NCBI GenBank assembly: GCA_045133095.1
Contig: JBGUTP010000004.1
Coordinates: 142,873-206,872, forward strand
Direction: 5' to 3'
Source of the DNA: Candidatus Enterousia sp.
GTDB taxonomy: Bacteria > Pseudomonadota > Alphaproteobacteria > Rs-D84
Length of the DNA: 64,000 nt
Part shown: positions 1 to 64,000 of the stretch, in pieces
How positions within the stretch are numbered: position 1 is the stretch's first letter
Layout of the letters: each line of letters starts with the position of its first letter
Notes under the pieces: model-generated
What the model was told of the DNA's origin: nothing
The model's input: the letters and a program-made list of their open reading frames with translations, nothing else
Database searches by the model: none
Translations under genes and position numbers: made by a program

Positions 1-176
1 CTTGACTACTATCAGACTTACGGCGAAGAAGAAGGGTTTGATTGGGGCAAATATGCAGATAGCGATTGCATAAAAAACGAGTTTCTTAAGTGTGCCCAAA
101 CGAATCAGATTCAGTTGCCCAAACGCCTGTTAGACCTGTATGAACTGGAATGTTTAAAACAAAAAAACAAAATTTA
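1..176 (+). CDS. 3' end of a hypothetical protein (C-terminal fragment, truncated by the window edge)
   Basis: Open frame from position 1 to TAA at 174-176 (...LDLYELECLKQKNKI*). A terminator follows. No recognisable family. Confidence 0.35.
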
Positions 177-203
177 ATTCATTGTATCTACTGGATTTAT
201 TGC

Positions 204-237
204 CAACTGTCGGCTTAAGCTGACAGTTGTTTTTTTG
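204..237 (+). terminator. Rho-independent terminator
   Basis: Hairpin caactgtcggc-ttaa-gctgacagttg followed by TTTTTTTT. Confidence 0.6.
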
Positions 238-307
238 CCTTTAGTGGTTTTAATTATTATCGAAAGCTTTCAAATAACTATCGATTAATAAAAATGGAGA
301 TAAAACG

Positions 308-520
308 ATGAAAATAGGAACTGATATCCTTAACCAACGTCAGGCGGCCCAGTATCTGGGGACGACTGTCGGGACGTTAAACAGTTGGCGCCATTGTGGC
401 AAAAACACTCTGCCATTCATTCGCTGGGGGAACCGTATTCGGTACCGCAAATCCGACCTGGATGCGTGGATTGAACGCCAGCTGATTAACAAGTTAGACG
501 AAGGGGGCGAAAATGTATAA
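308..520 (+). CDS. AlpA/excisionase-family HTH DNA-binding protein (prophage regulatory)
   Basis: 70 aa. The segment QRQAAQYLGTTVGTLNSWRHCG...PFIRWGNRIRYRKSDLDAWI resembles the AlpA/Xis-type HTH_17 pattern. It lies upstream of an integrase. Confidence 0.65.
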   Translation: MKIGTDILNQRQAAQYLGTTVGTLNSWRHCGKNTLPFIRWGNRIRYRKSDLDAWIERQLINKLDEGGENV

Positions 521-1043
521 TGTACAACAAATCTCGTACATGGGTACATATTCGATACCCGAAGTATGCCAGATGATTAATCGTTCTGAACGCACCGTGC
601 GCCAGATGATTGCAAACGGCTTGACCACAATTGACGACAAACGACCAACACTTATTCGCGGGACGAATTTGATAGATTTTCTGTTAAATGAAAACGACAA
701 AAACCGTTGTCCAATCGAATTCCACCAGTTCTATTGTCTGCACTGTCGCCAGGCCCGCATACCCAAGGGCAAGGTTATATGGTTTTCACGCGAACACCCG
801 ACCCTGCCCAACATGTGTGGTATATGTCCGGTTTGCGGTTGCAAGATGCACAAAGTCTACAAAATTGCGGATATTTCACGACTGAAACGTGAATTCCACG
901 TGACTGAATCACCGTGTATATCCCATTCCCTGGATTCAAGCCTAAACTGCAGAGTCGATGACGGGGACAATGGTGCAACATCCTGCAACCAGGAATTTAT
1001 GAAATTTGAAGAAAAAGGAGATACAAATGATAACGAAAATTGA
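513..1043 (+). CDS. Hypothetical protein with N-terminal HTH-like segment and Cys4 zinc-finger-like motifs
   Basis: SIPEVCQMINRSERTVRQMIANGL is HTH-like. CLHC...CGICPVCGC gives CxxC...CxxC pairs. The start may be the internal Met at 540. Confidence 0.4.
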   Translation: MYNVQQISYMGTYSIPEVCQMINRSERTVRQMIANGLTTIDDKRPTLIRGTNLIDFLLNENDKNRCPIEFHQFYCLHCRQARIPKGKVIWFSREHPTLPNMCGICPVCGCKMHKVYKIADISRLKREFHVTESPCISHSLDSSLNCRVDDGDNGATSCNQEFMKFEEKGDTNDNEN

Positions 1044-1278
1044 ATATAGCAAGGGGCCACATCCGTCCCTGTTCCAGATTAACTATGTATTGGCTAATGA
1101 CTATCTGACCCTGCTGGGGCTAAAGGAATATTGCAGTGATGTCGACAGCACGGCCCGCTATATTGCCGGCATGTATCAGATTCAGACCCAAACACAAACC
1201 ATGACACCAGTTGAGATGGAAACAGTACGTCTGACAGCCAAGGAAGTATACGATGCAATCAATTCTGAACGAATCTAA
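1006..1278 (+). CDS. Hypothetical small protein
   Basis: ORF only. It overlaps neighbours at both ends. No recognisable domains. Confidence 0.2.
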   Translation: MKKKEIQMITKIEYSKGPHPSLFQINYVLANDYLTLLGLKEYCSDVDSTARYIAGMYQIQTQTQTMTPVEMETVRLTAKEVYDAINSERI

Positions 1279-2284
1279 CCACCGCAAATACAATCCCGGC
1301 AACGAACGTATCGTTAAAAAATATCTGGAACACGTCCGCCGGACCAAGCTGGCCGATAACAAGACCCTGCTGGCCCTGCGCAAATATCTGCGTGCGTTCG
1401 AGGTTTTAACGGACTTTCAAGACCTGGATCGCTATACCCCAGACATGGCCAAGGTATTCTTGGCCAATCTGCGGCAACAGTCGGTATCCCCCAGCTATAT
1501 GCACCGGATAACATCCGAAACGCAAAAGTTCATACGCTGGCTGGCGGACGAGCCATTTGGCCGACGCATTCGCCGAAACGACGCCGACTATCTGACCCTG
1601 ACCCAGAACGAGATTAATCGGGCCAACGCATCCGGATATAAACAGCATCACGAATATTCACAACTGTTGCATGCCGTTCGTACTATGCCAGCGCAAACAG
1701 TGACAGACCTGCGAAATCGGGCACTGGTTGCGCTGGTAATACTGACCAGCCCACGTGTAAGCGAACTGTGCAACTTTCGAATTGATACGATTATGCAGGA
1801 CCCGCTGGTTGGTGCATACTTTCTGGACATAAACCCACGAAAAATCAAGAATGTAAAATTCTGTCGTGCACGCCAGGCGACCTTGCTGAACGTCCCAAAT
1901 CTGCGGCAATTTGTTCTGGATTGGCGTGATATACTGGTCAACGAATACGGTTTTGATAAATCAGCCCCACTATTTCCCAAGATTGCAACCAATCCGTTCC
2001 AACTAAACATCTTTGAACGCATTGTAAAGCCCCAGCCAATATCCGTATGCACCGCCAATCAGATATTTAACGGCGCATGTGTGGCAAATGGACTGGCGCC
2101 ACTAAGCATCCACAGTGTCCGCCGCACCCGTGCCAGACACATTGAAAACATAACGCACGACGACCACATAGTCGCCCTGCAACAAGACTTTGGCCACAGC
2201 AGTATCGGCACCACCCGATGCAATTACGGCAACATCACCCCATCCCGCCAACGCGAACTAATCGCAGGGATTAAGGTGGAGTGA
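1253..2284 (+). mobile_element. Tyrosine site-specific recombinase / phage-type integrase gene
   Basis: 343 aa. The C-terminal region LTSPRVSELCNFRIDTI ... HSVRRTRARHI ... GHSSIGTTRCNYGNI fits the R...HxxR...Y catalytic signature of tyrosine recombinases. An AlpA-like gene lies upstream. Confidence 0.6.
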
Positions 2285-2315
2285 ATCGCATATACTTCTC
2301 TTGCCATACGACTAA

Positions 2316-4037
2316 TCAAGCAAACTCAAAAGATACTTGTTTTATATCTTTTGCATATTTCTGCGCAAGTTTCTTGTCTGAATACTCCCAAAGATATCCG
2401 CCTGCTTGATTTCTATGCCCCCTGCATACCATACCTATGTTTGCAGGGTTTATATTCATTTGTCTTCCAGCATCTGATATGGATTTAAACGTTTTTATTA
2501 TGTGGCCCGTTTTAAGATCTATCATGTTTACCGCAACACTTTTTGCTAGATCGCTGCGTTCCTTGCCACATATAGGGCATCCTGTTGGGATTTTTTTGCT
2601 CGTTCTATGACTGATTGTTGACTGATACTCATAAGCACATTTTGGACATATCCACCATACTTTATGATCGGAACCACAACTAAACATACTTGGTCGCAAA
2701 TTGCCATTTTTAGTTGGATGCCATTCCATGGCTATATCTGGTCTTACAGAAACCAGAGAGTTGCTTATCTCCGATTTTTTATATTCTAATATTTTAAATC
2801 TGTCTCTTTTTAAATTTATTAAATCATCTGGTATTGGTTTATGCAAATTCAAAAGCATTAACACCTGCCTTAAGGCAAATTCCAAATTCTTATGTTCGTA
2901 CAGATTTTTCATACCAACTATACGATCTGCAACATCTTCGCCTGACTCCGGCATTTGTTCTCGCATTCTAATCAGCGTTATGCCGTGTTCTTTACATATT
3001 TGGTATTTTCGCTCTTCTCTTTCTATTTTATTTTGCTTATGCCAAGCTTCGCCATCATATTCAATCGCATATTTGATTGAAGGAATATAAACATCCAATT
3101 CAAACTTGCCCAGAAAATCAGATTTATACCTGCTTATCGTATCTGGATATAACTGGTTTACATAAAAGAATACCGCTTGCTCTGCAAAAGACGTCTGTCG
3201 TCCAGAATAACATATCGGACAGCCTGTGCCATTCGGCGCTGTTCTGTGACCTATCGTCGCTTGATATTCATGTCCCAATGGACATTGCCACCAAACCTTT
3301 TTGCTTGCACCACCAGCAAAATTCTCTGGTAACCAATCGCCATTTTTAGTTGGGTGCCACTCTTTGGCTATATGAGGGAATTTCGTTTTTAAATCGTTTA
3401 TTCCTGACACAACAACACTACCAGAACAACATGGACACCCCCGTTTTAACAACGCACGATTAGATACTTTCGCTTTCCATTCATAACCACATCTTGAACA
3501 TTTCCACCAAGCATATTTGTTAGAAGCGTACGATGTATATCTTGGATTTGCGGCATTTTTGGTCATATCCCATTCTTTTAAAAGTTCTGGTCTCGTGGAA
3601 GCCAGGTCTTTTATTCCTTTTTTACACTGTGGACACATTATTTGTTTTTTTATCTGGCTTTTTATTGTTGCCTCCCACTCATGATTACAGTCAGGACACC
3701 TCCACCAAACTTTGTTACGCGAGTACTTACTTACTATTTCAGGTTTTAATAATTTATTTTTAGAAAAATCCCAGTATTTAAGACGGTTTTGATGTGTCTC
3801 TACCAAATTAGACGAAATGTGTTTTTTTAATAAATATCTACATTTTGGGCAATCTTGTTTGCCAATAGCCCTATGATGAATAGCTGTTTGCCATTCATGG
3901 TCGCATTTGGAACATTTCCACCAGGCTTTCTTATTTGAACCCGGTGTCAATTTATTTGGATCTAAATCAGCATTAGCATCCCAGTCCCATTCAGACATGA
4001 GTTCTGTATTTTCAATAATGTATGATTTAGGCTTCAT
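2316..4037 (-). CDS. Multi-zinc-ribbon, DUF559/Vsr-like endonuclease-fold protein with NUMOD-like C-terminal DNA-binding domain (homing-endonuclease-like)
   Basis: Five repeats of WW(K/R/Q/I)C..C.HEWxxxI. A central ELDVYIPSIKYAIEYDGEAWHK segment has a PD-(D/E)xK DUF559-like core. The C-terminal SISDAGRQMNINPANIGMVCRG...GGYLWEY is typical of DNA-binding modules of free-standing homing endonucleases. Confidence 0.55.
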   Translation of the reverse strand: MKPKSYIIENTELMSEWDWDANADLDPNKLTPGSNKKAWWKCSKCDHEWQTAIHHRAIGKQDCPKCRYLLKKHISSNLVETHQNRLKYWDFSKNKLLKPEIVSKYSRNKVWWRCPDCNHEWEATIKSQIKKQIMCPQCKKGIKDLASTRPELLKEWDMTKNAANPRYTSYASNKYAWWKCSRCGYEWKAKVSNRALLKRGCPCCSGSVVVSGINDLKTKFPHIAKEWHPTKNGDWLPENFAGGASKKVWWQCPLGHEYQATIGHRTAPNGTGCPICYSGRQTSFAEQAVFFYVNQLYPDTISRYKSDFLGKFELDVYIPSIKYAIEYDGEAWHKQNKIEREERKYQICKEHGITLIRMREQMPESGEDVADRIVGMKNLYEHKNLEFALRQVLMLLNLHKPIPDDLINLKRDRFKILEYKKSEISNSLVSVRPDIAMEWHPTKNGNLRPSMFSCGSDHKVWWICPKCAYEYQSTISHRTSKKIPTGCPICGKERSDLAKSVAVNMIDLKTGHIIKTFKSISDAGRQMNINPANIGMVCRGHRNQAGGYLWEYSDKKLAQKYAKDIKQVSFEFA

Positions 4038-4101
4038 ATGACCATTATAGATAATATGTCCAAATAATCAATTAAAGAACAAACACTTATATCACTGTTT
4101 T

Positions 4102-4443
4102 TCATTCCCCATCCGGGATTTCGGGGCTGGATACTTCGGTGATGTCATCAAATGGGATTTTGGTTTTGACTATGGTGATGTATCGGTATTCGGGGTCTAT
4201 GCGGGTGACCAGGCCCATTATGGTGTCATAGGCATCGGTCCGATAAAATCGCACCGTTATCATCATGCCCTTTTTAACCAGCGCAAGTTTCCGGGACAGT
4301 CGTTCGGCGGCATCGCCAATCAATTCCCGTCTGGGCTCAACCACCCGATTTTTAGCCAGCACCATCGCATAGTACCCACGCAGGGCCGCAAAAGGCATAA
4401 ACTGTTTTGCACGTGCGGTATTATCAGCCATTGTGTCCCCCAA
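4102..4443 (-). CDS. YolD-like protein (accessory partner of Y-family polymerase)
   Basis: 113 aa. It overlaps the 3' end of the upstream polymerase gene. Sequence and size are consistent with the YolD family associated with UvrX/UmuC on mobile elements. Confidence 0.6.
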   Translation of the reverse strand: MGDTMADNTARAKQFMPFAALRGYYAMVLAKNRVVEPRRELIGDAAERLSRKLALVKKGMMITVRFYRTDAYDTIMGLVTRIDPEYRYITIVKTKIPFDDITEVSSPEIPDGE

Positions 4444-5686
4444 CCAAAGTATTACGTTTGCGACCGGTAGACTTCTCGTGATAATTTATGCCACGCAGGA
4501 CGGCGTTCTTGCCAAACTTGCCCTTGATATCCAGCAATGCGTGTTGCAGTTTGCTTTCGCGTTCGTCCACCCTTGTGTCCGCAAATAAATCCAGTTGCAG
4601 ATGCACCGTATCCGCATCGACCAGGTTCCCCAACCCCACCGTCAATTTATGTATCGGTGTGCGTTTATCGGTCGTTTCCCGATACAGGCGCACAAATTCC
4701 GCCACCAATGATTTATAGGACGATGTGTGCGCTGGCAATTTACGACTGCCCCCGGTTGGGCGTTGCACATCGTGCGAGTACCCCACCGACAGAGATATTT
4801 CATCCGCCACCAGGTTCTTTTCCACCAATTCCAAGACCAGGTTGTCCACCATTTCCTGCATCACAATCTGTGCATCGTCAAAGTTATAATCTTCGAACAG
4901 AATCTGGCCGTTGGACAGGGAATGGGATTTCGCCTGATAATTGTGAATATCGGCAATCGTGCACGGCTCGATGCCGTTCGCATGGTCAATCAGGTATTCC
5001 GCATTTGTGCCGAATTCTTTGTATAGGGTTTCGGCCGGCAACTGCGTCACCCCACACAGGTCATAAACACCGTATTTTTCCAGTCGCCGTGCAATACCCG
5101 CCCCGATGTTCCAGATGTCTGTTATTGGCCGATGGTGCCACAGGTGTTCCCGGAACGATTCCGCATCCAGGTATCCGATATGGTCGGGGACTTTCTTGGC
5201 CGTGATGTCCAGCGCAACCTTGGCCAGGAACAGGTTCGTACCAATGCCGGCGGTGGCGCATATGCCCGTTTCATCCCGCACCGCATCCATCAGCATTATC
5301 GCCATTTCTTTGGGCGACCGTTTATACATTTTCAGGTACGGCGTGATATCGATAAAACATTCGTCAATGGAATAGACATGGATGTCTTCGGGCGAAATAT
5401 AGCGCAGGTAAATCCCGTAAATCTGGGCGGATACTTCCATATACTTTTTCATGCGGGGCATGGCGGTGATGTATTCGACCCCACGTGGGATTTCAAAGAC
5501 CCGGCAACGATTGCGAATCCCCAGGGCCTTCATCGCCGGCGTTATCGCCAGACAGACCGACCCCCGCCCCCGTGACGGGTCCGCCACCACCAGGTTTGTT
5601 GTAAACGGGTCCAGCCCACGGTCAACCGCTTCGACCGAGGCAAAGAAACTCTTTAAATCAATGCAAAGATAAAACCTTTCCGCCAT
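4424..5686 (-). CDS. Y-family (UmuC/UvrX/DinB-like) translesion DNA polymerase
   Basis: N-terminal FYLCIDLKSFFASVE (catalytic DxD-like start of Y-family palm), ...SIDECFIDIT..., ...LFLAKVALDITAKK. Length 420 aa. Confidence 0.85.
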   Translation of the reverse strand: MAERFYLCIDLKSFFASVEAVDRGLDPFTTNLVVADPSRGRGSVCLAITPAMKALGIRNRCRVFEIPRGVEYITAMPRMKKYMEVSAQIYGIYLRYISPEDIHVYSIDECFIDITPYLKMYKRSPKEMAIMLMDAVRDETGICATAGIGTNLFLAKVALDITAKKVPDHIGYLDAESFREHLWHHRPITDIWNIGAGIARRLEKYGVYDLCGVTQLPAETLYKEFGTNAEYLIDHANGIEPCTIADIHNYQAKSHSLSNGQILFEDYNFDDAQIVMQEMVDNLVLELVEKNLVADEISLSVGYSHDVQRPTGGSRKLPAHTSSYKSLVAEFVRLYRETTDKRTPIHKLTVGLGNLVDADTVHLQLDLFADTRVDERESKLQHALLDIKGKFGKNAVLRGINYHEKSTGRKRNTLVGGHNG

Positions 5687-5845
5687 TCCAGGACTCAGTA
5701 TAAACCGAATTCACAGGATGTCAAAAAGGATTGTATGGATAAAGGAACCCGCCCATGTGGGGCTAGTATTTACTTTAAGGATAAATGGATGCAATAGCCT
5801 GTACGGTTGAATATTTTTCCAATATTATACAGTGTTTATAGCGCG

Positions 5846-8800
5846 TTAATGTTTGTTAACCGTTTCTGAAATTTTTACTGTACGTGGATCTATTTCATTC
5901 GCAGGTAGCCCATTCAAGAAAGCTGTCTTATCCGCACCGTTGTACAAAATCCATAGCTGCTCTTTAGCACGTGTGATAGCCACATAAAACAGTCTTTTTT
6001 GATCCTTTAGCACCTCATTCGGCGTTTCACCAAAAACTTCGAATAAGGTGGCATCGGGATGTAATGCGGACATGATCGAAGCATCTGCTTCTAATATAAC
6101 TACAACATCCGCTTCTTGTCCCTTAACAGAATGTATTGTACCAATTGAAACCTTTTTCTCAAATTCTTCCCTGCTCATTATCCCCAGTTCAACACATACC
6201 TCTTTTACCTTAGCCAAGAAACGCTCTATGTCAACAAACCAAAATGACATATCGTTATTTCTATGAAGTAGTTTTATGCTATTTTTATCTTTGTTTTGCT
6301 TTATTATCCATACAACAGACTTCAAATATCTAACTGCATTAATTTCTGGTGCCCGTTTATCAGAAACACTCATTTTAGTCTTAAAGATACGATCTGCATC
6401 TGCTGTTACATCTATGGCCCGGCGTCTCTCTATGAACACATCGGATATATTTAATGTATTAACGTTACCTGGCTCAGACTTGTGTGCATTAAAGCTTTCT
6501 CGAGAATCCATATGTTTTTGCATAAATACTCGTGCATTATCAACAATATTGCTGTTACAACGATAATTTGTATCCAATGTCAGAATATATGCGTATTGAA
6601 AATAATTTCTAAAATTATCAAAGTATTTAACGTCCGACCCTGCAAACCTATTTATAGCCTGATATGTATCCCCTACACACATTACATTACAATACGGATT
6701 TTTTTGTTTAATCGCATCTATGAAGTCAAAAAACAGTTTAGAAAAATCCTGGAATTCATCTATAAAAATATACTGTTTTTTTGTTATGTTGACTTCTTGA
6801 TTATCTTTTATCGATTTTGATGCTTTATCCATAAGCATATTAAAGTCCATATCATACTGATTATGCTCTTTAATTTTTTGCATATATAATTTATAAATTC
6901 TAATTGCAATATCCAAAAACTCTCGTTCTCTGGTGTATTCTGGAACAGATTTAACCTTCTCCTCTAATGCTTCGATATCGTTCAAAAAGCTCTGTTGCGC
7001 ACGATTTATAAACTGTGCTATCAATTTAGCGAAATCAGGCATATGGCTTTTCCAGACTTGTCGTACCAGGATATCACGTGATAATTTCTCGGTTTTTATT
7101 CCCTGTTTATTTAACAGCTCTTTGATTGTATTTTCAAACTCTTCACGTGACTGGGTTGGATTATAATACGTCTCTACTAAACCATTCCAATCCTTAACCT
7201 GTTTTGCATACTTATTATAATCTACTGCCGATGGATCAACCCATTCACGAGCATAGAACCATTTTTTCCAATCCATATTAGTTTTATATTCTGAATATTT
7301 ACCAATATGACCTGCGGCATTTATTTTTTCAATTTCTTCTTCGGTTTCACGCCCCGTAATTCCCCAGTGCTCCCATACTAAATTAGAATCCTTTAACAAA
7401 AAATCGGGTTTTATAGATTCTTTTTGAACCAGATATTCTCTTTCATTTTGTTTGGCTATCCCCCATAAGTTACTGGTATAGCACACCGGTTCATACATAT
7501 ATTCAATTCCATGCTCAAACAAGAAATCGCAAATTACTTTTTCTGCCCTAGATTTTACGCAGGTGTTATCCAAGGTTTTATATTCCTGTGCTCTCACCAT
7601 CTGATAAAAATCATCTTCTGACACAAAGTATTTCTTCTCAATCTTGTGCCCCAACTTTCTACAAACAGAATAAAGCTCTTCTGGGGACACGTTATCAAAT
7701 ACTATATCTTGTATAAACTTACTAAGCTCAGGTCCCTGTTCTTTGCTGTCACACAAGATTTTATTATGCCGAACATTATTATACGCAAAGCTATGAAAAG
7801 TTGTTGCAACTGCTTTGGTTATAATTTGTTGTCCATCGACCCTAATGCTGGCCAACCGATTATTGATTTCCTTCGCCGCATCTTTATTGAATGCGAATGC
7901 AATAATAGAATCAGGATTTATATTACAGATTGCAACCAAATACACAATTTTTGCAACCAAAGTCCCTGTTTTGCCCGAACCAGCCAATGCCTGCACCAGT
8001 AAATTTTTATGTTCATCGGCAATAACCATTGCTTGTTTTCTATCAACAACATATATATCGCCATTGGTGTTTTTTGTTACATGGTGCTCGAACCATTCTA
8101 CAACTTTGTCCGCTATTATGGAGTTTACTTCATTTTTCAATCTAGCCACATCAGGAATATCGATGTTATCCAACTTCTTCAACAATTCAGGTCGCATTAT
8201 TCTTATTTGGGGTAATTCCAATCCTCGATAATGCGCCATATCTTTTTGAATTTCCTCTGTTAACTTCTTGCCTTCTTCATACTGTCTGACACTTACTTCA
8301 TTCTGTCTAAATGCAAGCATTTTTTGGCTTGGACGCGAAATCTTATCAATCCTACTGCAAATTGCCTTAAATTCACTAAAGGATATATCTCCATCGGTAT
8401 GCCAATGCTGATAAAAATTCTCGATATCTTCATCTATTTGCGCCTTTAATTGCGTCTCTAATACAAAGGCAGTGATATCTAACGATAAAAAATCTAAATG
8501 TCGTTGTGCTGGCTCTTTTAACCGCTTGATCATGTCACAAATATCATGAAATATGGATTCATAGTTTAAACTTTGTTGCTTTTTTTCTATATTGGTGACA
8601 AGCATTTCGATACGACTGTCAATTTCTATTACCAACCCTCGGTCTTCTACCATTGCCCAGAGCTCTTCTTTTTGCTTTGAGAAGAAAGCAGCATCATTAA
8701 GTTGTTCTATTAGCTCACAAATTTTTTGATATTCAGACCAGTAGTACTTAGCTTCCAATGTTGTTCGAAAATCTTCTATTAACTTGGCTATTTTCGTCTG

Positions 8801-8992
8801 CAGGCACTTTTCTTTTTCGGCAATGACATCCCTGGCCAAGAATTGTAACATTCTTGGGCTCGGCTTCTCTAAGCCTTTTATCAATGTACATATTCTGCGA
8901 TATTCTGACAAATCATAGTCAGAAAACGTTCCGTTTTGTATATCCCAAACGTACGCAGTTATGTCTAAATCTATTTGTGTCTCTAAATCCAT
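5846..8992 (-). CDS. UvrD/Rep-like superfamily-1 helicase with inserted restriction-endonuclease-like segment and four N-terminal ~33-aa repeats
   Basis: Walker A LAGSGKTGT. Q-motif region ATTFHSFA. DExx box FIDEFQDFS. Motifs V/VI GTIHSVKGQEADVVVI and FYVAITRAKEQLWI. Inserted KPDFLL...VWEHWG segment. N-terminal repeats carry a S/YE(F/Y)xxIC core. Confidence 0.8.
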   Translation of the reverse strand: MDLETQIDLDITAYVWDIQNGTFSDYDLSEYRRICTLIKGLEKPSPRMLQFLARDVIAEKEKCLQTKIAKLIEDFRTTLEAKYYWSEYQKICELIEQLNDAAFFSKQKEELWAMVEDRGLVIEIDSRIEMLVTNIEKKQQSLNYESIFHDICDMIKRLKEPAQRHLDFLSLDITAFVLETQLKAQIDEDIENFYQHWHTDGDISFSEFKAICSRIDKISRPSQKMLAFRQNEVSVRQYEEGKKLTEEIQKDMAHYRGLELPQIRIMRPELLKKLDNIDIPDVARLKNEVNSIIADKVVEWFEHHVTKNTNGDIYVVDRKQAMVIADEHKNLLVQALAGSGKTGTLVAKIVYLVAICNINPDSIIAFAFNKDAAKEINNRLASIRVDGQQIITKAVATTFHSFAYNNVRHNKILCDSKEQGPELSKFIQDIVFDNVSPEELYSVCRKLGHKIEKKYFVSEDDFYQMVRAQEYKTLDNTCVKSRAEKVICDFLFEHGIEYMYEPVCYTSNLWGIAKQNEREYLVQKESIKPDFLLKDSNLVWEHWGITGRETEEEIEKINAAGHIGKYSEYKTNMDWKKWFYAREWVDPSAVDYNKYAKQVKDWNGLVETYYNPTQSREEFENTIKELLNKQGIKTEKLSRDILVRQVWKSHMPDFAKLIAQFINRAQQSFLNDIEALEEKVKSVPEYTREREFLDIAIRIYKLYMQKIKEHNQYDMDFNMLMDKASKSIKDNQEVNITKKQYIFIDEFQDFSKLFFDFIDAIKQKNPYCNVMCVGDTYQAINRFAGSDVKYFDNFRNYFQYAYILTLDTNYRCNSNIVDNARVFMQKHMDSRESFNAHKSEPGNVNTLNISDVFIERRRAIDVTADADRIFKTKMSVSDKRAPEINAVRYLKSVVWIIKQNKDKNSIKLLHRNNDMSFWFVDIERFLAKVKEVCVELGIMSREEFEKKVSIGTIHSVKGQEADVVVILEADASIMSALHPDATLFEVFGETPNEVLKDQKRLFYVAITRAKEQLWILYNGADKTAFLNGLPANEIDPRTVKISETVNKH

Positions 8993-9052
8993 AACATCAC
9001 CACCTCATATGAGATATAGTGAAATTAATCCTCTGTTCAAGCTGGTAGAACT

Positions 9053-9460
9053 TTAGGCCAACACACCCATAAAACAATATGGTTTTTGGGATAAGATTTG
9101 CGACACGATTAAATCTGCTGGTAATTGTGGGTGAGATGGCAGGTTTGGAATTGATACCCAGTGCATATCGTCGTGGACGCGCAGTTGGATTTCACCAGTG
9201 TAGGATTTGATTTCGTATGTGTGCAGTTCGATAACCCGGCCTGAATCCGTTGTATGTTTTGCGATTGTAATCAAGTCGCCAATTTGTGCATCTATCCCCA
9301 ACTCTTCGGCCAGTTCACGTTTCAGGCATGTTGGGCCGTCTTCACCATCTTCAAACTTACCACCGGGATATTCCCACGTCCCCGCCAATGGCTGGCCAGC
9401 CGCCCGTCGCATCAACAAGACTTTGTCGTCATCCCTAAAAATCGCTGCAGTTACTTTCAT
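9053..9460 (-). CDS. mutT: NUDIX hydrolase (MutT-like), copy 1
   Basis: Nudix box GGKFEDGEDGPTCLKRELAEELGI. 135 aa. Confidence 0.8.
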   Translation of the reverse strand: MKVTAAIFRDDDKVLLMRRAAGQPLAGTWEYPGGKFEDGEDGPTCLKRELAEELGIDAQIGDLITIAKHTTDSGRVIELHTYEIKSYTGEIQLRVHDDMHWVSIPNLPSHPQLPADLIVSQILSQKPYCFMGVLA

Positions 9461-9559
9461 GCATCCCCTTTTCCCTTACGTTAGCACAAAGATATTGTAA
9501 TCAAAGAACTTTTTGAATATAATCCCTATTGTAATACAAGTAGAATTTAGGAGAAAAAT

Positions 9560-10006
9560 ATGTCTATCACACAAGATAACGGCAAAAAAGGCGAACAAGA
9601 AGTTGTCGATTTGGTATTGTGCCCAAATTGTAAAAAGAAATTGATGTTGTTGCCGCCGAATTATCCGTTGTGTGATATACAATGTACTGGCTGCCAATTC
9701 AGAGCACAGATTAAAACAGCAAACCATAAACCTTCATCTGTCATTCGTGGTGCAGGATGGGACATTATGGAAAAAGTGTTAAAAGCGGGTATACTGCCAC
9801 CATTACTTATTTTGAATTTCAAATGGAACGAAAAAGGCAAACAGTTTCAAGAAATTAGATTTTATCCATTTGTTCCAAAATCTCATTTGAAGAAATATAC
9901 CTTGTCACCAGAGGCTAGAAGAGCAAATTATAGGATGTTTAATTACGTAAATATGGATAAATTACCCTATGTAACACTGTATCAAAACCAAACAGAAACA
10001 GCATAG
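9560..10006 (+). CDS. Hypothetical protein with CxxC...CxxC zinc ribbon, possibly a PD-(D/E)xK-fold
   Basis: GKKGEQEV...LCPNCKKK...CDIQCTGCQFRAQIKTA. SD-like aggag lies 8 nt upstream of the ATG. Confidence 0.4.
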   Translation: MSITQDNGKKGEQEVVDLVLCPNCKKKLMLLPPNYPLCDIQCTGCQFRAQIKTANHKPSSVIRGAGWDIMEKVLKAGILPPLLILNFKWNEKGKQFQEIRFYPFVPKSHLKKYTLSPEARRANYRMFNYVNMDKLPYVTLYQNQTETA

Positions 10007-10176
10007 TTATACATCATGCGGAGAAATTCCGCAAACAGGTAATAGACACATAAATTTTATAAGCCTTATTAATCAGGCAATAATACAGCTGTAAGGTGCA
10101 GTACTTTTAACATATCATATGTATGACAATAAACATAAGCCCATACAGTATTAGACTAATGTACGAATTATACAAC

Positions 10177-11046
10177 TTAAATATTGGTATCGGATGGTAA
10201 AAACAACCAATTATATTCTGGAAAAGGTATTGGTTGGCCATAACCTAGACTTTTCATAATGCGCATAACTTCTTCTGCATGACAAGGCAAGTAATCGTGA
10301 CAATGCGCAGGAAAACTCTCTATAAATATAATTGGTTTGTATTTTTTTATAATATTCATCATCCCTTTTAGTGCTTCTATTTCAAAACCCTCTACATCTA
10401 TTTTTATAAAATCTAGTTTATTTACGTCCAATTTGAACCGATCTAGTGATACTATTGAAACAGAATATTTGTTTTTTGTATCTGACACTTTTATACTTGT
10501 ACCTCCAATATTATCAGATGCCATAAAATCAATTTCTCCCTTTCCATTATTGCTCCCCACCCCCATGTTAAAAGCCGTCACAATATTATCAATCTTGTTG
10601 ATTTTGATATTATTTGTTAACATTCTGAAGGTTTCTGGAATCGGTTCAAAAGCGATCACCCTTTTTGCTTCACCAACTGTCGCAAAAAATACCGAATGAT
10701 TGCCAATATTTGCCCCCACATCCAGTATGGTGGCATTTTTCGGTAAATATTTTAAAAGACGATAAAGAATATCTTGTTCAAAAAAATTAGATGTATTCAC
10801 TATGGTACGTTGAATTACATCCCATGGGTACAGCGGGCAATACATTTTTATAGAATTCGGCATTGTAAAAACGTCCTTATTTTGTATCAAAGACATTTTT
10901 CTACAAATAGTGTCTGTATCAGAATATACAGGGATATACTTTGGCAATATTCCGTGTTTCCTTTGGAATTTGCGACGGTTGTCTTTTGATATAATAAAAA
11001 AAGAGATTATTTTAAACACGCGTTGCATTATTTTTCCATATAACAT
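10177..11046 (-). CDS. FkbM-family SAM-dependent methyltransferase
   Basis: ILDVGANIGNHSVFFA...RVIAFEPIPETF...IDFIKIDVEGFE is typical of the Methyltransf_21/FkbM domain. Confidence 0.7.
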   Translation of the reverse strand: MLYGKIMQRVFKIISFFIISKDNRRKFQRKHGILPKYIPVYSDTDTICRKMSLIQNKDVFTMPNSIKMYCPLYPWDVIQRTIVNTSNFFEQDILYRLLKYLPKNATILDVGANIGNHSVFFATVGEAKRVIAFEPIPETFRMLTNNIKINKIDNIVTAFNMGVGSNNGKGEIDFMASDNIGGTSIKVSDTKNKYSVSIVSLDRFKLDVNKLDFIKIDVEGFEIEALKGMMNIIKKYKPIIFIESFPAHCHDYLPCHAEEVMRIMKSLGYGQPIPFPEYNWLFLPSDTNI

Positions 11047-11709
11047 TTAGTATATTTCCATTTTTTTATCCCAATCAATATTGTGTTTTACTATTTTTGC
11101 AGGATTACCAGCAATAACAGTATTTGTCTCTCTAAAACCCTTTGATATAACTGCGGCATTCGCAACAACCGTGTTATTTGGAATTTTTGCCCGTTTCGTA
11201 AAAATAGCATTTGCTCCAATCCAACAGTGATCACCAACAGTCAAAATGTCTTTTGGAATATTTATAACTCGTTTAGTGTCATTATCCATTAAGGCATGAA
11301 AATCAGAAGCCCAAACTTGAACATCCCTAGAAATCAAACAATCTTTACCAATACAACATTTTGCCCCAGCTGATATGTAAATGTGTATTTCGCTTATGTA
11401 TGTATTATCGCCAATAGAAAGATAATTACTATTTCCACGTTCCATTAATATATTTGTATCGTTAAACATGCAGTTTTTACCTAAATTTACAACATTATCA
11501 TCGGATAATATGGTAATATTTATGTTAGACTGGTTTAGCGGAAGCGAAATATAAATTCTATTATTATTTCCATGTATTTTAATTTTGCCTAGCTTTCGAA
11601 TTTCTTTTTGCCCCAGCTTAAAAAGCTTGTCATTGATAACAGCCGCGACAATGTTGTTTTTTCCTTTTACATCTAATTTTCTTGAATTAAATTTTAACAT
11701 ATCATGCAA
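11047..11709 (-). CDS. Hexapeptide-repeat (left-handed beta-helix) sugar O-acetyltransferase
   Basis: Repetitive [LIV]G..xxI hexads. The C-terminal HCWIGANAIFTKRAKIPNNTVVANAAVI resembles LacA/WbbJ/Vat-type acetyltransferases. Confidence 0.65.
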   Translation of the reverse strand: MHDMLKFNSRKLDVKGKNNIVAAVINDKLFKLGQKEIRKLGKIKIHGNNNRIYISLPLNQSNINITILSDDNVVNLGKNCMFNDTNILMERGNSNYLSIGDNTYISEIHIYISAGAKCCIGKDCLISRDVQVWASDFHALMDNDTKRVINIPKDILTVGDHCWIGANAIFTKRAKIPNNTVVANAAVISKGFRETNTVIAGNPAKIVKHNIDWDKKMEIY

Positions 11710-11761
11710 TATTGTAATTTATAGTGCTACTTTTTCAAGCTTTTTCTTGAAATTTGATATT

Positions 11762-12556
11762 ATGTGTATAATTATGGGAAAAAGAGGTTTTGCATTGATC
11801 CCAAAAATTTCCGTTTTTATGCCTGCATACAATTCTGAAGAATTTATAGCAGAAGCCATAGAAAGTATTTTAAATCAAACTTTTAAAGATTTTGAATTTA
11901 TCATAATCAATGATGGTTCTACAGATCATACGTGGGACATAATACAAAAATATGCAAGGCAGGACAACAGAATCCGCGCATACTCCAGATGTATAAACAA
12001 GGGGATTGTTTATACTGCTAATGAAGGCTTTGAACTTGCAAGGGGCGAATATATCGCTCGAATGGATAGTGACGACATATCACTACCTGAACGTTTTGAA
12101 AAACAGATAAAATATATGGAAACCCATCCCGACATCGGCTTGCTGGGGGCCTGGACACAGTATTTTCCGGGTTTTGATATCTCAAAAAGACCGGAGAACA
12201 TCAATTTGTTTTACCTATTAAAAGATTGCCCTGTAGACCAGCCTGTTGTAATGATTAGAAAATCAGTCATAGATAAATACCATTTACGTTATGATGAAGA
12301 CTATCTGGCATGCGAAGACCAAGAATTATGGTTCAGATTAATAAAAGTATCCAGGATTGCTAACTTGCAGGAATTATTGTTAATGCACAGATGGCACGGG
12401 AATAATATTTCAATCAAAATGGGCGACATTCAGCAACAGAACATCCAAAAAATTCGAAGACAGATTTTAAATTTCATAACGACAGACAAAAAAGAACAAG
12501 ATGCAATAAAAAAAATTATACCAGAAATGCTTGCACCCTTGCTATTAAAAACTTGA
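11762..12556 (+). CDS. Family 2 glycosyltransferase
   Basis: ISVFMPAYNSEEFIAEAIESILNQTFKDFEFIIINDGSTD...RMDSDDIS is the GT2 DxD architecture. The ORF track extends to 11585, but that part overlaps the convergent acetyltransferase; the internal Met at 11762 or 11774 is the likely start. Confidence 0.75.
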   Translation: MCIIMGKRGFALIPKISVFMPAYNSEEFIAEAIESILNQTFKDFEFIIINDGSTDHTWDIIQKYARQDNRIRAYSRCINKGIVYTANEGFELARGEYIARMDSDDISLPERFEKQIKYMETHPDIGLLGAWTQYFPGFDISKRPENINLFYLLKDCPVDQPVVMIRKSVIDKYHLRYDEDYLACEDQELWFRLIKVSRIANLQELLLMHRWHGNNISIKMGDIQQQNIQKIRRQILNFITTDKKEQDAIKKIIPEMLAPLLLKT

Positions 12557-12604
12557 CAATCTTGTTATCTGTGCTACAACATATGTAAACACAGGGGCTG
12601 TGAC

Positions 12605-14056
12605 ATGAAATTTGAATACGGTGTTGATTTAATACAATTAGCAGACAATATCTACTGTTTGAATAACGCCTATAGACAGACGCAAATTTTCGGAAACAGA
12701 AAACTCAAAGAATATTTTGAAAAAGTATGCAAAAACAATTCTGTGAATGCAGACGTGTACAACATGTTTTTACAAAATAATTTCTTAACAGATAAGCCGG
12801 CAGATGCGTACAAACAAAAACTATTACAAGATTCTTTAATATACAGTGCAAAGCCAGAATTTAACTTATTAAGAATTTTACTGACCGATGTTTGTAATTT
12901 AAATTGCGATTATTGCAAGGTTGTAAAATTGATAGATACCCCATCGGCAAAACCAACAAAACAAGAACGTTTGGAAGAAGCTATAAAGTTCTTTTTTGAA
13001 AATTCTATACCATATGAGCCTAAAATAATTCATATCACTGGCGGTGAACCCACATTGTTTTTTGATAGTATTAAGCAAATAGTACAATATAAAAAGAAAT
13101 ATATGCGCCCAAATGAAAATTGCTGGGTTGTGGTAGGCACAAACGCTATAGCTATAACACCAGATAAAGCAAAATTTTTTGCCGACAATAACATAAAATG
13201 TATTGTGTCAATGGATGGACCAGAACATACGCATAATTTATTACGAAAAAACCACGCAGGCCACGGAACCTGGGCAACAGTTGATAAAAACATTAAACTG
13301 TTACAATCATATGGTGTTGAAATATCTATTTCAGCCGTTATGGGCAAGCACACGATTTATAACGCTGATGAAAATATATCGTTCCTGGTTAATGAATACC
13401 ATCCAACAGGTCTGGGGATCAATTTTATGAAGCCACCAACCACAAATTCAGCTGACTATGAATATTTAATTGATGAAAAACTATATGCAGAAACGATGTA
13501 CAAACTGCATCAAAACTATCGAAACCGTGGCGTGTTCTTTGAGTTAATTTTCAGACACTTGGAACCATTTGTACAACAAACTTTCAGATTTCATGATTGT
13601 GGTGCTGCGGCCAGTAAAAATTTAAACATTGATGCAAAAGGAAATATCGGACCGTGCAAATCTTTCTTATTGCTAAATAAAATGGCTATGAAGGATATAA
13701 ATATCCAAGAATATATTGATATCGTATCTACAAATTGGGAAAAACGTTCACCAATTCATTTTGCTCCCTGTCAAAATTGCCCAAGTATCGGCATATGCGG
13801 AAATGGCTGTGCATATGATGCATTTATAAACAATAGCGATATGTTAGCCATAGATACACGAGGGTGCAAATATGTAAAATATTTTTATAAATTGTTCTTG
13901 CAAGACTTGTATGAAATATCGCGTAAAACACATAGCGGGCAAGATATTTTTATACCAACGCAATCTGATAGATTGCAAATGTTGGGAAATGTAAAAGAAA
14001 TTCAAAATTCCTTAAGTTATTCAATAGGACATCAGACGAAACTGTTTCAAAAATGA
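12605..14056 (+). CDS. Radical SAM enzyme with C-terminal SPASM/twitch Cys cluster
   Basis: CNLNCDYC is the CxxxCxxC motif. ITGGEP glycine-rich SAM motif. C-terminal Cys cluster CGAAAS...GPCKS...APCQNCPSIGICGNGCAYDA. 483 aa with an ~95-aa N-terminal extension. Confidence 0.8.
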   Translation: MKFEYGVDLIQLADNIYCLNNAYRQTQIFGNRKLKEYFEKVCKNNSVNADVYNMFLQNNFLTDKPADAYKQKLLQDSLIYSAKPEFNLLRILLTDVCNLNCDYCKVVKLIDTPSAKPTKQERLEEAIKFFFENSIPYEPKIIHITGGEPTLFFDSIKQIVQYKKKYMRPNENCWVVVGTNAIAITPDKAKFFADNNIKCIVSMDGPEHTHNLLRKNHAGHGTWATVDKNIKLLQSYGVEISISAVMGKHTIYNADENISFLVNEYHPTGLGINFMKPPTTNSADYEYLIDEKLYAETMYKLHQNYRNRGVFFELIFRHLEPFVQQTFRFHDCGAAASKNLNIDAKGNIGPCKSFLLLNKMAMKDINIQEYIDIVSTNWEKRSPIHFAPCQNCPSIGICGNGCAYDAFINNSDMLAIDTRGCKYVKYFYKLFLQDLYEISRKTHSGQDIFIPTQSDRLQMLGNVKEIQNSLSYSIGHQTKLFQK

Positions 14057-14655
14057 TAAAACAAAATCATTTATTTTCTGTTTTAATGACTGGTTACAGT
14101 ATTCTGAAACGACGCAATAATTTTGTACATAATTTTAACCATTGTAAACGCGTATTTTTTAATAATGTGCGGATTTTAGGGTTAAGTTCTTTACCAAGTC
14201 TTCGAATTTTAATATTATCGGCCATGTGGCACGACGTTGGACAAAACGACTTCAAACAACAAGCAAAAAATCATCATATATATTCCGCCAGACTATTCAA
14301 ATACTTTACTAAAGAACAAACATATTCAGACATAGTTGTGAATATAATTTTATGCCATAGAAATCGTGGAGCCAATAAGCAATTTTCTCCAAAGACATTA
14401 TTAGAAAAAGCTTTTTTCGATGCCGACAAATTAGACATATTAAATATACCACGATCAAAAAAACTGATAAAATTATACTCTTATGGGTTTTCGTGCGGAG
14501 AGTTTAATATCAAGGACACGCTTGATTTTTGGGAAAACTTTATTATAAACGGCGAAAAAACTTTATTCTTAGAAAGCTCCAAGAAAATATTTCGTAAGAG
14601 AATAAAAAAATTTATACAATTTGTCATATACACCAAAGGAAAATATAATGTCTGA
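14053..14655 (+). CDS. HD-domain-like phosphohydrolase (tentative)
   Basis: H/D-containing segments SAMWHDVG, ILCHRNRG and FFDADKLDIL. The ATGA start overlaps the upstream stop. Confidence 0.35.
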   Translation: MIKQNHLFSVLMTGYSILKRRNNFVHNFNHCKRVFFNNVRILGLSSLPSLRILILSAMWHDVGQNDFKQQAKNHHIYSARLFKYFTKEQTYSDIVVNIILCHRNRGANKQFSPKTLLEKAFFDADKLDILNIPRSKKLIKLYSYGFSCGEFNIKDTLDFWENFIINGEKTLFLESSKKIFRKRIKKFIQFVIYTKGKYNV

Positions 14656-16015
14656 TACGAACAAAGTGGAAATTACAAACATGGATGTTTTTTTTGATTA
14701 CGTCAAAAAACATTTTTTTGCCGACATTACAAACCAGCCATATTTATTGAAAAGCACCCCGAACAGTGTGTTGAACCCCATTCTAGACACATTAAAATCT
14801 CATTTGTCAGATGACAACGTCAAGCAAATAAAAAATATTTTGTTTTATAAGTGGATTTATACCAACGGAATGAAATCCCTATTATTGAATCCGCATTCAG
14901 ATTATATCATACGAAATAGTATTGGATATGAATTTACACCGAAACAAGAGCTTTATGGACATTTATTACAAATTAAAGACTATTTCGACTATATGATAGA
15001 TTTTTATATTGAAAAAAATATGGCTTATAAATTGAAATTAGCATTATTTACATCGGAAACATTTGAATCAGCATTTAATAAGGCAAATATCGAATTTGAA
15101 AAGAGAGTAAAAAGAAATTCTGCCTTGGGGATAGATAATGAAAAAAACATCCTGCTGCATCTGGATAATGGATATAAGCTTGTAAAATTAAATACAGTAT
15201 ACGATTTAGATTATGAAGGATTGTGCATCGGACACTGTATTGGCGAAGGTGTTTTAGACAAAGAAATTAACGACACAAAATCAACAATAACTATTTGCTC
15301 TTTGCGCAAAGACATGTTGGTAAAGGAACGTATCTCCGGTAAAAACATTGTTCGTTCAATACCTTTTGCTTCAATTGTCATAGATCGTTTTGAAAAACTT
15401 CCAAACGGAAAAATATCAGGCAATGTGATTTCCATTGAGGGGCACATCGCTGGGAAAGTTAGATACTACCTAAAAAACCAATTGGACAAACAAGATGCCT
15501 GGAAGGGAAGATTTCCCCCATATATTCATCCTACTTCCGTATCAAACGAAGAAATCGAGTGTCGGAACACCGAACTACAACGAACGCTAACAAACTTCTT
15601 TATGCAAAACAAATTGATAATATGCGGAGAGAGAAAGTATACAACATGTTTGACCCAGGATTATAAGATCGACATGCCAACAACATATTCTATAAGAATT
15701 CGGACCCAGGATGATTTAATTCGAGCTAGCCAACAAGGTTTTTATCATATTGTTATCCCTTCATACGATATGTTTATACCAACAATTCAGCCGATAAGGG
15801 TGGAGCCTTTTGAGAATAAACATAGTTTAAACATAACAAAGTCAGGAACATACGATTTAACGGAGATGCAGAATTTAAAAACAATAAATGTTTCTGCTAG
15901 CCAAGTAACAATATATTGTTATAATTGTAATAATTTGCAAAATATTAATCGTCTAACAGACACAAAAGTGTTGATAGAACGCAATAAATATAATATCATA
16001 CAAAACACTCACTAA
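14648..16015 (+). CDS. Hypothetical protein (~455 aa), no recognisable domain
   Basis: Long ORF inside a same-strand operon. The Met at 14648 follows ggaaa and overlaps the upstream gene end. It contains LDYEGLCIGHCIGEG. Confidence 0.45.
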   Translation: MSDTNKVEITNMDVFFDYVKKHFFADITNQPYLLKSTPNSVLNPILDTLKSHLSDDNVKQIKNILFYKWIYTNGMKSLLLNPHSDYIIRNSIGYEFTPKQELYGHLLQIKDYFDYMIDFYIEKNMAYKLKLALFTSETFESAFNKANIEFEKRVKRNSALGIDNEKNILLHLDNGYKLVKLNTVYDLDYEGLCIGHCIGEGVLDKEINDTKSTITICSLRKDMLVKERISGKNIVRSIPFASIVIDRFEKLPNGKISGNVISIEGHIAGKVRYYLKNQLDKQDAWKGRFPPYIHPTSVSNEEIECRNTELQRTLTNFFMQNKLIICGERKYTTCLTQDYKIDMPTTYSIRIRTQDDLIRASQQGFYHIVIPSYDMFIPTIQPIRVEPFENKHSLNITKSGTYDLTEMQNLKTINVSASQVTIYCYNCNNLQNINRLTDTKVLIERNKYNIIQNTH

Positions 16016-16026
16016 GGATTGCTTTT

Positions 16027-16896
16027 ATGAAAATATACAAAGATGGCTGGCTAGAAACTGGCGAGGGACATAGTATTTATTATATGTTATTAGGCAACCC
16101 AAATGGCACACCTGTTTTGTCTTTTCATGCTGGCCCTGGGGATTGTTCATGGGCAGGATTTTATGATTTTTTAGACGAAAAAAAATATAACATTATTACA
16201 TTTGACCAACGTGGCTGTGGAAAATCTGAGCCCTTTGGCAAAATAGAAGATAACACAATTGACAAAATTTTAGCGGATGCAAAGGCATTGCTTGACTTTA
16301 TTGGCATTCAGGATAAATGTATTTTATTTGGTGGGTCCTGGGGCAGCACTTTGGCATTGGCTTTTGGGGCAAAATTTCCACATATAACAAAATCCTTGGT
16401 GCTATCAAATGTTTTGTTGGGCCGCCATCATGATTTAAAAAAACTGATGTCTGATTTAAAAAAATTTAAGCCATTATCAGATTATGATGTTGATGAAAAT
16501 AATATATTCTTGAAAATAAAGCAGGCGATATGTAAAAACGATATTGAATTTTTGTCAAAATATAATGATTATGAAATATATAAATATACATTTCATAGAA
16601 GCGATGGGTTAAAAACAAATTTGATAGAAAAAGATTTCTTACAAAAACGTCTTTATTGTAACTTTTTATGTAACAACCTATTTTTGTCAAACAAAGGTAT
16701 TGTGAATGAGTTGCAAAAACTGTCTGACAAGCCCATTTTCTTGGTACATAATAAATACGACCCGATATGTAATATAGAGCAAGCACATCTTTTAAAAAAG
16801 CATCTACCACAAACAGAATTGGTCGTGTTAAACAAACGTGGGCACGGAGGAGATTTCCAAATTGACACACTTAAAAAATTCTTCAAAAAAGCTTAA
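16027..16896 (+). CDS. Alpha/beta hydrolase, proline-iminopeptidase-like (S33 family)
   Basis: Nucleophile elbow FGGSWGSTLALAFG (GxSxG) with HAGPGDC upstream matches the prolyl aminopeptidase pattern. Confidence 0.7.
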   Translation: MKIYKDGWLETGEGHSIYYMLLGNPNGTPVLSFHAGPGDCSWAGFYDFLDEKKYNIITFDQRGCGKSEPFGKIEDNTIDKILADAKALLDFIGIQDKCILFGGSWGSTLALAFGAKFPHITKSLVLSNVLLGRHHDLKKLMSDLKKFKPLSDYDVDENNIFLKIKQAICKNDIEFLSKYNDYEIYKYTFHRSDGLKTNLIEKDFLQKRLYCNFLCNNLFLSNKGIVNELQKLSDKPIFLVHNKYDPICNIEQAHLLKKHLPQTELVVLNKRGHGGDFQIDTLKKFFKKA

Positions 16897-18067
16897 TGTT
16901 TGTTTAGTTTATCCTGGCTATCCGCCATATGAACAAGAATCCGGGGGGATTGCATCATATGTCCAGGAAACAGTACAGTTTTTGACCGCATCGGGGCACA
17001 ATGTTGTTGTTATTTCCCGTGCGCCTAGCATATCGCACATTATCAAAAAAAACACAAAAGGCGCCCATATTATATATCTGCCACATTTCTTGCCACGCAT
17101 CAGCAAATTATTTCCCCTGTTAAAATTTAATAAATACGGGGCATATTTTTATTCATATAAAGCATACAAATATTTAAACAAGATAGAAAAAGAAACTCAT
17201 ATACGATTTGATGTTATTGAAGCTAGCGATTGGGGCGGCGAAGGTTATTTTTTTGTAAAGAAATTTCCAAAGAGAACAATTATAAAATGTGACACCCCAA
17301 GTTTTATATCAGAATCATACAACCCAAACAACCCGGCGTATTTAAGTTCTTTTGTAAAAAGGCTAGAACAAAAAACATTATTAAATGCTAAAAACATCGT
17401 ATCAAACAGTAAAAAATTAATGCAAAAAATAAATAGCGTACTACATAAAAAATTATCTTTTACTTTGATTCAATTATCAATGAAAACAACGCCTGCCTAT
17501 AAAACAAAGTACGAGAGCAAATTTTCAAAAAATAATCCAATGAAAATTATCTTTTCTGGCAGAATAGAGAAACGAAAAGGGATTTTCAACCTAATAAAAG
17601 CGGTAAAACAACTGAGAGATCAGGGGATATTTTTGGAACTTTATTGTTTTGGTGCTTCAACGCCTGTTAAACAAACGGACACCATAACAATATTACAAAA
17701 TAAAGGATATGAGTGGCTTCATTTTTATGGTTCTGTTCCAAGGAAACAAATGATAGAACAATATAAAAATTATGATTTATGTGTTGTTCCGTCCGTATTC
17801 GACAGTTTTTGCCTTACAGCACTGGAAGCAATATACTCAAAACTGCCAACCATTATGTCTAACACGACCGGCATTACAGATTTAATATCCAACAAGAGCC
17901 TTGTTTTTTGTTCGTTTGACGAAATGCTATTGAAGCTTAAAGATGCATACTATAACTATTCAACCTATATCTCAGCAATCAACTCTACCTCAACTGAATT
18001 ATATCATAAAACACAGACAGCTAATAGGGACCGATTAAATTATTATTATAAAGTCTCACCCACTTGA
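16838..18067 (+). CDS. Family 4 (GT-B, group 1) glycosyltransferase
   Basis: The N-terminal LVYPGYPPYEQESGGIASYVQETVQFLTASGHNVVVIS and C-terminal RIEKRKGIFNLIKAV...EAIYSKLPTIMSNTTGITDLI match the GT4 pattern. The 59-nt overlap with the upstream gene leaves the start uncertain. Confidence 0.7.
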   Translation: MGTEEISKLTHLKNSSKKLNVCLVYPGYPPYEQESGGIASYVQETVQFLTASGHNVVVISRAPSISHIIKKNTKGAHIIYLPHFLPRISKLFPLLKFNKYGAYFYSYKAYKYLNKIEKETHIRFDVIEASDWGGEGYFFVKKFPKRTIIKCDTPSFISESYNPNNPAYLSSFVKRLEQKTLLNAKNIVSNSKKLMQKINSVLHKKLSFTLIQLSMKTTPAYKTKYESKFSKNNPMKIIFSGRIEKRKGIFNLIKAVKQLRDQGIFLELYCFGASTPVKQTDTITILQNKGYEWLHFYGSVPRKQMIEQYKNYDLCVVPSVFDSFCLTALEAIYSKLPTIMSNTTGITDLISNKSLVFCSFDEMLLKLKDAYYNYSTYISAINSTSTELYHKTQTANRDRLNYYYKVSPT

Positions 18068-18129
18068 TACTGTATATTAAATACATCAATGCTTTTTTAC
18101 AGTGGACAATGTTATCTTTAGATACAAAT

Positions 18130-18220
18130 GAAACGCCGCCAGTGGCTGGTCAGCCGCCCGTCGCATCAGCAGAACTTTATCACCATCCCTAAAAATCGCA
18201 GCAGTTACTTTCATATTTCC
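18130..18220 (-). pseudogene. Truncated 5' fragment (~90 nt) of the NUDIX/mutT gene
   Basis: The sequence ccagtggctggtcagccgcccgtcgcatcagcagaactttatcaccatccctaaaaatcgcagcagttactttcat matches the first ~30 codons of both full mutT copies, including the ATG. Confidence 0.6.
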
Positions 18221-18265
18221 CTTCATAGCTCTGATACGCCCCCGTTCTTCCCCATAGCAATATGA

Positions 18266-19828
18266 TTACTTTTTTGATGTTTGCCTCTGTTTTTCTATAT
18301 TCTTAAAATATTCATCCCATGGAAAAGGTTCATTTTGATTCCACTTACCCATTCCTTGTGCGCTTGTTGAAGATATTGCAGAATCCTTAACTATATTAAT
18401 GGGAATAATACCATCTGGGCACTCTATTTCCACTATTGTTGAAGATATTGCAGAATCCTTAACTATATTAACGGGAATAATACCATCTGGGCACACTATT
18501 TCCACTATTGTAGATTCAACATTATAATCATTGTTTTTTAGCGCCCGCAAATATAATCTTAGTTGTTCCTCACAGTATTCAAGATATTTTCCGTTTATAT
18601 TCTTTCCAGTTTTAAAATCCGCTAAATACTGACATATATTATTTCTTATAATCACCAAATCACACCTTCCTTTCACTCCATCTAAACTAACAGAAAACTC
18701 TGTCTGCATCCCTGCCTTTCTGCTTAAATGTCTTGCGATTTGCCTTGAAACTTTCTCCTTTAAATCATCATAGGACATGCGGCTACCATCTTTATAATAC
18801 TCAGCGAGTTCAGCATGTACACGCTTTCCTAATTCTGTATTATCATCACTAAAATCTACATCTGAAATTCCAACGATTTTTTTTGCTGCCTCGCTAATAG
18901 TTTCTGCATTTATCGCCTCTATCTGAACCAGTTTACAGGTTTTGATATCCGTACTTTTTTTTGATATTAGCTTATTTTCAATCAATTTAGAACTTGGTTC
19001 ATCGAGTTGTTTTTTTATCGAATCCGATGACGTTTTATCTTTGAAACTACTGGCTTCTTTATCCAGAGTGCTTATTGCCTCCTGATCTTTATGCGTTTTT
19101 TTGGAAGGTATTTGTTCAGAGACACCATAATACCTCAAGCCTTCCAAAGGATGTTTTGTTTTGCATTTTTTCAGATTTTTATTATACGCATTATCTATTT
19201 TTTGTAAATACTTGCCACTTAAGCACCTCTTGTATTCCTTTAACTGCTTCTGGATCGTTGGCTCAAATAACCTATGCTTATTATTAACAATAAAACCTAT
19301 TGCTTGTTCTGATGCCTTTTCGAGATAATATTCTAAAAACTGTTGTTTACTTGGCTCTGGCAGCAAATTGATACTTTGCTTTATCTTGTTATGTTTTTTT
19401 TTGCATAGTACCCCAGTAAGATTATCATCTATAAACCGTTCAATCAATAAACACAACAAACTTTCATAATACTTAACAATGCTCTTTTTATCTTTGTTCT
19501 GTAATTTTTCTATATTACGCTCTATCTGCTTACGTACCTTTTCATTAAGTAAATCGTTCTTTCTGATATATTTTTTTATCTGTCTGCTTAAACAAGAAAA
19601 ATAATAACTTTTTAAGTTTCTTTTATATTTCTTATTTGACTTAGTTAATAATTTTTTGATCATTCTAGCATCAGCTTCTTCCAACAAATTAGCTTTTCTT
19701 ATAATTCTTTGTGGCACAGAACAGTTCAAATACCAGAATATAATAGAATATAATCCCAGAGTAATCACATTTAAGAAAGCGTTATTATTGTTTTTTGTCA
19801 TATTATCTCCTCTTTTGCGGCTCTGCAT
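18266..19828 (-). CDS. Hypothetical protein: N-terminal TM helix, Lys-rich middle, 24-aa tandem repeat, RecB/Cas4-type PD-(D/E)xK nuclease motif
   Basis: N-terminal LNVITLGLYSIIFWYL is hydrophobic. GRCDLVIIRNNICQYLADFKTGK resembles the D...(I/A)D(Y/F)KTG RecB-family motif. IVEI(V/E)CPDGIIP(V/I)NIVKDSAISST occurs twice. Confidence 0.5.
   Translation of the reverse strand: MQSRKRGDNMTKNNNNAFLNVITLGLYSIIFWYLNCSVPQRIIRKANLLEEADARMIKKLLTKSNKKYKRNLKSYYFSCLSRQIKKYIRKNDLLNEKVRKQIERNIEKLQNKDKKSIVKYYESLLCLLIERFIDDNLTGVLCKKKHNKIKQSINLLPEPSKQQFLEYYLEKASEQAIGFIVNNKHRLFEPTIQKQLKEYKRCLSGKYLQKIDNAYNKNLKKCKTKHPLEGLRYYGVSEQIPSKKTHKDQEAISTLDKEASSFKDKTSSDSIKKQLDEPSSKLIENKLISKKSTDIKTCKLVQIEAINAETISEAAKKIVGISDVDFSDDNTELGKRVHAELAEYYKDGSRMSYDDLKEKVSRQIARHLSRKAGMQTEFSVSLDGVKGRCDLVIIRNNICQYLADFKTGKNINGKYLEYCEEQLRLYLRALKNNDYNVESTIVEIVCPDGIIPVNIVKDSAISSTIVEIECPDGIIPINIVKDSAISSTSAQGMGKWNQNEPFPWDEYFKNIEKQRQTSKK
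18366..18509. repeat. 72-bp tandem direct repeat (2 copies, near identical) inside the 18266-19828 CDS
   Basis: gttgaagatattgcagaatccttaactatatta(a/c)(t/c)gggaataataccatctgggcac(t/a)ctatttccactatt recurs with period 72. Confidence 0.8.
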
Positions 19829-19926
19829 GTGGCATATCTGCTTTCTGTAGCGATAGCGCCACAGATTTCATCTTCGCTTTGGCTCAACAAGTTTTGAATG
19901 CTGTGTTTGTAGAAAATGCACTCATT

Positions 19927-20313
19927 TTACTTTCCTTTGGTTACCAGGGTTTCTGATACAATCAAATCTGCTGGCAATTGTGGATGGGATGGCAAGTCTG
20001 GGACTGGCACCCAGTGCATATCGTCGTGGACGCGCAGTTGAATTTCACCGGTATAGGATTTGATTTCGTATGTGTGCAGTTCGATTACCTTGCCTAAATC
20101 CGTTGTATGTTTTGCAATGGTAATCAGGTCGCCGATTTGTACATCTATCCCCAACTCTTCAGCCAGTTCACGTTTCAGGCATGTTGGGCCGTCTTCACCA
20201 TCTTCAAATTTACCACCGGGGTATTCCCATTCACCCGCAAAAGGTTGGGCCGCCGCCCGTCGCATCAACAGAACTTTATCCCCATTTCTAAAAATCGCAG
20301 CAGTTACTTTCAT
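19927..20313 (-). CDS. mutT: NUDIX hydrolase (MutT-like), copy 2
   Basis: Nudix box GGKFEDGEDGPTCLKRELAEELGI. About 90% nucleotide identity to copy 1 over most of the gene, diverging at the 3' end. Confidence 0.8.
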   Translation of the reverse strand: MKVTAAIFRNGDKVLLMRRAAAQPFAGEWEYPGGKFEDGEDGPTCLKRELAEELGIDVQIGDLITIAKHTTDLGKVIELHTYEIKSYTGEIQLRVHDDMHWVPVPDLPSHPQLPADLIVSETLVTKGK

Positions 20314-20457
20314 AACAACATAAGATTAAACAAATTGTGCAAATATTTCAATGAAATTGACTTGAATTTTATGGATATTGACCTATATCAATAGTGTCCG
20401 TTGGGGACAGAGTTTTAATTTCCAATTTTTATCAAACAACAGCCAAAGGAGGCAAGC

Positions 20458-21015
20458 ATGACACAAGTGTCAAGTGCGGTTGATGTGCTGTGGAATTTGT
20501 ATCTGAGGCACCCGGAAAAACTGAGTAAGGTTGACTGGGAATACCTGATACGGAATCGAGCAGATGCATTAGTACGCGAAATACTGATTAAAGATATGCG
20601 CGAACACATAAAGCCAACACAAGATAAACATGAACAGCAATGGCTGATAGCCAACCAGGAAACTTTGCAACACATTGGACAATGTGTTGCGGACGGTGGG
20701 GCGGTCGCATACATGGACCTGATTGCGGCAATTGATGCGGGGGTGGATATAAATATCCTGAAATACCTGATATCAAAGTGCGACAACATAAATGGGTGTG
20801 ACGAAAATGGGCAGACAGCCCTGCATCACTGTGCGCAGAATTATGTTAGTTTGGATTTGATGAACGAATTACTAATCGCAGATGCAAACAGTGCCGCACA
20901 AGACCGACACGGCAAAGAGGCCCGCGATTACCTGGACAAAGATGTCTGGGGAGAAGACTATGTGACGGCATTACTGATGTTGCGTCCATGCTGGACATAT
21001 TTTTATGACGAATAA
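20458..21015 (+). CDS. Ankyrin-repeat-containing protein
   Basis: NGCDENGQTALHHCAQNYVSLDLMNELLIADANSAAQDRHGKEARDYL fits the ANK consensus G-TALH-A...LL..GA. A second degenerate repeat lies upstream. Confidence 0.5.
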   Translation: MTQVSSAVDVLWNLYLRHPEKLSKVDWEYLIRNRADALVREILIKDMREHIKPTQDKHEQQWLIANQETLQHIGQCVADGGAVAYMDLIAAIDAGVDINILKYLISKCDNINGCDENGQTALHHCAQNYVSLDLMNELLIADANSAAQDRHGKEARDYLDKDVWGEDYVTALLMLRPCWTYFYDE

Positions 21016-21267
21016 AACAGATTTCAATACATGATTCGGTTGCAGAAAATGAAAATATTTGATTTTTGCGAATAAGTATGATACAATTTTATGCACAAGG
21101 CGGTAAACACAATAAACGCCACAACCGCCGTAAATTAAGAACCAAATTCAACCGCAGGTTGTATTTAGAAACATATTCTTTTTTTTACTTGTTTTTATCC
21201 CGCGTTTAAGGAATAATTACATACGCATTTTGATTTTTATTCCTGTACAACGAAAGAGAGAAAAAAC

Positions 21268-21528
21268 ATGAATCATCAAATACTGTGGGCGGCAATATCT
21301 AAACTGGCAAAAGAACAGGGGCTGACCTGCTCGGGGTTGGCAAGGCTTAGCGGATTAGATGCAACAACATTCAACAAAAGCAAGCAATTTTCGCCGGACG
21401 GTTCGCCACGATGGCCGTCGTGCAATACTATTGCCAAGGTCATAAACGCGACCAATATTTCAATTTGCGATTTCGCAGCAATATGCCTGAGCGAGAAGGA
21501 AAGACTTGCCAAAATAGGCGAACAATAA
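21268..21528 (+). CDS. Ner/Nlp-like small HTH DNA-binding protein
   Basis: 86 aa. The GLTCSGLARLSGLDATTFNKS...PRWPSCNTIAKVINA pattern resembles Ner/Nlp (HTH followed by a PxWP...IAK segment). Confidence 0.4.
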   Translation: MNHQILWAAISKLAKEQGLTCSGLARLSGLDATTFNKSKQFSPDGSPRWPSCNTIAKVINATNISICDFAAICLSEKERLAKIGEQ

Positions 21529-21560
21529 AAACGCCCCGCAATTTGTATTTGCAGGGCGAA
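21526..21560. terminator. Bidirectional hairpin terminator
   Basis: cgccccgcaa-tttgtattt-gcagggcg stem-loop flanked by A/T runs, between convergent genes. Confidence 0.4.
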
Positions 21561-21572
21561 TGGGCGCAGAAG

Positions 21573-24500
21573 TTAGAATTCATACCTGAAGTTTACACGA
21601 CCGGTTTGAGATGTGTAATCTGAACGCGCTTCGATATCATAATGCAACGAGATATCAAAACCCATGTAATTCATGCTGACACCAATGCCAATTTCATTGG
21701 CTATTCGCGACAGACGTTCACCACCAAGAATATAAGCATTAACACCAGGCATCGCAACCGTTATGTTGTTATCATCAGACACTATATCATACTTAACCGC
21801 ATAGTGGATGTTTGGACGAACCGACCAACCATTGACAAAGTACAAATCAAAAGCATATTTCGTACCCAAAGATGCAGTCAAATAATCAGCACTGTCGATG
21901 CTGTTTTTTACGCCCAATGAAGTGGTATAATCCGTTGAGTTTAGATGAAGGTAATGAAGGGCGACCTCTGGTGTGATACCACCAATAAAATTATACCCTG
22001 TGGCAAGGCGCGCACCAAACATATCTATGTCATAATCCGAAGAAACGCCAACACCAAAAACAGACCCGTCTTCGGTATAATCAGACATAGTATAGTTCAT
22101 GACCGCGTTTGCATACCAGGCACTTGGTTTGTATTGACCGTAAACAAACATAGTCGATGAATCTATGTCCGTGTCGCGTGAAGAACTGCGGATATCAGAA
22201 TGAGAATACATGTAACCTATCCCCAAAGTCCAAACGTCATTAACCGTGCCATCAAACCCGGCGGCAATGCCACGAGTATAACCATTAAAAGCACTGTTTA
22301 ACTTGGTCTTGTTGTATAATCCCTGCGCCCAGATGCCACCAAAGTCAAGTTCCGCATCGCCACCACTGCGCCCAATGCCAGACATAGTAACACGGTCCGA
22401 TATCAGGGATGCTATTGTATGCTGAACCGATTGCCCGACGGATTGAACAATCCCGGACTTTTCAGGATTAATCGCAGAACCTGCCTGTTCTACGTCGCGC
22501 AAATCAGCAGATGTACCAGATGCCAATTTTTCTTGGAACATCACGGAAATATTATTTAATCGTACAGACGATGAATCAGAGGCACCCGCAATTGCACGCG
22601 CCGTATCGTCAGTCAGATTGTTTTGAGCGGCTATGTCTTCTGCGGATTTGATTGTCGCAGTAACATCGCCACCATCCCAAACTAAGTCATAAACAGAACT
22701 GCTGATGTCAACATTGTTAAAAACTTGATTTCCAAACACCTTGTATGTTCCCGCCTTGTCAAAGGACAATTTTAGTAACCCAGTACCCGTAAAGCCGTCG
22801 GCATTGTTGACAGTTATCTGGGCGTTGTCGTTACTGCGCAAGGTTGCAAGCATCGTTCCATCAAGAATTATTGCGCCCTGGGTTATATCAGATGTGCCAA
22901 TATCAACCGTCGCGCCAGATGCAATGCGCAATGTACCCGTTCCATCAATGCCGCCGTCCAATATCGCATCACCATTAAAATTTACCGTACCAGAATTATA
23001 AATATCATTGGATGTGCCGCCTGCGGTGTTACCAGAAAATGTAGCGTTGCCGTTAAAAGTCACCGTGTCATTGTTATACAATGCACCACCCATGCCGACA
23101 GATGAATTGTTTGCAAATGTTGTATCGCCATTGAAAGTAATCTGGGCAGAACCTGTTGAACCATCACTTGCCGATACAAAATTCCAAATCGCACCACCAT
23201 CTAGTTCAGACTGATTCCCAGAAAACTTTGTTGTACCATTTATGATTATTTCAGAATCTTGACCGGCACCATCAAAGGCACGCGCCACTATCGCGCCACC
23301 GTATGCCGCAGACTGATTTGAAGTAAAAGTGTTTGTACTGTTCGTGGTGCCAATAACCAGGGTGGCAGTACCTGTGTTCCCGCGGTTATGAATTGCACCG
23401 CCACCACTTTTGGTCGTTCCTGCATCGCGCGCGATATTGTTTGCAAAGATGTTTTCTTGGCCAGCGATTGTTAAATCTGATGCGTTAAAAACAGCACCGC
23501 CATAACCTGCGTCAGATGCGTTTTCAGAAAACGAAACGCCGGATGCCGACAACATTATCTGACCACCATTATCCAGTGCGCCCGCGCTGCTGGACGTTGT
23601 GTTTGCAGAAAACAGAACGTCGCCCGATGTGTTTACGGAAACAGTACCTGAATTTTTTAAGCCGCCACCATTACTGCCGGTATTATTGGAAAAAACTAAA
23701 TCGCCGCCGGTAACAGACACCGTGCCTGTGTTGACCAACGCGCCATTGTATGTGTTAGTATTATTATCAAATGTTGCGCCCTTGGCAAAGGAAACAGTGG
23801 CGGTTGATTTATTGTTTAGCAATGTGCCAACACCTGTATTTTGGGTAAAGGAAACAAAATCCCTGAACGCGACGGAATTTGCAGATTCACCAATATAAAT
23901 GGCGGACGCGCCGGCGGCACTGTTTTTATTAAAAGTCACAGCCTGTTCAAAAGTTGTGTTGCCGCCCATAATCGCCAAGGCTCCACCATTTGCGGTGGCA
24001 CTGTTGCTTTGAAAATCTGCGGTGCCATTAAATATCATGTCGCCAGCCGAGATAATTGCGCCGCCTTGGGATGCGGATTGATTCCCAGAAAATTTAGACA
24101 TACCATCAAATACAATCATACCATTGCGATGATTGATTGCACCACCGCCGGCATATACACTGTTGGATACCCCTGTCACAGAATTACCAGAAAAATTCGC
24201 GTTGCCATAAAAAATTATATCCGGGTTCGTTGCATTACCTAGGCCATAATTAAATATCGCACCACCACCATTGATGTTGTTTGTGCCATTGCCAGTAAAA
24301 GTCGAACTGTTGGCGAAGACTATCTTGCCACCTTGGGTATAGCCTGTACCAGTCGTCGATGACAACCAACCATTTCCAATAACGCCGCCCATTCCACCAT
24401 TGTTTAGCGAATTGCCGGCAAATAACGCGTCACCTTCAAACGACAAGACAACTTCAGGAACATCTTGCATATAAAAAACACCGCCGTTATTTGCCGTTGT

Positions 24501-24650
24501 TGATGCAATGTTTTGCGCGACAGCATCTGTGTATGTTGTATTTTCTGAAATTACCGTACGCCCCGAAATAGTTTCCGACATCGCAGGCATTATAAATAAT
24601 GCCGGCAACACAGAAACACCAAACAAAATATTTTGAAAAGAATTTTTCAT
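21573..24650 (-). CDS. Autotransporter outer-membrane protein with Pmp-like (GGA[ILV]/FxxN) passenger repeats
   Basis: Signal peptide MKNSFQNILFGVSVLPALFIMPAMS. Many GGAI/GGAL and F(S/A)xN motifs. The C-terminal beta-barrel ends ...VNFRYEF. Confidence 0.8.
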   Translation of the reverse strand: MKNSFQNILFGVSVLPALFIMPAMSETISGRTVISENTTYTDAVAQNIASTTANNGGVFYMQDVPEVVLSFEGDALFAGNSLNNGGMGGVIGNGWLSSTTGTGYTQGGKIVFANSSTFTGNGTNNINGGGAIFNYGLGNATNPDIIFYGNANFSGNSVTGVSNSVYAGGGAINHRNGMIVFDGMSKFSGNQSASQGGAIISAGDMIFNGTADFQSNSATANGGALAIMGGNTTFEQAVTFNKNSAAGASAIYIGESANSVAFRDFVSFTQNTGVGTLLNNKSTATVSFAKGATFDNNTNTYNGALVNTGTVSVTGGDLVFSNNTGSNGGGLKNSGTVSVNTSGDVLFSANTTSSSAGALDNGGQIMLSASGVSFSENASDAGYGGAVFNASDLTIAGQENIFANNIARDAGTTKSGGGAIHNRGNTGTATLVIGTTNSTNTFTSNQSAAYGGAIVARAFDGAGQDSEIIINGTTKFSGNQSELDGGAIWNFVSASDGSTGSAQITFNGDTTFANNSSVGMGGALYNNDTVTFNGNATFSGNTAGGTSNDIYNSGTVNFNGDAILDGGIDGTGTLRIASGATVDIGTSDITQGAIILDGTMLATLRSNDNAQITVNNADGFTGTGLLKLSFDKAGTYKVFGNQVFNNVDISSSVYDLVWDGGDVTATIKSAEDIAAQNNLTDDTARAIAGASDSSSVRLNNISVMFQEKLASGTSADLRDVEQAGSAINPEKSGIVQSVGQSVQHTIASLISDRVTMSGIGRSGGDAELDFGGIWAQGLYNKTKLNSAFNGYTRGIAAGFDGTVNDVWTLGIGYMYSHSDIRSSSRDTDIDSSTMFVYGQYKPSAWYANAVMNYTMSDYTEDGSVFGVGVSSDYDIDMFGARLATGYNFIGGITPEVALHYLHLNSTDYTTSLGVKNSIDSADYLTASLGTKYAFDLYFVNGWSVRPNIHYAVKYDIVSDDNNITVAMPGVNAYILGGERLSRIANEIGIGVSMNYMGFDISLHYDIEARSDYTSQTGRVNFRYEF

Positions 24651-24799
24651 ATATCGTCCTTTTTTAAAGATTGCCCGTTTCAGATATACAATTTATTTAC
24701 AAAAAAGTAACTAGGCACCTTTTCATGTTTTTACGATAAAAATCCCCCACAGATTGTGAGGGAGAGCTAACATACCAAAAAAAGGAAAAGAGAGAGATG

Positions 24800-24982
24800 C
24801 TAACGTGTGAAACTTAAATGACCATTTTCGTCATAAACATATATCGTAGAACCACCACGACGCACGCTGACGCTACCACTGGTGTAGCCCATCAATTCAC
24901 CGCTTTGTGTGTACTTTAGATGTCCTCTTTCATCATATACATAAATCAAACTTCCGCTTTGTTTTACTGTTCCAATCGCCAT
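24800..24982 (-). CDS. Small protein with two YD/RHS-like repeats
   Basis: AAGGAG lies 6 nt upstream of the internal ATG. The repeats are SLIYVYDERGHLKYT and STIYVYDENGHLSFT. The ORF track gives a longer TTG-initiated version to 25063. Confidence 0.35.
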   Translation of the reverse strand: MAIGTVKQSGSLIYVYDERGHLKYTQSGELMGYTSGSVSVRRGGSTIYVYDENGHLSFTR

Positions 24983-25096
24983 GTTAAACTCCTTTGTTTG
25001 GGTTGGTAATGTTATTATAAATACATCACACGACAAAAATGGTCGTAATAAAAAACCGCCCAAAAACGGGCGGAAATTTGACCTACCGGGGAAAGA

Positions 25097-25624
25097 CTAT
25101 CTTCTTTTTTTAACTGCTTTTGATGCAGTCTTGGCGCGAACTGTGGCGGCACGCTTTGTATTGCGTTTTGGGATTACTTCGTCATCGGTTGCCATTATAT
25201 CTAAATCTAGTTCGCCGTTAGCAACATCGATAATGTTATTTACATTACGACGCAAATTTGGATGACGATCTGCGTAACGCTTGATACCGAACAAGACCGC
25301 CGCAGTTATTATCTTTTCCATATCATGAACACTGATATTTTCAGTTATCTTGCCACGAATAGCGCCCATGATGTCATGAACCGTATTTTTTGCACGACGG
25401 ATAAATGAACGACGACGACGAATTCTGATAATCTCGGCAATCCACATCCAAATCAGAATGAAAATCAGCGGAACAATTACACAGAACAGAAAATAGCGAT
25501 ACCAGCTGTCACAAAACGCAGGAAATAATATCGAATCGCACAGACGTTGAAAATGCAATATCGAAACCGCAATCATTTCGTAAACAGCCAAAACAGTAAA
25601 ACATATTTTTGATTTTAGTAACAT
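25097..25624 (-). CDS. Hypothetical membrane protein with basic C-terminal tail
   Basis: Two hydrophobic N-terminal helices, an RRRR patch, and a C-terminal KRNTKRAATVRAKTASKAVKKRR. Confidence 0.4.
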   Translation of the reverse strand: MLLKSKICFTVLAVYEMIAVSILHFQRLCDSILFPAFCDSWYRYFLFCVIVPLIFILIWMWIAEIIRIRRRRSFIRRAKNTVHDIMGAIRGKITENISVHDMEKIITAAVLFGIKRYADRHPNLRRNVNNIIDVANGELDLDIMATDDEVIPKRNTKRAATVRAKTASKAVKKRR

Positions 25625-25726
25625 GGTGAAATCCTTTGTTTAATACAAAAATATAATGCCTTATTTGGCACTTTTTTTCACCAGGTATGAATTCCGTTTA
25701 AAAAACCCGCACCAAGGCGGGTTTGT

Positions 25727-26497
25727 TTATTCATTGTCTGATTGTTCTGTATCCGACACAGGCGCATCATCTGATTCCCGGCGTTGTTCCACAGCGCGGG
25801 CAACAGTTTCAATTTGCAGCAATTGATTTTCCAGCGCGGCACGTTCCGAAGACTTGTAACCTGTTTCATCATCCGCAGATACCGCGCCCCCGTTTGACGT
25901 TTCCGCCTTTTTGGTACCAGAAACCGCAGGATTTATCAGATTATTATAAATCTCTAGTGCTTCGTGAGTGCCAGCCATATCACGTGCCAACAACTTATTT
26001 TCCGGCCCAGGAAAGAACCAATCATCTAACTTGACCGCAGTAATTTGCATTATTGGACGGGTACGCGCCTGGGATATCCATTGGGGCAAAAATGGCGTAT
26101 CAGAATAGTACCACAACGCCCCCCAATACACAATCCCCATAACAACAATACCACGAATAATTCCAAAAATTACCCCCAAGGTCTTATCCGTAACGTTCAT
26201 GATGCTGTCTTGGATTCTGTCACGTAATTTCTGATTCAAGAAACCAACCAACAACAATACCGCAAAGAATATGATAAAATACGATGCAACCAAAGTCCCA
26301 ACAGTGGAATCAGACAAACTGAACCAACGTTGCAAAACACCGTCCAGCCATGGGGATGCAAATCGGGCAGAAATTGCCGCCACAACCCATGACAACGTTG
26401 CGATTGTTTCATAAACGCCACCACGAATTGTTGCCCATATCGTGGACGCCAAAATGACGCCCACATAAATATAGTCAAGTGTTGTTAAATCAAACAT
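25727..26497 (-). CDS. cvpA: CvpA-family membrane protein
   Basis: The N-terminal DYIYVGVILASTIWATIRGGVYETIATLSWVVAAISARFASPWL matches the CvpA pattern. Multiple TM helices and an acidic C-terminal tail. Confidence 0.6.
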   Translation of the reverse strand: MFDLTTLDYIYVGVILASTIWATIRGGVYETIATLSWVVAAISARFASPWLDGVLQRWFSLSDSTVGTLVASYFIIFFAVLLLVGFLNQKLRDRIQDSIMNVTDKTLGVIFGIIRGIVVMGIVYWGALWYYSDTPFLPQWISQARTRPIMQITAVKLDDWFFPGPENKLLARDMAGTHEALEIYNNLINPAVSGTKKAETSNGGAVSADDETGYKSSERAALENQLLQIETVARAVEQRRESDDAPVSDTEQSDNE

Positions 26498-26528
26498 AGT
26501 CGTTCCGATTTACAGGTTGTTTATACGA

Positions 26529-27140
26529 TTATTTCTTTTTGTCCTTGCGAACCAAAACATAGCCAAGACCCGCGACCAATACAATCAACAGACCCCAGAA
26601 CCAAACAACACTGCCGCCTTGTTCGTTTTCGTCAGATGCAGTCGCCGCCGCTTCGGATTCAGCAGGTTCCGCCGCTGCTTCGGCAGCAGGTGCAACTTCG
26701 GCAATTGCATTAGCGCGGTCCGCATGCGCCGCCTTGAACGCTTCGGCATCAGCAGCCAGTGCTTCTTTGTTTGCAGCAGCCGCAGCCTTTTGTTCGTCAT
26801 TCATGTCGGATTCGATATGCTGACGCAATGTGTCCTGCATAAAGTCCGCATAACCCTGTTCACATTTGTCGCCGATTACCAATACTGGTACACCACCGGA
26901 TTCAAATTTGCACTTGTCCAATGCAGCCTGAAACATTGGCAGGTTCGCCTGGTCCATAACGTTTACTTCTGTGACCTTGATATCTGGGTATTCATAGACC
27001 AGTGTGCTGGCAATAAATTCACGCGCGTGGTGACAATGTGGACATGTTGGGGAATAATATACCGTAATGTCAGCAGCAGATGCCGCACCAATAAATGACA
27101 AGCCCATAACAGCCGATAAGATAGATGTTTTTTTCATTTT
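26529..27140 (-). CDS. Secreted thioredoxin-fold thiol-disulfide oxidoreductase (CPHC) with Ala-rich linker and C-terminal TM anchor
   Basis: Signal peptide MKKTSILSAVMGLSFIGAASA. Active site SPTCPHCH. The Ala/Glu-rich repeat region is followed by WFWGLLIVLVAGLGYVLV. Confidence 0.6.
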   Translation of the reverse strand, partial: KMKKTSILSAVMGLSFIGAASAADITVYYSPTCPHCHHAREFIASTLVYEYPDIKVTEVNVMDQANLPMFQAALDKCKFESGGVPVLVIGDKCEQGYADFMQDTLRQHIESDMNDEQKAAAAANKEALAADAEAFKAAHADRANAIAEVAPAAEAAAEPAESEAAATASDENEQGGSVVWFWGLLIVLVAGLGYVLVRKDKKK

Positions 27141-27268
27141 TACTCCTTTCGATACGGTGATTATAGAAAATATTTTTATGTGTGTGCAAGTGCTTTTTAA
27201 TAAATCATTCCTGTTGCTTTTAACAGAAAAATATAACACCATGAAATAAAAAAATAGGAGAAAAACAC

Positions 27269-27856
27269 ATGTTCACACTTGCACAATTTCCATTACCCTA
27301 TGCGACAGATGCACTGGCACCGTATATTTCCCAGGAAACATTGGAAACGCACCATGGGAAACATGTGGCAACATATATAGATAACCTGAATAAATTGATT
27401 GAAAATACACCATACGAAGAAGTGTCTTTGACAGAAATAATCCGCGACAGCGCAGGCAAACCCAGCGAACAAAAAATCTTTAATAACGCCGCACAGATTT
27501 ATAACCATGACTTTTTCTTTCATGGAATGTGTCCAAAATGCAATGCACCAATTCCAAAAGAAATAATAGATTCTTTTGGCAGCGCGGAAAACTTTAAAGA
27601 ACAATTTAAGTCCGCCGCAACCAGCCTGTTCGGCAGTGGTTACACATGGTTGGTGCGTGACGGAGACAGATTAAAAATTGTAAATACCACTAATGCCGAC
27701 ACGCCAATTGCGCATGACATGAAACCTGTGCTGGCATTGGACGTGTGGGAACATGCGTATTATTTGGACTATAAAAACAAGCGCGCAGATTTTGTTGACT
27801 CGTTCCTGAACAATTTAGTTGATTGGAACTTTGTAGCAGAAAATTTAAAAAACTAA
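27269..27856 (+). CDS. sodB: Fe/Mn superoxide dismutase
   Basis: LPYATDALAPYISQETLETHHGKHV and DVWEHAYYLDYKNKRADFV signatures. Confidence 0.95.
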   Translation: MFTLAQFPLPYATDALAPYISQETLETHHGKHVATYIDNLNKLIENTPYEEVSLTEIIRDSAGKPSEQKIFNNAAQIYNHDFFFHGMCPKCNAPIPKEIIDSFGSAENFKEQFKSAATSLFGSGYTWLVRDGDRLKIVNTTNADTPIAHDMKPVLALDVWEHAYYLDYKNKRADFVDSFLNNLVDWNFVAENLKN

Positions 27857-27886
27857 AAAACGGGGCATACGCCCCGGTTTTTTTAT
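27857..27886. terminator. Rho-independent terminator (bidirectional, sodB / proS)
   Basis: cggggcatacgccccg followed by TTTTTTTTT, with an A-run before it. Confidence 0.7.
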
Positions 27887-29163
27887 TTGCCAAGCAATTT
27901 TAATATCGCATCTGCCGTCTCGGACATATAAGTATCTAGACCAAAAGATGTCTTCATCTGTGATGTATCAAAATCGTTGACACGGTACTTAACTTCTATA
28001 GCATTATTTGCCAGATTCTTGGATGACACAATCAGTCTAATTGGAGCAGCAATCAAATCAGCATCCGCAAATTTTTCACCCGCACGCGCGTCGCGATTGT
28101 CCAACAATGTTTCTATGCCGGCGGCACGCAGGTTCTGATAGATTTCTTGTGCCAGCGGCAAGGTCCGACCGTCTTTGTCTGGCAATCCGATTACCTCGAC
28201 CGCAAATGGCGCAGTTGCCATATTCCAAATCGGTCCCTTGTCATCGGCACTTTCTTCCATGATGGCAGCCATCGTACGCCCAACACCAATACCATAACAA
28301 CCCATGATTGGATGGCGCAATTCGCCATCTGCGGTTGTGTATGTCAAATCCATTGAGTCTGAATATTTTGTACCCAATTGGAAAATATTACCAATTTCAA
28401 TGCCACGAACTTTGTTCATTTTTTTGCCGCATTTTGGACACGTTTCCGTTTCTTCGTCAATCAACTCTTTGTTTGTCTTGAACCCGCAATCACACAGGAA
28501 AATCGTGTCTTCGCCCATATCGTTGACCAATTGGAATTCGTGGGCAACACTGCCCCCCATATCACCAGTTGACGATAAAACACTGACCACATTTTTCAGA
28601 CCACAGCGCGCAAAAATACGTTCGTACGCCCCGTGACAACGGTTATAATACTGTTCCAAATCAGATTGTGTTTCATGGAACGAATAAGCATCTTTCATAA
28701 TAAATTCACGAGTACGAATTAACCCTGCACGAGCGCGCAATTCGTCACGGAATTTAGTCTGAATTTGATAAACCATAAAAGGCATTTGACGATATGTTTC
28801 CAATACAGATTTTACATAATCAACAACAACTTCTTCATGGGTTGGATTCAACACATAATCCGTACCAGAACGCCCCTTGAACTTTGCCAGGACATCAACC
28901 GTGTCGTAACGACCACTTTCACGCCAGATATCAGCACCAGATACAACAGGCATCAAAATCTCCTGACCGTCAATAGCGTCCATTTCACTGCGAATGATAT
29001 TTTCAATATTACGCACAACACGCCATCCCAATGGCGACAAGGTATAGCCGCCTTGAAACGTTTGATAAATATAACCACCTTTAATCGCCATCTTGTGACC
29101 ATGCGTTGTTGCACCCGCAACATCACCGATTAAACGGCGAACACATAAATTTTCTATTTTCAT
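27883..29163 (-). CDS. proS: Prolyl-tRNA synthetase (short bacterial type without editing domain)
   Basis: Class II aaRS motifs (FRDE, GLIRTREF, DAYSFH) and ProRS anticodon-binding C-terminus. Contains CDCG...CPKCG zinc-ribbon insertion. Confidence 0.9.
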   Translation of the reverse strand: MKIENLCVRRLIGDVAGATTHGHKMAIKGGYIYQTFQGGYTLSPLGWRVVRNIENIIRSEMDAIDGQEILMPVVSGADIWRESGRYDTVDVLAKFKGRSGTDYVLNPTHEEVVVDYVKSVLETYRQMPFMVYQIQTKFRDELRARAGLIRTREFIMKDAYSFHETQSDLEQYYNRCHGAYERIFARCGLKNVVSVLSSTGDMGGSVAHEFQLVNDMGEDTIFLCDCGFKTNKELIDEETETCPKCGKKMNKVRGIEIGNIFQLGTKYSDSMDLTYTTADGELRHPIMGCYGIGVGRTMAAIMEESADDKGPIWNMATAPFAVEVIGLPDKDGRTLPLAQEIYQNLRAAGIETLLDNRDARAGEKFADADLIAAPIRLIVSSKNLANNAIEVKYRVNDFDTSQMKTSFGLDTYMSETADAILKLLGK

Positions 29164-29185
29164 CTTTTCTTATCTCTTTTAGTTT

Positions 29186-30007
29186 TTATTTTTTATCTTT
29201 TAATTCCATGTATTTTGCCGATACGATTTTTTGCAGAACATCGGCAATCTGCTTTCTGTCCATACCCGCCAAGGGCGGTGGTGGCAGCAATGTAATTTCA
29301 ACAGTAAATCCACCCAGCATCATTATATGAAAAACTTGACCAAAAGCACTGCGTTCACGCTTGCATTTTGGACCCATATCCATCTTTTTGTTGTCAAAAT
29401 ACGCAAAGTGGTCCGCAAGCGTTTGTTCGTCAATCACGCTGCCATCCTTATAACGATAGTGCATTGCCATGGGTTGCACCGTCACGTTCGAATTTTCAAC
29501 AAAGTTAAACAGTGTACTTTTAAACGGTTTTACATACGCACCGTTTGTCGTGGTTCCTTCTGGGAACAGTATCATTGGGTATTTTACAGTTTGTACCGTT
29601 TTTTGCACAACAGACAGCGCATCACGCGCATGTGACGGACGACGGTCAACAAATATCACACCAAACTTTTTTGCAACCCAACCAACCAATGGCCAATTTT
29701 CCATTTCTTTCTTGGCAATAAAACTGCCGCGAAAAACCGATGGAAATGTTGCAATTTCAAATACGGAAATGTGATTCGATACTATCATCAAAGGGCGCGC
29801 ATCAGACAGTTTTCCATGCACAACAACACGAACCCCTGACAACTTAACCAATATCCACATAAAGACACGCATATAGCGCACAGACAAATCACCGCGCGGT
29901 ATCAACAGGATAATCGGCAATTGCACCACAACCATAACCCAGAACAGCAAAAACTTAATCGCCGCGGTCGTTGTATTGAAAAGATTTTGTTTACGTAATT
30001 TTGCCAT
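29186..30007 (-). CDS. olsA: Lysophospholipid acyltransferase (PlsC family); likely ornithine-lipid O-acyltransferase OlsA
   Basis: LPLAT motifs VSNHIS (motif I) and FPEGTTTNG (motif III). It lies immediately downstream of an OlsB-like gene. Confidence 0.7.
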   Translation of the reverse strand: MAKLRKQNLFNTTTAAIKFLLFWVMVVVQLPIILLIPRGDLSVRYMRVFMWILVKLSGVRVVVHGKLSDARPLMIVSNHISVFEIATFPSVFRGSFIAKKEMENWPLVGWVAKKFGVIFVDRRPSHARDALSVVQKTVQTVKYPMILFPEGTTTNGAYVKPFKSTLFNFVENSNVTVQPMAMHYRYKDGSVIDEQTLADHFAYFDNKKMDMGPKCKRERSAFGQVFHIMMLGGFTVEITLLPPPPLAGMDRKQIADVLQKIVSAKYMELKDKK

Positions 30008-30010
30008 TTT

Positions 30011-30970
30011 TTATTCTTCTGTTTCAGATTTATCATTATCTTCAATGTATTCTGCATCGTCCGCATCTTCGCGAAGCAAGAATTCAACAAATGCACGAAC
30101 AACCTTAAACGGACCCACAACAGGGAACGTCATGATTTTTCCAACCGTTTTAAAAATATGTTCTTTGTCGTCTTCGGGTGCGCCCAGTGCATTTTCACGC
30201 CCCAAAAAATGCTTTTGATACGCAGCATCCATCTTGCGCGTTTCAATCATAACAAAGACGTCATACGAATTAAATGGTGCATCCACAAATACCCCCTTGC
30301 CAAAGGTGGCACCCAGGCGCAAATACCCCTTAATCAAAGGCGTCATTTCAGCCTTGGCATCCGCCGCATCAACAAATTCACGTGGTAAAATATTCATGCG
30401 CGACAGTTTTGGATTAACACCGTCCGAGAAATTTTCAGGCAGAACCGTTGCACGCAGGCGCAATGGTGTCAAATGATTGTAATACAGATATGATATAGCC
30501 TGGGCAGAACGTGCAGGTTTTGTACCAACAAATGATGCAACACCAAAAACGACACCAATCTTGCGACGGACAATCAATTCGCCCAACCCCGCCCATAACA
30601 TTCGCATTACCAACGCGTTTTCACGATAACTTGGTTCAACGCATGCACGTGACAATTCCGCAATATTGCCGCGATACTTTTTAATCTTGGATATATTAAA
30701 TTCGCCTTCGGTATAAAAACCACCCATTTTTTCCGCAGCGTTACGGTCAATAATTCGATAAGTACCAACAACGCGCCCCTGATGAAAAACCGCCATGTAT
30801 TCGGCAAACTTATCATGCGAGTCATATTCTTCACACAAGGCGTGCTGTTCCGCGGTGGCGGCGGCACCCTCTTCCTGGACAAAAACACGATAGCGCAATT
30901 GGCGCACCTGTTTTCTTTCTTCTTTGTTTCTGGTCAACCGGACTTCGTAATCACGGATTTTAATAGCCAT
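30011..30970 (-). CDS. olsB: Hemolysin-like GNAT N-acyltransferase; likely ornithine N-acyltransferase OlsB
   Basis: The Met at 30970 gives MAIKIRDYEVRLTRNKEERKQVRQLRYRVFVQEEG..., matching the OlsB-family N-terminus. The olsB-olsA order matches alphaproteobacteria. Confidence 0.65.
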   Translation of the reverse strand: MAIKIRDYEVRLTRNKEERKQVRQLRYRVFVQEEGAAATAEQHALCEEYDSHDKFAEYMAVFHQGRVVGTYRIIDRNAAEKMGGFYTEGEFNISKIKKYRGNIAELSRACVEPSYRENALVMRMLWAGLGELIVRRKIGVVFGVASFVGTKPARSAQAISYLYYNHLTPLRLRATVLPENFSDGVNPKLSRMNILPREFVDAADAKAEMTPLIKGYLRLGATFGKGVFVDAPFNSYDVFVMIETRKMDAAYQKHFLGRENALGAPEDDKEHIFKTVGKIMTFPVVGPFKVVRAFVEFLLREDADDAEYIEDNDKSETEE

Positions 30971-31063
30971 AAATATATCCTTTATAAAATCTATACAGGA
31001 AAGAATAGCAAACAAACACCCAATATTCAATAATAAAAAAACGCGCCGTTGGGCGCGCAGGTT

Positions 31064-32107
31064 TTATTTTATCTGGTCGGCAAGGTCCGCAATGGCTATG
31101 GCATACCAGTTCGAATTATTCCACTTTTTTATACGATAAAAATTCGGATATGTTAAATAGGCAGTTATAACTGGCGCAGGGGCAACGTCATAGTCCGCTT
31201 CTATTTCACCGCCAGTTGATTGAACGCGGGATACAGACGACGTATCCGCAACCAAACCCGCAATCATGTCATTGGTCGGAATCGGCGAACCATCGGTGTT
31301 CAAAACACCCAACGCCGCCCATTCAGGTAAAGTTTTTTTGGTCTTGCCATCTAATAAAGACAAGTCAAAATCCGCAGGCAAAATAACACGACGAGCAATA
31401 CGCTGATTCTTGTCCCAGCCAAGTTTGCCCAAATAGTTCCCGGCACTGAACATAGCATCACCAATGTTGTTTATGATATCAACCCGACCATCACCATCGC
31501 CGTCAACGCCATATTGGGCAAGAGTTGTTGGAATAAACTGAAAATGCCCCATAGCACCCGCCCATGAACCATAGATATTATTAATATCCAGTCTGTTTTT
31601 ATCCGCGGTTTTCATCAAAGAAATTAACTGGTTTGTAAAAAACGTTTCGCGACGCCCATCGTACATCAATGTTAAAAAAGCATCTGTTAGTTTGTGCCTG
31701 GATTTAACAGCACCGTAATTAGATTCCATCCCCCAAAACGCCAAAATTACATGTGGTGGCACACCATGGGCTTTTTCAACACGCGACAGCATTGTTGGAT
31801 ACTTTGAACGCATTTGTCGCCCCTGCTTTATGCGTGCGGCGGTAACGGTACGATTTAAATAATCATCTAAAGTCAATTTAAATTCAGACTGATTTTTATC
31901 ACTTTTTACAATTGATGGAATAAAGGCAGGCGAACGCAAAGTGTCTTTTATCATTTCCTGGGAAATATTTTCAGATGCGGCACGCGAACGAACACCGTCC
32001 AAGATGCCGTACCAACGGTCTATGTCAAACGTTCCGGAATCCGCAAACGATACCATCGGCGCATACAGCGCAAACATAAGCAAGCACATTCTTAGAACAT
32101 GTGACAT
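31064..32107 (-). CDS. mltB: Lytic murein transglycosylase (MltB/SLT_2 family)
   Basis: Signal peptide. HVILAFWGMESNYG catalytic Glu motif. Confidence 0.8.
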   Translation of the reverse strand: MSHVLRMCLLMFALYAPMVSFADSGTFDIDRWYGILDGVRSRAASENISQEMIKDTLRSPAFIPSIVKSDKNQSEFKLTLDDYLNRTVTAARIKQGRQMRSKYPTMLSRVEKAHGVPPHVILAFWGMESNYGAVKSRHKLTDAFLTLMYDGRRETFFTNQLISLMKTADKNRLDINNIYGSWAGAMGHFQFIPTTLAQYGVDGDGDGRVDIINNIGDAMFSAGNYLGKLGWDKNQRIARRVILPADFDLSLLDGKTKKTLPEWAALGVLNTDGSPIPTNDMIAGLVADTSSVSRVQSTGGEIEADYDVAPAPVITAYLTYPNFYRIKKWNNSNWYAIAIADLADQIK

Positions 32108-32141
32108 TTTAGTTCCCCTTGGTTATAAATAATTTGTGGTT

Positions 32142-33662
32142 TTAAAACGCGTATTTCAGACCAATATGCAACCCAAATGATTGCCAGGTGGCACGTTTCA
32201 AAGAATCATTTACTTTTTCCGTGTGCGCAGCGACGGTTTCAAGCAGCGGCACATAATAAACATTACCAAATTCGTCGTAAACTTCCTGCATCACATATTG
32301 ACCGTTTTCATCAATGACGTACTGACTGTATTCTGCAACATATAATTCCCCAGGAATCTTGCCAACGTGGAATAAATTTGTATCAATCTTAAGTGACAAT
32401 TGCATTCTGTCGGAAACCTTGTAATTATATTCCATTTCCGCCGCATAAGAATATGAACCATTGCTGCCTTCGTCCAGGAAACTGGGGTTTTGTTGCCAGT
32501 CGGTACGATTTGGCCAGATGCCTTCGGATGAATACTTTGGCAAGCCAACCTGCATATACAAACGCAATTTATCCTTAAGTGTCATTTGCTTTTCAATTTC
32601 CAGACCAACAAAGAATCCAGACCATGTTGTATTGTAGATGTGGGTTGTGCCTTCTACTATGACAGGACCATCACCACCGATAATTACGCATTCGCCAGCA
32701 CTGACCCCCCATGGAACCGTACCCATTTCAATTGTATAATCACCAGTCACCAAGGAATCACCCAAAATGGGAAAACCGCCATAATAACCAGATGCAGAAT
32801 TTGTTACAACCTTAATATCTTCGGGCGACATGCAGACCTGATACCATTCTTCGGGTGCAGTCGTGCCAACAGGCACACCATAATAGTTCCCCAGTTCATC
32901 ACCAAAAACATATTCACCCTTGTCTGTCATCAATGGCAAATACACCCCAGGATTTGGATAGTAATGATTTGCCATTTCCAAATTATGCTTAAATATTTCA
33001 TAACCAAACGTTGGCGACAACTTCCACCCGCCAATATCCCATATGTGATGCGCAGAAATACCAAAACGGAAATAATTACTGCGCCCTGATTGATCGCCGG
33101 TGGATATTGTGAAAATACCGTATTCCGGATAGGCAGCATCAAACGGCTTTAGGTCATAGTCCATAGACAAACCACCATGCGACATATCACCGTACGCATA
33201 TTCGCCATAGATAGATAAATCAAAAGAACGCAAACTGAAATTATGACGGGCACCAACACGAATTTCATTCCATATCATGTCATCCCATTCAAGAATAGAG
33301 TTCACACCAGTTTCAAATTCAAAATCCGCAAAACGACGTGAATAGCCCGCATAGATTGATGTCGCAGGTTCTGATTCAGCCGGAACCGCAATACCATTCG
33401 GGGTCATTGTACCAGTAAATACAGGTGCCTGAACCTGGGGACGCGGTACCTGATATGAATAAGTGCGGGAACCAACAACCTGTTTATTGCCAGATTTACC
33501 AACATACTTGGTATATCCCTGGTCGGCATACTGACCATAAGACAACTGATTTGCGTTGGGGGCGGATTCTGTTTGATAATACGATGGAACACCTTCGTTC
33601 GCAGCCAAAGCCGCTAAAGGTGCAAAAATCCCCGATAAAAATGAAATCGCCTTTGCCTTCAT
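32142..33662 (-). CDS. Outer-membrane beta-barrel protein (unknown family)
   Basis: The internal Met gives signal peptide MKAKAISFLSGIFAPLAALAA. The C-terminus ...GLHIGLKYAF has the aromatic terminal residue typical of OMPs. Confidence 0.5.
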   Translation of the reverse strand: MKAKAISFLSGIFAPLAALAANEGVPSYYQTESAPNANQLSYGQYADQGYTKYVGKSGNKQVVGSRTYSYQVPRPQVQAPVFTGTMTPNGIAVPAESEPATSIYAGYSRRFADFEFETGVNSILEWDDMIWNEIRVGARHNFSLRSFDLSIYGEYAYGDMSHGGLSMDYDLKPFDAAYPEYGIFTISTGDQSGRSNYFRFGISAHHIWDIGGWKLSPTFGYEIFKHNLEMANHYYPNPGVYLPLMTDKGEYVFGDELGNYYGVPVGTTAPEEWYQVCMSPEDIKVVTNSASGYYGGFPILGDSLVTGDYTIEMGTVPWGVSAGECVIIGGDGPVIVEGTTHIYNTTWSGFFVGLEIEKQMTLKDKLRLYMQVGLPKYSSEGIWPNRTDWQQNPSFLDEGSNGSYSYAAEMEYNYKVSDRMQLSLKIDTNLFHVGKIPGELYVAEYSQYVIDENGQYVMQEVYDEFGNVYYVPLLETVAAHTEKVNDSLKRATWQSFGLHIGLKYAF

Positions 33663-33764
33663 CGTATTTGATACTGTGTGTATTATATCACAAAATAGAA
33701 ACCATGAAAAGCGTTTTAATTTATCTCTTGCCAGAATAAATTCTGGCTGTAAAATGTAGGCAAT

Positions 33765-34823
33765 ATGAAAAGTACACCACACAACATTTATATTCATGTT
33801 CCCTATTGCATGTCAAAGTGCAATTATTGTGCGTTCTTTTCACAGGCATGCGCCAGACCAGATTGGGAAACATATACCGATAACGTATGCCGGGAAATTA
33901 AATATTGGGGACAAAGACTTAATCATCCACAGGTACCAACGATTTTTTTTGGCGGGGGAACACCGTCACTTATACCAACCGAACATTTCCATCAGATAAT
34001 CAAAACAGCAAATGATTGTTTTACCCTGAATAAAAACGCAGAAATCACATTGGAATCTAACCCAGGAACGCTGAGTTATGAAAAACTTGCGGAATTTAAG
34101 CATGGCGGTGTAAACAGACTTAGCGTAGGCGTGCAAAGATTAAATAACAATGAATTAAATTTTATGGGACGCAAACATACCGTCGATGACGCAACGCGAC
34201 TGATTCATACCGCCCAGGACATGCACCTTAATGTTTCGGCGGACTTTATTTACGGAATCCCCGGCGACACAACAAAATCTGTTTTACAAATATGCCAATG
34301 GATTAACGACATTGGAATCCAACATTGTTCTTTGTACGAGTTGACAATAGAACCCAATAGCGCGTTTGGCAAAATGAACCTGAACATGCCCAGCAACGAT
34401 GAAATGGCGCAGATGTACATGGCAATCGAAGATGGATTGCGCCTGAATAAATATGAAGTTTCAAATTATGCGGCATATGGCGCCGAATGCAAACACAATC
34501 AAAATATTTGGGATGGGGGCGCATATATCGGCATTGGGCGTGGTGGCGCGGGGCGCGTTTTCCAGGACAACGTTTGGTACGAACAGATGGGGAATAACGA
34601 ACTGATGCAGGCAATGGACGACACTGCGCGCGCAACAGAAAAAGTTATCATGGGACTTAGAACCATACGCGGTTGTCAATTGACAGACGACGTCAAAAGC
34701 GTTATTGATATAGACTGGATAGGCGCACACCCAGAACTGATTCAAATACACGACGGACGGTTGCGCGCAACCAAGATGGGAATGCTAGTCCTTGACGAAG
34801 TAACTTTGAAAACGGTGAAGTAA
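33765..34823 (+). CDS. hemW: Radical SAM heme chaperone HemW (HemN-like)
   Basis: YIHVPYCMSKCNYCAF with CxxxCxxC at the HemW/HemN position, and GGGTPS. Confidence 0.85.
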   Translation: MKSTPHNIYIHVPYCMSKCNYCAFFSQACARPDWETYTDNVCREIKYWGQRLNHPQVPTIFFGGGTPSLIPTEHFHQIIKTANDCFTLNKNAEITLESNPGTLSYEKLAEFKHGGVNRLSVGVQRLNNNELNFMGRKHTVDDATRLIHTAQDMHLNVSADFIYGIPGDTTKSVLQICQWINDIGIQHCSLYELTIEPNSAFGKMNLNMPSNDEMAQMYMAIEDGLRLNKYEVSNYAAYGAECKHNQNIWDGGAYIGIGRGGAGRVFQDNVWYEQMGNNELMQAMDDTARATEKVIMGLRTIRGCQLTDDVKSVIDIDWIGAHPELIQIHDGRLRATKMGMLVLDEVTLKTVK

Positions 34824-34824
34824 A

Positions 34825-36807
34825 ATGGAAAGCAAATTTTGGAATTTTATCGGAATTGTCGCAGTGGTTATATCTGTGATTTGGGCGTATAATTCAACAA
34901 AGGAGAAAGTAGTGAACGCAGGAATAAAATTTGAAAACATGAATTCGTCAGTACGCGCCGGCGACGACTTTTACACATTTGCAAATGGCGGTTGGATGGT
35001 CAAGAACCCTATTCCAGATGACTATGCGCGATACGGCGCGTTCGAAGTTCTGCGCAATACCAACCTGGAACGAACACGCGACATCGCACAAAAAGACGAC
35101 GGCAAGATTGGCACACTGTATGAAATTGCAATGGACGAAAAAAAATTAAACGCCGACGGCACAAAACCTGTTGCGCCACAATTAGCACAAATCGATAATT
35201 TAACACGCCAGGATTTGCCGCAATACCTTGGACAAATGCACAAATATGCCAGTGCCTTTTGGGGCGACGGCGTGGCATTAGACGAAATGGACAGCGAACA
35301 CTTTCTGTATAACATAGGTCAAGGCGGACTGGGGTTGTCGCGTGACTATTATTTTGACACAGACGCCAAGTCAATTGAAGTGCGCAAAAAATATAAAGAA
35401 TTTATCGCAAAGCAAATGGAAAACTTTGGTATCAATGTGGACGCAGATAAACTGTACGCAATGGAAGAAAGAATGGCAAAATCGTTCTATCCAAAAGAAA
35501 AACTGCGCGACCCACATGCAAATTATCACAAAATGAGCATTGATGAAATTAAAGAAAAATTTAAAGGCTTTGATTGGGATACGTACCTAGATTCACGTGG
35601 CGCAAAGGCAGCAGAATTTATCAATATCGCACAACCAGAAGCAATCGCAGAATCAATCGCTATTATGAACGATACTGATTTCGAATTGATAAAAACATAT
35701 TTGAAATACAGAATCGTCAGTGCCGCAGACACAGTTTTGGACGACAAAACATACGATATATCATTCGACTTTTACAACCGCACAATGGCAGGTCAAAAAG
35801 AACCTAAGCCGCGGTGGAAACGCGCAGTTGCAATGATTGACGGTTCACTGGGCGAAGAAGTTGGAAGACTGTATGTCAAAGAATACTTTTCAAAAGACGC
35901 CAAAGAACGCATGCAAACATTGGTAAAAAATTTACAACGTGCGTACGCGGGACGTATTGAAAACCTGGATTGGATGTCAAAAGAAACCAAGGAAAAAGCA
36001 CTGGAAAAACTTAGCACCTTTAAGGCAAAAATCGGATATCCAGATAAATGGCGCGATTATGACAAACTTGAAATCAAAAAAGATTCACTGTGGGAAAATA
36101 TGATGCGCGTTTCCGCGTTCGAAGATAAATTTTGGATGGATAAAATTGGCAAAAAGAAAGACCCAACAATCTGGTATATGAACGCACACGAAGTTAATGC
36201 ATATTACGACCCATCAACGAATGAGATTTGCTTTCCAGCAGGAATTTTGCAATACCCATTCTTTGACATGAATGCAGACGACGCATTTAACTATGGCGCA
36301 ATTGGCGCGGTCATCGGTCACGAAATGACACACGGCTTTGATGATTCTGGACGACATTTTGACAAGGATGGAAACATGAAAGACTGGTGGACAGCCGAAG
36401 ACGCAAAGGGCTTTGAAGAACGCGCAAATGTCATGGTCGAATACTTTAATCAAATCAAAATCAACAATGAAGTAAATGCGAACGGTAAATTTACACTGGG
36501 TGAAAACTTGGCGGATTATGGTGGCGTTACCATTGCGTTTGATGCGTATAAAAAATTTGGTACACCAACCCCAGATGCCAATGGATTCAGTTCCGACATG
36601 CGCTTCTTTTTAGCATACGCCGGCGCATGGGCGCAAAACATTCGCAGCGACGAAGAATTACGCCTGACCAAGGTTGATGAACATTCGCTGGGGAAGAATC
36701 GCGTCAATGGCATATTGCCACACATTAACGCCTGGTACGATGCGTTTAATATACAAGCAGATGACAAGATGTATCTGCTGGTCGGGGAACGCGTGAAGTT
36801 GTGGTAA
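34825..36807 (+). CDS. pepO: M13-family zinc metalloendopeptidase (PepO/neprilysin-like)
   Basis: VIGHEMTHGFD (HExxH), GENLADYGG, NAYYDPSTNEI. An N-terminal TM anchor is present. Confidence 0.9.
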   Translation: MESKFWNFIGIVAVVISVIWAYNSTKEKVVNAGIKFENMNSSVRAGDDFYTFANGGWMVKNPIPDDYARYGAFEVLRNTNLERTRDIAQKDDGKIGTLYEIAMDEKKLNADGTKPVAPQLAQIDNLTRQDLPQYLGQMHKYASAFWGDGVALDEMDSEHFLYNIGQGGLGLSRDYYFDTDAKSIEVRKKYKEFIAKQMENFGINVDADKLYAMEERMAKSFYPKEKLRDPHANYHKMSIDEIKEKFKGFDWDTYLDSRGAKAAEFINIAQPEAIAESIAIMNDTDFELIKTYLKYRIVSAADTVLDDKTYDISFDFYNRTMAGQKEPKPRWKRAVAMIDGSLGEEVGRLYVKEYFSKDAKERMQTLVKNLQRAYAGRIENLDWMSKETKEKALEKLSTFKAKIGYPDKWRDYDKLEIKKDSLWENMMRVSAFEDKFWMDKIGKKKDPTIWYMNAHEVNAYYDPSTNEICFPAGILQYPFFDMNADDAFNYGAIGAVIGHEMTHGFDDSGRHFDKDGNMKDWWTAEDAKGFEERANVMVEYFNQIKINNEVNANGKFTLGENLADYGGVTIAFDAYKKFGTPTPDANGFSSDMRFFLAYAGAWAQNIRSDEELRLTKVDEHSLGKNRVNGILPHINAWYDAFNIQADDKMYLLVGERVKLW

Positions 36808-36841
36808 AAAACACCCCCTTGCCATAAGGGGGATTTTTTTC
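36808..36841 (+). terminator. Rho-independent terminator
   Basis: cccccttgccataaggggg followed by TTTTTTTT. Confidence 0.7.
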
Positions 36842-36879
36842 GTTGTTACTAAGAAACATACGAAATAAAGTATTGAAAA

Positions 36880-36912
36880 ACAAAAAAACACCCCATACAA
36901 ACGCATGGGGCA
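36880..36912 (-). terminator. Rho-independent terminator for minus-strand gene
   Basis: ccccatgcgtttgtatgggg hairpin with a U-run on the minus strand. Confidence 0.6.
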
Positions 36913-36926
36913 TTTTAATTGTTTTA

Positions 36927-39065
36927 TTAATTTGTATTACCTGTTTTTTCATCTACGCCGTACATATTAGCAATCCATTCGTATTGCTTGATAGCGGTAC
37001 TGGCTGCCTCTGGCGTAATGCCATTAACACTCATACACGTTGTAACAATTGAATTACATGCCTTGATTGCAATTTTATTTTGCGTGGTCAAGGAGTAACT
37101 GCCATCTGACTTTGCTGTTACGTCGTCTTCGTCAAAATTATTCTGTCCCAGGCAAGACATAACATCAGCCATACAGTTTTCCGCAAATTCAGACAAAACT
37201 TCGTCCTGCGCCGCCTTAATCTGGGTCATGGTACGTTGCATAAAGCCGTTTATAACGTCGTTATTCGCAACATAGACACCATCTTTGTACGTGTAATCCT
37301 GACACTTATTCAAGACAGACATACACATGCCGTAGTTTTTACCATCAGAATTATAGCCTATTTTATATGCCAGGTATTTCGCCATGTCGGTCGAAGTGGT
37401 TGCAGGCAGCGTGGCATCAATTTGCGCAGTGATATAATCAGTCAAGGTCGCATCTTTGCCCCATGCATTCAAATCCGTTGAAGAAGAATCAGTTCCTGTT
37501 TTCTTAAAACTCCATGTCGTATATACGCCATCTGTGACGGGTGAAGTTACGCTGCCCGTGGTGGTTTCGACAACATTTGCCATCCCAGGAGTTGACCCCA
37601 TGACCAATTCACCATTTACAATATATTTACCACTTGGGTCCAGACAGTTTTCATAGTCGGAACCACAGGCAAAGTCGTCCTGCATACAGGAATCAAGTGC
37701 ATTGATACATCCGCGCAGGTCGTATTGATTCTTTTGTTGCGCAACCATCAAGCGCGCACGCTGTAAAACACTTTTTGCATTACGAACCGTTTGTGACATT
37801 TCTTCGTTCGTATCGGTCAATTGGCGTTCGTATGCGATACACTGCTTGTCGATTTCAAGGTCATACGCATTTGTTATAATAGAAATATCTACGCCCTGGG
37901 TCTGACAATCCGTCAGAACCGCCTTTTTACAACGAGACGTTGCGGTTTTATACAACTGTTCGCCACGTTGATTGCTGATACTGTTGGTATTAGCGGTTGA
38001 ACCACCAAACAACGACGACAAGTCAAAGCCAGTACTGCTGATATTGAAATCCAGCAGCCCAGACAGGTCAAAATTCATACCGCTGGTTTCGGTCGATGCA
38101 GCAGACCCTCCTTCGACGTCAACAATTAAACTTTTGATTCGGTCCAGGTCACGCTTTAGCGCGGTGTTGTCGGTTGTACCACTCATAACCTCTTCGGCTT
38201 CGGTTTCACTGAACAACGTTTCGATTTCGTCGCCAGTTAAACCAATGTATTGAATCTGTTGGGCGACATCCTGAAGCGCAGCCGTCGCCTGCTTTAATGC
38301 CGCTTCTGTTTCGGCATAGTTTTCCAAATTTTTGGAACAACTGCACCGTCCTTGGTTATCGTCCAGAACATTACAGAAGTTATCCATACACTGGATGTAT
38401 TGCGCCTTGCAAAAATCGGTGATTTGCGCCATTTCATCCATTGACGTCGCGACCGCCGCCACATCCGTTACAGATTTTTCTGTTGCAACATCAGTTGTTG
38501 CAGTAATTGTTGGGATACGCGCGCGGACCGCACTGGACGAGCGGGTCGCAACACGACCACTGTAGATTGGTTGATTTACGGTGTCATTTGTTGTAACAGA
38601 TGCACGCGCAACAATTGCCGGACCTGATTGCATTGCACGACGCGTTGTCGCAATTTGTGTCGCCGCACCCACACCACGTGATGGGCGCGCGCTGCGCGTT
38701 GCAACAGCCCGGGTTACCGGTGTGCGCGCCGCAGTCGTCGAACGTGCAACCGTGGCACGTGATGCCGGCCCCGTATTACGAGATGTAGTAGTACGCGCAG
38801 TAATCGTTTTTGCCCCAGAAACAGGAACAGCACGTGACGCCGCACGACCAGAAGTCGATGTGCCGCGCAAATTCGCACGCGATGCCGGAACAACAGGCGC
38901 AGCAACAACCTGGGGTGCAACCTCTTCTTCGACAACGGGCGCTTCTTCCCAGGCATCAAATTCTTCGCCAGAATATTCTATTGCTTCGTCATAATACAGG
39001 GGCGCAACCTCTGCAAATGCAGGTAAAATCAACAGACTGCTTAAAACGGCAACTAATCTCTTCAT
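36927..39065 (-). CDS. Secreted hypothetical protein with Ala/Thr/Arg/Ser-rich disordered N-terminal region and Cys-rich C-terminal domain
   Basis: Signal peptide MKRLVAVLSSLLILPAFA. Long TTSRNTGPASRATVARSTTAARTPVTR low-complexity tract. More than 20 Cys in the C-terminal half. Confidence 0.55.
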   Translation of the reverse strand: MKRLVAVLSSLLILPAFAEVAPLYYDEAIEYSGEEFDAWEEAPVVEEEVAPQVVAAPVVPASRANLRGTSTSGRAASRAVPVSGAKTITARTTTSRNTGPASRATVARSTTAARTPVTRAVATRSARPSRGVGAATQIATTRRAMQSGPAIVARASVTTNDTVNQPIYSGRVATRSSSAVRARIPTITATTDVATEKSVTDVAAVATSMDEMAQITDFCKAQYIQCMDNFCNVLDDNQGRCSCSKNLENYAETEAALKQATAALQDVAQQIQYIGLTGDEIETLFSETEAEEVMSGTTDNTALKRDLDRIKSLIVDVEGGSAASTETSGMNFDLSGLLDFNISSTGFDLSSLFGGSTANTNSISNQRGEQLYKTATSRCKKAVLTDCQTQGVDISIITNAYDLEIDKQCIAYERQLTDTNEEMSQTVRNAKSVLQRARLMVAQQKNQYDLRGCINALDSCMQDDFACGSDYENCLDPSGKYIVNGELVMGSTPGMANVVETTTGSVTSPVTDGVYTTWSFKKTGTDSSSTDLNAWGKDATLTDYITAQIDATLPATTSTDMAKYLAYKIGYNSDGKNYGMCMSVLNKCQDYTYKDGVYVANNDVINGFMQRTMTQIKAAQDEVLSEFAENCMADVMSCLGQNNFDEDDVTAKSDGSYSLTTQNKIAIKACNSIVTTCMSVNGITPEAASTAIKQYEWIANMYGVDEKTGNTN

Positions 39066-39140
39066 GATAAAATCTTCCCTTCTAATATTCTGATTTTATC
39101 ACAAAAGTCACCGTATAACAACCAAAAAAAATCAATCAGA

Positions 39141-40172
39141 CTAACGCTTTTTGTCACGCGAAGATATTTTCTGTTGCCAATTCCAGGCGGACGCCAATGT
39201 TTCACGCAATGGGGTTTTGGCACGCCAATCCAGCACACGCGCCGCCAATGTCGCATCAGCCCAAATTTCCGGCACATCACCGGGGCGACGTGCAACTATT
39301 TTGTACGGCACGTCAACACCTGTGGCAGCCTTAAATTCATTAATCAATTCCATAACGGAAACGCCACGCCCCGTCCCCAGATTAAATACAGACACACCAT
39401 CCGCCCCCGCACACATACGACGCATCGCCGCAACATGCGCCGCCGCCAGGTCATTTACGTCAATATAGTCGCGCACACAATAACCATCCGCCGTCTTGTA
39501 ATCATTGCCAAAAACACTTAGAACTTCGCGAATGCCCGCCGCAGTTTGCGTTATATAGGGCATTAAATTATTTGGAACACCACGCGGTAATTCGCCAATT
39601 AAGCCCGATGGGTGCGCACCAATCGGATTAAAATAACGCAACAGTGTTGCGCGCAACTGAGGAAACGCACAAACCGCATCGCGAATAATATTTTCGCCCA
39701 CCACCTTGGTTTGACCATAAGGAGATGTGGCAGGCTGAAGCGGGGTCTGTTCAGTAACAGGCAATTTTTCCGGAACACCATAAACCGTTGCAGACGACGA
39801 AAACACCAGACAAGAAATACCATATTCCCGCATCGCAGACAAAACATTTATCAAACCGTTTAAATTATTGCGATAATACATCAAAGGATGCGAAACCGAT
39901 TCACCAACCGCCTTGAGTGCAGCAAAATGAATCACACCAACCGCATCACTGTGTCGCGAAAAGACCTGCATCAGCGCGTCGTGGTCCGCACAGTCAACAC
40001 GTTCAAAAATCGGACGAACCCCGGTAATTTGCGCAACACCGTCAAGCGAGCCAACATCAGAATTTATCAAGTTATCAACAACAACAACTTCGAAACCTGC
40101 ATTCTGCAAAGCCACAGTCGTGTGGGTCCCCAGATAGCCGGCACCACCAGTTACAATCACTTTGTTAGACAT
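39141..40172 (-). CDS. galE: UDP-glucose 4-epimerase
   Basis: VIVTGGAGYLGTHTTVAL Rossmann motif, YxxxK region, and GalE-like length and sequence. Confidence 0.9.
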   Translation of the reverse strand: MSNKVIVTGGAGYLGTHTTVALQNAGFEVVVVDNLINSDVGSLDGVAQITGVRPIFERVDCADHDALMQVFSRHSDAVGVIHFAALKAVGESVSHPLMYYRNNLNGLINVLSAMREYGISCLVFSSSATVYGVPEKLPVTEQTPLQPATSPYGQTKVVGENIIRDAVCAFPQLRATLLRYFNPIGAHPSGLIGELPRGVPNNLMPYITQTAAGIREVLSVFGNDYKTADGYCVRDYIDVNDLAAAHVAAMRRMCAGADGVSVFNLGTGRGVSVMELINEFKAATGVDVPYKIVARRPGDVPEIWADATLAARVLDWRAKTPLRETLASAWNWQQKISSRDKKR

Positions 40173-40338
40173 GCATAAACCCCCTTGGCTGTTTTGGTAT
40201 TCTGAATTGGATTATATATCGACAAAAGAATACATGCAAAGGCAATTTTTCCTAATTCATTAAAAAATATAATGATTTTTTCTTGCGAGCATGTTAAGAT
40301 TTATCTATAATCGCCAAAAAAAATAGGAAGCACACAAA

Positions 40339-41928
40339 ATGTCCGTAGTAAAAAAAGTAGCAGCATGGATATTGGCTTTGCCACTGATGGGATGCACAAC
40401 CGTTCCAACCAGCATGAACGACCCACGATTGGACAACTATCACCCAAAAGTAACTTCGGCAGATTTTGACTATAACCCATACAGCACACCTATTGCGCAA
40501 TGTTATGCAAACGAACTGTCATCGGGCGACGATGTGTCGGGTGCAACACTTATTGAAGACGGACTGTCCGCATTTGTTATTCGTTCCGCATTTGCGCGAA
40601 TGGCAACAAAAACTATTGATTTGCAAACCTATATTTACAGCAACGACTTTTCATCCAAGGTTTTAATTGGCGAACTTAAAAACGCAGCGGACCGTGGGGT
40701 AAAAATCCGAATACTGTTGGACGATTATGGAACAAATTCTGATATCGTTGATGTTATGTTACTGAATCAACATCCTAATATCGAAGTCAAAGTTTTTAAC
40801 ACCGTCAGCAACCGTTCAAAAATTCTGTACTATCCACAATTCATAGCGGACTTTAATCGCCTTAATTCACGCATGCATAATAAGTTATTCATTGTAGATA
40901 ACGTCGCGTACATAACAGGCGGACGAAATGTTGGCAGTAACTATTTCTATCCGGAAACCGCGTCTAACTTTTCCGACACAGACGTTCTGTTTATCGGGAA
41001 TATGACACGCTATGCAACCGACAGTTTTAACGAATACTGGAATCACCACCTGTCAATTCCGGCATCAGTATTCCCAAAGGCAAAATCAAAAAAGGCATTA
41101 AAGAAACTTGAAAAAACTTTTGCCGATTTAGAATACCGCAGCGCAGAAGACGTCAGACGATATAACACCATAATTTCCATGGCACAACGTGAATATAAAC
41201 ATAAAAAATTTGACTTCAGTTGGGGACGCGGAAAGTTCTTGGCAGACCCACCCGAAAAGGTCGAAATGTCAATGGAAGAAAAAGAAAATTATCGGGGCGA
41301 TATTGTCAAGGCACTGCAGCACCTGTGGAACAAAACAACAGATTCTGTTTATATGTCAGCAGCATACTTTGTGCCGGGACAAGGTGGATTAGAACATATT
41401 CTGCGTGAAGAAAATTCTGGGGTTCACATGACAATTGTAACCAATTCCCTGGCATCAACAAACGCACCAACAGTCTATGCAAAATGGGAAAAATATCGCA
41501 AGCAATTAATTGAATCTGGGGCGGACGTGTATGAATTTATGGTGTCTGCGGAAAACCTGCGCGGAAAAGAACACGACCGTGAACGCAAGCAGTCAAGTTT
41601 TTCCGTTCTGCACAGCAAAACCATGGTCTTTGACGACGATATTTCATGGATAGGCAGTTTTAACCTTGACCCACGAAGCGCGTACTATAACACGGAAAAC
41701 GTCGCAATATTCGAAAGTCACGATTTTGCAACAAAATTGCGCGACATGATTATCAAAGACACACAAACGTCTTGGCGGGTGACATTGGACGAAAATGAAA
41801 ATCCTGTTTGGACCGGACGACGTCCAGGCGATACCGCACCACGCGTATATAAGCACGCGCCAGACACCGGGATATTTAGACGAATCTGGAAAAACATCAG
41901 TAATCTGGTTCCAGAAAAATTTGTATAA
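40339..41928 (+). CDS. Phospholipase D-family lipoprotein (two HKD motifs; cardiolipin-synthase/PLD-like)
   Basis: Lipobox LPLMGC. HNKLFIVDNVAYITGGRNVGSNYF and HSKTMVFDDDISWIGSFNLDPRS HxKxxxxD motifs. Confidence 0.8.
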   Translation: MSVVKKVAAWILALPLMGCTTVPTSMNDPRLDNYHPKVTSADFDYNPYSTPIAQCYANELSSGDDVSGATLIEDGLSAFVIRSAFARMATKTIDLQTYIYSNDFSSKVLIGELKNAADRGVKIRILLDDYGTNSDIVDVMLLNQHPNIEVKVFNTVSNRSKILYYPQFIADFNRLNSRMHNKLFIVDNVAYITGGRNVGSNYFYPETASNFSDTDVLFIGNMTRYATDSFNEYWNHHLSIPASVFPKAKSKKALKKLEKTFADLEYRSAEDVRRYNTIISMAQREYKHKKFDFSWGRGKFLADPPEKVEMSMEEKENYRGDIVKALQHLWNKTTDSVYMSAAYFVPGQGGLEHILREENSGVHMTIVTNSLASTNAPTVYAKWEKYRKQLIESGADVYEFMVSAENLRGKEHDRERKQSSFSVLHSKTMVFDDDISWIGSFNLDPRSAYYNTENVAIFESHDFATKLRDMIIKDTQTSWRVTLDENENPVWTGRRPGDTAPRVYKHAPDTGIFRRIWKNISNLVPEKFV

Positions 41929-41956
41929 AAAAAATCCCCAGCCAGGGGATTTTTTA
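41929..41956. terminator. Bidirectional hairpin terminator
   Basis: aaaaaaatccccagccaggggatttttt between convergent genes. Confidence 0.6.
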
Positions 41957-42286
41957 ATGACCATGCGCAAATAAATGCAAAATCAAACTGACCACAAAAA
42001 CAACAGTTATCAAAGCCAAAATTATCTTTTGAACCCTGTGTGATTTTGTGCCGTCACAATGTTCGCACGAACATTCGCAATCACGCGAAACCAACCACCA
42101 CGATAGCCCCAACATCGCCCCAGAAAACACAAACAACCATGGTTCCATCCAATGTGGCAACAGATGAAAATGCGCAGCATCCGGTGCAACCAGACCAATA
42201 AGCGCCAACACCATCGGCACACCACAACAAAACACGTGTGGTAATATTGTCGCCAAAATTCCAAATTTAACCGCTTTGTTTTTCAT
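41954..42286 (-). CDS. Small polytopic membrane protein with CC and CxCxCxxC motifs (MerT-like, tentative)
   Basis: The Met at 42286 gives MKNKAVKFGILATILPHVFCCGVP... A vicinal Cys pair sits in the first TM helix and a CECSCEHC loop follows, reminiscent of MerT. Confidence 0.3.
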   Translation of the reverse strand: MKNKAVKFGILATILPHVFCCGVPMVLALIGLVAPDAAHFHLLPHWMEPWLFVFSGAMLGLSWWLVSRDCECSCEHCDGTKSHRVQKIILALITVVFVVSLILHLFAHGH

Positions 42287-42379
42287 ATCTTTTCCTGTGC
42301 GTTCGATTATACATTTGTTTTTACATATATCAATTACAAATTTATTGACAATATTCCTGGGTGTGATAGAACACAATTA

Positions 42380-43270
42380 ATGACAAAGAAAACCGGCTTT
42401 TTTATCAGTCCAGACTATCCATTCCAAGACAAATCCAGCGTCTATGTTTTTTCAAATGAAAATGTGATTGGGTGTGCAGATGCGCTTTGTGGCAGTCCAG
42501 GCAAGGACTTGTCTGAGAAACAAGTGCTAAGTGTGTGCGCATCGGGAGACCATGCACTTGAAGCATACTATAGACATGCAGATAACGTGGACACTTTTGA
42601 TATAAATTCGTACCAGTCGTGCATTTATGAATTAAAAAACCATTTCTTGCACCACCTTAGATACGAAGATTTTCTGGACTTTTTTCTAAGCCAGAAAAAA
42701 TTTTTTGATTTAAAAATGTTACAGCCCATTGAACACGCGTTTTCGCCATATCTGATAGAATTCCTGAGGTGGCATAAACGTGAAGACAAAAGCAAAAACA
42801 GTCGAATGTTAAGGGGGTATAGACACGACACAATCCCTGACGTTTCTTTTCTGAAAAGCGCATACGATTTTCAAGCAACCGCGGACCGTACGCCAAAGGT
42901 CATAAACTTTGCACATTGCGATATTCGCGGTCTGACCGCACAATTTCAAAAGAAATATGACATTATTATTCTGTCGAATATTTTTGACTATTTGTATCCC
43001 GACACTGTGTCATACGAAGAAAAAATGAAACTGTTTTATAATCAGATTCTGGCACAACTGGCGGCAAATAATTTAAAAGACAATGGCACAATATGCGCAC
43101 ATTACACATGGGGCGAAAATCCAATTGCATGGACGGAATTTGCACACTATTTCCAAAACAAACACATAACCAATCCACACCACAAACTGCAAATACGATG
43201 CGCAATGGAACGCACAAAAAACCAGTGCGATTTGGTAACATTATTAAAACAGAATAAAATGCAAAAATAA
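42380..43270 (+). CDS. Hypothetical protein, class-I SAM-methyltransferase-like motifs (tentative)
   Basis: VLSVCASGDHALEAY (motif I-like), DTFDINSY (motif II-like), YDIIILSNIFDYL (motif IV-like). Confidence 0.35.
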   Translation: MTKKTGFFISPDYPFQDKSSVYVFSNENVIGCADALCGSPGKDLSEKQVLSVCASGDHALEAYYRHADNVDTFDINSYQSCIYELKNHFLHHLRYEDFLDFFLSQKKFFDLKMLQPIEHAFSPYLIEFLRWHKREDKSKNSRMLRGYRHDTIPDVSFLKSAYDFQATADRTPKVINFAHCDIRGLTAQFQKKYDIIILSNIFDYLYPDTVSYEEKMKLFYNQILAQLAANNLKDNGTICAHYTWGENPIAWTEFAHYFQNKHITNPHHKLQIRCAMERTKNQCDLVTLLKQNKMQK

Positions 43271-43275
43271 AAAAG

Positions 43276-43351
43276 TGGCGTTCCCACCAGGGCTCGAACC
43301 TGGATTTAATTCTTAGGAGGAATTTGTTCTATCCTGTTGAACTATGGGAAC
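43276..43351 (-). tRNA. tRNA-Arg (anticodon CCT), CCA encoded
   Basis: Reverse complement folds as GTTCCCA-TA-GTTCAACAGGATAGAAC-A-AATTC-CTCCTAA-GAATT-AAATC-CCAGG-TTCGAGC-CCTGG-TGGGAAC-G-CCA. T-loop TTCGAGC. Confidence 0.85.
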
Positions 43352-43468
43352 GACAAAGACAATAATAAATCATAGAAGAAAAACTTGCAATAAAATATTC
43401 ACCCACTGTTGACAAAACTATATTTTTGTGTACAATTGTCCTCGAAATTAAAATTAAGGATTTATTTT

Positions 43469-44014
43469 ATGGCGAAAGACAATAAATGTTTGGCAAGTTG
43501 GATAGACAAGGAAACCGGTGAAAACACTATTGGTTTTATCGACATCTTTGACATCCCGTACGACATTATGGACACAGAATGTGGACTGGCGATTTGGGGT
43601 AACTTGGAACTGGGGCGATGCAAAAATCGCGAATGGCCAGATTTGTCAAACGTTTATGTTTCCGGCGCTTTTAATTGTTCGGACTTTACAATCGGACCTG
43701 ATACCGTGCTGCCCCAGGAAATGCGATTGCTGGACTGTTCGCACGCAATCAGCGATTTGGAAGTACTGAACGACAAGCTGCCCGCAACAGTAAGCACCAT
43801 AATCGTACGTACCGCCATATTGAATAATATCAAAAATGATAAAAATGGCGCGTTGGATATCGCACGACGTTTCGCCGATAAATACTCGTCCATTACGGTA
43901 ACGGATGGAAAACGTACCTTGGAAGATATCTTTTATGAAATAGAACAAAAGAAAGCAAAAGAAAAAGAAGTACAAAGCAAGACGCCAGAAAAAAAAGCAA
44001 ACCGTGGAATTTAA
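43469..44014 (+). CDS. Hypothetical protein
   Basis: The Met at 43469 is preceded by aaggat. No recognisable domain. Lys/Glu-rich C-terminal tail. Confidence 0.4.
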   Translation: MAKDNKCLASWIDKETGENTIGFIDIFDIPYDIMDTECGLAIWGNLELGRCKNREWPDLSNVYVSGAFNCSDFTIGPDTVLPQEMRLLDCSHAISDLEVLNDKLPATVSTIIVRTAILNNIKNDKNGALDIARRFADKYSSITVTDGKRTLEDIFYEIEQKKAKEKEVQSKTPEKKANRGI

Positions 44015-45239
44015 GAAAAAAACCGACGAATGGCTTACAACCGACGAAACGGTCGCCCTTTGCAAACAGCATTCGAAAATCATAGCCGAATATCCAGAAG
44101 ACAAACTGGCACGCCTGGTGCAAATCGCGCGTTCACCAAAAACTCATCTGGGGGTTAAGTCGGAAATACTGCTGCGCGACGACAACGCACAAGTCTTGTG
44201 CGTAAATAAAAACGATATCGATTTAATCGCAAATTACATCTTGGAAAGCATCAAGAACGAACAAAGCAACCAAGGCAAAAAAGAAACTAAAAAGCAAAAG
44301 GCAGCCCAGACAGAAAAACCAACACCAAAGACGGAACCACAAAACACAACAAAACCCACCGTTTTTCATGTTGGAAACCGCGATGTGCAAGAAGTAGAAA
44401 TAAAAAAATACATACCTAAAAAAGTATATGCCAGCATTCGTGCAAAATGCGGAACCAATACCGATACACTGCGTGAAGTACTGCAGGAAATAAACAAGAT
44501 AAACATCAATCCCGCAGGAACAGACGGCAACAAGGTTGTATATATCGAAAATGGCGAAGTCAGGATTTCTTTGACAGTAAAATTTAAAAGCGCAAGATGC
44601 CTGTGCCAGGGATTTTCAGGAACAGATGACAGCGCGCGTATCGTTTGGGGCGTAAGTGGAAACACTTTTGTCGCGACAGACTTTTTCAAAGAACACGAAC
44701 ACTGTAAAAATAAATACCAATCTGTTATACGAAACATGAATATAGATTTGGCTTCGTTGAATCTGGACGATTTTCTGTTGGTCGAAAATCTGATAAAGGA
44801 TTTATCAGACAACAGCACACCGCCAGAACCAAAACCAGAACCGAAGCCAGAGCCAAAACCAAAACAAAAGAAAACAACCAAGATGGTGACGTCCGAAAAT
44901 CAGGCGGACACAGTTGATGCAACAACTGTTGCACCACAGGTCGAAAACACGGTAAAAAAGCAGACAAAACCCAAGACAACAAAAACAATCAATTGGGTCG
45001 AAATGTATTCTGTACATCACAATCTGACATCAACGCTGGCCAGACTGGCAACCGCACAGTCAATATTGCTGGAACAGATGCGAAACGAAAAAAACACCGC
45101 TAATTTAATAGCGCAGAACGACAGTTTGCAACAGATACTGCAGCACAAAAAGAAATACGAAGCCGCAAGCAAAAAAATTAAAGAATTTAATACATGGTTG
45201 GCAGAACTGCAAGAAGAACTGAAGCAAAATACAAAATAA
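44004..45239 (+). CDS. Hypothetical Lys/Glu-rich protein with PEPK repeats and C-terminal coiled coil
   Basis: PPEPKPEPKPEPKPKQKK repeat. Basic low-complexity stretches. C-terminal heptad-like ELQEELKQ. Confidence 0.45.
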   Translation: MEFKKKTDEWLTTDETVALCKQHSKIIAEYPEDKLARLVQIARSPKTHLGVKSEILLRDDNAQVLCVNKNDIDLIANYILESIKNEQSNQGKKETKKQKAAQTEKPTPKTEPQNTTKPTVFHVGNRDVQEVEIKKYIPKKVYASIRAKCGTNTDTLREVLQEINKININPAGTDGNKVVYIENGEVRISLTVKFKSARCLCQGFSGTDDSARIVWGVSGNTFVATDFFKEHEHCKNKYQSVIRNMNIDLASLNLDDFLLVENLIKDLSDNSTPPEPKPEPKPEPKPKQKKTTKMVTSENQADTVDATTVAPQVENTVKKQTKPKTTKTINWVEMYSVHHNLTSTLARLATAQSILLEQMRNEKNTANLIAQNDSLQQILQHKKKYEAASKKIKEFNTWLAELQEELKQNTK

Positions 45240-45262
45240 AGCCGGGGTCACCCGGTTTTATC
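45240..45262 (+). terminator. Rho-independent terminator
   Basis: gccggggtcacccggtttta. Confidence 0.5.
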
Positions 45263-45355
45263 TTATGATAAAAATCCAAACAATTTAATATTGCAAGTTG
45301 GGTCCGCGGGCTGTATAATGCCTGGGCTAAAAAATCAACAGGAAGGACACACAGC

Positions 45356-46294
45356 ATGGGCAGCAGGTTAATCGGTTATGGTTCTTATCTTCCAGAACGC
45401 ATAATGACTAATCAGGATTTCGAAAAAATTATGGACACGTCCGACGAATGGATTGTTCAACGCACAGGAATCCGCGAACGTCACTTTGCCGAACCCGACG
45501 AAACCGTGGCAACAATGGCAACAACCGCGGCACAGCGCGCACTGGATAACGCCGGGATAACAATCGACGATATTGACCTTATCATTGTCGCAACAACAAC
45601 ACCAGAATTGGACTTTCCATCCGTTGGCGTTCAGGTTGCAGGAAGACTGGGTGCAAAAAATAACCTGCCCGCATTTGACGTGCGCGGCGCATGCACAGGA
45701 TATATTTACGCGTTGCATTGCGCCAGGGCCTTTTTCACATCTGGGATGCACCACAGAATCATGATAATCGGTGCAGAAAAAATGACACGCTTTGTCGATA
45801 TGACCGACCGTTCAACCGCGGTTTTATTTGGCGATGGCGCAGGCGCACTGATATTCGAACAATCTTCGTCAAGTTATTCTGGAATTATCGATACAGTCGT
45901 TATGGCAGATGGGAAAGAGTTCGAATGCCTGCATGGGTCAGACGACCATAAAATTATAATGAACGGACCGGAAACATATAAAAAAGCAGTACAATGTATG
46001 CCTGCGGCGGCGGAATACATTATGCAACACGCCGGAATTACCGCACAGAATGTCGATTGGATTATTCCACATCAGGCAAACCTGCGTATCATCAGCAGTT
46101 GCGCAGAAAAATTGGACTTTCCACTGGAAAAAATATTGGTTACCGTCGATAAGCACGCCAACACCAGTGGGGCATCAGGCGTTTTAGCACTGGCATATGC
46201 GTTTGATAATGATATAATCAAACACGGTCAGTTGATTTTATATCCTGCATTCGGCAGCGGTCTGACATGGGGCGCCGCATTGATAAGAGTTTAA
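45356..46294 (+). CDS. fabH: 3-oxoacyl-ACP synthase III
   Basis: N-terminal GYGSYLPERIMTNQDFEKIMDTSDEWIVQRTGIRERHFA and active-site Cys region RGACTGYIYAL. Confidence 0.9.
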   Translation: MGSRLIGYGSYLPERIMTNQDFEKIMDTSDEWIVQRTGIRERHFAEPDETVATMATTAAQRALDNAGITIDDIDLIIVATTTPELDFPSVGVQVAGRLGAKNNLPAFDVRGACTGYIYALHCARAFFTSGMHHRIMIIGAEKMTRFVDMTDRSTAVLFGDGAGALIFEQSSSSYSGIIDTVVMADGKEFECLHGSDDHKIIMNGPETYKKAVQCMPAAAEYIMQHAGITAQNVDWIIPHQANLRIISSCAEKLDFPLEKILVTVDKHANTSGASGVLALAYAFDNDIIKHGQLILYPAFGSGLTWGAALIRV

Positions 46295-46329
46295 TAAACA
46301 CAATAATGATTATGGGGGTAAGAAAAAAA

Positions 46330-46620
46330 ATGGCAACAATAACAAGAAGCGATTTTGCAGAAAGATTACGCGAGAAATTTGGACTGACAACCGCGGATGC
46401 ATATAAAATGGTAGATGTCGTATTTGACGAAATTCGTGATGCACTGATTCATGGCGAAGAAGTTAAGTTCGCAGGATTTGGTAGTTTTAAAATTTTGAAA
46501 AAAAATGCACGCATGGGGCGCAACCCAAAAACAGGACAGTCCGCAGTGATTACCGCGCGACGCGTCGCAACATTCCGCCCCAGCAATGAATTTAGAAAAC
46601 GTGTCGCAGACGGCGAATAA
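46330..46620 (+). CDS. ihfA: Integration host factor alpha subunit
   Basis: MATITRSDFAERLREKFGLT...GFGSFKILKKNARMGRNPKTGQSAVITARRVATFRPS matches the IHF/HU pattern. The fabH-ihfA order is typical of alphaproteobacteria. Confidence 0.85.
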   Translation: MATITRSDFAERLREKFGLTTADAYKMVDVVFDEIRDALIHGEEVKFAGFGSFKILKKNARMGRNPKTGQSAVITARRVATFRPSNEFRKRVADGE

Positions 46621-46650
46621 AAAGACCCCCAAAATTTTGGGGGATTTTTT
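46621..46650 (+). terminator. Rho-independent terminator
   Basis: cccccaaaattttggggg followed by ATTTTTT. Confidence 0.7.
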
Positions 46651-46770
46651 AAGTCCACGCACAAAAGCACCATTAAAAAACGCCGTCGCCAATTACTTGA
46701 CGACGACGGCTCCCTTCCTTCCGGTTATCCGGAAACTGTGTGCGTTCATTTCCGCGCCATTGGCAACCAA

Positions 46771-47106
46771 CTAGGCAGCCATTGCAACGCCAGAGTGAAC
46801 AGAAACATCTGCGGCATCCATAATCTTTTTTGCTTCGGCAAAAACCATTTCTTTGACACGCAAAGCCAATACTTTTGTTTCCAATGTTTCCGCCGCAATA
46901 TCAAAATTATCTGTGCGAATTTGCAAGGATACATACGCACCAACCAATGATGGACGTGACAAATCTTCGATAGAACGTGGGGCATTGTTTTGACCAATTT
47001 TTAATTCATCAGCCAATGAAATAATATTTCTGTCTTCATTAACCCAAACAGTTGTTGTCAGTACTTGATTTAAAGCAATCATAATTTCTTTGATATTTTT
47101 TGGCAT
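46771..47106 (-). CDS. Hypothetical protein (111 aa)
   Basis: AGGAGG lies 8 nt upstream of the ATG at 47106. The ORF track extends further 5', probably spuriously. No recognisable family. Confidence 0.45.
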   Translation of the reverse strand: MPKNIKEIMIALNQVLTTTVWVNEDRNIISLADELKIGQNNAPRSIEDLSRPSLVGAYVSLQIRTDNFDIAAETLETKVLALRVKEMVFAEAKKIMDAADVSVHSGVAMAA

Positions 47107-47486
47107 GCGCGTTCCCCTCCTTTCTGGGCGTATTTTGTAAAACCACCTTGCGTTTGTTGTAAATACGACGGTATTTACAAAATGCAAAATAATTTTTTTG
47201 TTATCTCTTTTATTTTTCCCAAAAAACCAGTAGTTCCGCGGTTTTCTGGGCTTTTTATTTCCTTTTCCCTTGTCTATACAAACATCTTAGAACAAAAACG
47301 AATCGCAGGTCAAGCACAAAATACATTTATTTTAAATTTATTTTATTTTTTTCATTTTTACTTTACCAAACCATAAAATCCCATAAAAAAACTATAAAAT
47401 GTCATTGACAACCATAAAATCCCGTGCTATCTTCGATTCGAAGCAGGAAAGGGAACCGGAAAAAGCCTCTAAAAGAAAATCATAAT

Positions 47487-47936
47487 ATGTCATTATTTCT
47501 CTCATCTTATGAAAATCGTTTGGATACCAAGGGGCGAATCTCTGTACCGGCCTCTTTCCGGGCTTCGGTCACAGACGAAAAATTCGCAGGCGTTGTGTTA
47601 TATCGTTCATTCACAAACAACTGCATCGAAGGATTGTCTATGTCGCGCATGGAACAAATGGCAGCCGCAACAGATAAAATGGGCGTATTTGACAGCGAAC
47701 TGGATGATTTAAGCGCAATGCTGTTCGCAGATGCGCGACCACTGAGTTTCGACGTAACAGGACGCGTCGTCATTCCAGAAGAATTATTAAAGCATGCCGG
47801 AATCACTGACACCGCCGTATTCGTTGGACGTGGCAACAGTTTTCAGATATGGAACCCAGAGGCATTTCGCGCCGCACAGGAAAAAGCCCTGGAAAATTTG
47901 CGCAAGGCAAGACCTAATCTTAAAATCGGCGAATAA
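47487..47936 (+). CDS. mraZ: Transcriptional regulator MraZ
   Basis: MSLFLSSYENRLDTKGRISVPASFRASV... two MraZ/SpoVT-AbrB half-domains. The Met at 47487 is the likely start. Confidence 0.85.
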   Translation: MSLFLSSYENRLDTKGRISVPASFRASVTDEKFAGVVLYRSFTNNCIEGLSMSRMEQMAAATDKMGVFDSELDDLSAMLFADARPLSFDVTGRVVIPEELLKHAGITDTAVFVGRGNSFQIWNPEAFRAAQEKALENLRKARPNLKIGE

Positions 47937-47962
47937 AAAAAAACAGTTTCTTTCTTGGTCAA

Positions 47963-47987
47963 ACGCCCCACAAGGGCGTTTTTTTAT
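47963..47987 (+). terminator. Rho-independent terminator
   Basis: cgccccacaagggcg followed by TTTTTTT. Confidence 0.7.
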
Positions 47988-48056
47988 TCCCATATAGCAA
48001 GATGCTTTTTTTGTGATATAATAAAATGAATAAAAATATATCAAGGGAGAGAGTCT

Positions 48057-48986
48057 ATGAAAATTTCTATTATTGGAATCGGGTCAGTCGGAGCAGCCGT
48101 CGCAACAGCCGTAAAGAATACAGGACTGGCGCGCGAAATCGTACTGTTCGACAGAAATGGCGTGCGCGCACGTGCCGCGGCAGAAGACCTGGGGCATGCA
48201 GCCGCCTTTTCATACGATGTAAAAATAAGCGCAGTTAATACTTATCGCGCCATTCGTGGCAGTGAAATCGTTATTATCGCAGCCGGCGCAAATCAAAAAC
48301 CAGGCGAAACAAGGACTGATTTACTGAACGCCAATACCGCGGTAATAAACGATATTATTCCGCGAGTTATGGCAAACGTTGATGCAAAAAACGTTAAACT
48401 GATTATTGTTACAAACCCATTAGACGTGATGGTCATGGTGGCACAAAAACTGTCAAAACTGCCCGCGGGGCGCGTCATAGGCACCGGAACAATGTTGGAT
48501 TCTGCCAGACTTAGAACAATACTTGCCAGACAATTGTCGGTTTCAACACAATCTATTAACGCCTATGTTCTGGGCGAACATGGCGACAGCAGTGTCGTCA
48601 ACTGGTCCGCAGCGTGTGTGGGCGGGATTGATTTGAATACTTTTTGCAAGCAGGCAAAAACCACACTGCCGGCAACAACACGCAAGACAATTGAACACCG
48701 CGTCCACAATGCTGCGTACGAAATTATCCAGGGACGTGGCGCAACATGGGATGGCATCGCAGGCGCAGTGGCGGACCTGGTACGCTGTATCGCAAATGAC
48801 GAACGCAGAATCTTGACCGTCAGTACCGTTGACGGGGTTGGCGACAAGGCGGTTGCAATGTCTTTGCCGCGCATTGTTGGCAATGGTGGGGTGGCAACTA
48901 CGCTGATGCCCAAGATGGACAGCGCGGAAGCAGCAGCCCTGAAGAAAAGTGCAAAAATCATTCAAAAAAATTACAAGTCTATCTAA
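48057..48986 (+). CDS. ldh: L-lactate dehydrogenase (LDH/MDH superfamily)
   Basis: IIGIGSVGAAVA Rossmann motif. GANQKPGETR (Gln at the substrate-specificity position, LDH-like). IVTNPLDVM. GEHGDSS. Confidence 0.75.
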   Translation: MKISIIGIGSVGAAVATAVKNTGLAREIVLFDRNGVRARAAAEDLGHAAAFSYDVKISAVNTYRAIRGSEIVIIAAGANQKPGETRTDLLNANTAVINDIIPRVMANVDAKNVKLIIVTNPLDVMVMVAQKLSKLPAGRVIGTGTMLDSARLRTILARQLSVSTQSINAYVLGEHGDSSVVNWSAACVGGIDLNTFCKQAKTTLPATTRKTIEHRVHNAAYEIIQGRGATWDGIAGAVADLVRCIANDERRILTVSTVDGVGDKAVAMSLPRIVGNGGVATTLMPKMDSAEAAALKKSAKIIQKNYKSI

Positions 48987-48993
48987 AAATTTA

Positions 48994-49017
48994 AATCCCG
49001 CAACCGCGGGATTTTTT
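48994..49017 (+). terminator. Rho-independent terminator
   Basis: cccgcaaccgcggg followed by ATTTTTT. Confidence 0.7.
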
Positions 49018-49064
49018 CCCAAGAAAACAGTCGTATTTTATTTAACTGTGTCGTCTGATATATT

Positions 49065-49370
49065 GTGTGTATGACAGATAACATTCAATACTTTGCATCA
49101 GAAGCAGGAAACGGATTTGACGCCCTGTACAACGGACAAAAAATTGGTGAAATAACTTTTGTGCGCGTCGGAATAGACAGACTGATAATAGACTATACCG
49201 GTGTCGCCCCAGAATTTAGAAACCAACATGTCGGACTTAACCTGGTGCGAAACGTCGCAAATATGGCACGCATTCAACACAGACATGTTATAACACTGTG
49301 TCCTTTTGCGCGCGCAATGTTTAATAAATACCCAGAATTTGACGATATCAGACTGATGAATGCGCATTGA
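49065..49370 (+). CDS. Small GNAT-fold N-acetyltransferase-like protein
   Basis: 101 aa with a GNAT motif-A-like FRNQHVGLNLVRNVANMA core. Confidence 0.5.
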   Translation: MCMTDNIQYFASEAGNGFDALYNGQKIGEITFVRVGIDRLIIDYTGVAPEFRNQHVGLNLVRNVANMARIQHRHVITLCPFARAMFNKYPEFDDIRLMNAH

Positions 49371-49441
49371 ATAAATTTAATCATTGCACCAATACATTTA
49401 TTTCATATAATATAACACGGTGTAAAAAGAGAGAAGTATTC

Positions 49442-50824
49442 ATGCAAAAATTATCACGCGAAATTTTAATACTGCTTGTGTTCCTGAACGGATATGTAAG
49501 TTTGTCATTGGAATTAGCAGTACTGAGACAACTGTCTTTCTATGTCGGCAGCAGCGCCGTTATAACAAGTATAATAATGGCGATTTTTTTGGGATTTATG
49601 TCAATGGGGTATTTCCTGGGGGAATCCGGACATATACAAGATAAAAAAACCAGAAACATTTTAAATATAAGTTTTTTGATAATTGCGACCCTGTCCGTAT
49701 GCGCAGCAAGTTTTCCCTTAATCACAAAATACTTTACAATGATGTATGAAGGCGGAATTAAATCTGGGGCAATTCAGACATTCTTGTATTCGTTGATATT
49801 CCTGTCGGCGGGTCCTTTTTTATTCGGATTGAATACAACACTGTTGTCACGTCAATTACATAAGTACAGCGATAAATGCACCGGGAATATTATGGCATGG
49901 GATACAATCGGTTCTGTGTTTGGGTCTATGGCGACAACGCTGTTGCTGATGCCATTTATGGGCGTTAATTACACGGTCGTATTAATTACATTCTTGGCCG
50001 TTGTGTGTGCGTTGATTGCGCATCACAGGTGGTGGACTTGGATTGTATGTGCAATTATCCTGGGGGCATCAATATTTATCAACAGCGATAATTACCAAAG
50101 ACGCAAATTTGGTATTCTGGTAAATAATGCAAATTCTACTATTTCCGTTGAACAGTTTGAAAATGATAAAGTACTGTACATGAATGGATTGCCAATGTCT
50201 GTGTACAACAGTAAAAACAACACTACCGCAGATTATATTGATTATCTGAATAGAAACTTTATCTATACAATGCCAAAGGATAAACAATATAAAATATTGG
50301 TGTTGGGGGCTGGCGGGTTTACGCTGGGGCTGCGCGACAGCAGAAATGACTATGTGTTTGTAGATATAGAACACACATTAAAAGATATCTCAGAAAAGTA
50401 CTTTTTAAATAAAAAATTAACACCAAATAAAAAGTTTGTTGTTGCAGATGCCAGCCAGTTCTTAAAGAACACTGATGAATTTTTCGACTTTATTTTGTTA
50501 GATGTTTATTCAAATTCATATCAGGTTCCCGAAGGACTGATTACCGTAGAATTTATGGAACGATTGAAGAGCAGAGTTGCACCAGGCGGTATCATAACTA
50601 TGAACATGATTGTAATGCCAGAATTTAGCGATAAATATTCACAGGTCTTTGACAATACTTTTCATGCCGTTTTCCCACACAATACAACACGCCAGATTAT
50701 TGGGAATTTTAACCCTTGGCAGAACAAATATGGCGAATCTAATATTATATACATTTACCATAATATCGAAAACGACGGACGGGTTTACACTATAAACAGA
50801 ACACCGGTAATTTACGATAAATAG
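49442..50824 (+). CDS. Polyamine aminopropyltransferase (spermidine-synthase-like) fused to N-terminal multi-TM domain
   Basis: About 230 aa with multiple TM helices, then ILVLGAGGFTLG...FDFILLDVYS...PGGIITMN, a spermidine synthase/MTase fold. Confidence 0.6.
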   Translation: MQKLSREILILLVFLNGYVSLSLELAVLRQLSFYVGSSAVITSIIMAIFLGFMSMGYFLGESGHIQDKKTRNILNISFLIIATLSVCAASFPLITKYFTMMYEGGIKSGAIQTFLYSLIFLSAGPFLFGLNTTLLSRQLHKYSDKCTGNIMAWDTIGSVFGSMATTLLLMPFMGVNYTVVLITFLAVVCALIAHHRWWTWIVCAIILGASIFINSDNYQRRKFGILVNNANSTISVEQFENDKVLYMNGLPMSVYNSKNNTTADYIDYLNRNFIYTMPKDKQYKILVLGAGGFTLGLRDSRNDYVFVDIEHTLKDISEKYFLNKKLTPNKKFVVADASQFLKNTDEFFDFILLDVYSNSYQVPEGLITVEFMERLKSRVAPGGIITMNMIVMPEFSDKYSQVFDNTFHAVFPHNTTRQIIGNFNPWQNKYGESNIIYIYHNIENDGRVYTINRTPVIYDK

Positions 50825-50882
50825 CAGTACACACTTGACAAAATAAAAAACTTGTCTATAATACTTTTATAACAAGGATTTT

Positions 50883-51251
50883 ATGATGTCACAAGAATTA
50901 TTGAACAATGCAAAGACTTTGATAAAAAACACGGTAATCTATACTGCCCTTGGGGCGGCTTTTGTCGTGGGTGGACATTTTATTGCAGAAGGCTTTGTAC
51001 ACAAAGGTATTGAACGAAAATTCAAAACCGAAAATTATTCAATGAAAGCCAGAATCCGAAACGCATACAGTTTTGACATGCCAAAACAAGAACGATTTTA
51101 TATTGCCAATGGTCAACCACGCCAGTACGAAGGAACACCATGCCTGACGTATCCACTTATTGGAACCGGGGCAGGACTTGGATTTGCGTTCGGTGCCGCC
51201 AATGCGTTGGATGCGATTGCAAGACGTCGCAGACAGGTAAAGCAAAAATAA
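50883..51251 (+). CDS. Hypothetical small membrane protein
   Basis: 122 aa with a hydrophobic N-terminus VIYTALGAAFVVGGHFIA. A terminator follows. Confidence 0.4.
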   Translation: MMSQELLNNAKTLIKNTVIYTALGAAFVVGGHFIAEGFVHKGIERKFKTENYSMKARIRNAYSFDMPKQERFYIANGQPRQYEGTPCLTYPLIGTGAGLGFAFGAANALDAIARRRRQVKQK

Positions 51252-51278
51252 AAACGCCCAATTGGGCGTTTTTATTTT
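51249..51278. terminator. Bidirectional hairpin terminator
   Basis: aaaaacgcccaattgggcgttttt between convergent genes. Confidence 0.6.
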
Positions 51279-52339
51279 TCTTCGTGTTGAAGTTCGGCAC
51301 GAACGTCGGTTAAAGCACGCGCACGCTCTTCGATTAATCCATTAAGGTTGGCCTTGGTCAATTCAGCGGCATAACGTATCGAATTAGCAAACGCCAGGGC
51401 ATCACTGTTACCATGTGTTTTGACCGAAAATCCGCGCAACCCCAAGAACGTTGCACCGGCATACGAACGTGGGTCAATTTTATGCTTAAGCCGTTTGAAA
51501 ACATGAACCAAGAAAAACGCACCTATCATCGCCAGGATGGACTTCTTGAAATTTTCAACAACAACGCGTTTGACCAACTTTGCGGTACCTTCGACGGTTT
51601 TAAGCACAATGTTTCCGGTAAAACCATCGGTCACAACGACCTGAACACGACCTGCGCTGATGTCTGTACCTTCGACAAAACCAATATAATCATATGGTAA
51701 TTTGTCCTTGTTTTCTGTCAGGACTTTATTCAGATGAATTAATGTTTCATTACCCTTGGTTTCTTCGGAACCTATGTTCAAAACGCCCAACTTTGGCTTT
51801 GGCATTTTTCCCACAACTTCGGCATAAACACTGCCCAAAATAGCAAAGTCAAACAGTATGGTTTCGTCACACTGAACATTTGCGCCCAGGTCCAAAACAA
51901 CCACACGGCTGTCCCCGGCACCCGATGGCAACATTGTTGTTATCGCAGGACGCGAAATACCGTCTATTGTCTTTAACGCAAGTTTCGACAAGGACATCAA
52001 AATTCCGGTGTTACCCGCACTGATAACCGCGGTGGATTTACCTTCGCGAACATCTTTGATTGCCATGTACATGGACGTATCCTGGGAATGGCGCAGAACA
52101 TCCATAACCTTGTCCGTGGGTTTAATAACATTTGGCGCATGCACAACTTCGCAGTTGCGGGCAACACGCGGATATTTCCCCAGTAATTTACGCAGTTTCT
52201 TTTCATCGCCAAAAACACGAAAGAACACATGTCCTTCGCCATTTTGGTACAAATACTGATTCATGCCACCAAGAACCGCATTAGGCCCTTTGTCGCCACC
52301 CATTGCATCAATAGAGATTATTTTTTTTTCTTCTGACAT
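51272..52339 (-). CDS. plsX: Phosphate acyltransferase PlsX
   Basis: MSEEKKIISIDAMGGDKGP... is the PlsX N-terminus. 355 aa. Confidence 0.9.
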   Translation of the reverse strand: MSEEKKIISIDAMGGDKGPNAVLGGMNQYLYQNGEGHVFFRVFGDEKKLRKLLGKYPRVARNCEVVHAPNVIKPTDKVMDVLRHSQDTSMYMAIKDVREGKSTAVISAGNTGILMSLSKLALKTIDGISRPAITTMLPSGAGDSRVVVLDLGANVQCDETILFDFAILGSVYAEVVGKMPKPKLGVLNIGSEETKGNETLIHLNKVLTENKDKLPYDYIGFVEGTDISAGRVQVVVTDGFTGNIVLKTVEGTAKLVKRVVVENFKKSILAMIGAFFLVHVFKRLKHKIDPRSYAGATFLGLRGFSVKTHGNSDALAFANSIRYAAELTKANLNGLIEERARALTDVRAELQHEEK

Positions 52340-52413
52340 AGTATATAAAAAAGCAGAAAAGGCACAAAGTTATGCGCCCTGCTTCTGCTGTTTATTTGTT
52401 TTATTTGTTTTTA

Positions 52414-52563
52414 TTATTTTGCACCGCATGCAGGACAAACATGATGTGGGCGTTTCTTTTCGCCACATGTTTTGCATACACCGCAAGGCATCACAGACAG
52501 TGCGTCGTGTGAACGGCGTTGTGCGGAACGTGCTTTACTTGTTTTACTTTTTGGCGTTGCCAT
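52414..52563 (-). CDS. rpmF: 50S ribosomal protein L32
   Basis: The reverse complement encodes MATPKSKTSKARSAQRRSHDALSVMPCGVCKTCGEKKRPHHVCPACGAK (49 aa), upstream of plsX. It is below the ORF-track size cutoff. Confidence 0.85.
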   Translation of the reverse strand: MATPKSKTSKARSAQRRSHDALSVMPCGVCKTCGEKKRPHHVCPACGAK

Positions 52564-52691
52564 TTTACTATCCTTTTTATTATGACTGTCCTATTCTATT
52601 CATTTTCTGTGCATTTGCAAGAAAAAGTTTTCTTAGTGGTTGGTGGTTAGCCAGTTGAATTACCCGCACTAACCACCGACCCCAACCACTT

Positions 52692-55600
52692 TTATATATT
52701 CATCAGCTGCTGCTGACCATTGCCTTCGCGTGCCAATTTTTCAGCTTTTTCTTCTTCTTTGGCAATTTCACGAACGCGACGGACGTACGCACCAGTACCA
52801 ATTGGAATCAGACGACCAACAATCAAGTTTTCGTTAATACCAACCAGTTTGTCTGTTGAACCACTGATTGCCGCATCAACTAAGACTTTGGTTGTCTGCT
52901 GGAACGATGCGTTCGAGATAAATGAGCGTGACGTCAACGATGCGCGTGTCAAGCCAACCAGAACCTGAGAAGCTTCGGCGGCCTTTCTGCCATCACGGGC
53001 AACACGGGCATTTTCTTCTTCGAAGTCAACACGGTCCACAACCTGCCCCATCAAGAATCCCGTATCACCAGGATTAGTGATTTCAACACGACGTGTCATT
53101 TCACGAATCAAGATTTCAATATGCTTGTCGTTAATTGTCACGCCCTGCAGGCGGTAAACCTGCTGAATCTTGTCAACCATAAATGTTGCCAATGCCTTTT
53201 GCCCCAATATACGTAAGATATCCTGAGGCACTTCGTCACCGTCAACCAATTTTTCAGCCTTGCGCACAGTATCGCCACTGCGTACCAACAGGTTTGTTCC
53301 CTTTGGCACAGTGTATTCAACACTGGCAGTACCGTCGTCCGGAACAATACGGATAAGAATCTTGGATTTTGCATCTTCTAATTCAACAGTACCATCAATT
53401 TCTGCTAACAGGGCAGGATTCGTTGGACGACGTACTTCCAGCAATTCATTAACGCGTGGCAAACCACCAGTAATGTCGCCTGTACGTTTTGTCTGAACAG
53501 GGATACGTGCCAACACATCACCAGCATGAACCGTGTCGCCATTGGCAACGGTCAAGATAGAATAGATTGGCAGCAAATATTCCGCAACCTTCTTGCCGGC
53601 AACGTTGATAACTTCGCCCTTGTCATCTACTAACTTGATAGATGGGTTCAGTGCTTTCTTTGAATTGGATTTCCAATCGATAACCTTGCGCGAAACGATA
53701 CCTGTCATGGAATCTACTTCTTCCTGATATGACACATTTTCGACCAAGTCATTAAAGGAAACAATACCGTCTTTTTCCGCGATGATTGTATTGGAATATG
53801 GGTCCCATTCTGCAACCTTGGCGCCCTTTTCAACAGTGTCACCATCGTTGACAATCAGCATGGATGCATACGGCAGGTTGCTGCTGAACAATTCTTTGCC
53901 TTCGGCATCAACAATGTTCAATTTAGCATTGCGGCTTAATACAACAACACGTCCAACACTGTTCTTAATTGTGTTAACACCAGACAACTTTACAATACCG
54001 GCAACAGGAACTTCGATAAAGTGACTTTCTGCGCCACCGGCGGCAACACCACCAATGTGGAAAGTACGCAATGTCAACTGAGTACCTGGTTCACCAATAG
54101 ACTGACCCGCGATAACACCAACCGCTTCGCCAACGTGCACCAGCGCATTACGTGACAAGTCCATACCATAACATTTTGCACACAGACCATCGCTGCAGCA
54201 AGTCAGCACACTGCGCACTTTCAATTCTGGCAAGCCAGATTCATTGATAGCCTTGGCAGCAGCCTTGGTAATTAATTCGCCCGCAGGAACAATAATTTCT
54301 TTGGTTGTTGGATGAATAACGTCTTCTGCCGCGGTGCGTCCTAATACAACATCACCCAGCGCAACAGACAATGTCGAACCAGTATAAACAGGTTTCGCAA
54401 CAATATATTCCGTTGTGCCACAGTCGTGTTCGGTGATAACTGTGTTCTGTGCCAATTCAACCAAACGACGTGTCAAGTACCCCGCGTCAGCAGTCTTCAA
54501 AGCCGTGTCCGACATACCTTTACGCGCACCGTGGGTGGATGTAAAGTATTCAGACATGGTCAAGCCTTCTTTAAAGTTCGATACAATTGGAACTTCGATA
54601 ATAGAACCGTCTGGCTTCTGCATCATGCCACGCATACCTGCTAGCTGCTGAATCTGACGTTTGGAACCACGGGCGCCAGATAACGCCATCATATATACAG
54701 AATTCCAATTGTCGCCTTCGCTTTTACCCAGGGCCGCATACGCCATGTCACCCAATTTGTCGGTGGTTTTCTGCCACATATCGACCAATTTGTTATAGCG
54801 TTCACCACCAGAAATCAAACCGTTCTGATATTGGTCTTCGATTTCTTCTGCGATTTTTTCAGATTCTGCAATCAGTGTTTTCTTTTCTTCTGGAATCACG
54901 ATGTCGTCATAACCAATGGAAATACCACTGCGTGCAGCCTGTTCAAAACCAGTATCTTTCAACGCGTCTGCCAACAGAATCATAGCCTTGTCACCGCAAC
55001 GTTCATAAGTTGTCGCCAACAACGCCTTGATTTCTTTTACAGGCATAACTTTGTTTACCAGGTCAAATGGCATCTTGTCAGATTTTGGTAACAATTCACC
55101 CAAAATCATACGACCTGCCGTTGTTTTATATGTTTTGCCGTTGATACGCGCAACAATTGGTGTATGCAATGTGATTGTCTTGTTTTCCAACGCCATTTTC
55201 ACTTCGTCCATGTTCGCAAAACGAGGTGACTTTTCGGTGTGTTCGCCATTAATCAGCGAGATATAGTACACACCCAATACCATGTCTTGGGATGGAACAA
55301 TCATTGGCGCACCGTTCGCAGGCGACAGAACGTTGTTCGAAGACAACATTAATGTGCGTGCTTCTAATTGCGCTTCTAATGAAATTGGAACGTGAACAGA
55401 CATCTGGTCACCGTCAAAGTCAGCATTAAATCCAGAACAGACCAATGGGTGCAGACGGATTGCCTTGCCTTCAATCAAAACTGGTTCAAATGCCAGCAAG
55501 GACAGACGGTGCAACGTTGGCGCACGGTTCAACAAGACCGGATGTTCGTGAATTACACGCTCTAAAATTTCCCAAACGATATCTTCACCGTTTTCAACCA

Positions 55601-56801
55601 TTTTGCGTGCGGTCTTTAACGTATTTGCATGATCGCCCGCCAATAACTGTGCAAAAACGAATGGTTTAAACAATTCCAATGCCATTGTCTTGGGCAAGCC
55701 AACCTGATGCAATTTCAATGTTGGACCAGATACGATAACCGAACGACCAGAATAGTCAACACGCTTACCCAACATGTTCATACGGAAACGACCAGATTTA
55801 CCGCGCAAAGAATCAGACAATGATTTCAATGGGCGACGGTTCTGGGATACCATTGGACGTGCCTTGTGGCCATTGTCGAACAATGAATCAACCGCTTCTT
55901 GCAACATGCGCTTTTCATTACGGATAATGATATCTGGCGCGTGCATGTCCATAAACTTTTTCAAACGATTGTTACGAATGATTACACGACGATATAAATC
56001 GTTCAAGTCAGATGCCGCAACATGTCCCGCATCCAATGTAACCAATGGACGCATATCCGGTGGAATAACTGGAATGATATCAGGTAACATCCATGCAGGT
56101 TCTGTGTCAGAATCCAGGAACGCTTCGACCAATTTTAATTGTTTTACCAGTGCCTTGCGCTTGGTGTCAGAATTTGTTCTTGCCAGTTCTTCACGCAGAC
56201 GTGTGCGTTCGTCGCCCATGTCCAGACTGGAGATAATTGAACGGACACCTTCGGCGCCGATACCTACGTGGAATGCGTCCGCACCAAATTCTTCAACGGC
56301 GGCCTGGTATTCATCTTCGCTGATGACATCATATTGTTTCAGATTGGTCAAACCTGGTTCAATAACAATATAAGCATCATAGGAGATAACCTGCTCTAAT
56401 TTTTTCTGAGGCAGATTGTTCAACAAAGTTGCGATTTTACCTTCGCGCAGGAACCATGTGTGCGCCACAGGCATAGCCAACTTTATATGCCCCATACGTT
56501 CACGACGAACGTCAGAAGAACCAACTTCTACACCACACTTTTCGCAGACAATACCACGATTTTTGATTCTTTTATATTTACCACAGGCGCATTCAAAATC
56601 TTTGACAGGACCAAAAATCTGCTGACAAAACAGACCTTCGGCTTCTGGTTTCATGGAATGATAGTTAATGGTTTCTGGTTTTTTAACTTCGCCATGAGAC
56701 CAAGACAAAATCTCTTCTGGGGATGCAATCGTAATGCGCAAGGCATCAAACTGCTCTTTTGTTTCGATTTGTCCAAATATCTTTTGCAACATTTTGCTCA
56801 T
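52692..56801 (-). CDS. rpoC: DNA-directed RNA polymerase subunit beta'
   Basis: NADFDGDQM catalytic motif and zinc-binding Cys clusters. 1369 aa. Confidence 0.98.
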   Translation of the reverse strand: MSKMLQKIFGQIETKEQFDALRITIASPEEILSWSHGEVKKPETINYHSMKPEAEGLFCQQIFGPVKDFECACGKYKRIKNRGIVCEKCGVEVGSSDVRRERMGHIKLAMPVAHTWFLREGKIATLLNNLPQKKLEQVISYDAYIVIEPGLTNLKQYDVISEDEYQAAVEEFGADAFHVGIGAEGVRSIISSLDMGDERTRLREELARTNSDTKRKALVKQLKLVEAFLDSDTEPAWMLPDIIPVIPPDMRPLVTLDAGHVAASDLNDLYRRVIIRNNRLKKFMDMHAPDIIIRNEKRMLQEAVDSLFDNGHKARPMVSQNRRPLKSLSDSLRGKSGRFRMNMLGKRVDYSGRSVIVSGPTLKLHQVGLPKTMALELFKPFVFAQLLAGDHANTLKTARKMVENGEDIVWEILERVIHEHPVLLNRAPTLHRLSLLAFEPVLIEGKAIRLHPLVCSGFNADFDGDQMSVHVPISLEAQLEARTLMLSSNNVLSPANGAPMIVPSQDMVLGVYYISLINGEHTEKSPRFANMDEVKMALENKTITLHTPIVARINGKTYKTTAGRMILGELLPKSDKMPFDLVNKVMPVKEIKALLATTYERCGDKAMILLADALKDTGFEQAARSGISIGYDDIVIPEEKKTLIAESEKIAEEIEDQYQNGLISGGERYNKLVDMWQKTTDKLGDMAYAALGKSEGDNWNSVYMMALSGARGSKRQIQQLAGMRGMMQKPDGSIIEVPIVSNFKEGLTMSEYFTSTHGARKGMSDTALKTADAGYLTRRLVELAQNTVITEHDCGTTEYIVAKPVYTGSTLSVALGDVVLGRTAAEDVIHPTTKEIIVPAGELITKAAAKAINESGLPELKVRSVLTCCSDGLCAKCYGMDLSRNALVHVGEAVGVIAGQSIGEPGTQLTLRTFHIGGVAAGGAESHFIEVPVAGIVKLSGVNTIKNSVGRVVVLSRNAKLNIVDAEGKELFSSNLPYASMLIVNDGDTVEKGAKVAEWDPYSNTIIAEKDGIVSFNDLVENVSYQEEVDSMTGIVSRKVIDWKSNSKKALNPSIKLVDDKGEVINVAGKKVAEYLLPIYSILTVANGDTVHAGDVLARIPVQTKRTGDITGGLPRVNELLEVRRPTNPALLAEIDGTVELEDAKSKILIRIVPDDGTASVEYTVPKGTNLLVRSGDTVRKAEKLVDGDEVPQDILRILGQKALATFMVDKIQQVYRLQGVTINDKHIEILIREMTRRVEITNPGDTGFLMGQVVDRVDFEEENARVARDGRKAAEASQVLVGLTRASLTSRSFISNASFQQTTKVLVDAAISGSTDKLVGINENLIVGRLIPIGTGAYVRRVREIAKEEEKAEKLAREGNGQQQLMNI

Positions 56802-56889
56802 TATATTTTGCTCCTTATAAAATAGTTTTTAGTTGTTAGTGGCTAGTGGTTAGGGTGTGGGCAGAAAATACCCACACCAAATCTAACAA

Positions 56890-59800
56890 CTAATCTACTT
56901 TCTTTGGTGTCATCGCCAGACCCAATCCACGCAATTCGCGAACGAATACGTTAAAGGCTTCTGGGGTGCCAGTCTGAATATCATTGCTGCCGGAAATGAT
57001 GGCTTCGTACATCTTGTTTCGACCGGTGATATCGTCAGACTTTACCGTCAACATTTCACGCAGCAAGTGGGCGGCACCATGGGCTTCTAATGCCCATACT
57101 TCCATTTCACCCAAACGCTGACCACCCATGTGGGCTTTACCTGATAACGGCTGTTGTGTTACCAAGGAATAGTTCCCAATCGAACGTGCGTGAATCTTTT
57201 CATCAACAAAGTGATGCAGTTTCAGCATGTACATAACACCAACAGTGACCGGACGGGCAAACTTTTCACCAGTCATACCGTCATACAAGTCAAACTGACC
57301 TGTTTCTGGTAATTTTGCCAATTTCAGCATCTTGCGAATGTCTTCTGGGGTGGCACCGTCAAATGTTGGCGTCGCCATTGGAACACCATCACGCAACAAT
57401 GCCGCCTGGGCGCGAACATCTGTGTCCGTCATCTTTTCCAGTTTTTCGGCAGTTTCTTTGCCATAAACCTTGCCCATGATATTGCGCAAGTCCGCAGAAA
57501 CAGCACGTTTGGCCTTAACTTCGTCCAAAACCGCACCAATCTGGGCGCCCAATGTACGCGCCGCCATACCAAGGTGGGTTTCCAAAATCTGACCAATGTT
57601 CATACGTGAAGGCACACCCAATGGATTCAGTACCAAATCAACCGGTGTTCCGTCCGCCAAGTGTGGCATATCTTCAACAGGAACAACCTTGGATACAATA
57701 CCCTTGTTTCCGTGACGTCCCGCCATCTTGTCACCAGGCTGCAGTTTCATTTTGTGTGCAATGTAAACTTTGACCTCTTTCAAAACGCCGGCATTTAAAG
57801 AATTGCTTTCTGCGGCAATCTTAATAGCCTTGGCTGCCTTGATATGCATGGCGATTAACTTTTCCATGTATTCCTTGCATTTCTTGTCCAATGCTGCCTG
57901 AACAGTGGCGTCTTTGACAACCAACTTTTTGACATCAGACGGACGAATGCCTTCGAAGACTTCGGAATTCAGTTTTTTGCCAATAAATGGTGACAAACTG
58001 CCCGCACCGGATTCCAGACCAATCTTTCTTTGGATATTATCAATTATATCCTTGCGGTCTTTGGCATCCTTTAAGTCCTGGGCCAAAACGGCACGTTCAA
58101 CCATGCTCTTGAATTCATTAACGCGTGATTTCGCGCCAGATTCATCAGAGATAACCTGCCCTTCGGCAATTTGGAACGCCTGGTCCGCAAACCCGCGTTC
58201 AATAATCGCAGATTCTTCCGCACAGTCCTTGTTGATTTTTTCTATCTTTTGCAATTCAATCATCTGGGTACGGTCGTCTTTTTTAACACCATGACGTGTC
58301 AAGATATTAACACCGATAACAGTACCTTCTTCGTTTGGTCCAACACGCAATGATGTATCTTTTACATTCAATGCCTTTTCACCAAAGATGTTGCGCAACA
58401 GTGCTTCTTCTGGGGTTAATAATGTTTCAGATTTTGGTGTTACACGACCAACCAAAATGTCACCCTGTTTCACGCGTGCGCCAACATAGATGATTCCGGA
58501 TTCGTCCAGATTCTTTAATGCTTCTTCGCTGACATTTGGAATGTCACGTGTCAAAGCTTCTGGTCCTAATTGAGTGTCACGAACCTTGAATTCTTTTTCA
58601 ACAATCTTGACTGATGTGAACACGTCATCGCGCGAGATACGTTCCGAAATAACAATAGAGTCTTCATAATTATAACCGCGCCATGGCATAAAGGCAACCA
58701 ACACATTGCGACCCAATGCCAATTCACCATAATTCATTGCAGAACCGTCCGCAATGATGTCGCCTTCGGAAATACGATCGCCGACCTTGACCAATGGTTT
58801 CTGGTGAATCAGTGTCTCACTGTTAGAACGTTCGAATTTTTCCAGATTGTAAATATCTACGCCCTTAACCTCGTTGCGGCTGTTCATGCATTTTACCACG
58901 ATACGGTTCGCATCAACAGATTCCACGACACCACTGTGTTTTGCAACCTTACCAGTGCGTGAATCACGTGCCACTTCGCGTTCAATGCCAGTACCAACCA
59001 GTGGTGCCTGAACACGCAATAATGGAACAGCCTGACGTTGCATGTTAGAACCCATCAATGCACGGTTCGCGTCGTCATTTTCAACGAATGGAATCAAACC
59101 TGTTGCAATGGACACCACCTGACGTGGTTCAACGTCGATTAAGTCAATTTCATCCTTTGGCACCATGGTAAATTCACCGTCAACACGCGCAGTTACCGTG
59201 TCGTCCGCCAAATTTCCTTTGGTGTCAACAGGGGTGTTACCCTGGGCAATTTTATGACCAAATTCTTCGTCCGCGGTCAGATATATCTTCTTGTCTGTTA
59301 CTTTTCCATTTTCAACAATATAATATGGCGTTTCAATGAACCCGTATGGATTAACACGCGCATAAGTGGACAAGTGGTTAATCAGACCAATGTTCGCACC
59401 TTCTGGGGTGTGAATTGGACACAGACGACCATAATGCGTTGGGTGAACGTCGCGGACGTCAATACCCGCACGGTCACGGTTCAGACCGCCAGGACCCAAT
59501 GCAGAAATCAGACGCTTATGTTCCAGTTCAGATAATGGATTGTATGCATCCATAAACTGAGACAACTGAGACGTACCCAAAAATTCAGAAACCAAAGACA
59601 TTAATGGTTTTACATTAACAACATCTTGTGGCTGCATAGTGGCAATATTCTGAGATGACAGATTTTCACGAACCAGACGTTCAATGCGAACCATACCTGT
59701 ACGGAAATTCTGTTCCAGCAATTCACCAACCGTGCGAACGCGACGATTAGACAGGTTGTCAATGTCATCAACTGTGTCTTTACGGTCAATGATGTTAGTC

Positions 59801-61212
59801 AGTGTTTTTAACACCGCCAAGAAATCAGCCTTGGTCAACAAACGTTCTTCTTCTGGCTTTTTATTAGACTTGATTTTCAAACGCTTGTTCATCTTGAAAC
59901 GACCAACCGCAGACAAATCATAGTACGCCAAATCAAAGCCCTGACGTTGGAACAACGTGATTGCGGCTTCTAATGTTGGACGTTCGCCTGGACGAATGAT
60001 GTTATAAATTTCAATCAACGCTTCTTCACGATTTGTGGTTTTGTCCGCCATCAATGTGTTACGCATGTGGGCGCTGATTGTGTTGTTATCAATAGAAATC
60101 AGGCTGATTTGTTTGATATTCTTTTCGTCTAAATCACGCAAGACTTCTTCGGTGATTTCTGTTCCCGCAGGATATACAACTTCGTCACCAGACATAATCG
60201 CATCAAACAAATATTCGCCAATCAAAGATTCTGGCAAAATACCAAATTCCTTGGTTTCCAACAGTTTTTTCATGCGTTTAGCATTCAAACGGTCGCCCTT
60301 GGATGCAATTGTTTTTTTGTCTTTGATACCGAACAAATCATAGTTCAAGCGATATTTGTCCAAACCTTCAAAACTGGCAGTTTCGCCGGTCCACATTTTA
60401 CCGTTAAAGGTCAATGGGATACGGTTATAGAACACAGACAGGATTTCCGCATCTGACATGCCACGAATTGATGGTTTGCGTGGGTCCGCCAACCATTTCT
60501 TTTCGTCTTCTGCAGATGGCAGACAACGCAACAAAACCGTGGCCGGGATTTTACGACGACGGTCGATGCGTACATAAATCACACCCTTGGATTCTTCAAA
60601 ATCAATCCAAGAACCGTGTTCTGGAATAATACGGGCAGTATATGTCGTAGGATTACCAGCAACTTTTGATTCTTTGGTCGTAGCAAACACAACGCCTTGG
60701 GCGCGGTGCATCTGAGACACAATAACACGCTCAACACCAGATGCGATAAAACTGCCGCGTTCTGTCATTAACGGCACTTCGCCCATAAATATTTCTTGTT
60801 CAATTTCGTGGATCGGAATTCTTGGTGCGCCTTTGACCTCTTCAGGAGAATCATATACTTTCAATCTCAGCTTCAGTTTTAACTTGCTGGAGTATGTCAT
60901 GTTGCGCAACATGCATTCTTTTACATTGTAATCGGATTTATCCAATGTATATTCTACGAATTCCAATTCGGCAATGCCGGTATAGTCTTTGATTGGAAAG
61001 ATAGATTTGAATACATTTTGCAACCCCACGTCTTCGCGTTCAGCGGGTGGGACATCTGCCTGCAAGAAATTGTTATAGGAATTATGTTGAATTTCAACTA
61101 AATCAGGAAGCGGAGTTTGCAAAAAACTTTTACCAAAAGATTTTCTAAGTTTCTGGATAACTGCCATCGGTTTTAATCCTTTTTTTTGTGCGTTTTGCAA
61201 ACGATGTGACAT
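56890..61212 (-). CDS. rpoB: DNA-directed RNA polymerase subunit beta
   Basis: Conserved beta-subunit blocks throughout. 1440 aa as called; the true start may be the Met at codon 16 (MAVIQKLRKSFGK). Confidence 0.97.
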   Translation of the reverse strand: MSHRLQNAQKKGLKPMAVIQKLRKSFGKSFLQTPLPDLVEIQHNSYNNFLQADVPPAEREDVGLQNVFKSIFPIKDYTGIAELEFVEYTLDKSDYNVKECMLRNMTYSSKLKLKLRLKVYDSPEEVKGAPRIPIHEIEQEIFMGEVPLMTERGSFIASGVERVIVSQMHRAQGVVFATTKESKVAGNPTTYTARIIPEHGSWIDFEESKGVIYVRIDRRRKIPATVLLRCLPSAEDEKKWLADPRKPSIRGMSDAEILSVFYNRIPLTFNGKMWTGETASFEGLDKYRLNYDLFGIKDKKTIASKGDRLNAKRMKKLLETKEFGILPESLIGEYLFDAIMSGDEVVYPAGTEITEEVLRDLDEKNIKQISLISIDNNTISAHMRNTLMADKTTNREEALIEIYNIIRPGERPTLEAAITLFQRQGFDLAYYDLSAVGRFKMNKRLKIKSNKKPEEERLLTKADFLAVLKTLTNIIDRKDTVDDIDNLSNRRVRTVGELLEQNFRTGMVRIERLVRENLSSQNIATMQPQDVVNVKPLMSLVSEFLGTSQLSQFMDAYNPLSELEHKRLISALGPGGLNRDRAGIDVRDVHPTHYGRLCPIHTPEGANIGLINHLSTYARVNPYGFIETPYYIVENGKVTDKKIYLTADEEFGHKIAQGNTPVDTKGNLADDTVTARVDGEFTMVPKDEIDLIDVEPRQVVSIATGLIPFVENDDANRALMGSNMQRQAVPLLRVQAPLVGTGIEREVARDSRTGKVAKHSGVVESVDANRIVVKCMNSRNEVKGVDIYNLEKFERSNSETLIHQKPLVKVGDRISEGDIIADGSAMNYGELALGRNVLVAFMPWRGYNYEDSIVISERISRDDVFTSVKIVEKEFKVRDTQLGPEALTRDIPNVSEEALKNLDESGIIYVGARVKQGDILVGRVTPKSETLLTPEEALLRNIFGEKALNVKDTSLRVGPNEEGTVIGVNILTRHGVKKDDRTQMIELQKIEKINKDCAEESAIIERGFADQAFQIAEGQVISDESGAKSRVNEFKSMVERAVLAQDLKDAKDRKDIIDNIQRKIGLESGAGSLSPFIGKKLNSEVFEGIRPSDVKKLVVKDATVQAALDKKCKEYMEKLIAMHIKAAKAIKIAAESNSLNAGVLKEVKVYIAHKMKLQPGDKMAGRHGNKGIVSKVVPVEDMPHLADGTPVDLVLNPLGVPSRMNIGQILETHLGMAARTLGAQIGAVLDEVKAKRAVSADLRNIMGKVYGKETAEKLEKMTDTDVRAQAALLRDGVPMATPTFDGATPEDIRKMLKLAKLPETGQFDLYDGMTGEKFARPVTVGVMYMLKLHHFVDEKIHARSIGNYSLVTQQPLSGKAHMGGQRLGEMEVWALEAHGAAHLLREMLTVKSDDITGRNKMYEAIISGSNDIQTGTPEAFNVFVRELRGLGLAMTPKKVD

Positions 61213-61358
61213 AGATATGCCACGACTTTTTCTTATTTTTGACTTACGTCTTTTTTACGCCTGTGTGCCCGCATAGGGATTTTCCCCACGCGGGCGGCGT
61301 TTTGTCGTATGTTCTACGACAGATTCTTATCAGAACCATGCGGTTCCAAAGGTACGAA

Positions 61359-61724
61359 TTATTTTACTTCGACCTTGGCACCAGCTGCTTCCAATGTTGC
61401 CTTCAGCTTATCAGCTTCGTCTTTTGCAACACCTTCTTTGACAGCCTTTGGCGCAGATTCAACCAAAGCTTTCGCTTCGCCCAAACCTAAGCCTGTGATG
61501 TCTTTAACAGCCTTGATAACAGCCAATTTGTTTGCGCCAACTTCAGCCAAGACAACATCAAATTCTGTCTTTTCTTCTGCCGCCGCAGCAACAGGACCAG
61601 CAGCAACTGCAACAGCAGCAGCAGCACTTACGCCCCATGTTTCTTCTAACGCTTTGGACAATTCAACTGCTTCCAAAACGGTCAATTTTGACAATTCTTC
61701 AACTAATTTCTGAATGTCTGCCAT
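61359..61724 (-). CDS. rplL: 50S ribosomal protein L7/L12
   Basis: [32 protein letters not shown]..., Ala-rich hinge, and a C-terminal domain ending KVEVK. Confidence 0.97.
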
Positions 61725-61773
61725 TTTATTACTCCTAATTTTTGTTTTAGGTCAGAATATCGATATTCTGATT

Positions 61774-62253
61774 TTATTGTTCTTTTTTTCCATACTCTGC
61801 AGAAACGCGCGCAAGACGTGAACCTGGTTCGACCAAGATACGTGCAATTGTGCCACGAATTTCCAACAGGGAAGGAAGCTTGGATAATTGCATAACGCCG
61901 TCACAATCCAGAACGTCTGCATCCATTTTACCACCAATGATTGTCAAATTTGGATGTTCATCAGCAAATTTAGCCAATACCTTGGTAACCGCCAAACCAT
62001 CTGTTGCAACCGCAACAGCCGTTGGGCGTTTCAACATATCAGATACAGGTTCAAAATCGGTGTCTTTCAACGCCAATTTCATCAAACGGTTTTTGACAAC
62101 TTTGAATACCGCAACCAATGGACGCAATTCATTACGCAAGGTTTCGAATTCTTTTACAGTCAAACCATTGTTTTCAATAACGAAAACACCGTTCGCTTCT
62201 TTCAGGGACGACTGCAACGCTGAAATCAAATCTGATTTTTCTTCGCGTTTCAT
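61774..62253 (-). CDS. rplJ: 50S ribosomal protein L10
   Basis: Sits between rplA and rplL. Length and composition fit L10. Confidence 0.85.
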   Translation of the reverse strand: MKREEKSDLISALQSSLKEANGVFVIENNGLTVKEFETLRNELRPLVAVFKVVKNRLMKLALKDTDFEPVSDMLKRPTAVAVATDGLAVTKVLAKFADEHPNLTIIGGKMDADVLDCDGVMQLSKLPSLLEIRGTIARILVEPGSRLARVSAEYGKKEQ

Positions 62254-62440
62254 CTATTTTTCCTTCAAGCTTCTGTTTTGTTAACTTTCCATCCGGATTT
62301 ACCCGGGTGGGGCTTTGGTTCCTGCCCCAAAGAATCTTTTCTTTGTCTATGATGGGAATTAAGCAACAAAATTGTCACACCATCAGTCTTGGACAGAAAT
62401 CTGTTCATGCGACGCATGTTTTCACACACGTCGCATTTAA
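62254..62440 (-). promoter_or_regulatory. Putative L10 (rplJ) leader region
   Basis: 187-nt untranslated gap between rplA and rplJ containing the gcgacgcatgttttcacacacgtcgc stem-loop. The L10(L12)4 autoregulatory leader is placed here in many bacteria. Confidence 0.35.
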
Positions 62441-63115
62441 TTATTTTGCATCAACCTTTAAACCAGGTCCCTGGGTTGTCGCAACGGACACGCCCAAGAT
62501 ATACTGACCCTTGGATGAAGCAGGTTTAACTTTCTTTAACTGATCAATCAAAGCAACCGCATTTTCAACCAATTTGTCTGTTGCAAATGACATCTTGCCA
62601 ATACCAGCGTGGATGATACCTTTCTTTTCTGCACGGTATTCAATCTGACCCGCCTTTGCAGTCGCAACCGCATCAGCAACATTGTTTGTAACAGTACCCA
62701 ATTTTGGATTCGGCATCAAACCCTTTGGTCCCAAAACACGCGCAATCTTTGACATTTTTGGCATCATGTCTGGTGTTGCAATTACACGGTCAAAATTGAT
62801 ATTGCCCGCCGCAACCGCATCAATCAAATCTTCGGCACCAACAACATCAGCACCCGCTTTCTTTGCTTCGTCCTGTGCGTTTGCAGTAAATACCGCAACA
62901 CGAACAGATTTGCCTGTGCCGTTTGGCAAAGACAACATACCACGAATATTCTGATCAGCCTTGGTCACATCGATACCCAAACGGATAGCAATTTCCAATG
63001 TTTCATCAAATTTCTTGGATGTATATTCACGCAACGCTTCGATTGCATCAGCCAAAGAATACACTTTGTCTGTGTCCAAATTCTTCCAAGTCTGCTGTTT
63101 CTTTGTTAATTTCAT
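62441..63115 (-). CDS. rplA: 50S ribosomal protein L1
   Basis: MKLTKKQQTWKNL...ETLEIAIRLGIDVTKADQNIRG. Confidence 0.95.
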   Translation of the reverse strand: MKLTKKQQTWKNLDTDKVYSLADAIEALREYTSKKFDETLEIAIRLGIDVTKADQNIRGMLSLPNGTGKSVRVAVFTANAQDEAKKAGADVVGAEDLIDAVAAGNINFDRVIATPDMMPKMSKIARVLGPKGLMPNPKLGTVTNNVADAVATAKAGQIEYRAEKKGIIHAGIGKMSFATDKLVENAVALIDQLKKVKPASSKGQYILGVSVATTQGPGLKVDAK

Positions 63116-63119
63116 GATA

Positions 63120-63551
63120 TTATTCCTCCACCTTTACGCCCATAGAACGGCATTGACCCGCAACAATGTTCATAGCAGATTCAATGGTAGAGCAATTCAA
63201 GTCCGGCATTTTTGCTTCGGCAATTTCTTTCAACTGCGCCTTAGACAATGTGCCAACAAAATCACGACCTGGTTTGTGTGAACCAATCTTCAATTTTAAT
63301 GCTTTCTTGATATAGTACGACACAGGAGGCAATTTCATAATGAATTCGAAACTGCGGTCCGTATAAACAGTGATAATACATGGAATTGGCATTCCAGGTT
63401 CTTTATCAGATGTTTTGTCGTTAAACTGTTTGCAGAATTCTGCGATGTTTACACCAGCAGCACCCAACGCCGGACCAATTGGTGGCGCAGGATTTGCCTG
63501 CTTTGCAGGGACGACCAATTTGACCAATCCCTTAACTTCTTTCTTTGCCAT
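63120..63551 (-). CDS. rplK: 50S ribosomal protein L11
   Basis: [44 protein letters not shown]. Confidence 0.95.
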
Positions 63552-63654
63552 TTTTCACTCCGTTTTTTTTCGTTTGTGTCGTGGTACGATATGGCGTATC
63601 TACCACGGTTTGCTGTGATTTTACATGATATTTTTCAGAAAACCACAAAAATTT

Positions 63655-63828
63655 TTACTTTTTTCGCGCCCTGGACATTTCCATCGCCGCACCCACAACT
63701 GCTTTGCGATTTTCATCAATCATTTTGCGCAATTCAGGACTCATTTTGTATTCATGATTGGCCTTACGAATATTTTGTATCGTAACCTCTACACGAATTT
63801 CACCAAAAGCATCCCTTGTTATCTTCAT
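63655..63828 (-). CDS. Unlisted 57-codon ORF between nusG and rplK (hypothetical; may be non-coding leader)
   Basis: The ATG lies 4 nt after the nusG stop, in frame. It translates as MKITRDAFGEIRVEVTIQNIRKANHEYKMSPELRKMIDENRKAVVGAAMEMSRARKK. It is not in the ORF track (<60 aa). Confidence 0.2.
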   Translation of the reverse strand: MKITRDAFGEIRVEVTIQNIRKANHEYKMSPELRKMIDENRKAVVGAAMEMSRARKK

Positions 63829-63831
63829 ACA

Positions 63832-64000
63832 CTAGACCCGTTCAACCTGACTGAATTCCAGTTCCATACTGGTTTCGCGACCAAACACAACAACCAAAAC
63901 AACCATTTTTTGTCTAACGTTATCAACTTCGGTCACAATTCCATTAAATGTCATAAACGGACCGTCGATAATATGAACTTCTTGACCAACTTCATATTCG
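63832..64000 (-). CDS. nusG: Transcription antiterminator NusG (3' part; 5' end beyond window)
   Basis: The reverse complement ends ...VFGRETSMELEFSQVERV*, a KOW-domain C-terminus. It sits in the expected position upstream of rplK. Confidence 0.85.
   Translation of the reverse strand, partial: EYEVGQEVHIIDGPFMTFNGIVTEVDNVRQKMVVLVVVFGRETSMELEFSQVERV

Follow-up and report, generated by a model that had tools for sequence, protein, structure and literature searches.

To our knowledge, the sequestration of a promiscuous nuclease at the membrane as a means of distinguishing self from non-self has been demonstrated only recently, in SNIPE, a GIY-YIG enzyme, and, less directly, in Shield, whose nuclease is of the RmuC type. 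In the SNIPE protein, an N-out transmembrane (TM) segment is followed by a basic middle that binds DNA and then by the nuclease, at the C-terminus; the form deprived of its TM segment is toxic and gives Gam-GFP foci (PMC13190303). [quoted passage not shown] In Shield, ShdA joins a TM segment to a cytoplasmic restriction-endonuclease-like RmuC domain, and this one gene suffices for defence; the system is limited to Pseudomonas (PMC10270631). An anchor-less ShdA could not be cloned, and it was suggested that such a protein is genotoxic (Macdonald et al. 2023, PMC10270631).

Here, we analyze a gene within a 64-kb stretch of DNA from Candidatus Enterousia, an uncultured gut bacterium (the window, by which we mean the whole of that stretch) and suggest that its product could be a single-polypeptide, membrane-tethered immune nuclease that acts in the manner of SNIPE and ShdA and is homologous to neither, a reading to which we give about even credence. 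The open reading frame is uninterrupted from 18266 to 19828 on the reverse strand (ORF list), and the 520 aa announced by the original prediction are those counted from its first ATG, at 19828. This frame stands; the true product, however, is most likely a protein of 511 aa starting at ATG 19801 (Met10 of the 520-aa frame), because an SD-like AGGAG (19811-19807) lies 5 nt before that codon and because P0001, an NCBI-derived copy 100% identical to the window protein, is itself 511 aa long. Residue numbers are those of the 520-aa frame throughout, from which 9 must be subtracted for the 511-aa form. The gene and its parts are the following.

18266..19801 (-), nuclease coding sequence: 511 aa with ATG 19801 as start, stop codon 18266-18268 (ORF list, SD, P0001)
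19721..19780 (-), hydrophobic helix, residues 17-36, AFLNVITLGLYSIIFWYLNC (hydropathy; excess of K/R C-terminal to the helix)
18929..19711 (-), orphan basic helical middle region, residues 40-300 (composition; weak internal repeat of ~45 aa)
18440..18868 (-), predicted RecB/Cas4-type PD-(D/E)xK core, residues 321-463 (Pfam, alignment, AF2, Foldseek, dN/dS)
18364..18507 (-), two tandem 72-bp units, IVEI(V/E)CPDGIIP(V/I)NIVKDSAISST (TRF, repeat search)
18269..18363 (-), conserved C-terminal tail, SAQGMGKWNQNEPFPW...EKQRQTSKK (blastn, L001 vs window; alignment A1)

The surrounding DNA is low in GC and foreign-looking. An Rfam scan of the 64-kb window returned a single tRNA, far from the nuclease locus, and a promoter/terminator scan was uninformative (16 sites vs 10.3 expected). 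A weak match to sigma70-ECF (TIGR02937, E=2.4e-4; score 20.8, cut-off 42.9) was taken as noise.

The C-terminal domain is identified by its sequence and its structural model as a RecB/Cas4-type PD-(D/E)xK nuclease in which all of the catalytic motifs are kept, an assignment that we base on a marginal Pfam pass, motif conservation, a confident AlphaFold core and statistically weak fold matches. Residues 363-435 match PDDEXK_1 (PF12705) at E=2.6e-5, with 24.7 bits where the gathering score is 22, and the relatives P0009, P0010 and P0013 pass this model too. The motifs form conserved columns in an 18-sequence alignment (A2): H338/E340 (motif I), D390 (II), D404-F-K406 (III) and Q422-LRL-Y426 (IV), to which can be added P447, invariant in the nuclease family. 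The AF2 model has a pLDDT above 94 over the nuclease core and displays the restriction-endonuclease-like alpha/beta fold. Its top Foldseek matches in the PDB are all Cas4 (4r5q, 4ic1), AdnAB, RecB or AddAB and those in BFVD are phage PD-(D/E)XK, exonuclease or DUF2800 proteins, with modest statistics (best PDB E=2.7e-3, TM-scores ~0.3-0.45). The family profile can be aligned motif by motif with the AdnB nuclease domain, weakly (E=0.2), and PHROGs gave only weak "exonuclease" matches for the window protein, while P0002 reached phrog_298 at 5e-7. The RecB/Cas4-type motif recognized in the original prediction is thus borne out, and homology to structural or secreted effector families was not found. 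Domains of this type are typically end-dependent exonucleases, and the C-terminal domain is presumably an active nuclease.

A dN/dS of 0.11-0.14 across the nuclease domain, together with the good SD, argues that the domain is under purifying selection and the gene functional. The family is very rare, with 18 matches among 1.84 billion representatives. An initial contig scan with the window protein found no relative among species representatives, tblastn against 80 Enterousia mutT loci revealed no additional copies, and neither the nuclease domain nor the phage-type P0009 had a tblastn match among 50,697 GenBank phages. The profile matches also included P0017, an FMN_bind repeat protein, which was dropped as spurious. 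The long form analyzed here is 96-97% identical across three samples, and a short form of 294 aa (P0025) is found in numerous metagenome contigs, in no fewer than 46 collection blocks. The closest relatives likewise combine one or more TM segments with a basic linker and the nuclease, and the distant ones are proteins of ~280 aa, of which P0009, the one checked in context, adjoins an ERF annealase on a 40-kb phage-like contig. In two relatives, P0005 and P0006, the motif III residues have been lost. The conserved motifs and profile matches indicate that the nuclease domain is evolutionarily related to the Erf-associated phage exonucleases.

The single N-terminal TM helix of the original prediction is, in the window protein, a segment of borderline hydropathy (Kyte-Doolittle mean 1.51 over 19 aa, from hydropathy only), and it is the relatives that lend it substance. 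Their N-terminal hydrophobic segments are stronger (2.83 in P0002 and 3.06 in P0006; P0004 has three) and unrelated in sequence, so that in P0002, the extended L002 ORF, P0004 and P0006 dissimilar segments are joined to the same nuclease. A membrane tether thus appears to be a conserved design of the closest relatives. In each of the five proteins compared (these four and the window protein), Lys and Arg are enriched behind the last TM segment, and by the positive-inside rule this bias on the C-terminal flank predicts an N-out/C-in topology. Hydropathy and charge are therefore consistent with a protein anchored in the inner membrane whose nuclease faces the cytoplasm.

Between anchor and nuclease lies a region whose highly basic, Lys-rich character was correctly foreseen: residues 46-300 contain 19.2% Lys and have a pI of 9.7, compared with 5.3 for the C-terminal part. 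The net charge of this linker is +29, and the linkers of relatives, where present, are likewise basic (pI 9.2-9.8). Its internal repeat of ~45 aa is weak (score 59 against 38.7+-6.8 for shuffles), and its AF2 model is all-helical and of low confidence; a single-sequence AlphaFold run on the whole protein was uninformative (pLDDT 42). A word-indexed search with the N-terminal 267 aa yielded no homolog at E<=1, and neither the full protein nor its first 301 residues had a meaningful match when searched by sequence in the PDB. The region is probably a spacer combined with an adaptor that binds DNA or a partner, the charge being suggestive of DNA.

The near-perfect 72-bp tandem duplication that had been noted at the C-terminal end is real and far beyond chance (2.1 copies at 18364-18511, 97% identical, in frame, TRF score 282). 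Its copies differ at two positions, both nonsynonymous, and the unit corresponds to the final beta-hairpin of the nuclease core and the linker behind it. The first copy aligns with the conserved hairpin that carries the invariant Pro (A2); the second has a low pLDDT and could impair the enzyme in the window strain. That the duplication would prove recent or variable agrees with what we see among strains, where P0020, a 487-aa allele, has one copy, the window protein 24+24 aa and P0022 and P0024 20+24 aa, while P0021 and P0023 have a replaced tail. The C-terminal end of the nuclease is thus a mosaic. The tail of the window protein is 95% identical in DNA to that of a short-form homolog in L001 (blastn). 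Matches to CS6 fimbrial proteins over the repeat (Pfam, PDB sequence search) were judged to be noise.

The gene was described as wedged between a mutT fragment and a second mutT copy, and this is its position: the 5' stub occupies 18136-18214/18221, and the full copy begins 98 nt upstream of the first ATG (19828), on the same strand. A further copy marks the far side of the neighboring Island A.

18136..18265 (-), conserved spacer of ~51 nt and mutT 5' stub: start codon at 18214, ~80 nt kept (alignment A3)
19927..20313 (-), mutT-like NUDIX copy 2, 128 aa (NCBIfam Nudix/MutT-like matches, all below the equivalog cut-offs)
9053..9460 (-), mutT-like copy 1, 135 aa, at the far boundary of Island A (repeats D1/D2; translation)

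Copy 2 is linked to the long-form nuclease in the three strains seen (3/3), and L093 and L094 match the window at 96.5-96.9% across mutT and the nuclease. The unit formed by the nuclease 3' end, the spacer and the mutT stub recurs in L002 (at least 94 nt of mutT), L087-91 (65 nt) and L093 (46 nt); apart from L002, stub lengths vary from 21 to 80 nt, and the adjoining islands carry their own integrases. Assembled contigs break at mutT. The earlier idea of a single-gene insertion needs refining, in that the nuclease gene moves as one unit with a complete mutT-like gene and the 5' stub of another, in a multi-island hotspot.

Annotated neighbors in the window include mutT, ankyrin and glycosyltransferase genes and the like, and its defence-type genes are a GajB-like helicase (1e-40) and a DpnI-like methyl-directed REase (mREase_II). 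The short form has as neighbors a PDC-S35 TIR (3e-77), an AccI RE with its MTase, an integrase, PDC-S01 (6e-113) and AAA_15/21, and in other genomes the mutT-IMS gap is filled by UvrD-like, CoiA-like, PDC-S11, AIPR-like or HNH genes. Neighbors and alternative cargo therefore point to an enrichment in defence genes that is qualitative rather than statistical. Guilt by association is weakened, however, by the glycosylation/rSAM genes that the hotspot also includes, in the low-GC Island A (9.47-18.13 kb). The nuclease gene, which lies within the mutT-IMS interval, is best read as accessory cargo of a mutT-associated recombination/integration hotspot whose defence-type content differs from one Candidatus Enterousia-like genome to the next. 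PADLOC assigned the window protein to 0 families, and hence it has no homology to any catalogued defence protein.

It is the architecture and the neighborhood that suggest a role in defence. The short N-terminal helix would anchor the protein in the inner membrane, leaving a few residues outside and most of the chain in the cytoplasm; the strongly basic, helical orphan region of ~260 aa would act as spacer and probable adaptor for DNA or a partner; and the RecB/Cas4-family domain, catalytically intact by its motifs, would cut DNA. So tethered, the nuclease could meet DNA that crosses the membrane, such as an injected phage genome and possibly conjugative or transforming DNA. Since its place at the membrane would keep it apart from the nucleoid, it should preferentially encounter incoming DNA, and could thus serve as an innate immune nuclease like SNIPE and ShdA.

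The original prediction spoke of an abortive-infection or defence effector, and of these the second is nearer to the functional precedents, SNIPE and Shield, membrane nucleases that defend directly. A tethered nuclease that stays inactive until infection or membrane perturbation and then degrades host and phage DNA, killing the cell, would have the same architecture and defence-island context and would look no different by sequence alone; Shield protects at the level of the population and ShdA cuts non-specifically in vitro (PMC10270631), and a TIR effector-type protein adjoins the short form. Yet such a device has neither a sensor or regulator partner here nor a consistently adjacent protease or antitoxin gene, the neighbors differing among the window, L087, L093 and L094, and in SNIPE the tether alone can provide direct, non-suicidal defence (PMC13190303). 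We regard cell suicide as unlikely.

A second possibility is that the nuclease serves its mobile element, either by helping the mutT-linked cassette to recombine, persist or spread, in a homing- or Exo-like manner, or by excluding competing elements. The constant linkage of the gene to mutT 5' sequence (of the long form to the whole of mutT), the phage recombination exonucleases beside Erf that are its nearest non-tethered relatives, the mosaic C-terminal end, and P0005, which is cargo of an integrase/AAA_25/SocA element, could all be so explained. Nevertheless, one would not expect a recombination or homing enzyme to have a membrane anchor and a basic spacer of 260 aa, no annealase was found near the window gene, and we know of no RecB-type domain that is sequence-specific. 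The variable stubs and the islands' own integrases, moreover, make a cassette-encoded site-specific nuclease unneeded, and we find this service role improbable. On the same grounds, neither an integron-like cassette nor a homing-endonuclease origin is supported for the mutT-flanked arrangement.

Export of the enzyme is more doubtful still. The N-terminus would then be a signal peptide or anchor of a periplasmic or extracellular nuclease that scavenges nucleotides or attacks neighbors, something conceivable in Enterousia, whose genomes are below 1 Mb and metabolically reduced (PMC12306168). Short forms do open with a very hydrophobic segment that ends in VNA|D, like a signal-peptidase site; their n-region, however, is acidic or neutral and not basic. 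The Lys/Arg clusters directly after the hydrophobic segment in 5/5 proteins disfavor export by the positive-inside rule, as do the +29 linker of the long form and the K-rich stretch that follows the three hydrophobic segments of P0004. Characterised RecB/Cas4-family domains, in addition, are cytoplasmic enzymes. Finally, a decaying, functionless remnant of a phage exonuclease gene, for which the low-GC DNA, the rarity of the family, the losses in P0005 and P0006 and the duplicated hairpin might be invoked, is scarcely credible and already disfavored by the intact 511-aa ORF with its SD, the low dN/dS, the complete catalytic residues and the recurrence of both forms across samples.

A membrane-tethered immune nuclease therefore remains our preferred reading, and a larger and distinctly more tentative proposal, for which we would claim somewhat less than even confidence, can be built on it. 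A phage Exo-type RecB/Cas4 domain may have been captured and fused to interchangeable anchors and basic adaptors, founding a third family of single-protein "spatial" immune nucleases, of independent evolutionary origin, that cleaves DNA crossing the inner membrane, has its specificity or regulation tuned by the strain-variable C-terminal hairpin and tail, and resides in a mutT-anchored defence hotspot of a gut symbiont with a genome of <1 Mb. If so, the tether strategy arises convergently, with anchor, basic adaptor and nuclease as swappable modules, and the same three-part layout has been constructed on a domain borrowed from phage recombination exonucleases; the 294-aa short form would be a compact and testable candidate. 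Should the defence role be wrong, we would be left with an ordinary accessory nuclease carried by a mobile island. In either case, even a reduced genome of <1 Mb keeps, both at the 5' end of mutT and between mutT and IMS, a hotspot of gene turnover.

Among known systems, the best structural matches are Cas4 (Pcal_0546, 4r5q; SSO0001, 4ic1) and the nuclease domains of RecB, AddAB and AdnAB, with which the protein has the RecB-family motif set in common. The four-Cys Fe-S signature of Cas4 is missing, however, from a family with no invariant or near-invariant Cys column (A2); the window protein has no Cas_Cas4 (PF01930) match at E<=10, and neither cas genes nor a helicase fusion accompany it. 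The true homologs of the nuclease core are the Erf-associated RecB-like exonucleases of phages (e.g. P0007-P0019; profile E 2e-12 to 4e-4), which share H-x-E, G-x-x-D, D-(F/W)-K-(T/S)-G and Q-L-x-L-Y with it. These are soluble proteins of ~280 aa whose PDDEXK_1/DUF2800 core is preceded by an additional beta-hairpin segment and followed by a helical Gp157-like part; the window protein lacks both of these additions (A2) and has instead the TM segment and basic linker that they are without. ShdA resembles it in combining an N-terminal TM anchor with a PD-(D/E)xK-fold nuclease that is cytoplasmic (here by prediction), but the domain of ShdA is RmuC and that of the window protein PDDEXK_1/RecB-like, with no Pfam or PADLOC match to RmuC (PF02646). 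SNIPE (PD-lambda-1 of E. coli) is non-homologous as well, being built of DUF4041 and a GIY-YIG nuclease where the window protein has an orphan basic region and a RecB/Cas4-type PD-(D/E)xK domain; neither DUF4041 nor GIY-YIG (T5orf172-type) appeared in its Pfam scan at E<=10 or among PADLOC families. In predicted layout, nonetheless, the two would correspond, with a short N-terminus predicted to lie outside, one TM segment, a positive helical middle and a C-terminal nuclease facing the cytoplasm, and both families, found in defence islands, associate a variable N-terminal part with a conserved nuclease domain.

The gene examined here very probably encodes a RecB-type nuclease that is tethered to the membrane and competent for catalysis. 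Its open reading frame and the surrounding features of the window are as follows.

18266-19828, reverse strand: nuclease open reading frame, uninterrupted, 520 codons from its first ATG
18364-18507, reverse strand: tandem repeat of two 72-bp units (TRF score 282, 97% identical)
18136-18214: mutT 5' stub, about 80 nt
19927-20313: mutT-like copy 2, full
9053-9460: mutT-like copy 1, full
9560-18067: Island A, GC 30-35%, without an integrase
5846-8992, reverse strand: low-GC gene for a GajB-like UvrD-type helicase of 1048 aa (PADLOC GajB models, 1e-40)

Because an AGGAG (19811-19807) precedes the ATG at 19801 (Met10), and P0001, alone among database proteins in being identical, has its annotated start at Met10, the product is taken to be 511 aa long; residues are numbered here on the 520-aa form and drop by 9 on the shorter one. 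The transmembrane helix and lysine-rich middle of the original prediction are both borne out: residues 17-36 are hydrophobic (Kyte-Doolittle mean of 1.51 over 19 aa) and residues 46-300 are basic (19% Lys, pI 9.7), while the last 220 residues, the C-terminal part, are acidic (pI 5.3). A sequence search with the 267-aa middle region found no homologs at E<=1. This region has a weak internal helical repeat of ~45 aa (score of 59, against 38.7+-6.8 and a maximum of 54 in shuffles); at least two, possibly four, degenerate copies occupy residues ~45-134 (window 19460-19720) with the signature K..LL.E ... (K/S)YY..(S/C)L ... I..(Y/F)I. The sole hint as to the nature of the region, a weak similarity to sigma-70 ECF factors (TIGR02937) over residues 48-182 (window 19283-19687; E=2.4e-4), scored 20.8 bits against a cut-off of 42.9 and was judged to be compositional or helical noise.

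Taken alone, the Pfam PDDEXK_1 match of the protein is marginal (24.7 bits against a gathering score of 22, E=2.6e-5), and for that reason a family of relatives was built. Word-indexed searches of 5.8 billion proteins brought up nothing beyond the identical protein and P0002 and P0003, both shorter homologs; when 1.84 billion cluster representatives were searched exhaustively with a HMMER profile, just 18 matches emerged, one of them dismissed as spurious. In an 18-sequence alignment the window protein has all the conserved positions: H338 and E340 of motif I, D390 (GRCD), D404-F-K406 (ADFKTG), Q422...Y426 (QLRLY) and the invariant Pro447. The AlphaFold model made with this alignment has a mean pLDDT of 80.8, rising above 94 in the core. 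Its best Foldseek matches in the PDB were Cas4 (4r5q, 4ic1, 7mi4), AdnAB, RecB and AddAB; the best E value of 2.7e-3 and TM-scores of ~0.3 give modest support, and nearly all the top matches were RecB-family nucleases. Within BFVD, a library of predicted viral structures, the best matches were phage PD-(D/E)XK, exonuclease, DUF2800 and Cas4-like proteins, and the family profile aligned motif by motif with the AdnB nuclease domain, at an E of only 0.2. With a Pfam score above the gathering threshold, every motif retained and RecB-family fold matches, the C-terminal domain is, as originally proposed, a RecB/Cas4-type PD-(D/E)xK nuclease. It is not Cas4 proper, since the alignment contains no conserved four-cysteine signature.

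The relatives keep to one design, in which the front ends are interchangeable. The closest homologs (P0002, P0003 and, when translated from an upstream Met, the copy on contig L002) have 294 aa, with a very hydrophobic N-terminus (KD 2.7-2.8), a basic linker of ~87 aa and the same nuclease, in which the 24-aa unit occurs once. In P0004 (E=1.6e-38) the nuclease is preceded by three hydrophobic segments and an Asn/Lys-rich basic linker; P0006 (L086 512-994) has one hydrophobic segment (KD 3.06) and P0005 (L084 6474-6980) none. Motif III is degenerate in both of the latter (D to I and K to E in P0006, D to Y in P0005), and they are probably catalytically dead. P0005 is carried by an integrase/AAA_25/SocA_Panacea element adjoining mnmG. 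The hydrophobic segments and linkers bear no sequence relation to one another. The more distant relatives (P0007-P0019) are soluble proteins of ~280 aa, among which P0009 is encoded on a phage-like contig of 40 kb with an ERF annealase directly downstream of it, the arrangement of a classical exonuclease/annealase recombination pair. Given such a neighbor and the membrane-bearing forms, the nuclease core is one common to phage recombination exonucleases that has been joined to membrane anchors.

The original prediction also described a 24-aa duplication as recent or variable. The two 72-bp units do encode a 24-aa unit twice, and both of their two mismatches are non-synonymous. In the alignment the first copy falls on the last beta-hairpin of the nuclease core, including the invariant proline, and the second was modeled with low confidence. 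Among the proteins that cluster with the window protein at 90% identity, P0020 has one copy (487 aa, exactly 511 minus 24), and P0022 and P0024 have a 20+24-aa duplication with other boundaries; the repeat is thus variable among strains. In P0021 and P0023 everything after QLRLYLRA gives way to a hairpin that is divergent yet homologous and to another tail, which carries a short repeat of its own, SKKQEN(T/I)T. On contig L094 (7138-7375) the nuclease gene is joined straight to the region upstream of the Y-family polymerase gene (IMS), without a mutT stub. These ends and this junction point to recombination with an unsampled family member.

The predicted wedging of the gene between mutT sequences was confirmed, with the stub on one side and full copy 2 on the other. 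The conserved unit comprises the nuclease 3' end, a spacer of ~51 nt and the start of mutT, of which 80 nt are kept in the window, at least 94 nt in L002, 65 nt in L087-L091 and 46 nt in L093. A full 128-aa mutT (96.5-96.9% identity) precedes the long form in all three strains seen, and both outer flanks of this pair differ among them. A second point of insertion falls early in mutT, inside its initial ~20-80 nt. There, in L045 (4473-10387), a 21-nt stub and a regenerated mutT enclose a 5.5-kb island, which brings a tyrosine integrase of its own together with GNAT, ABC-F and Fic genes. The mutT-like 5' end is a recurrent insertion point (window, L045, L048, L046); stubs of 21, 24-34, 46, 65 and 80 nt stand ahead of islands, and after each island comes a further mutT or a regenerated one, these copies having at least four different types of upstream leader. 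Many MAG contigs stop at mutT, a sign that assemblies may break at this repeat. Right after the 65-nt stub of L087 (about 11040-11090) comes a stretch that looks like an inverted 3' half of a tRNA and in which ARAGORN found no intact tRNA. A TIR/R-M/integrase island lies beyond it, and the stretch is probably the att remnant of a tRNA-targeting island.

Probing with mutT places the window in a Candidatus Enterousia-like alphaproteobacterium of order Rs-D84. Published Enterousia MAGs, from farm-animal guts, are under or about 1 Mb (PMC12306168). Genes at the mutT locus usually run ankyrin (-), mutT (+) and, beyond a variable gap, IMS, a DUF4379 protein and an integrase. The smallest alleles have a gap of 0.76-0.9 kb, and other genomes reach 4.8 kb; in the window the gap spans 14.2 kb and holds the nuclease gene, the stub, Island A, mutT copy 1 and the GajB-like helicase. 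Elsewhere its cargo is UvrD-like, CoiA-like, PDC-S11, AIPR-like, HNH/type IV REase-like or unknown. The short form occurs in at least 46 collection blocks, with a PDC-S35 TIR protein (3e-77), an AccI-type restriction-modification pair, an integrase, PDC-S01 (6e-113) and AAA_15/21 ATPases as neighbors. None of 80 species-representative mutT loci contains the nuclease gene, which is therefore a rare accessory gene.

Other features of this region deserve mention. The low-GC Island A encodes a methyl-directed DpnI-like REase, an FkbM methyltransferase, a hexapeptide transferase, glycosyltransferases (GT2, GT4), a radical-SAM/SPASM maturase, an HD protein, a prolyl-aminopeptidase-like hydrolase, an orphan protein of 464 aa and others, and may be a peptide-modification or glycosylation cluster. 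The helicase has an N-terminal extension of ~300 aa and lacks an obvious GajA partner; it could represent a Gabija-like defence gene that is either fused or novel. The block of IMS, DUF4379/DUF2726/NUMOD protein, tyrosine integrase and orf176 (window 1253-5686) shows 94-99% protein identity across species-level MAGs, and the adjoining mutT just 81-93% (L006, L024, L036 and others); this block could be an integrative element in its own right that spread recently. The hotspot also adjoins an ankyrin-repeat protein (20458-21015, +) and a 1025-aa Pmp-like autotransporter (21573-24650, -), features usually tied to host or partner association and notable in a genome below 1 Mb.

What such a protein does can be approached by weighing several alternatives. 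An abortive-infection effector seems unlikely, as there is no partner gene consistent across the loci; sequence by itself does not tell such an effector apart from direct defence. Nor is it probable that the enzyme serves an element in recombination or exclusion, for which neither a membrane anchor nor a long basic spacer would be expected. An exported, scavenging nuclease is a still more doubtful proposition. Basic residues flank the cytoplasmic side of transmembrane segments (the positive-inside rule), and in all five membrane-bearing proteins Lys and Arg cluster after the last hydrophobic segment; this pattern speaks against export, and we infer from it that the nuclease domain is cytoplasmic. 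Finally, the intact reading frame and a dN/dS of 0.11-0.14 over the nuclease domain (three pairwise comparisons), indicating purifying selection, make a dead relic scarcely credible.

A role in defence, argued by analogy, has in our judgment about an even chance of being correct; an anchor, a basic helical middle and a cytoplasmic nuclease would then act together in the manner of two characterized systems. SNIPE combines an N-out transmembrane segment with DUF4041, which binds DNA, and a GIY-YIG nuclease; it cuts phage DNA as this is being injected and, in the delta-TM form, attacks the chromosome, and its N-terminal region is hypervariable while the nuclease domain is conserved (PMC13190303). 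Shield ShdA joins a transmembrane segment to a cytoplasmic RmuC domain of restriction-endonuclease-like fold; one gene suffices, and attempts to clone anchor-less forms failed (PMC10270631). Both are single-protein defences of this layout characterized by experiment. The window protein has no Pfam match to DUF4041, GIY-YIG or RmuC and no PADLOC match, and is homologous to neither SNIPE nor ShdA. Since the layout agrees but homology is absent, we propose a SNIPE- or Shield-like action outside both families. The domain superfamily and the concept of a membrane-held nuclease are already known; what is uncatalogued is the combination of a RecB/Cas4 core of the phage-Exo type with an orphan basic adaptor and anchors that can be interchanged.
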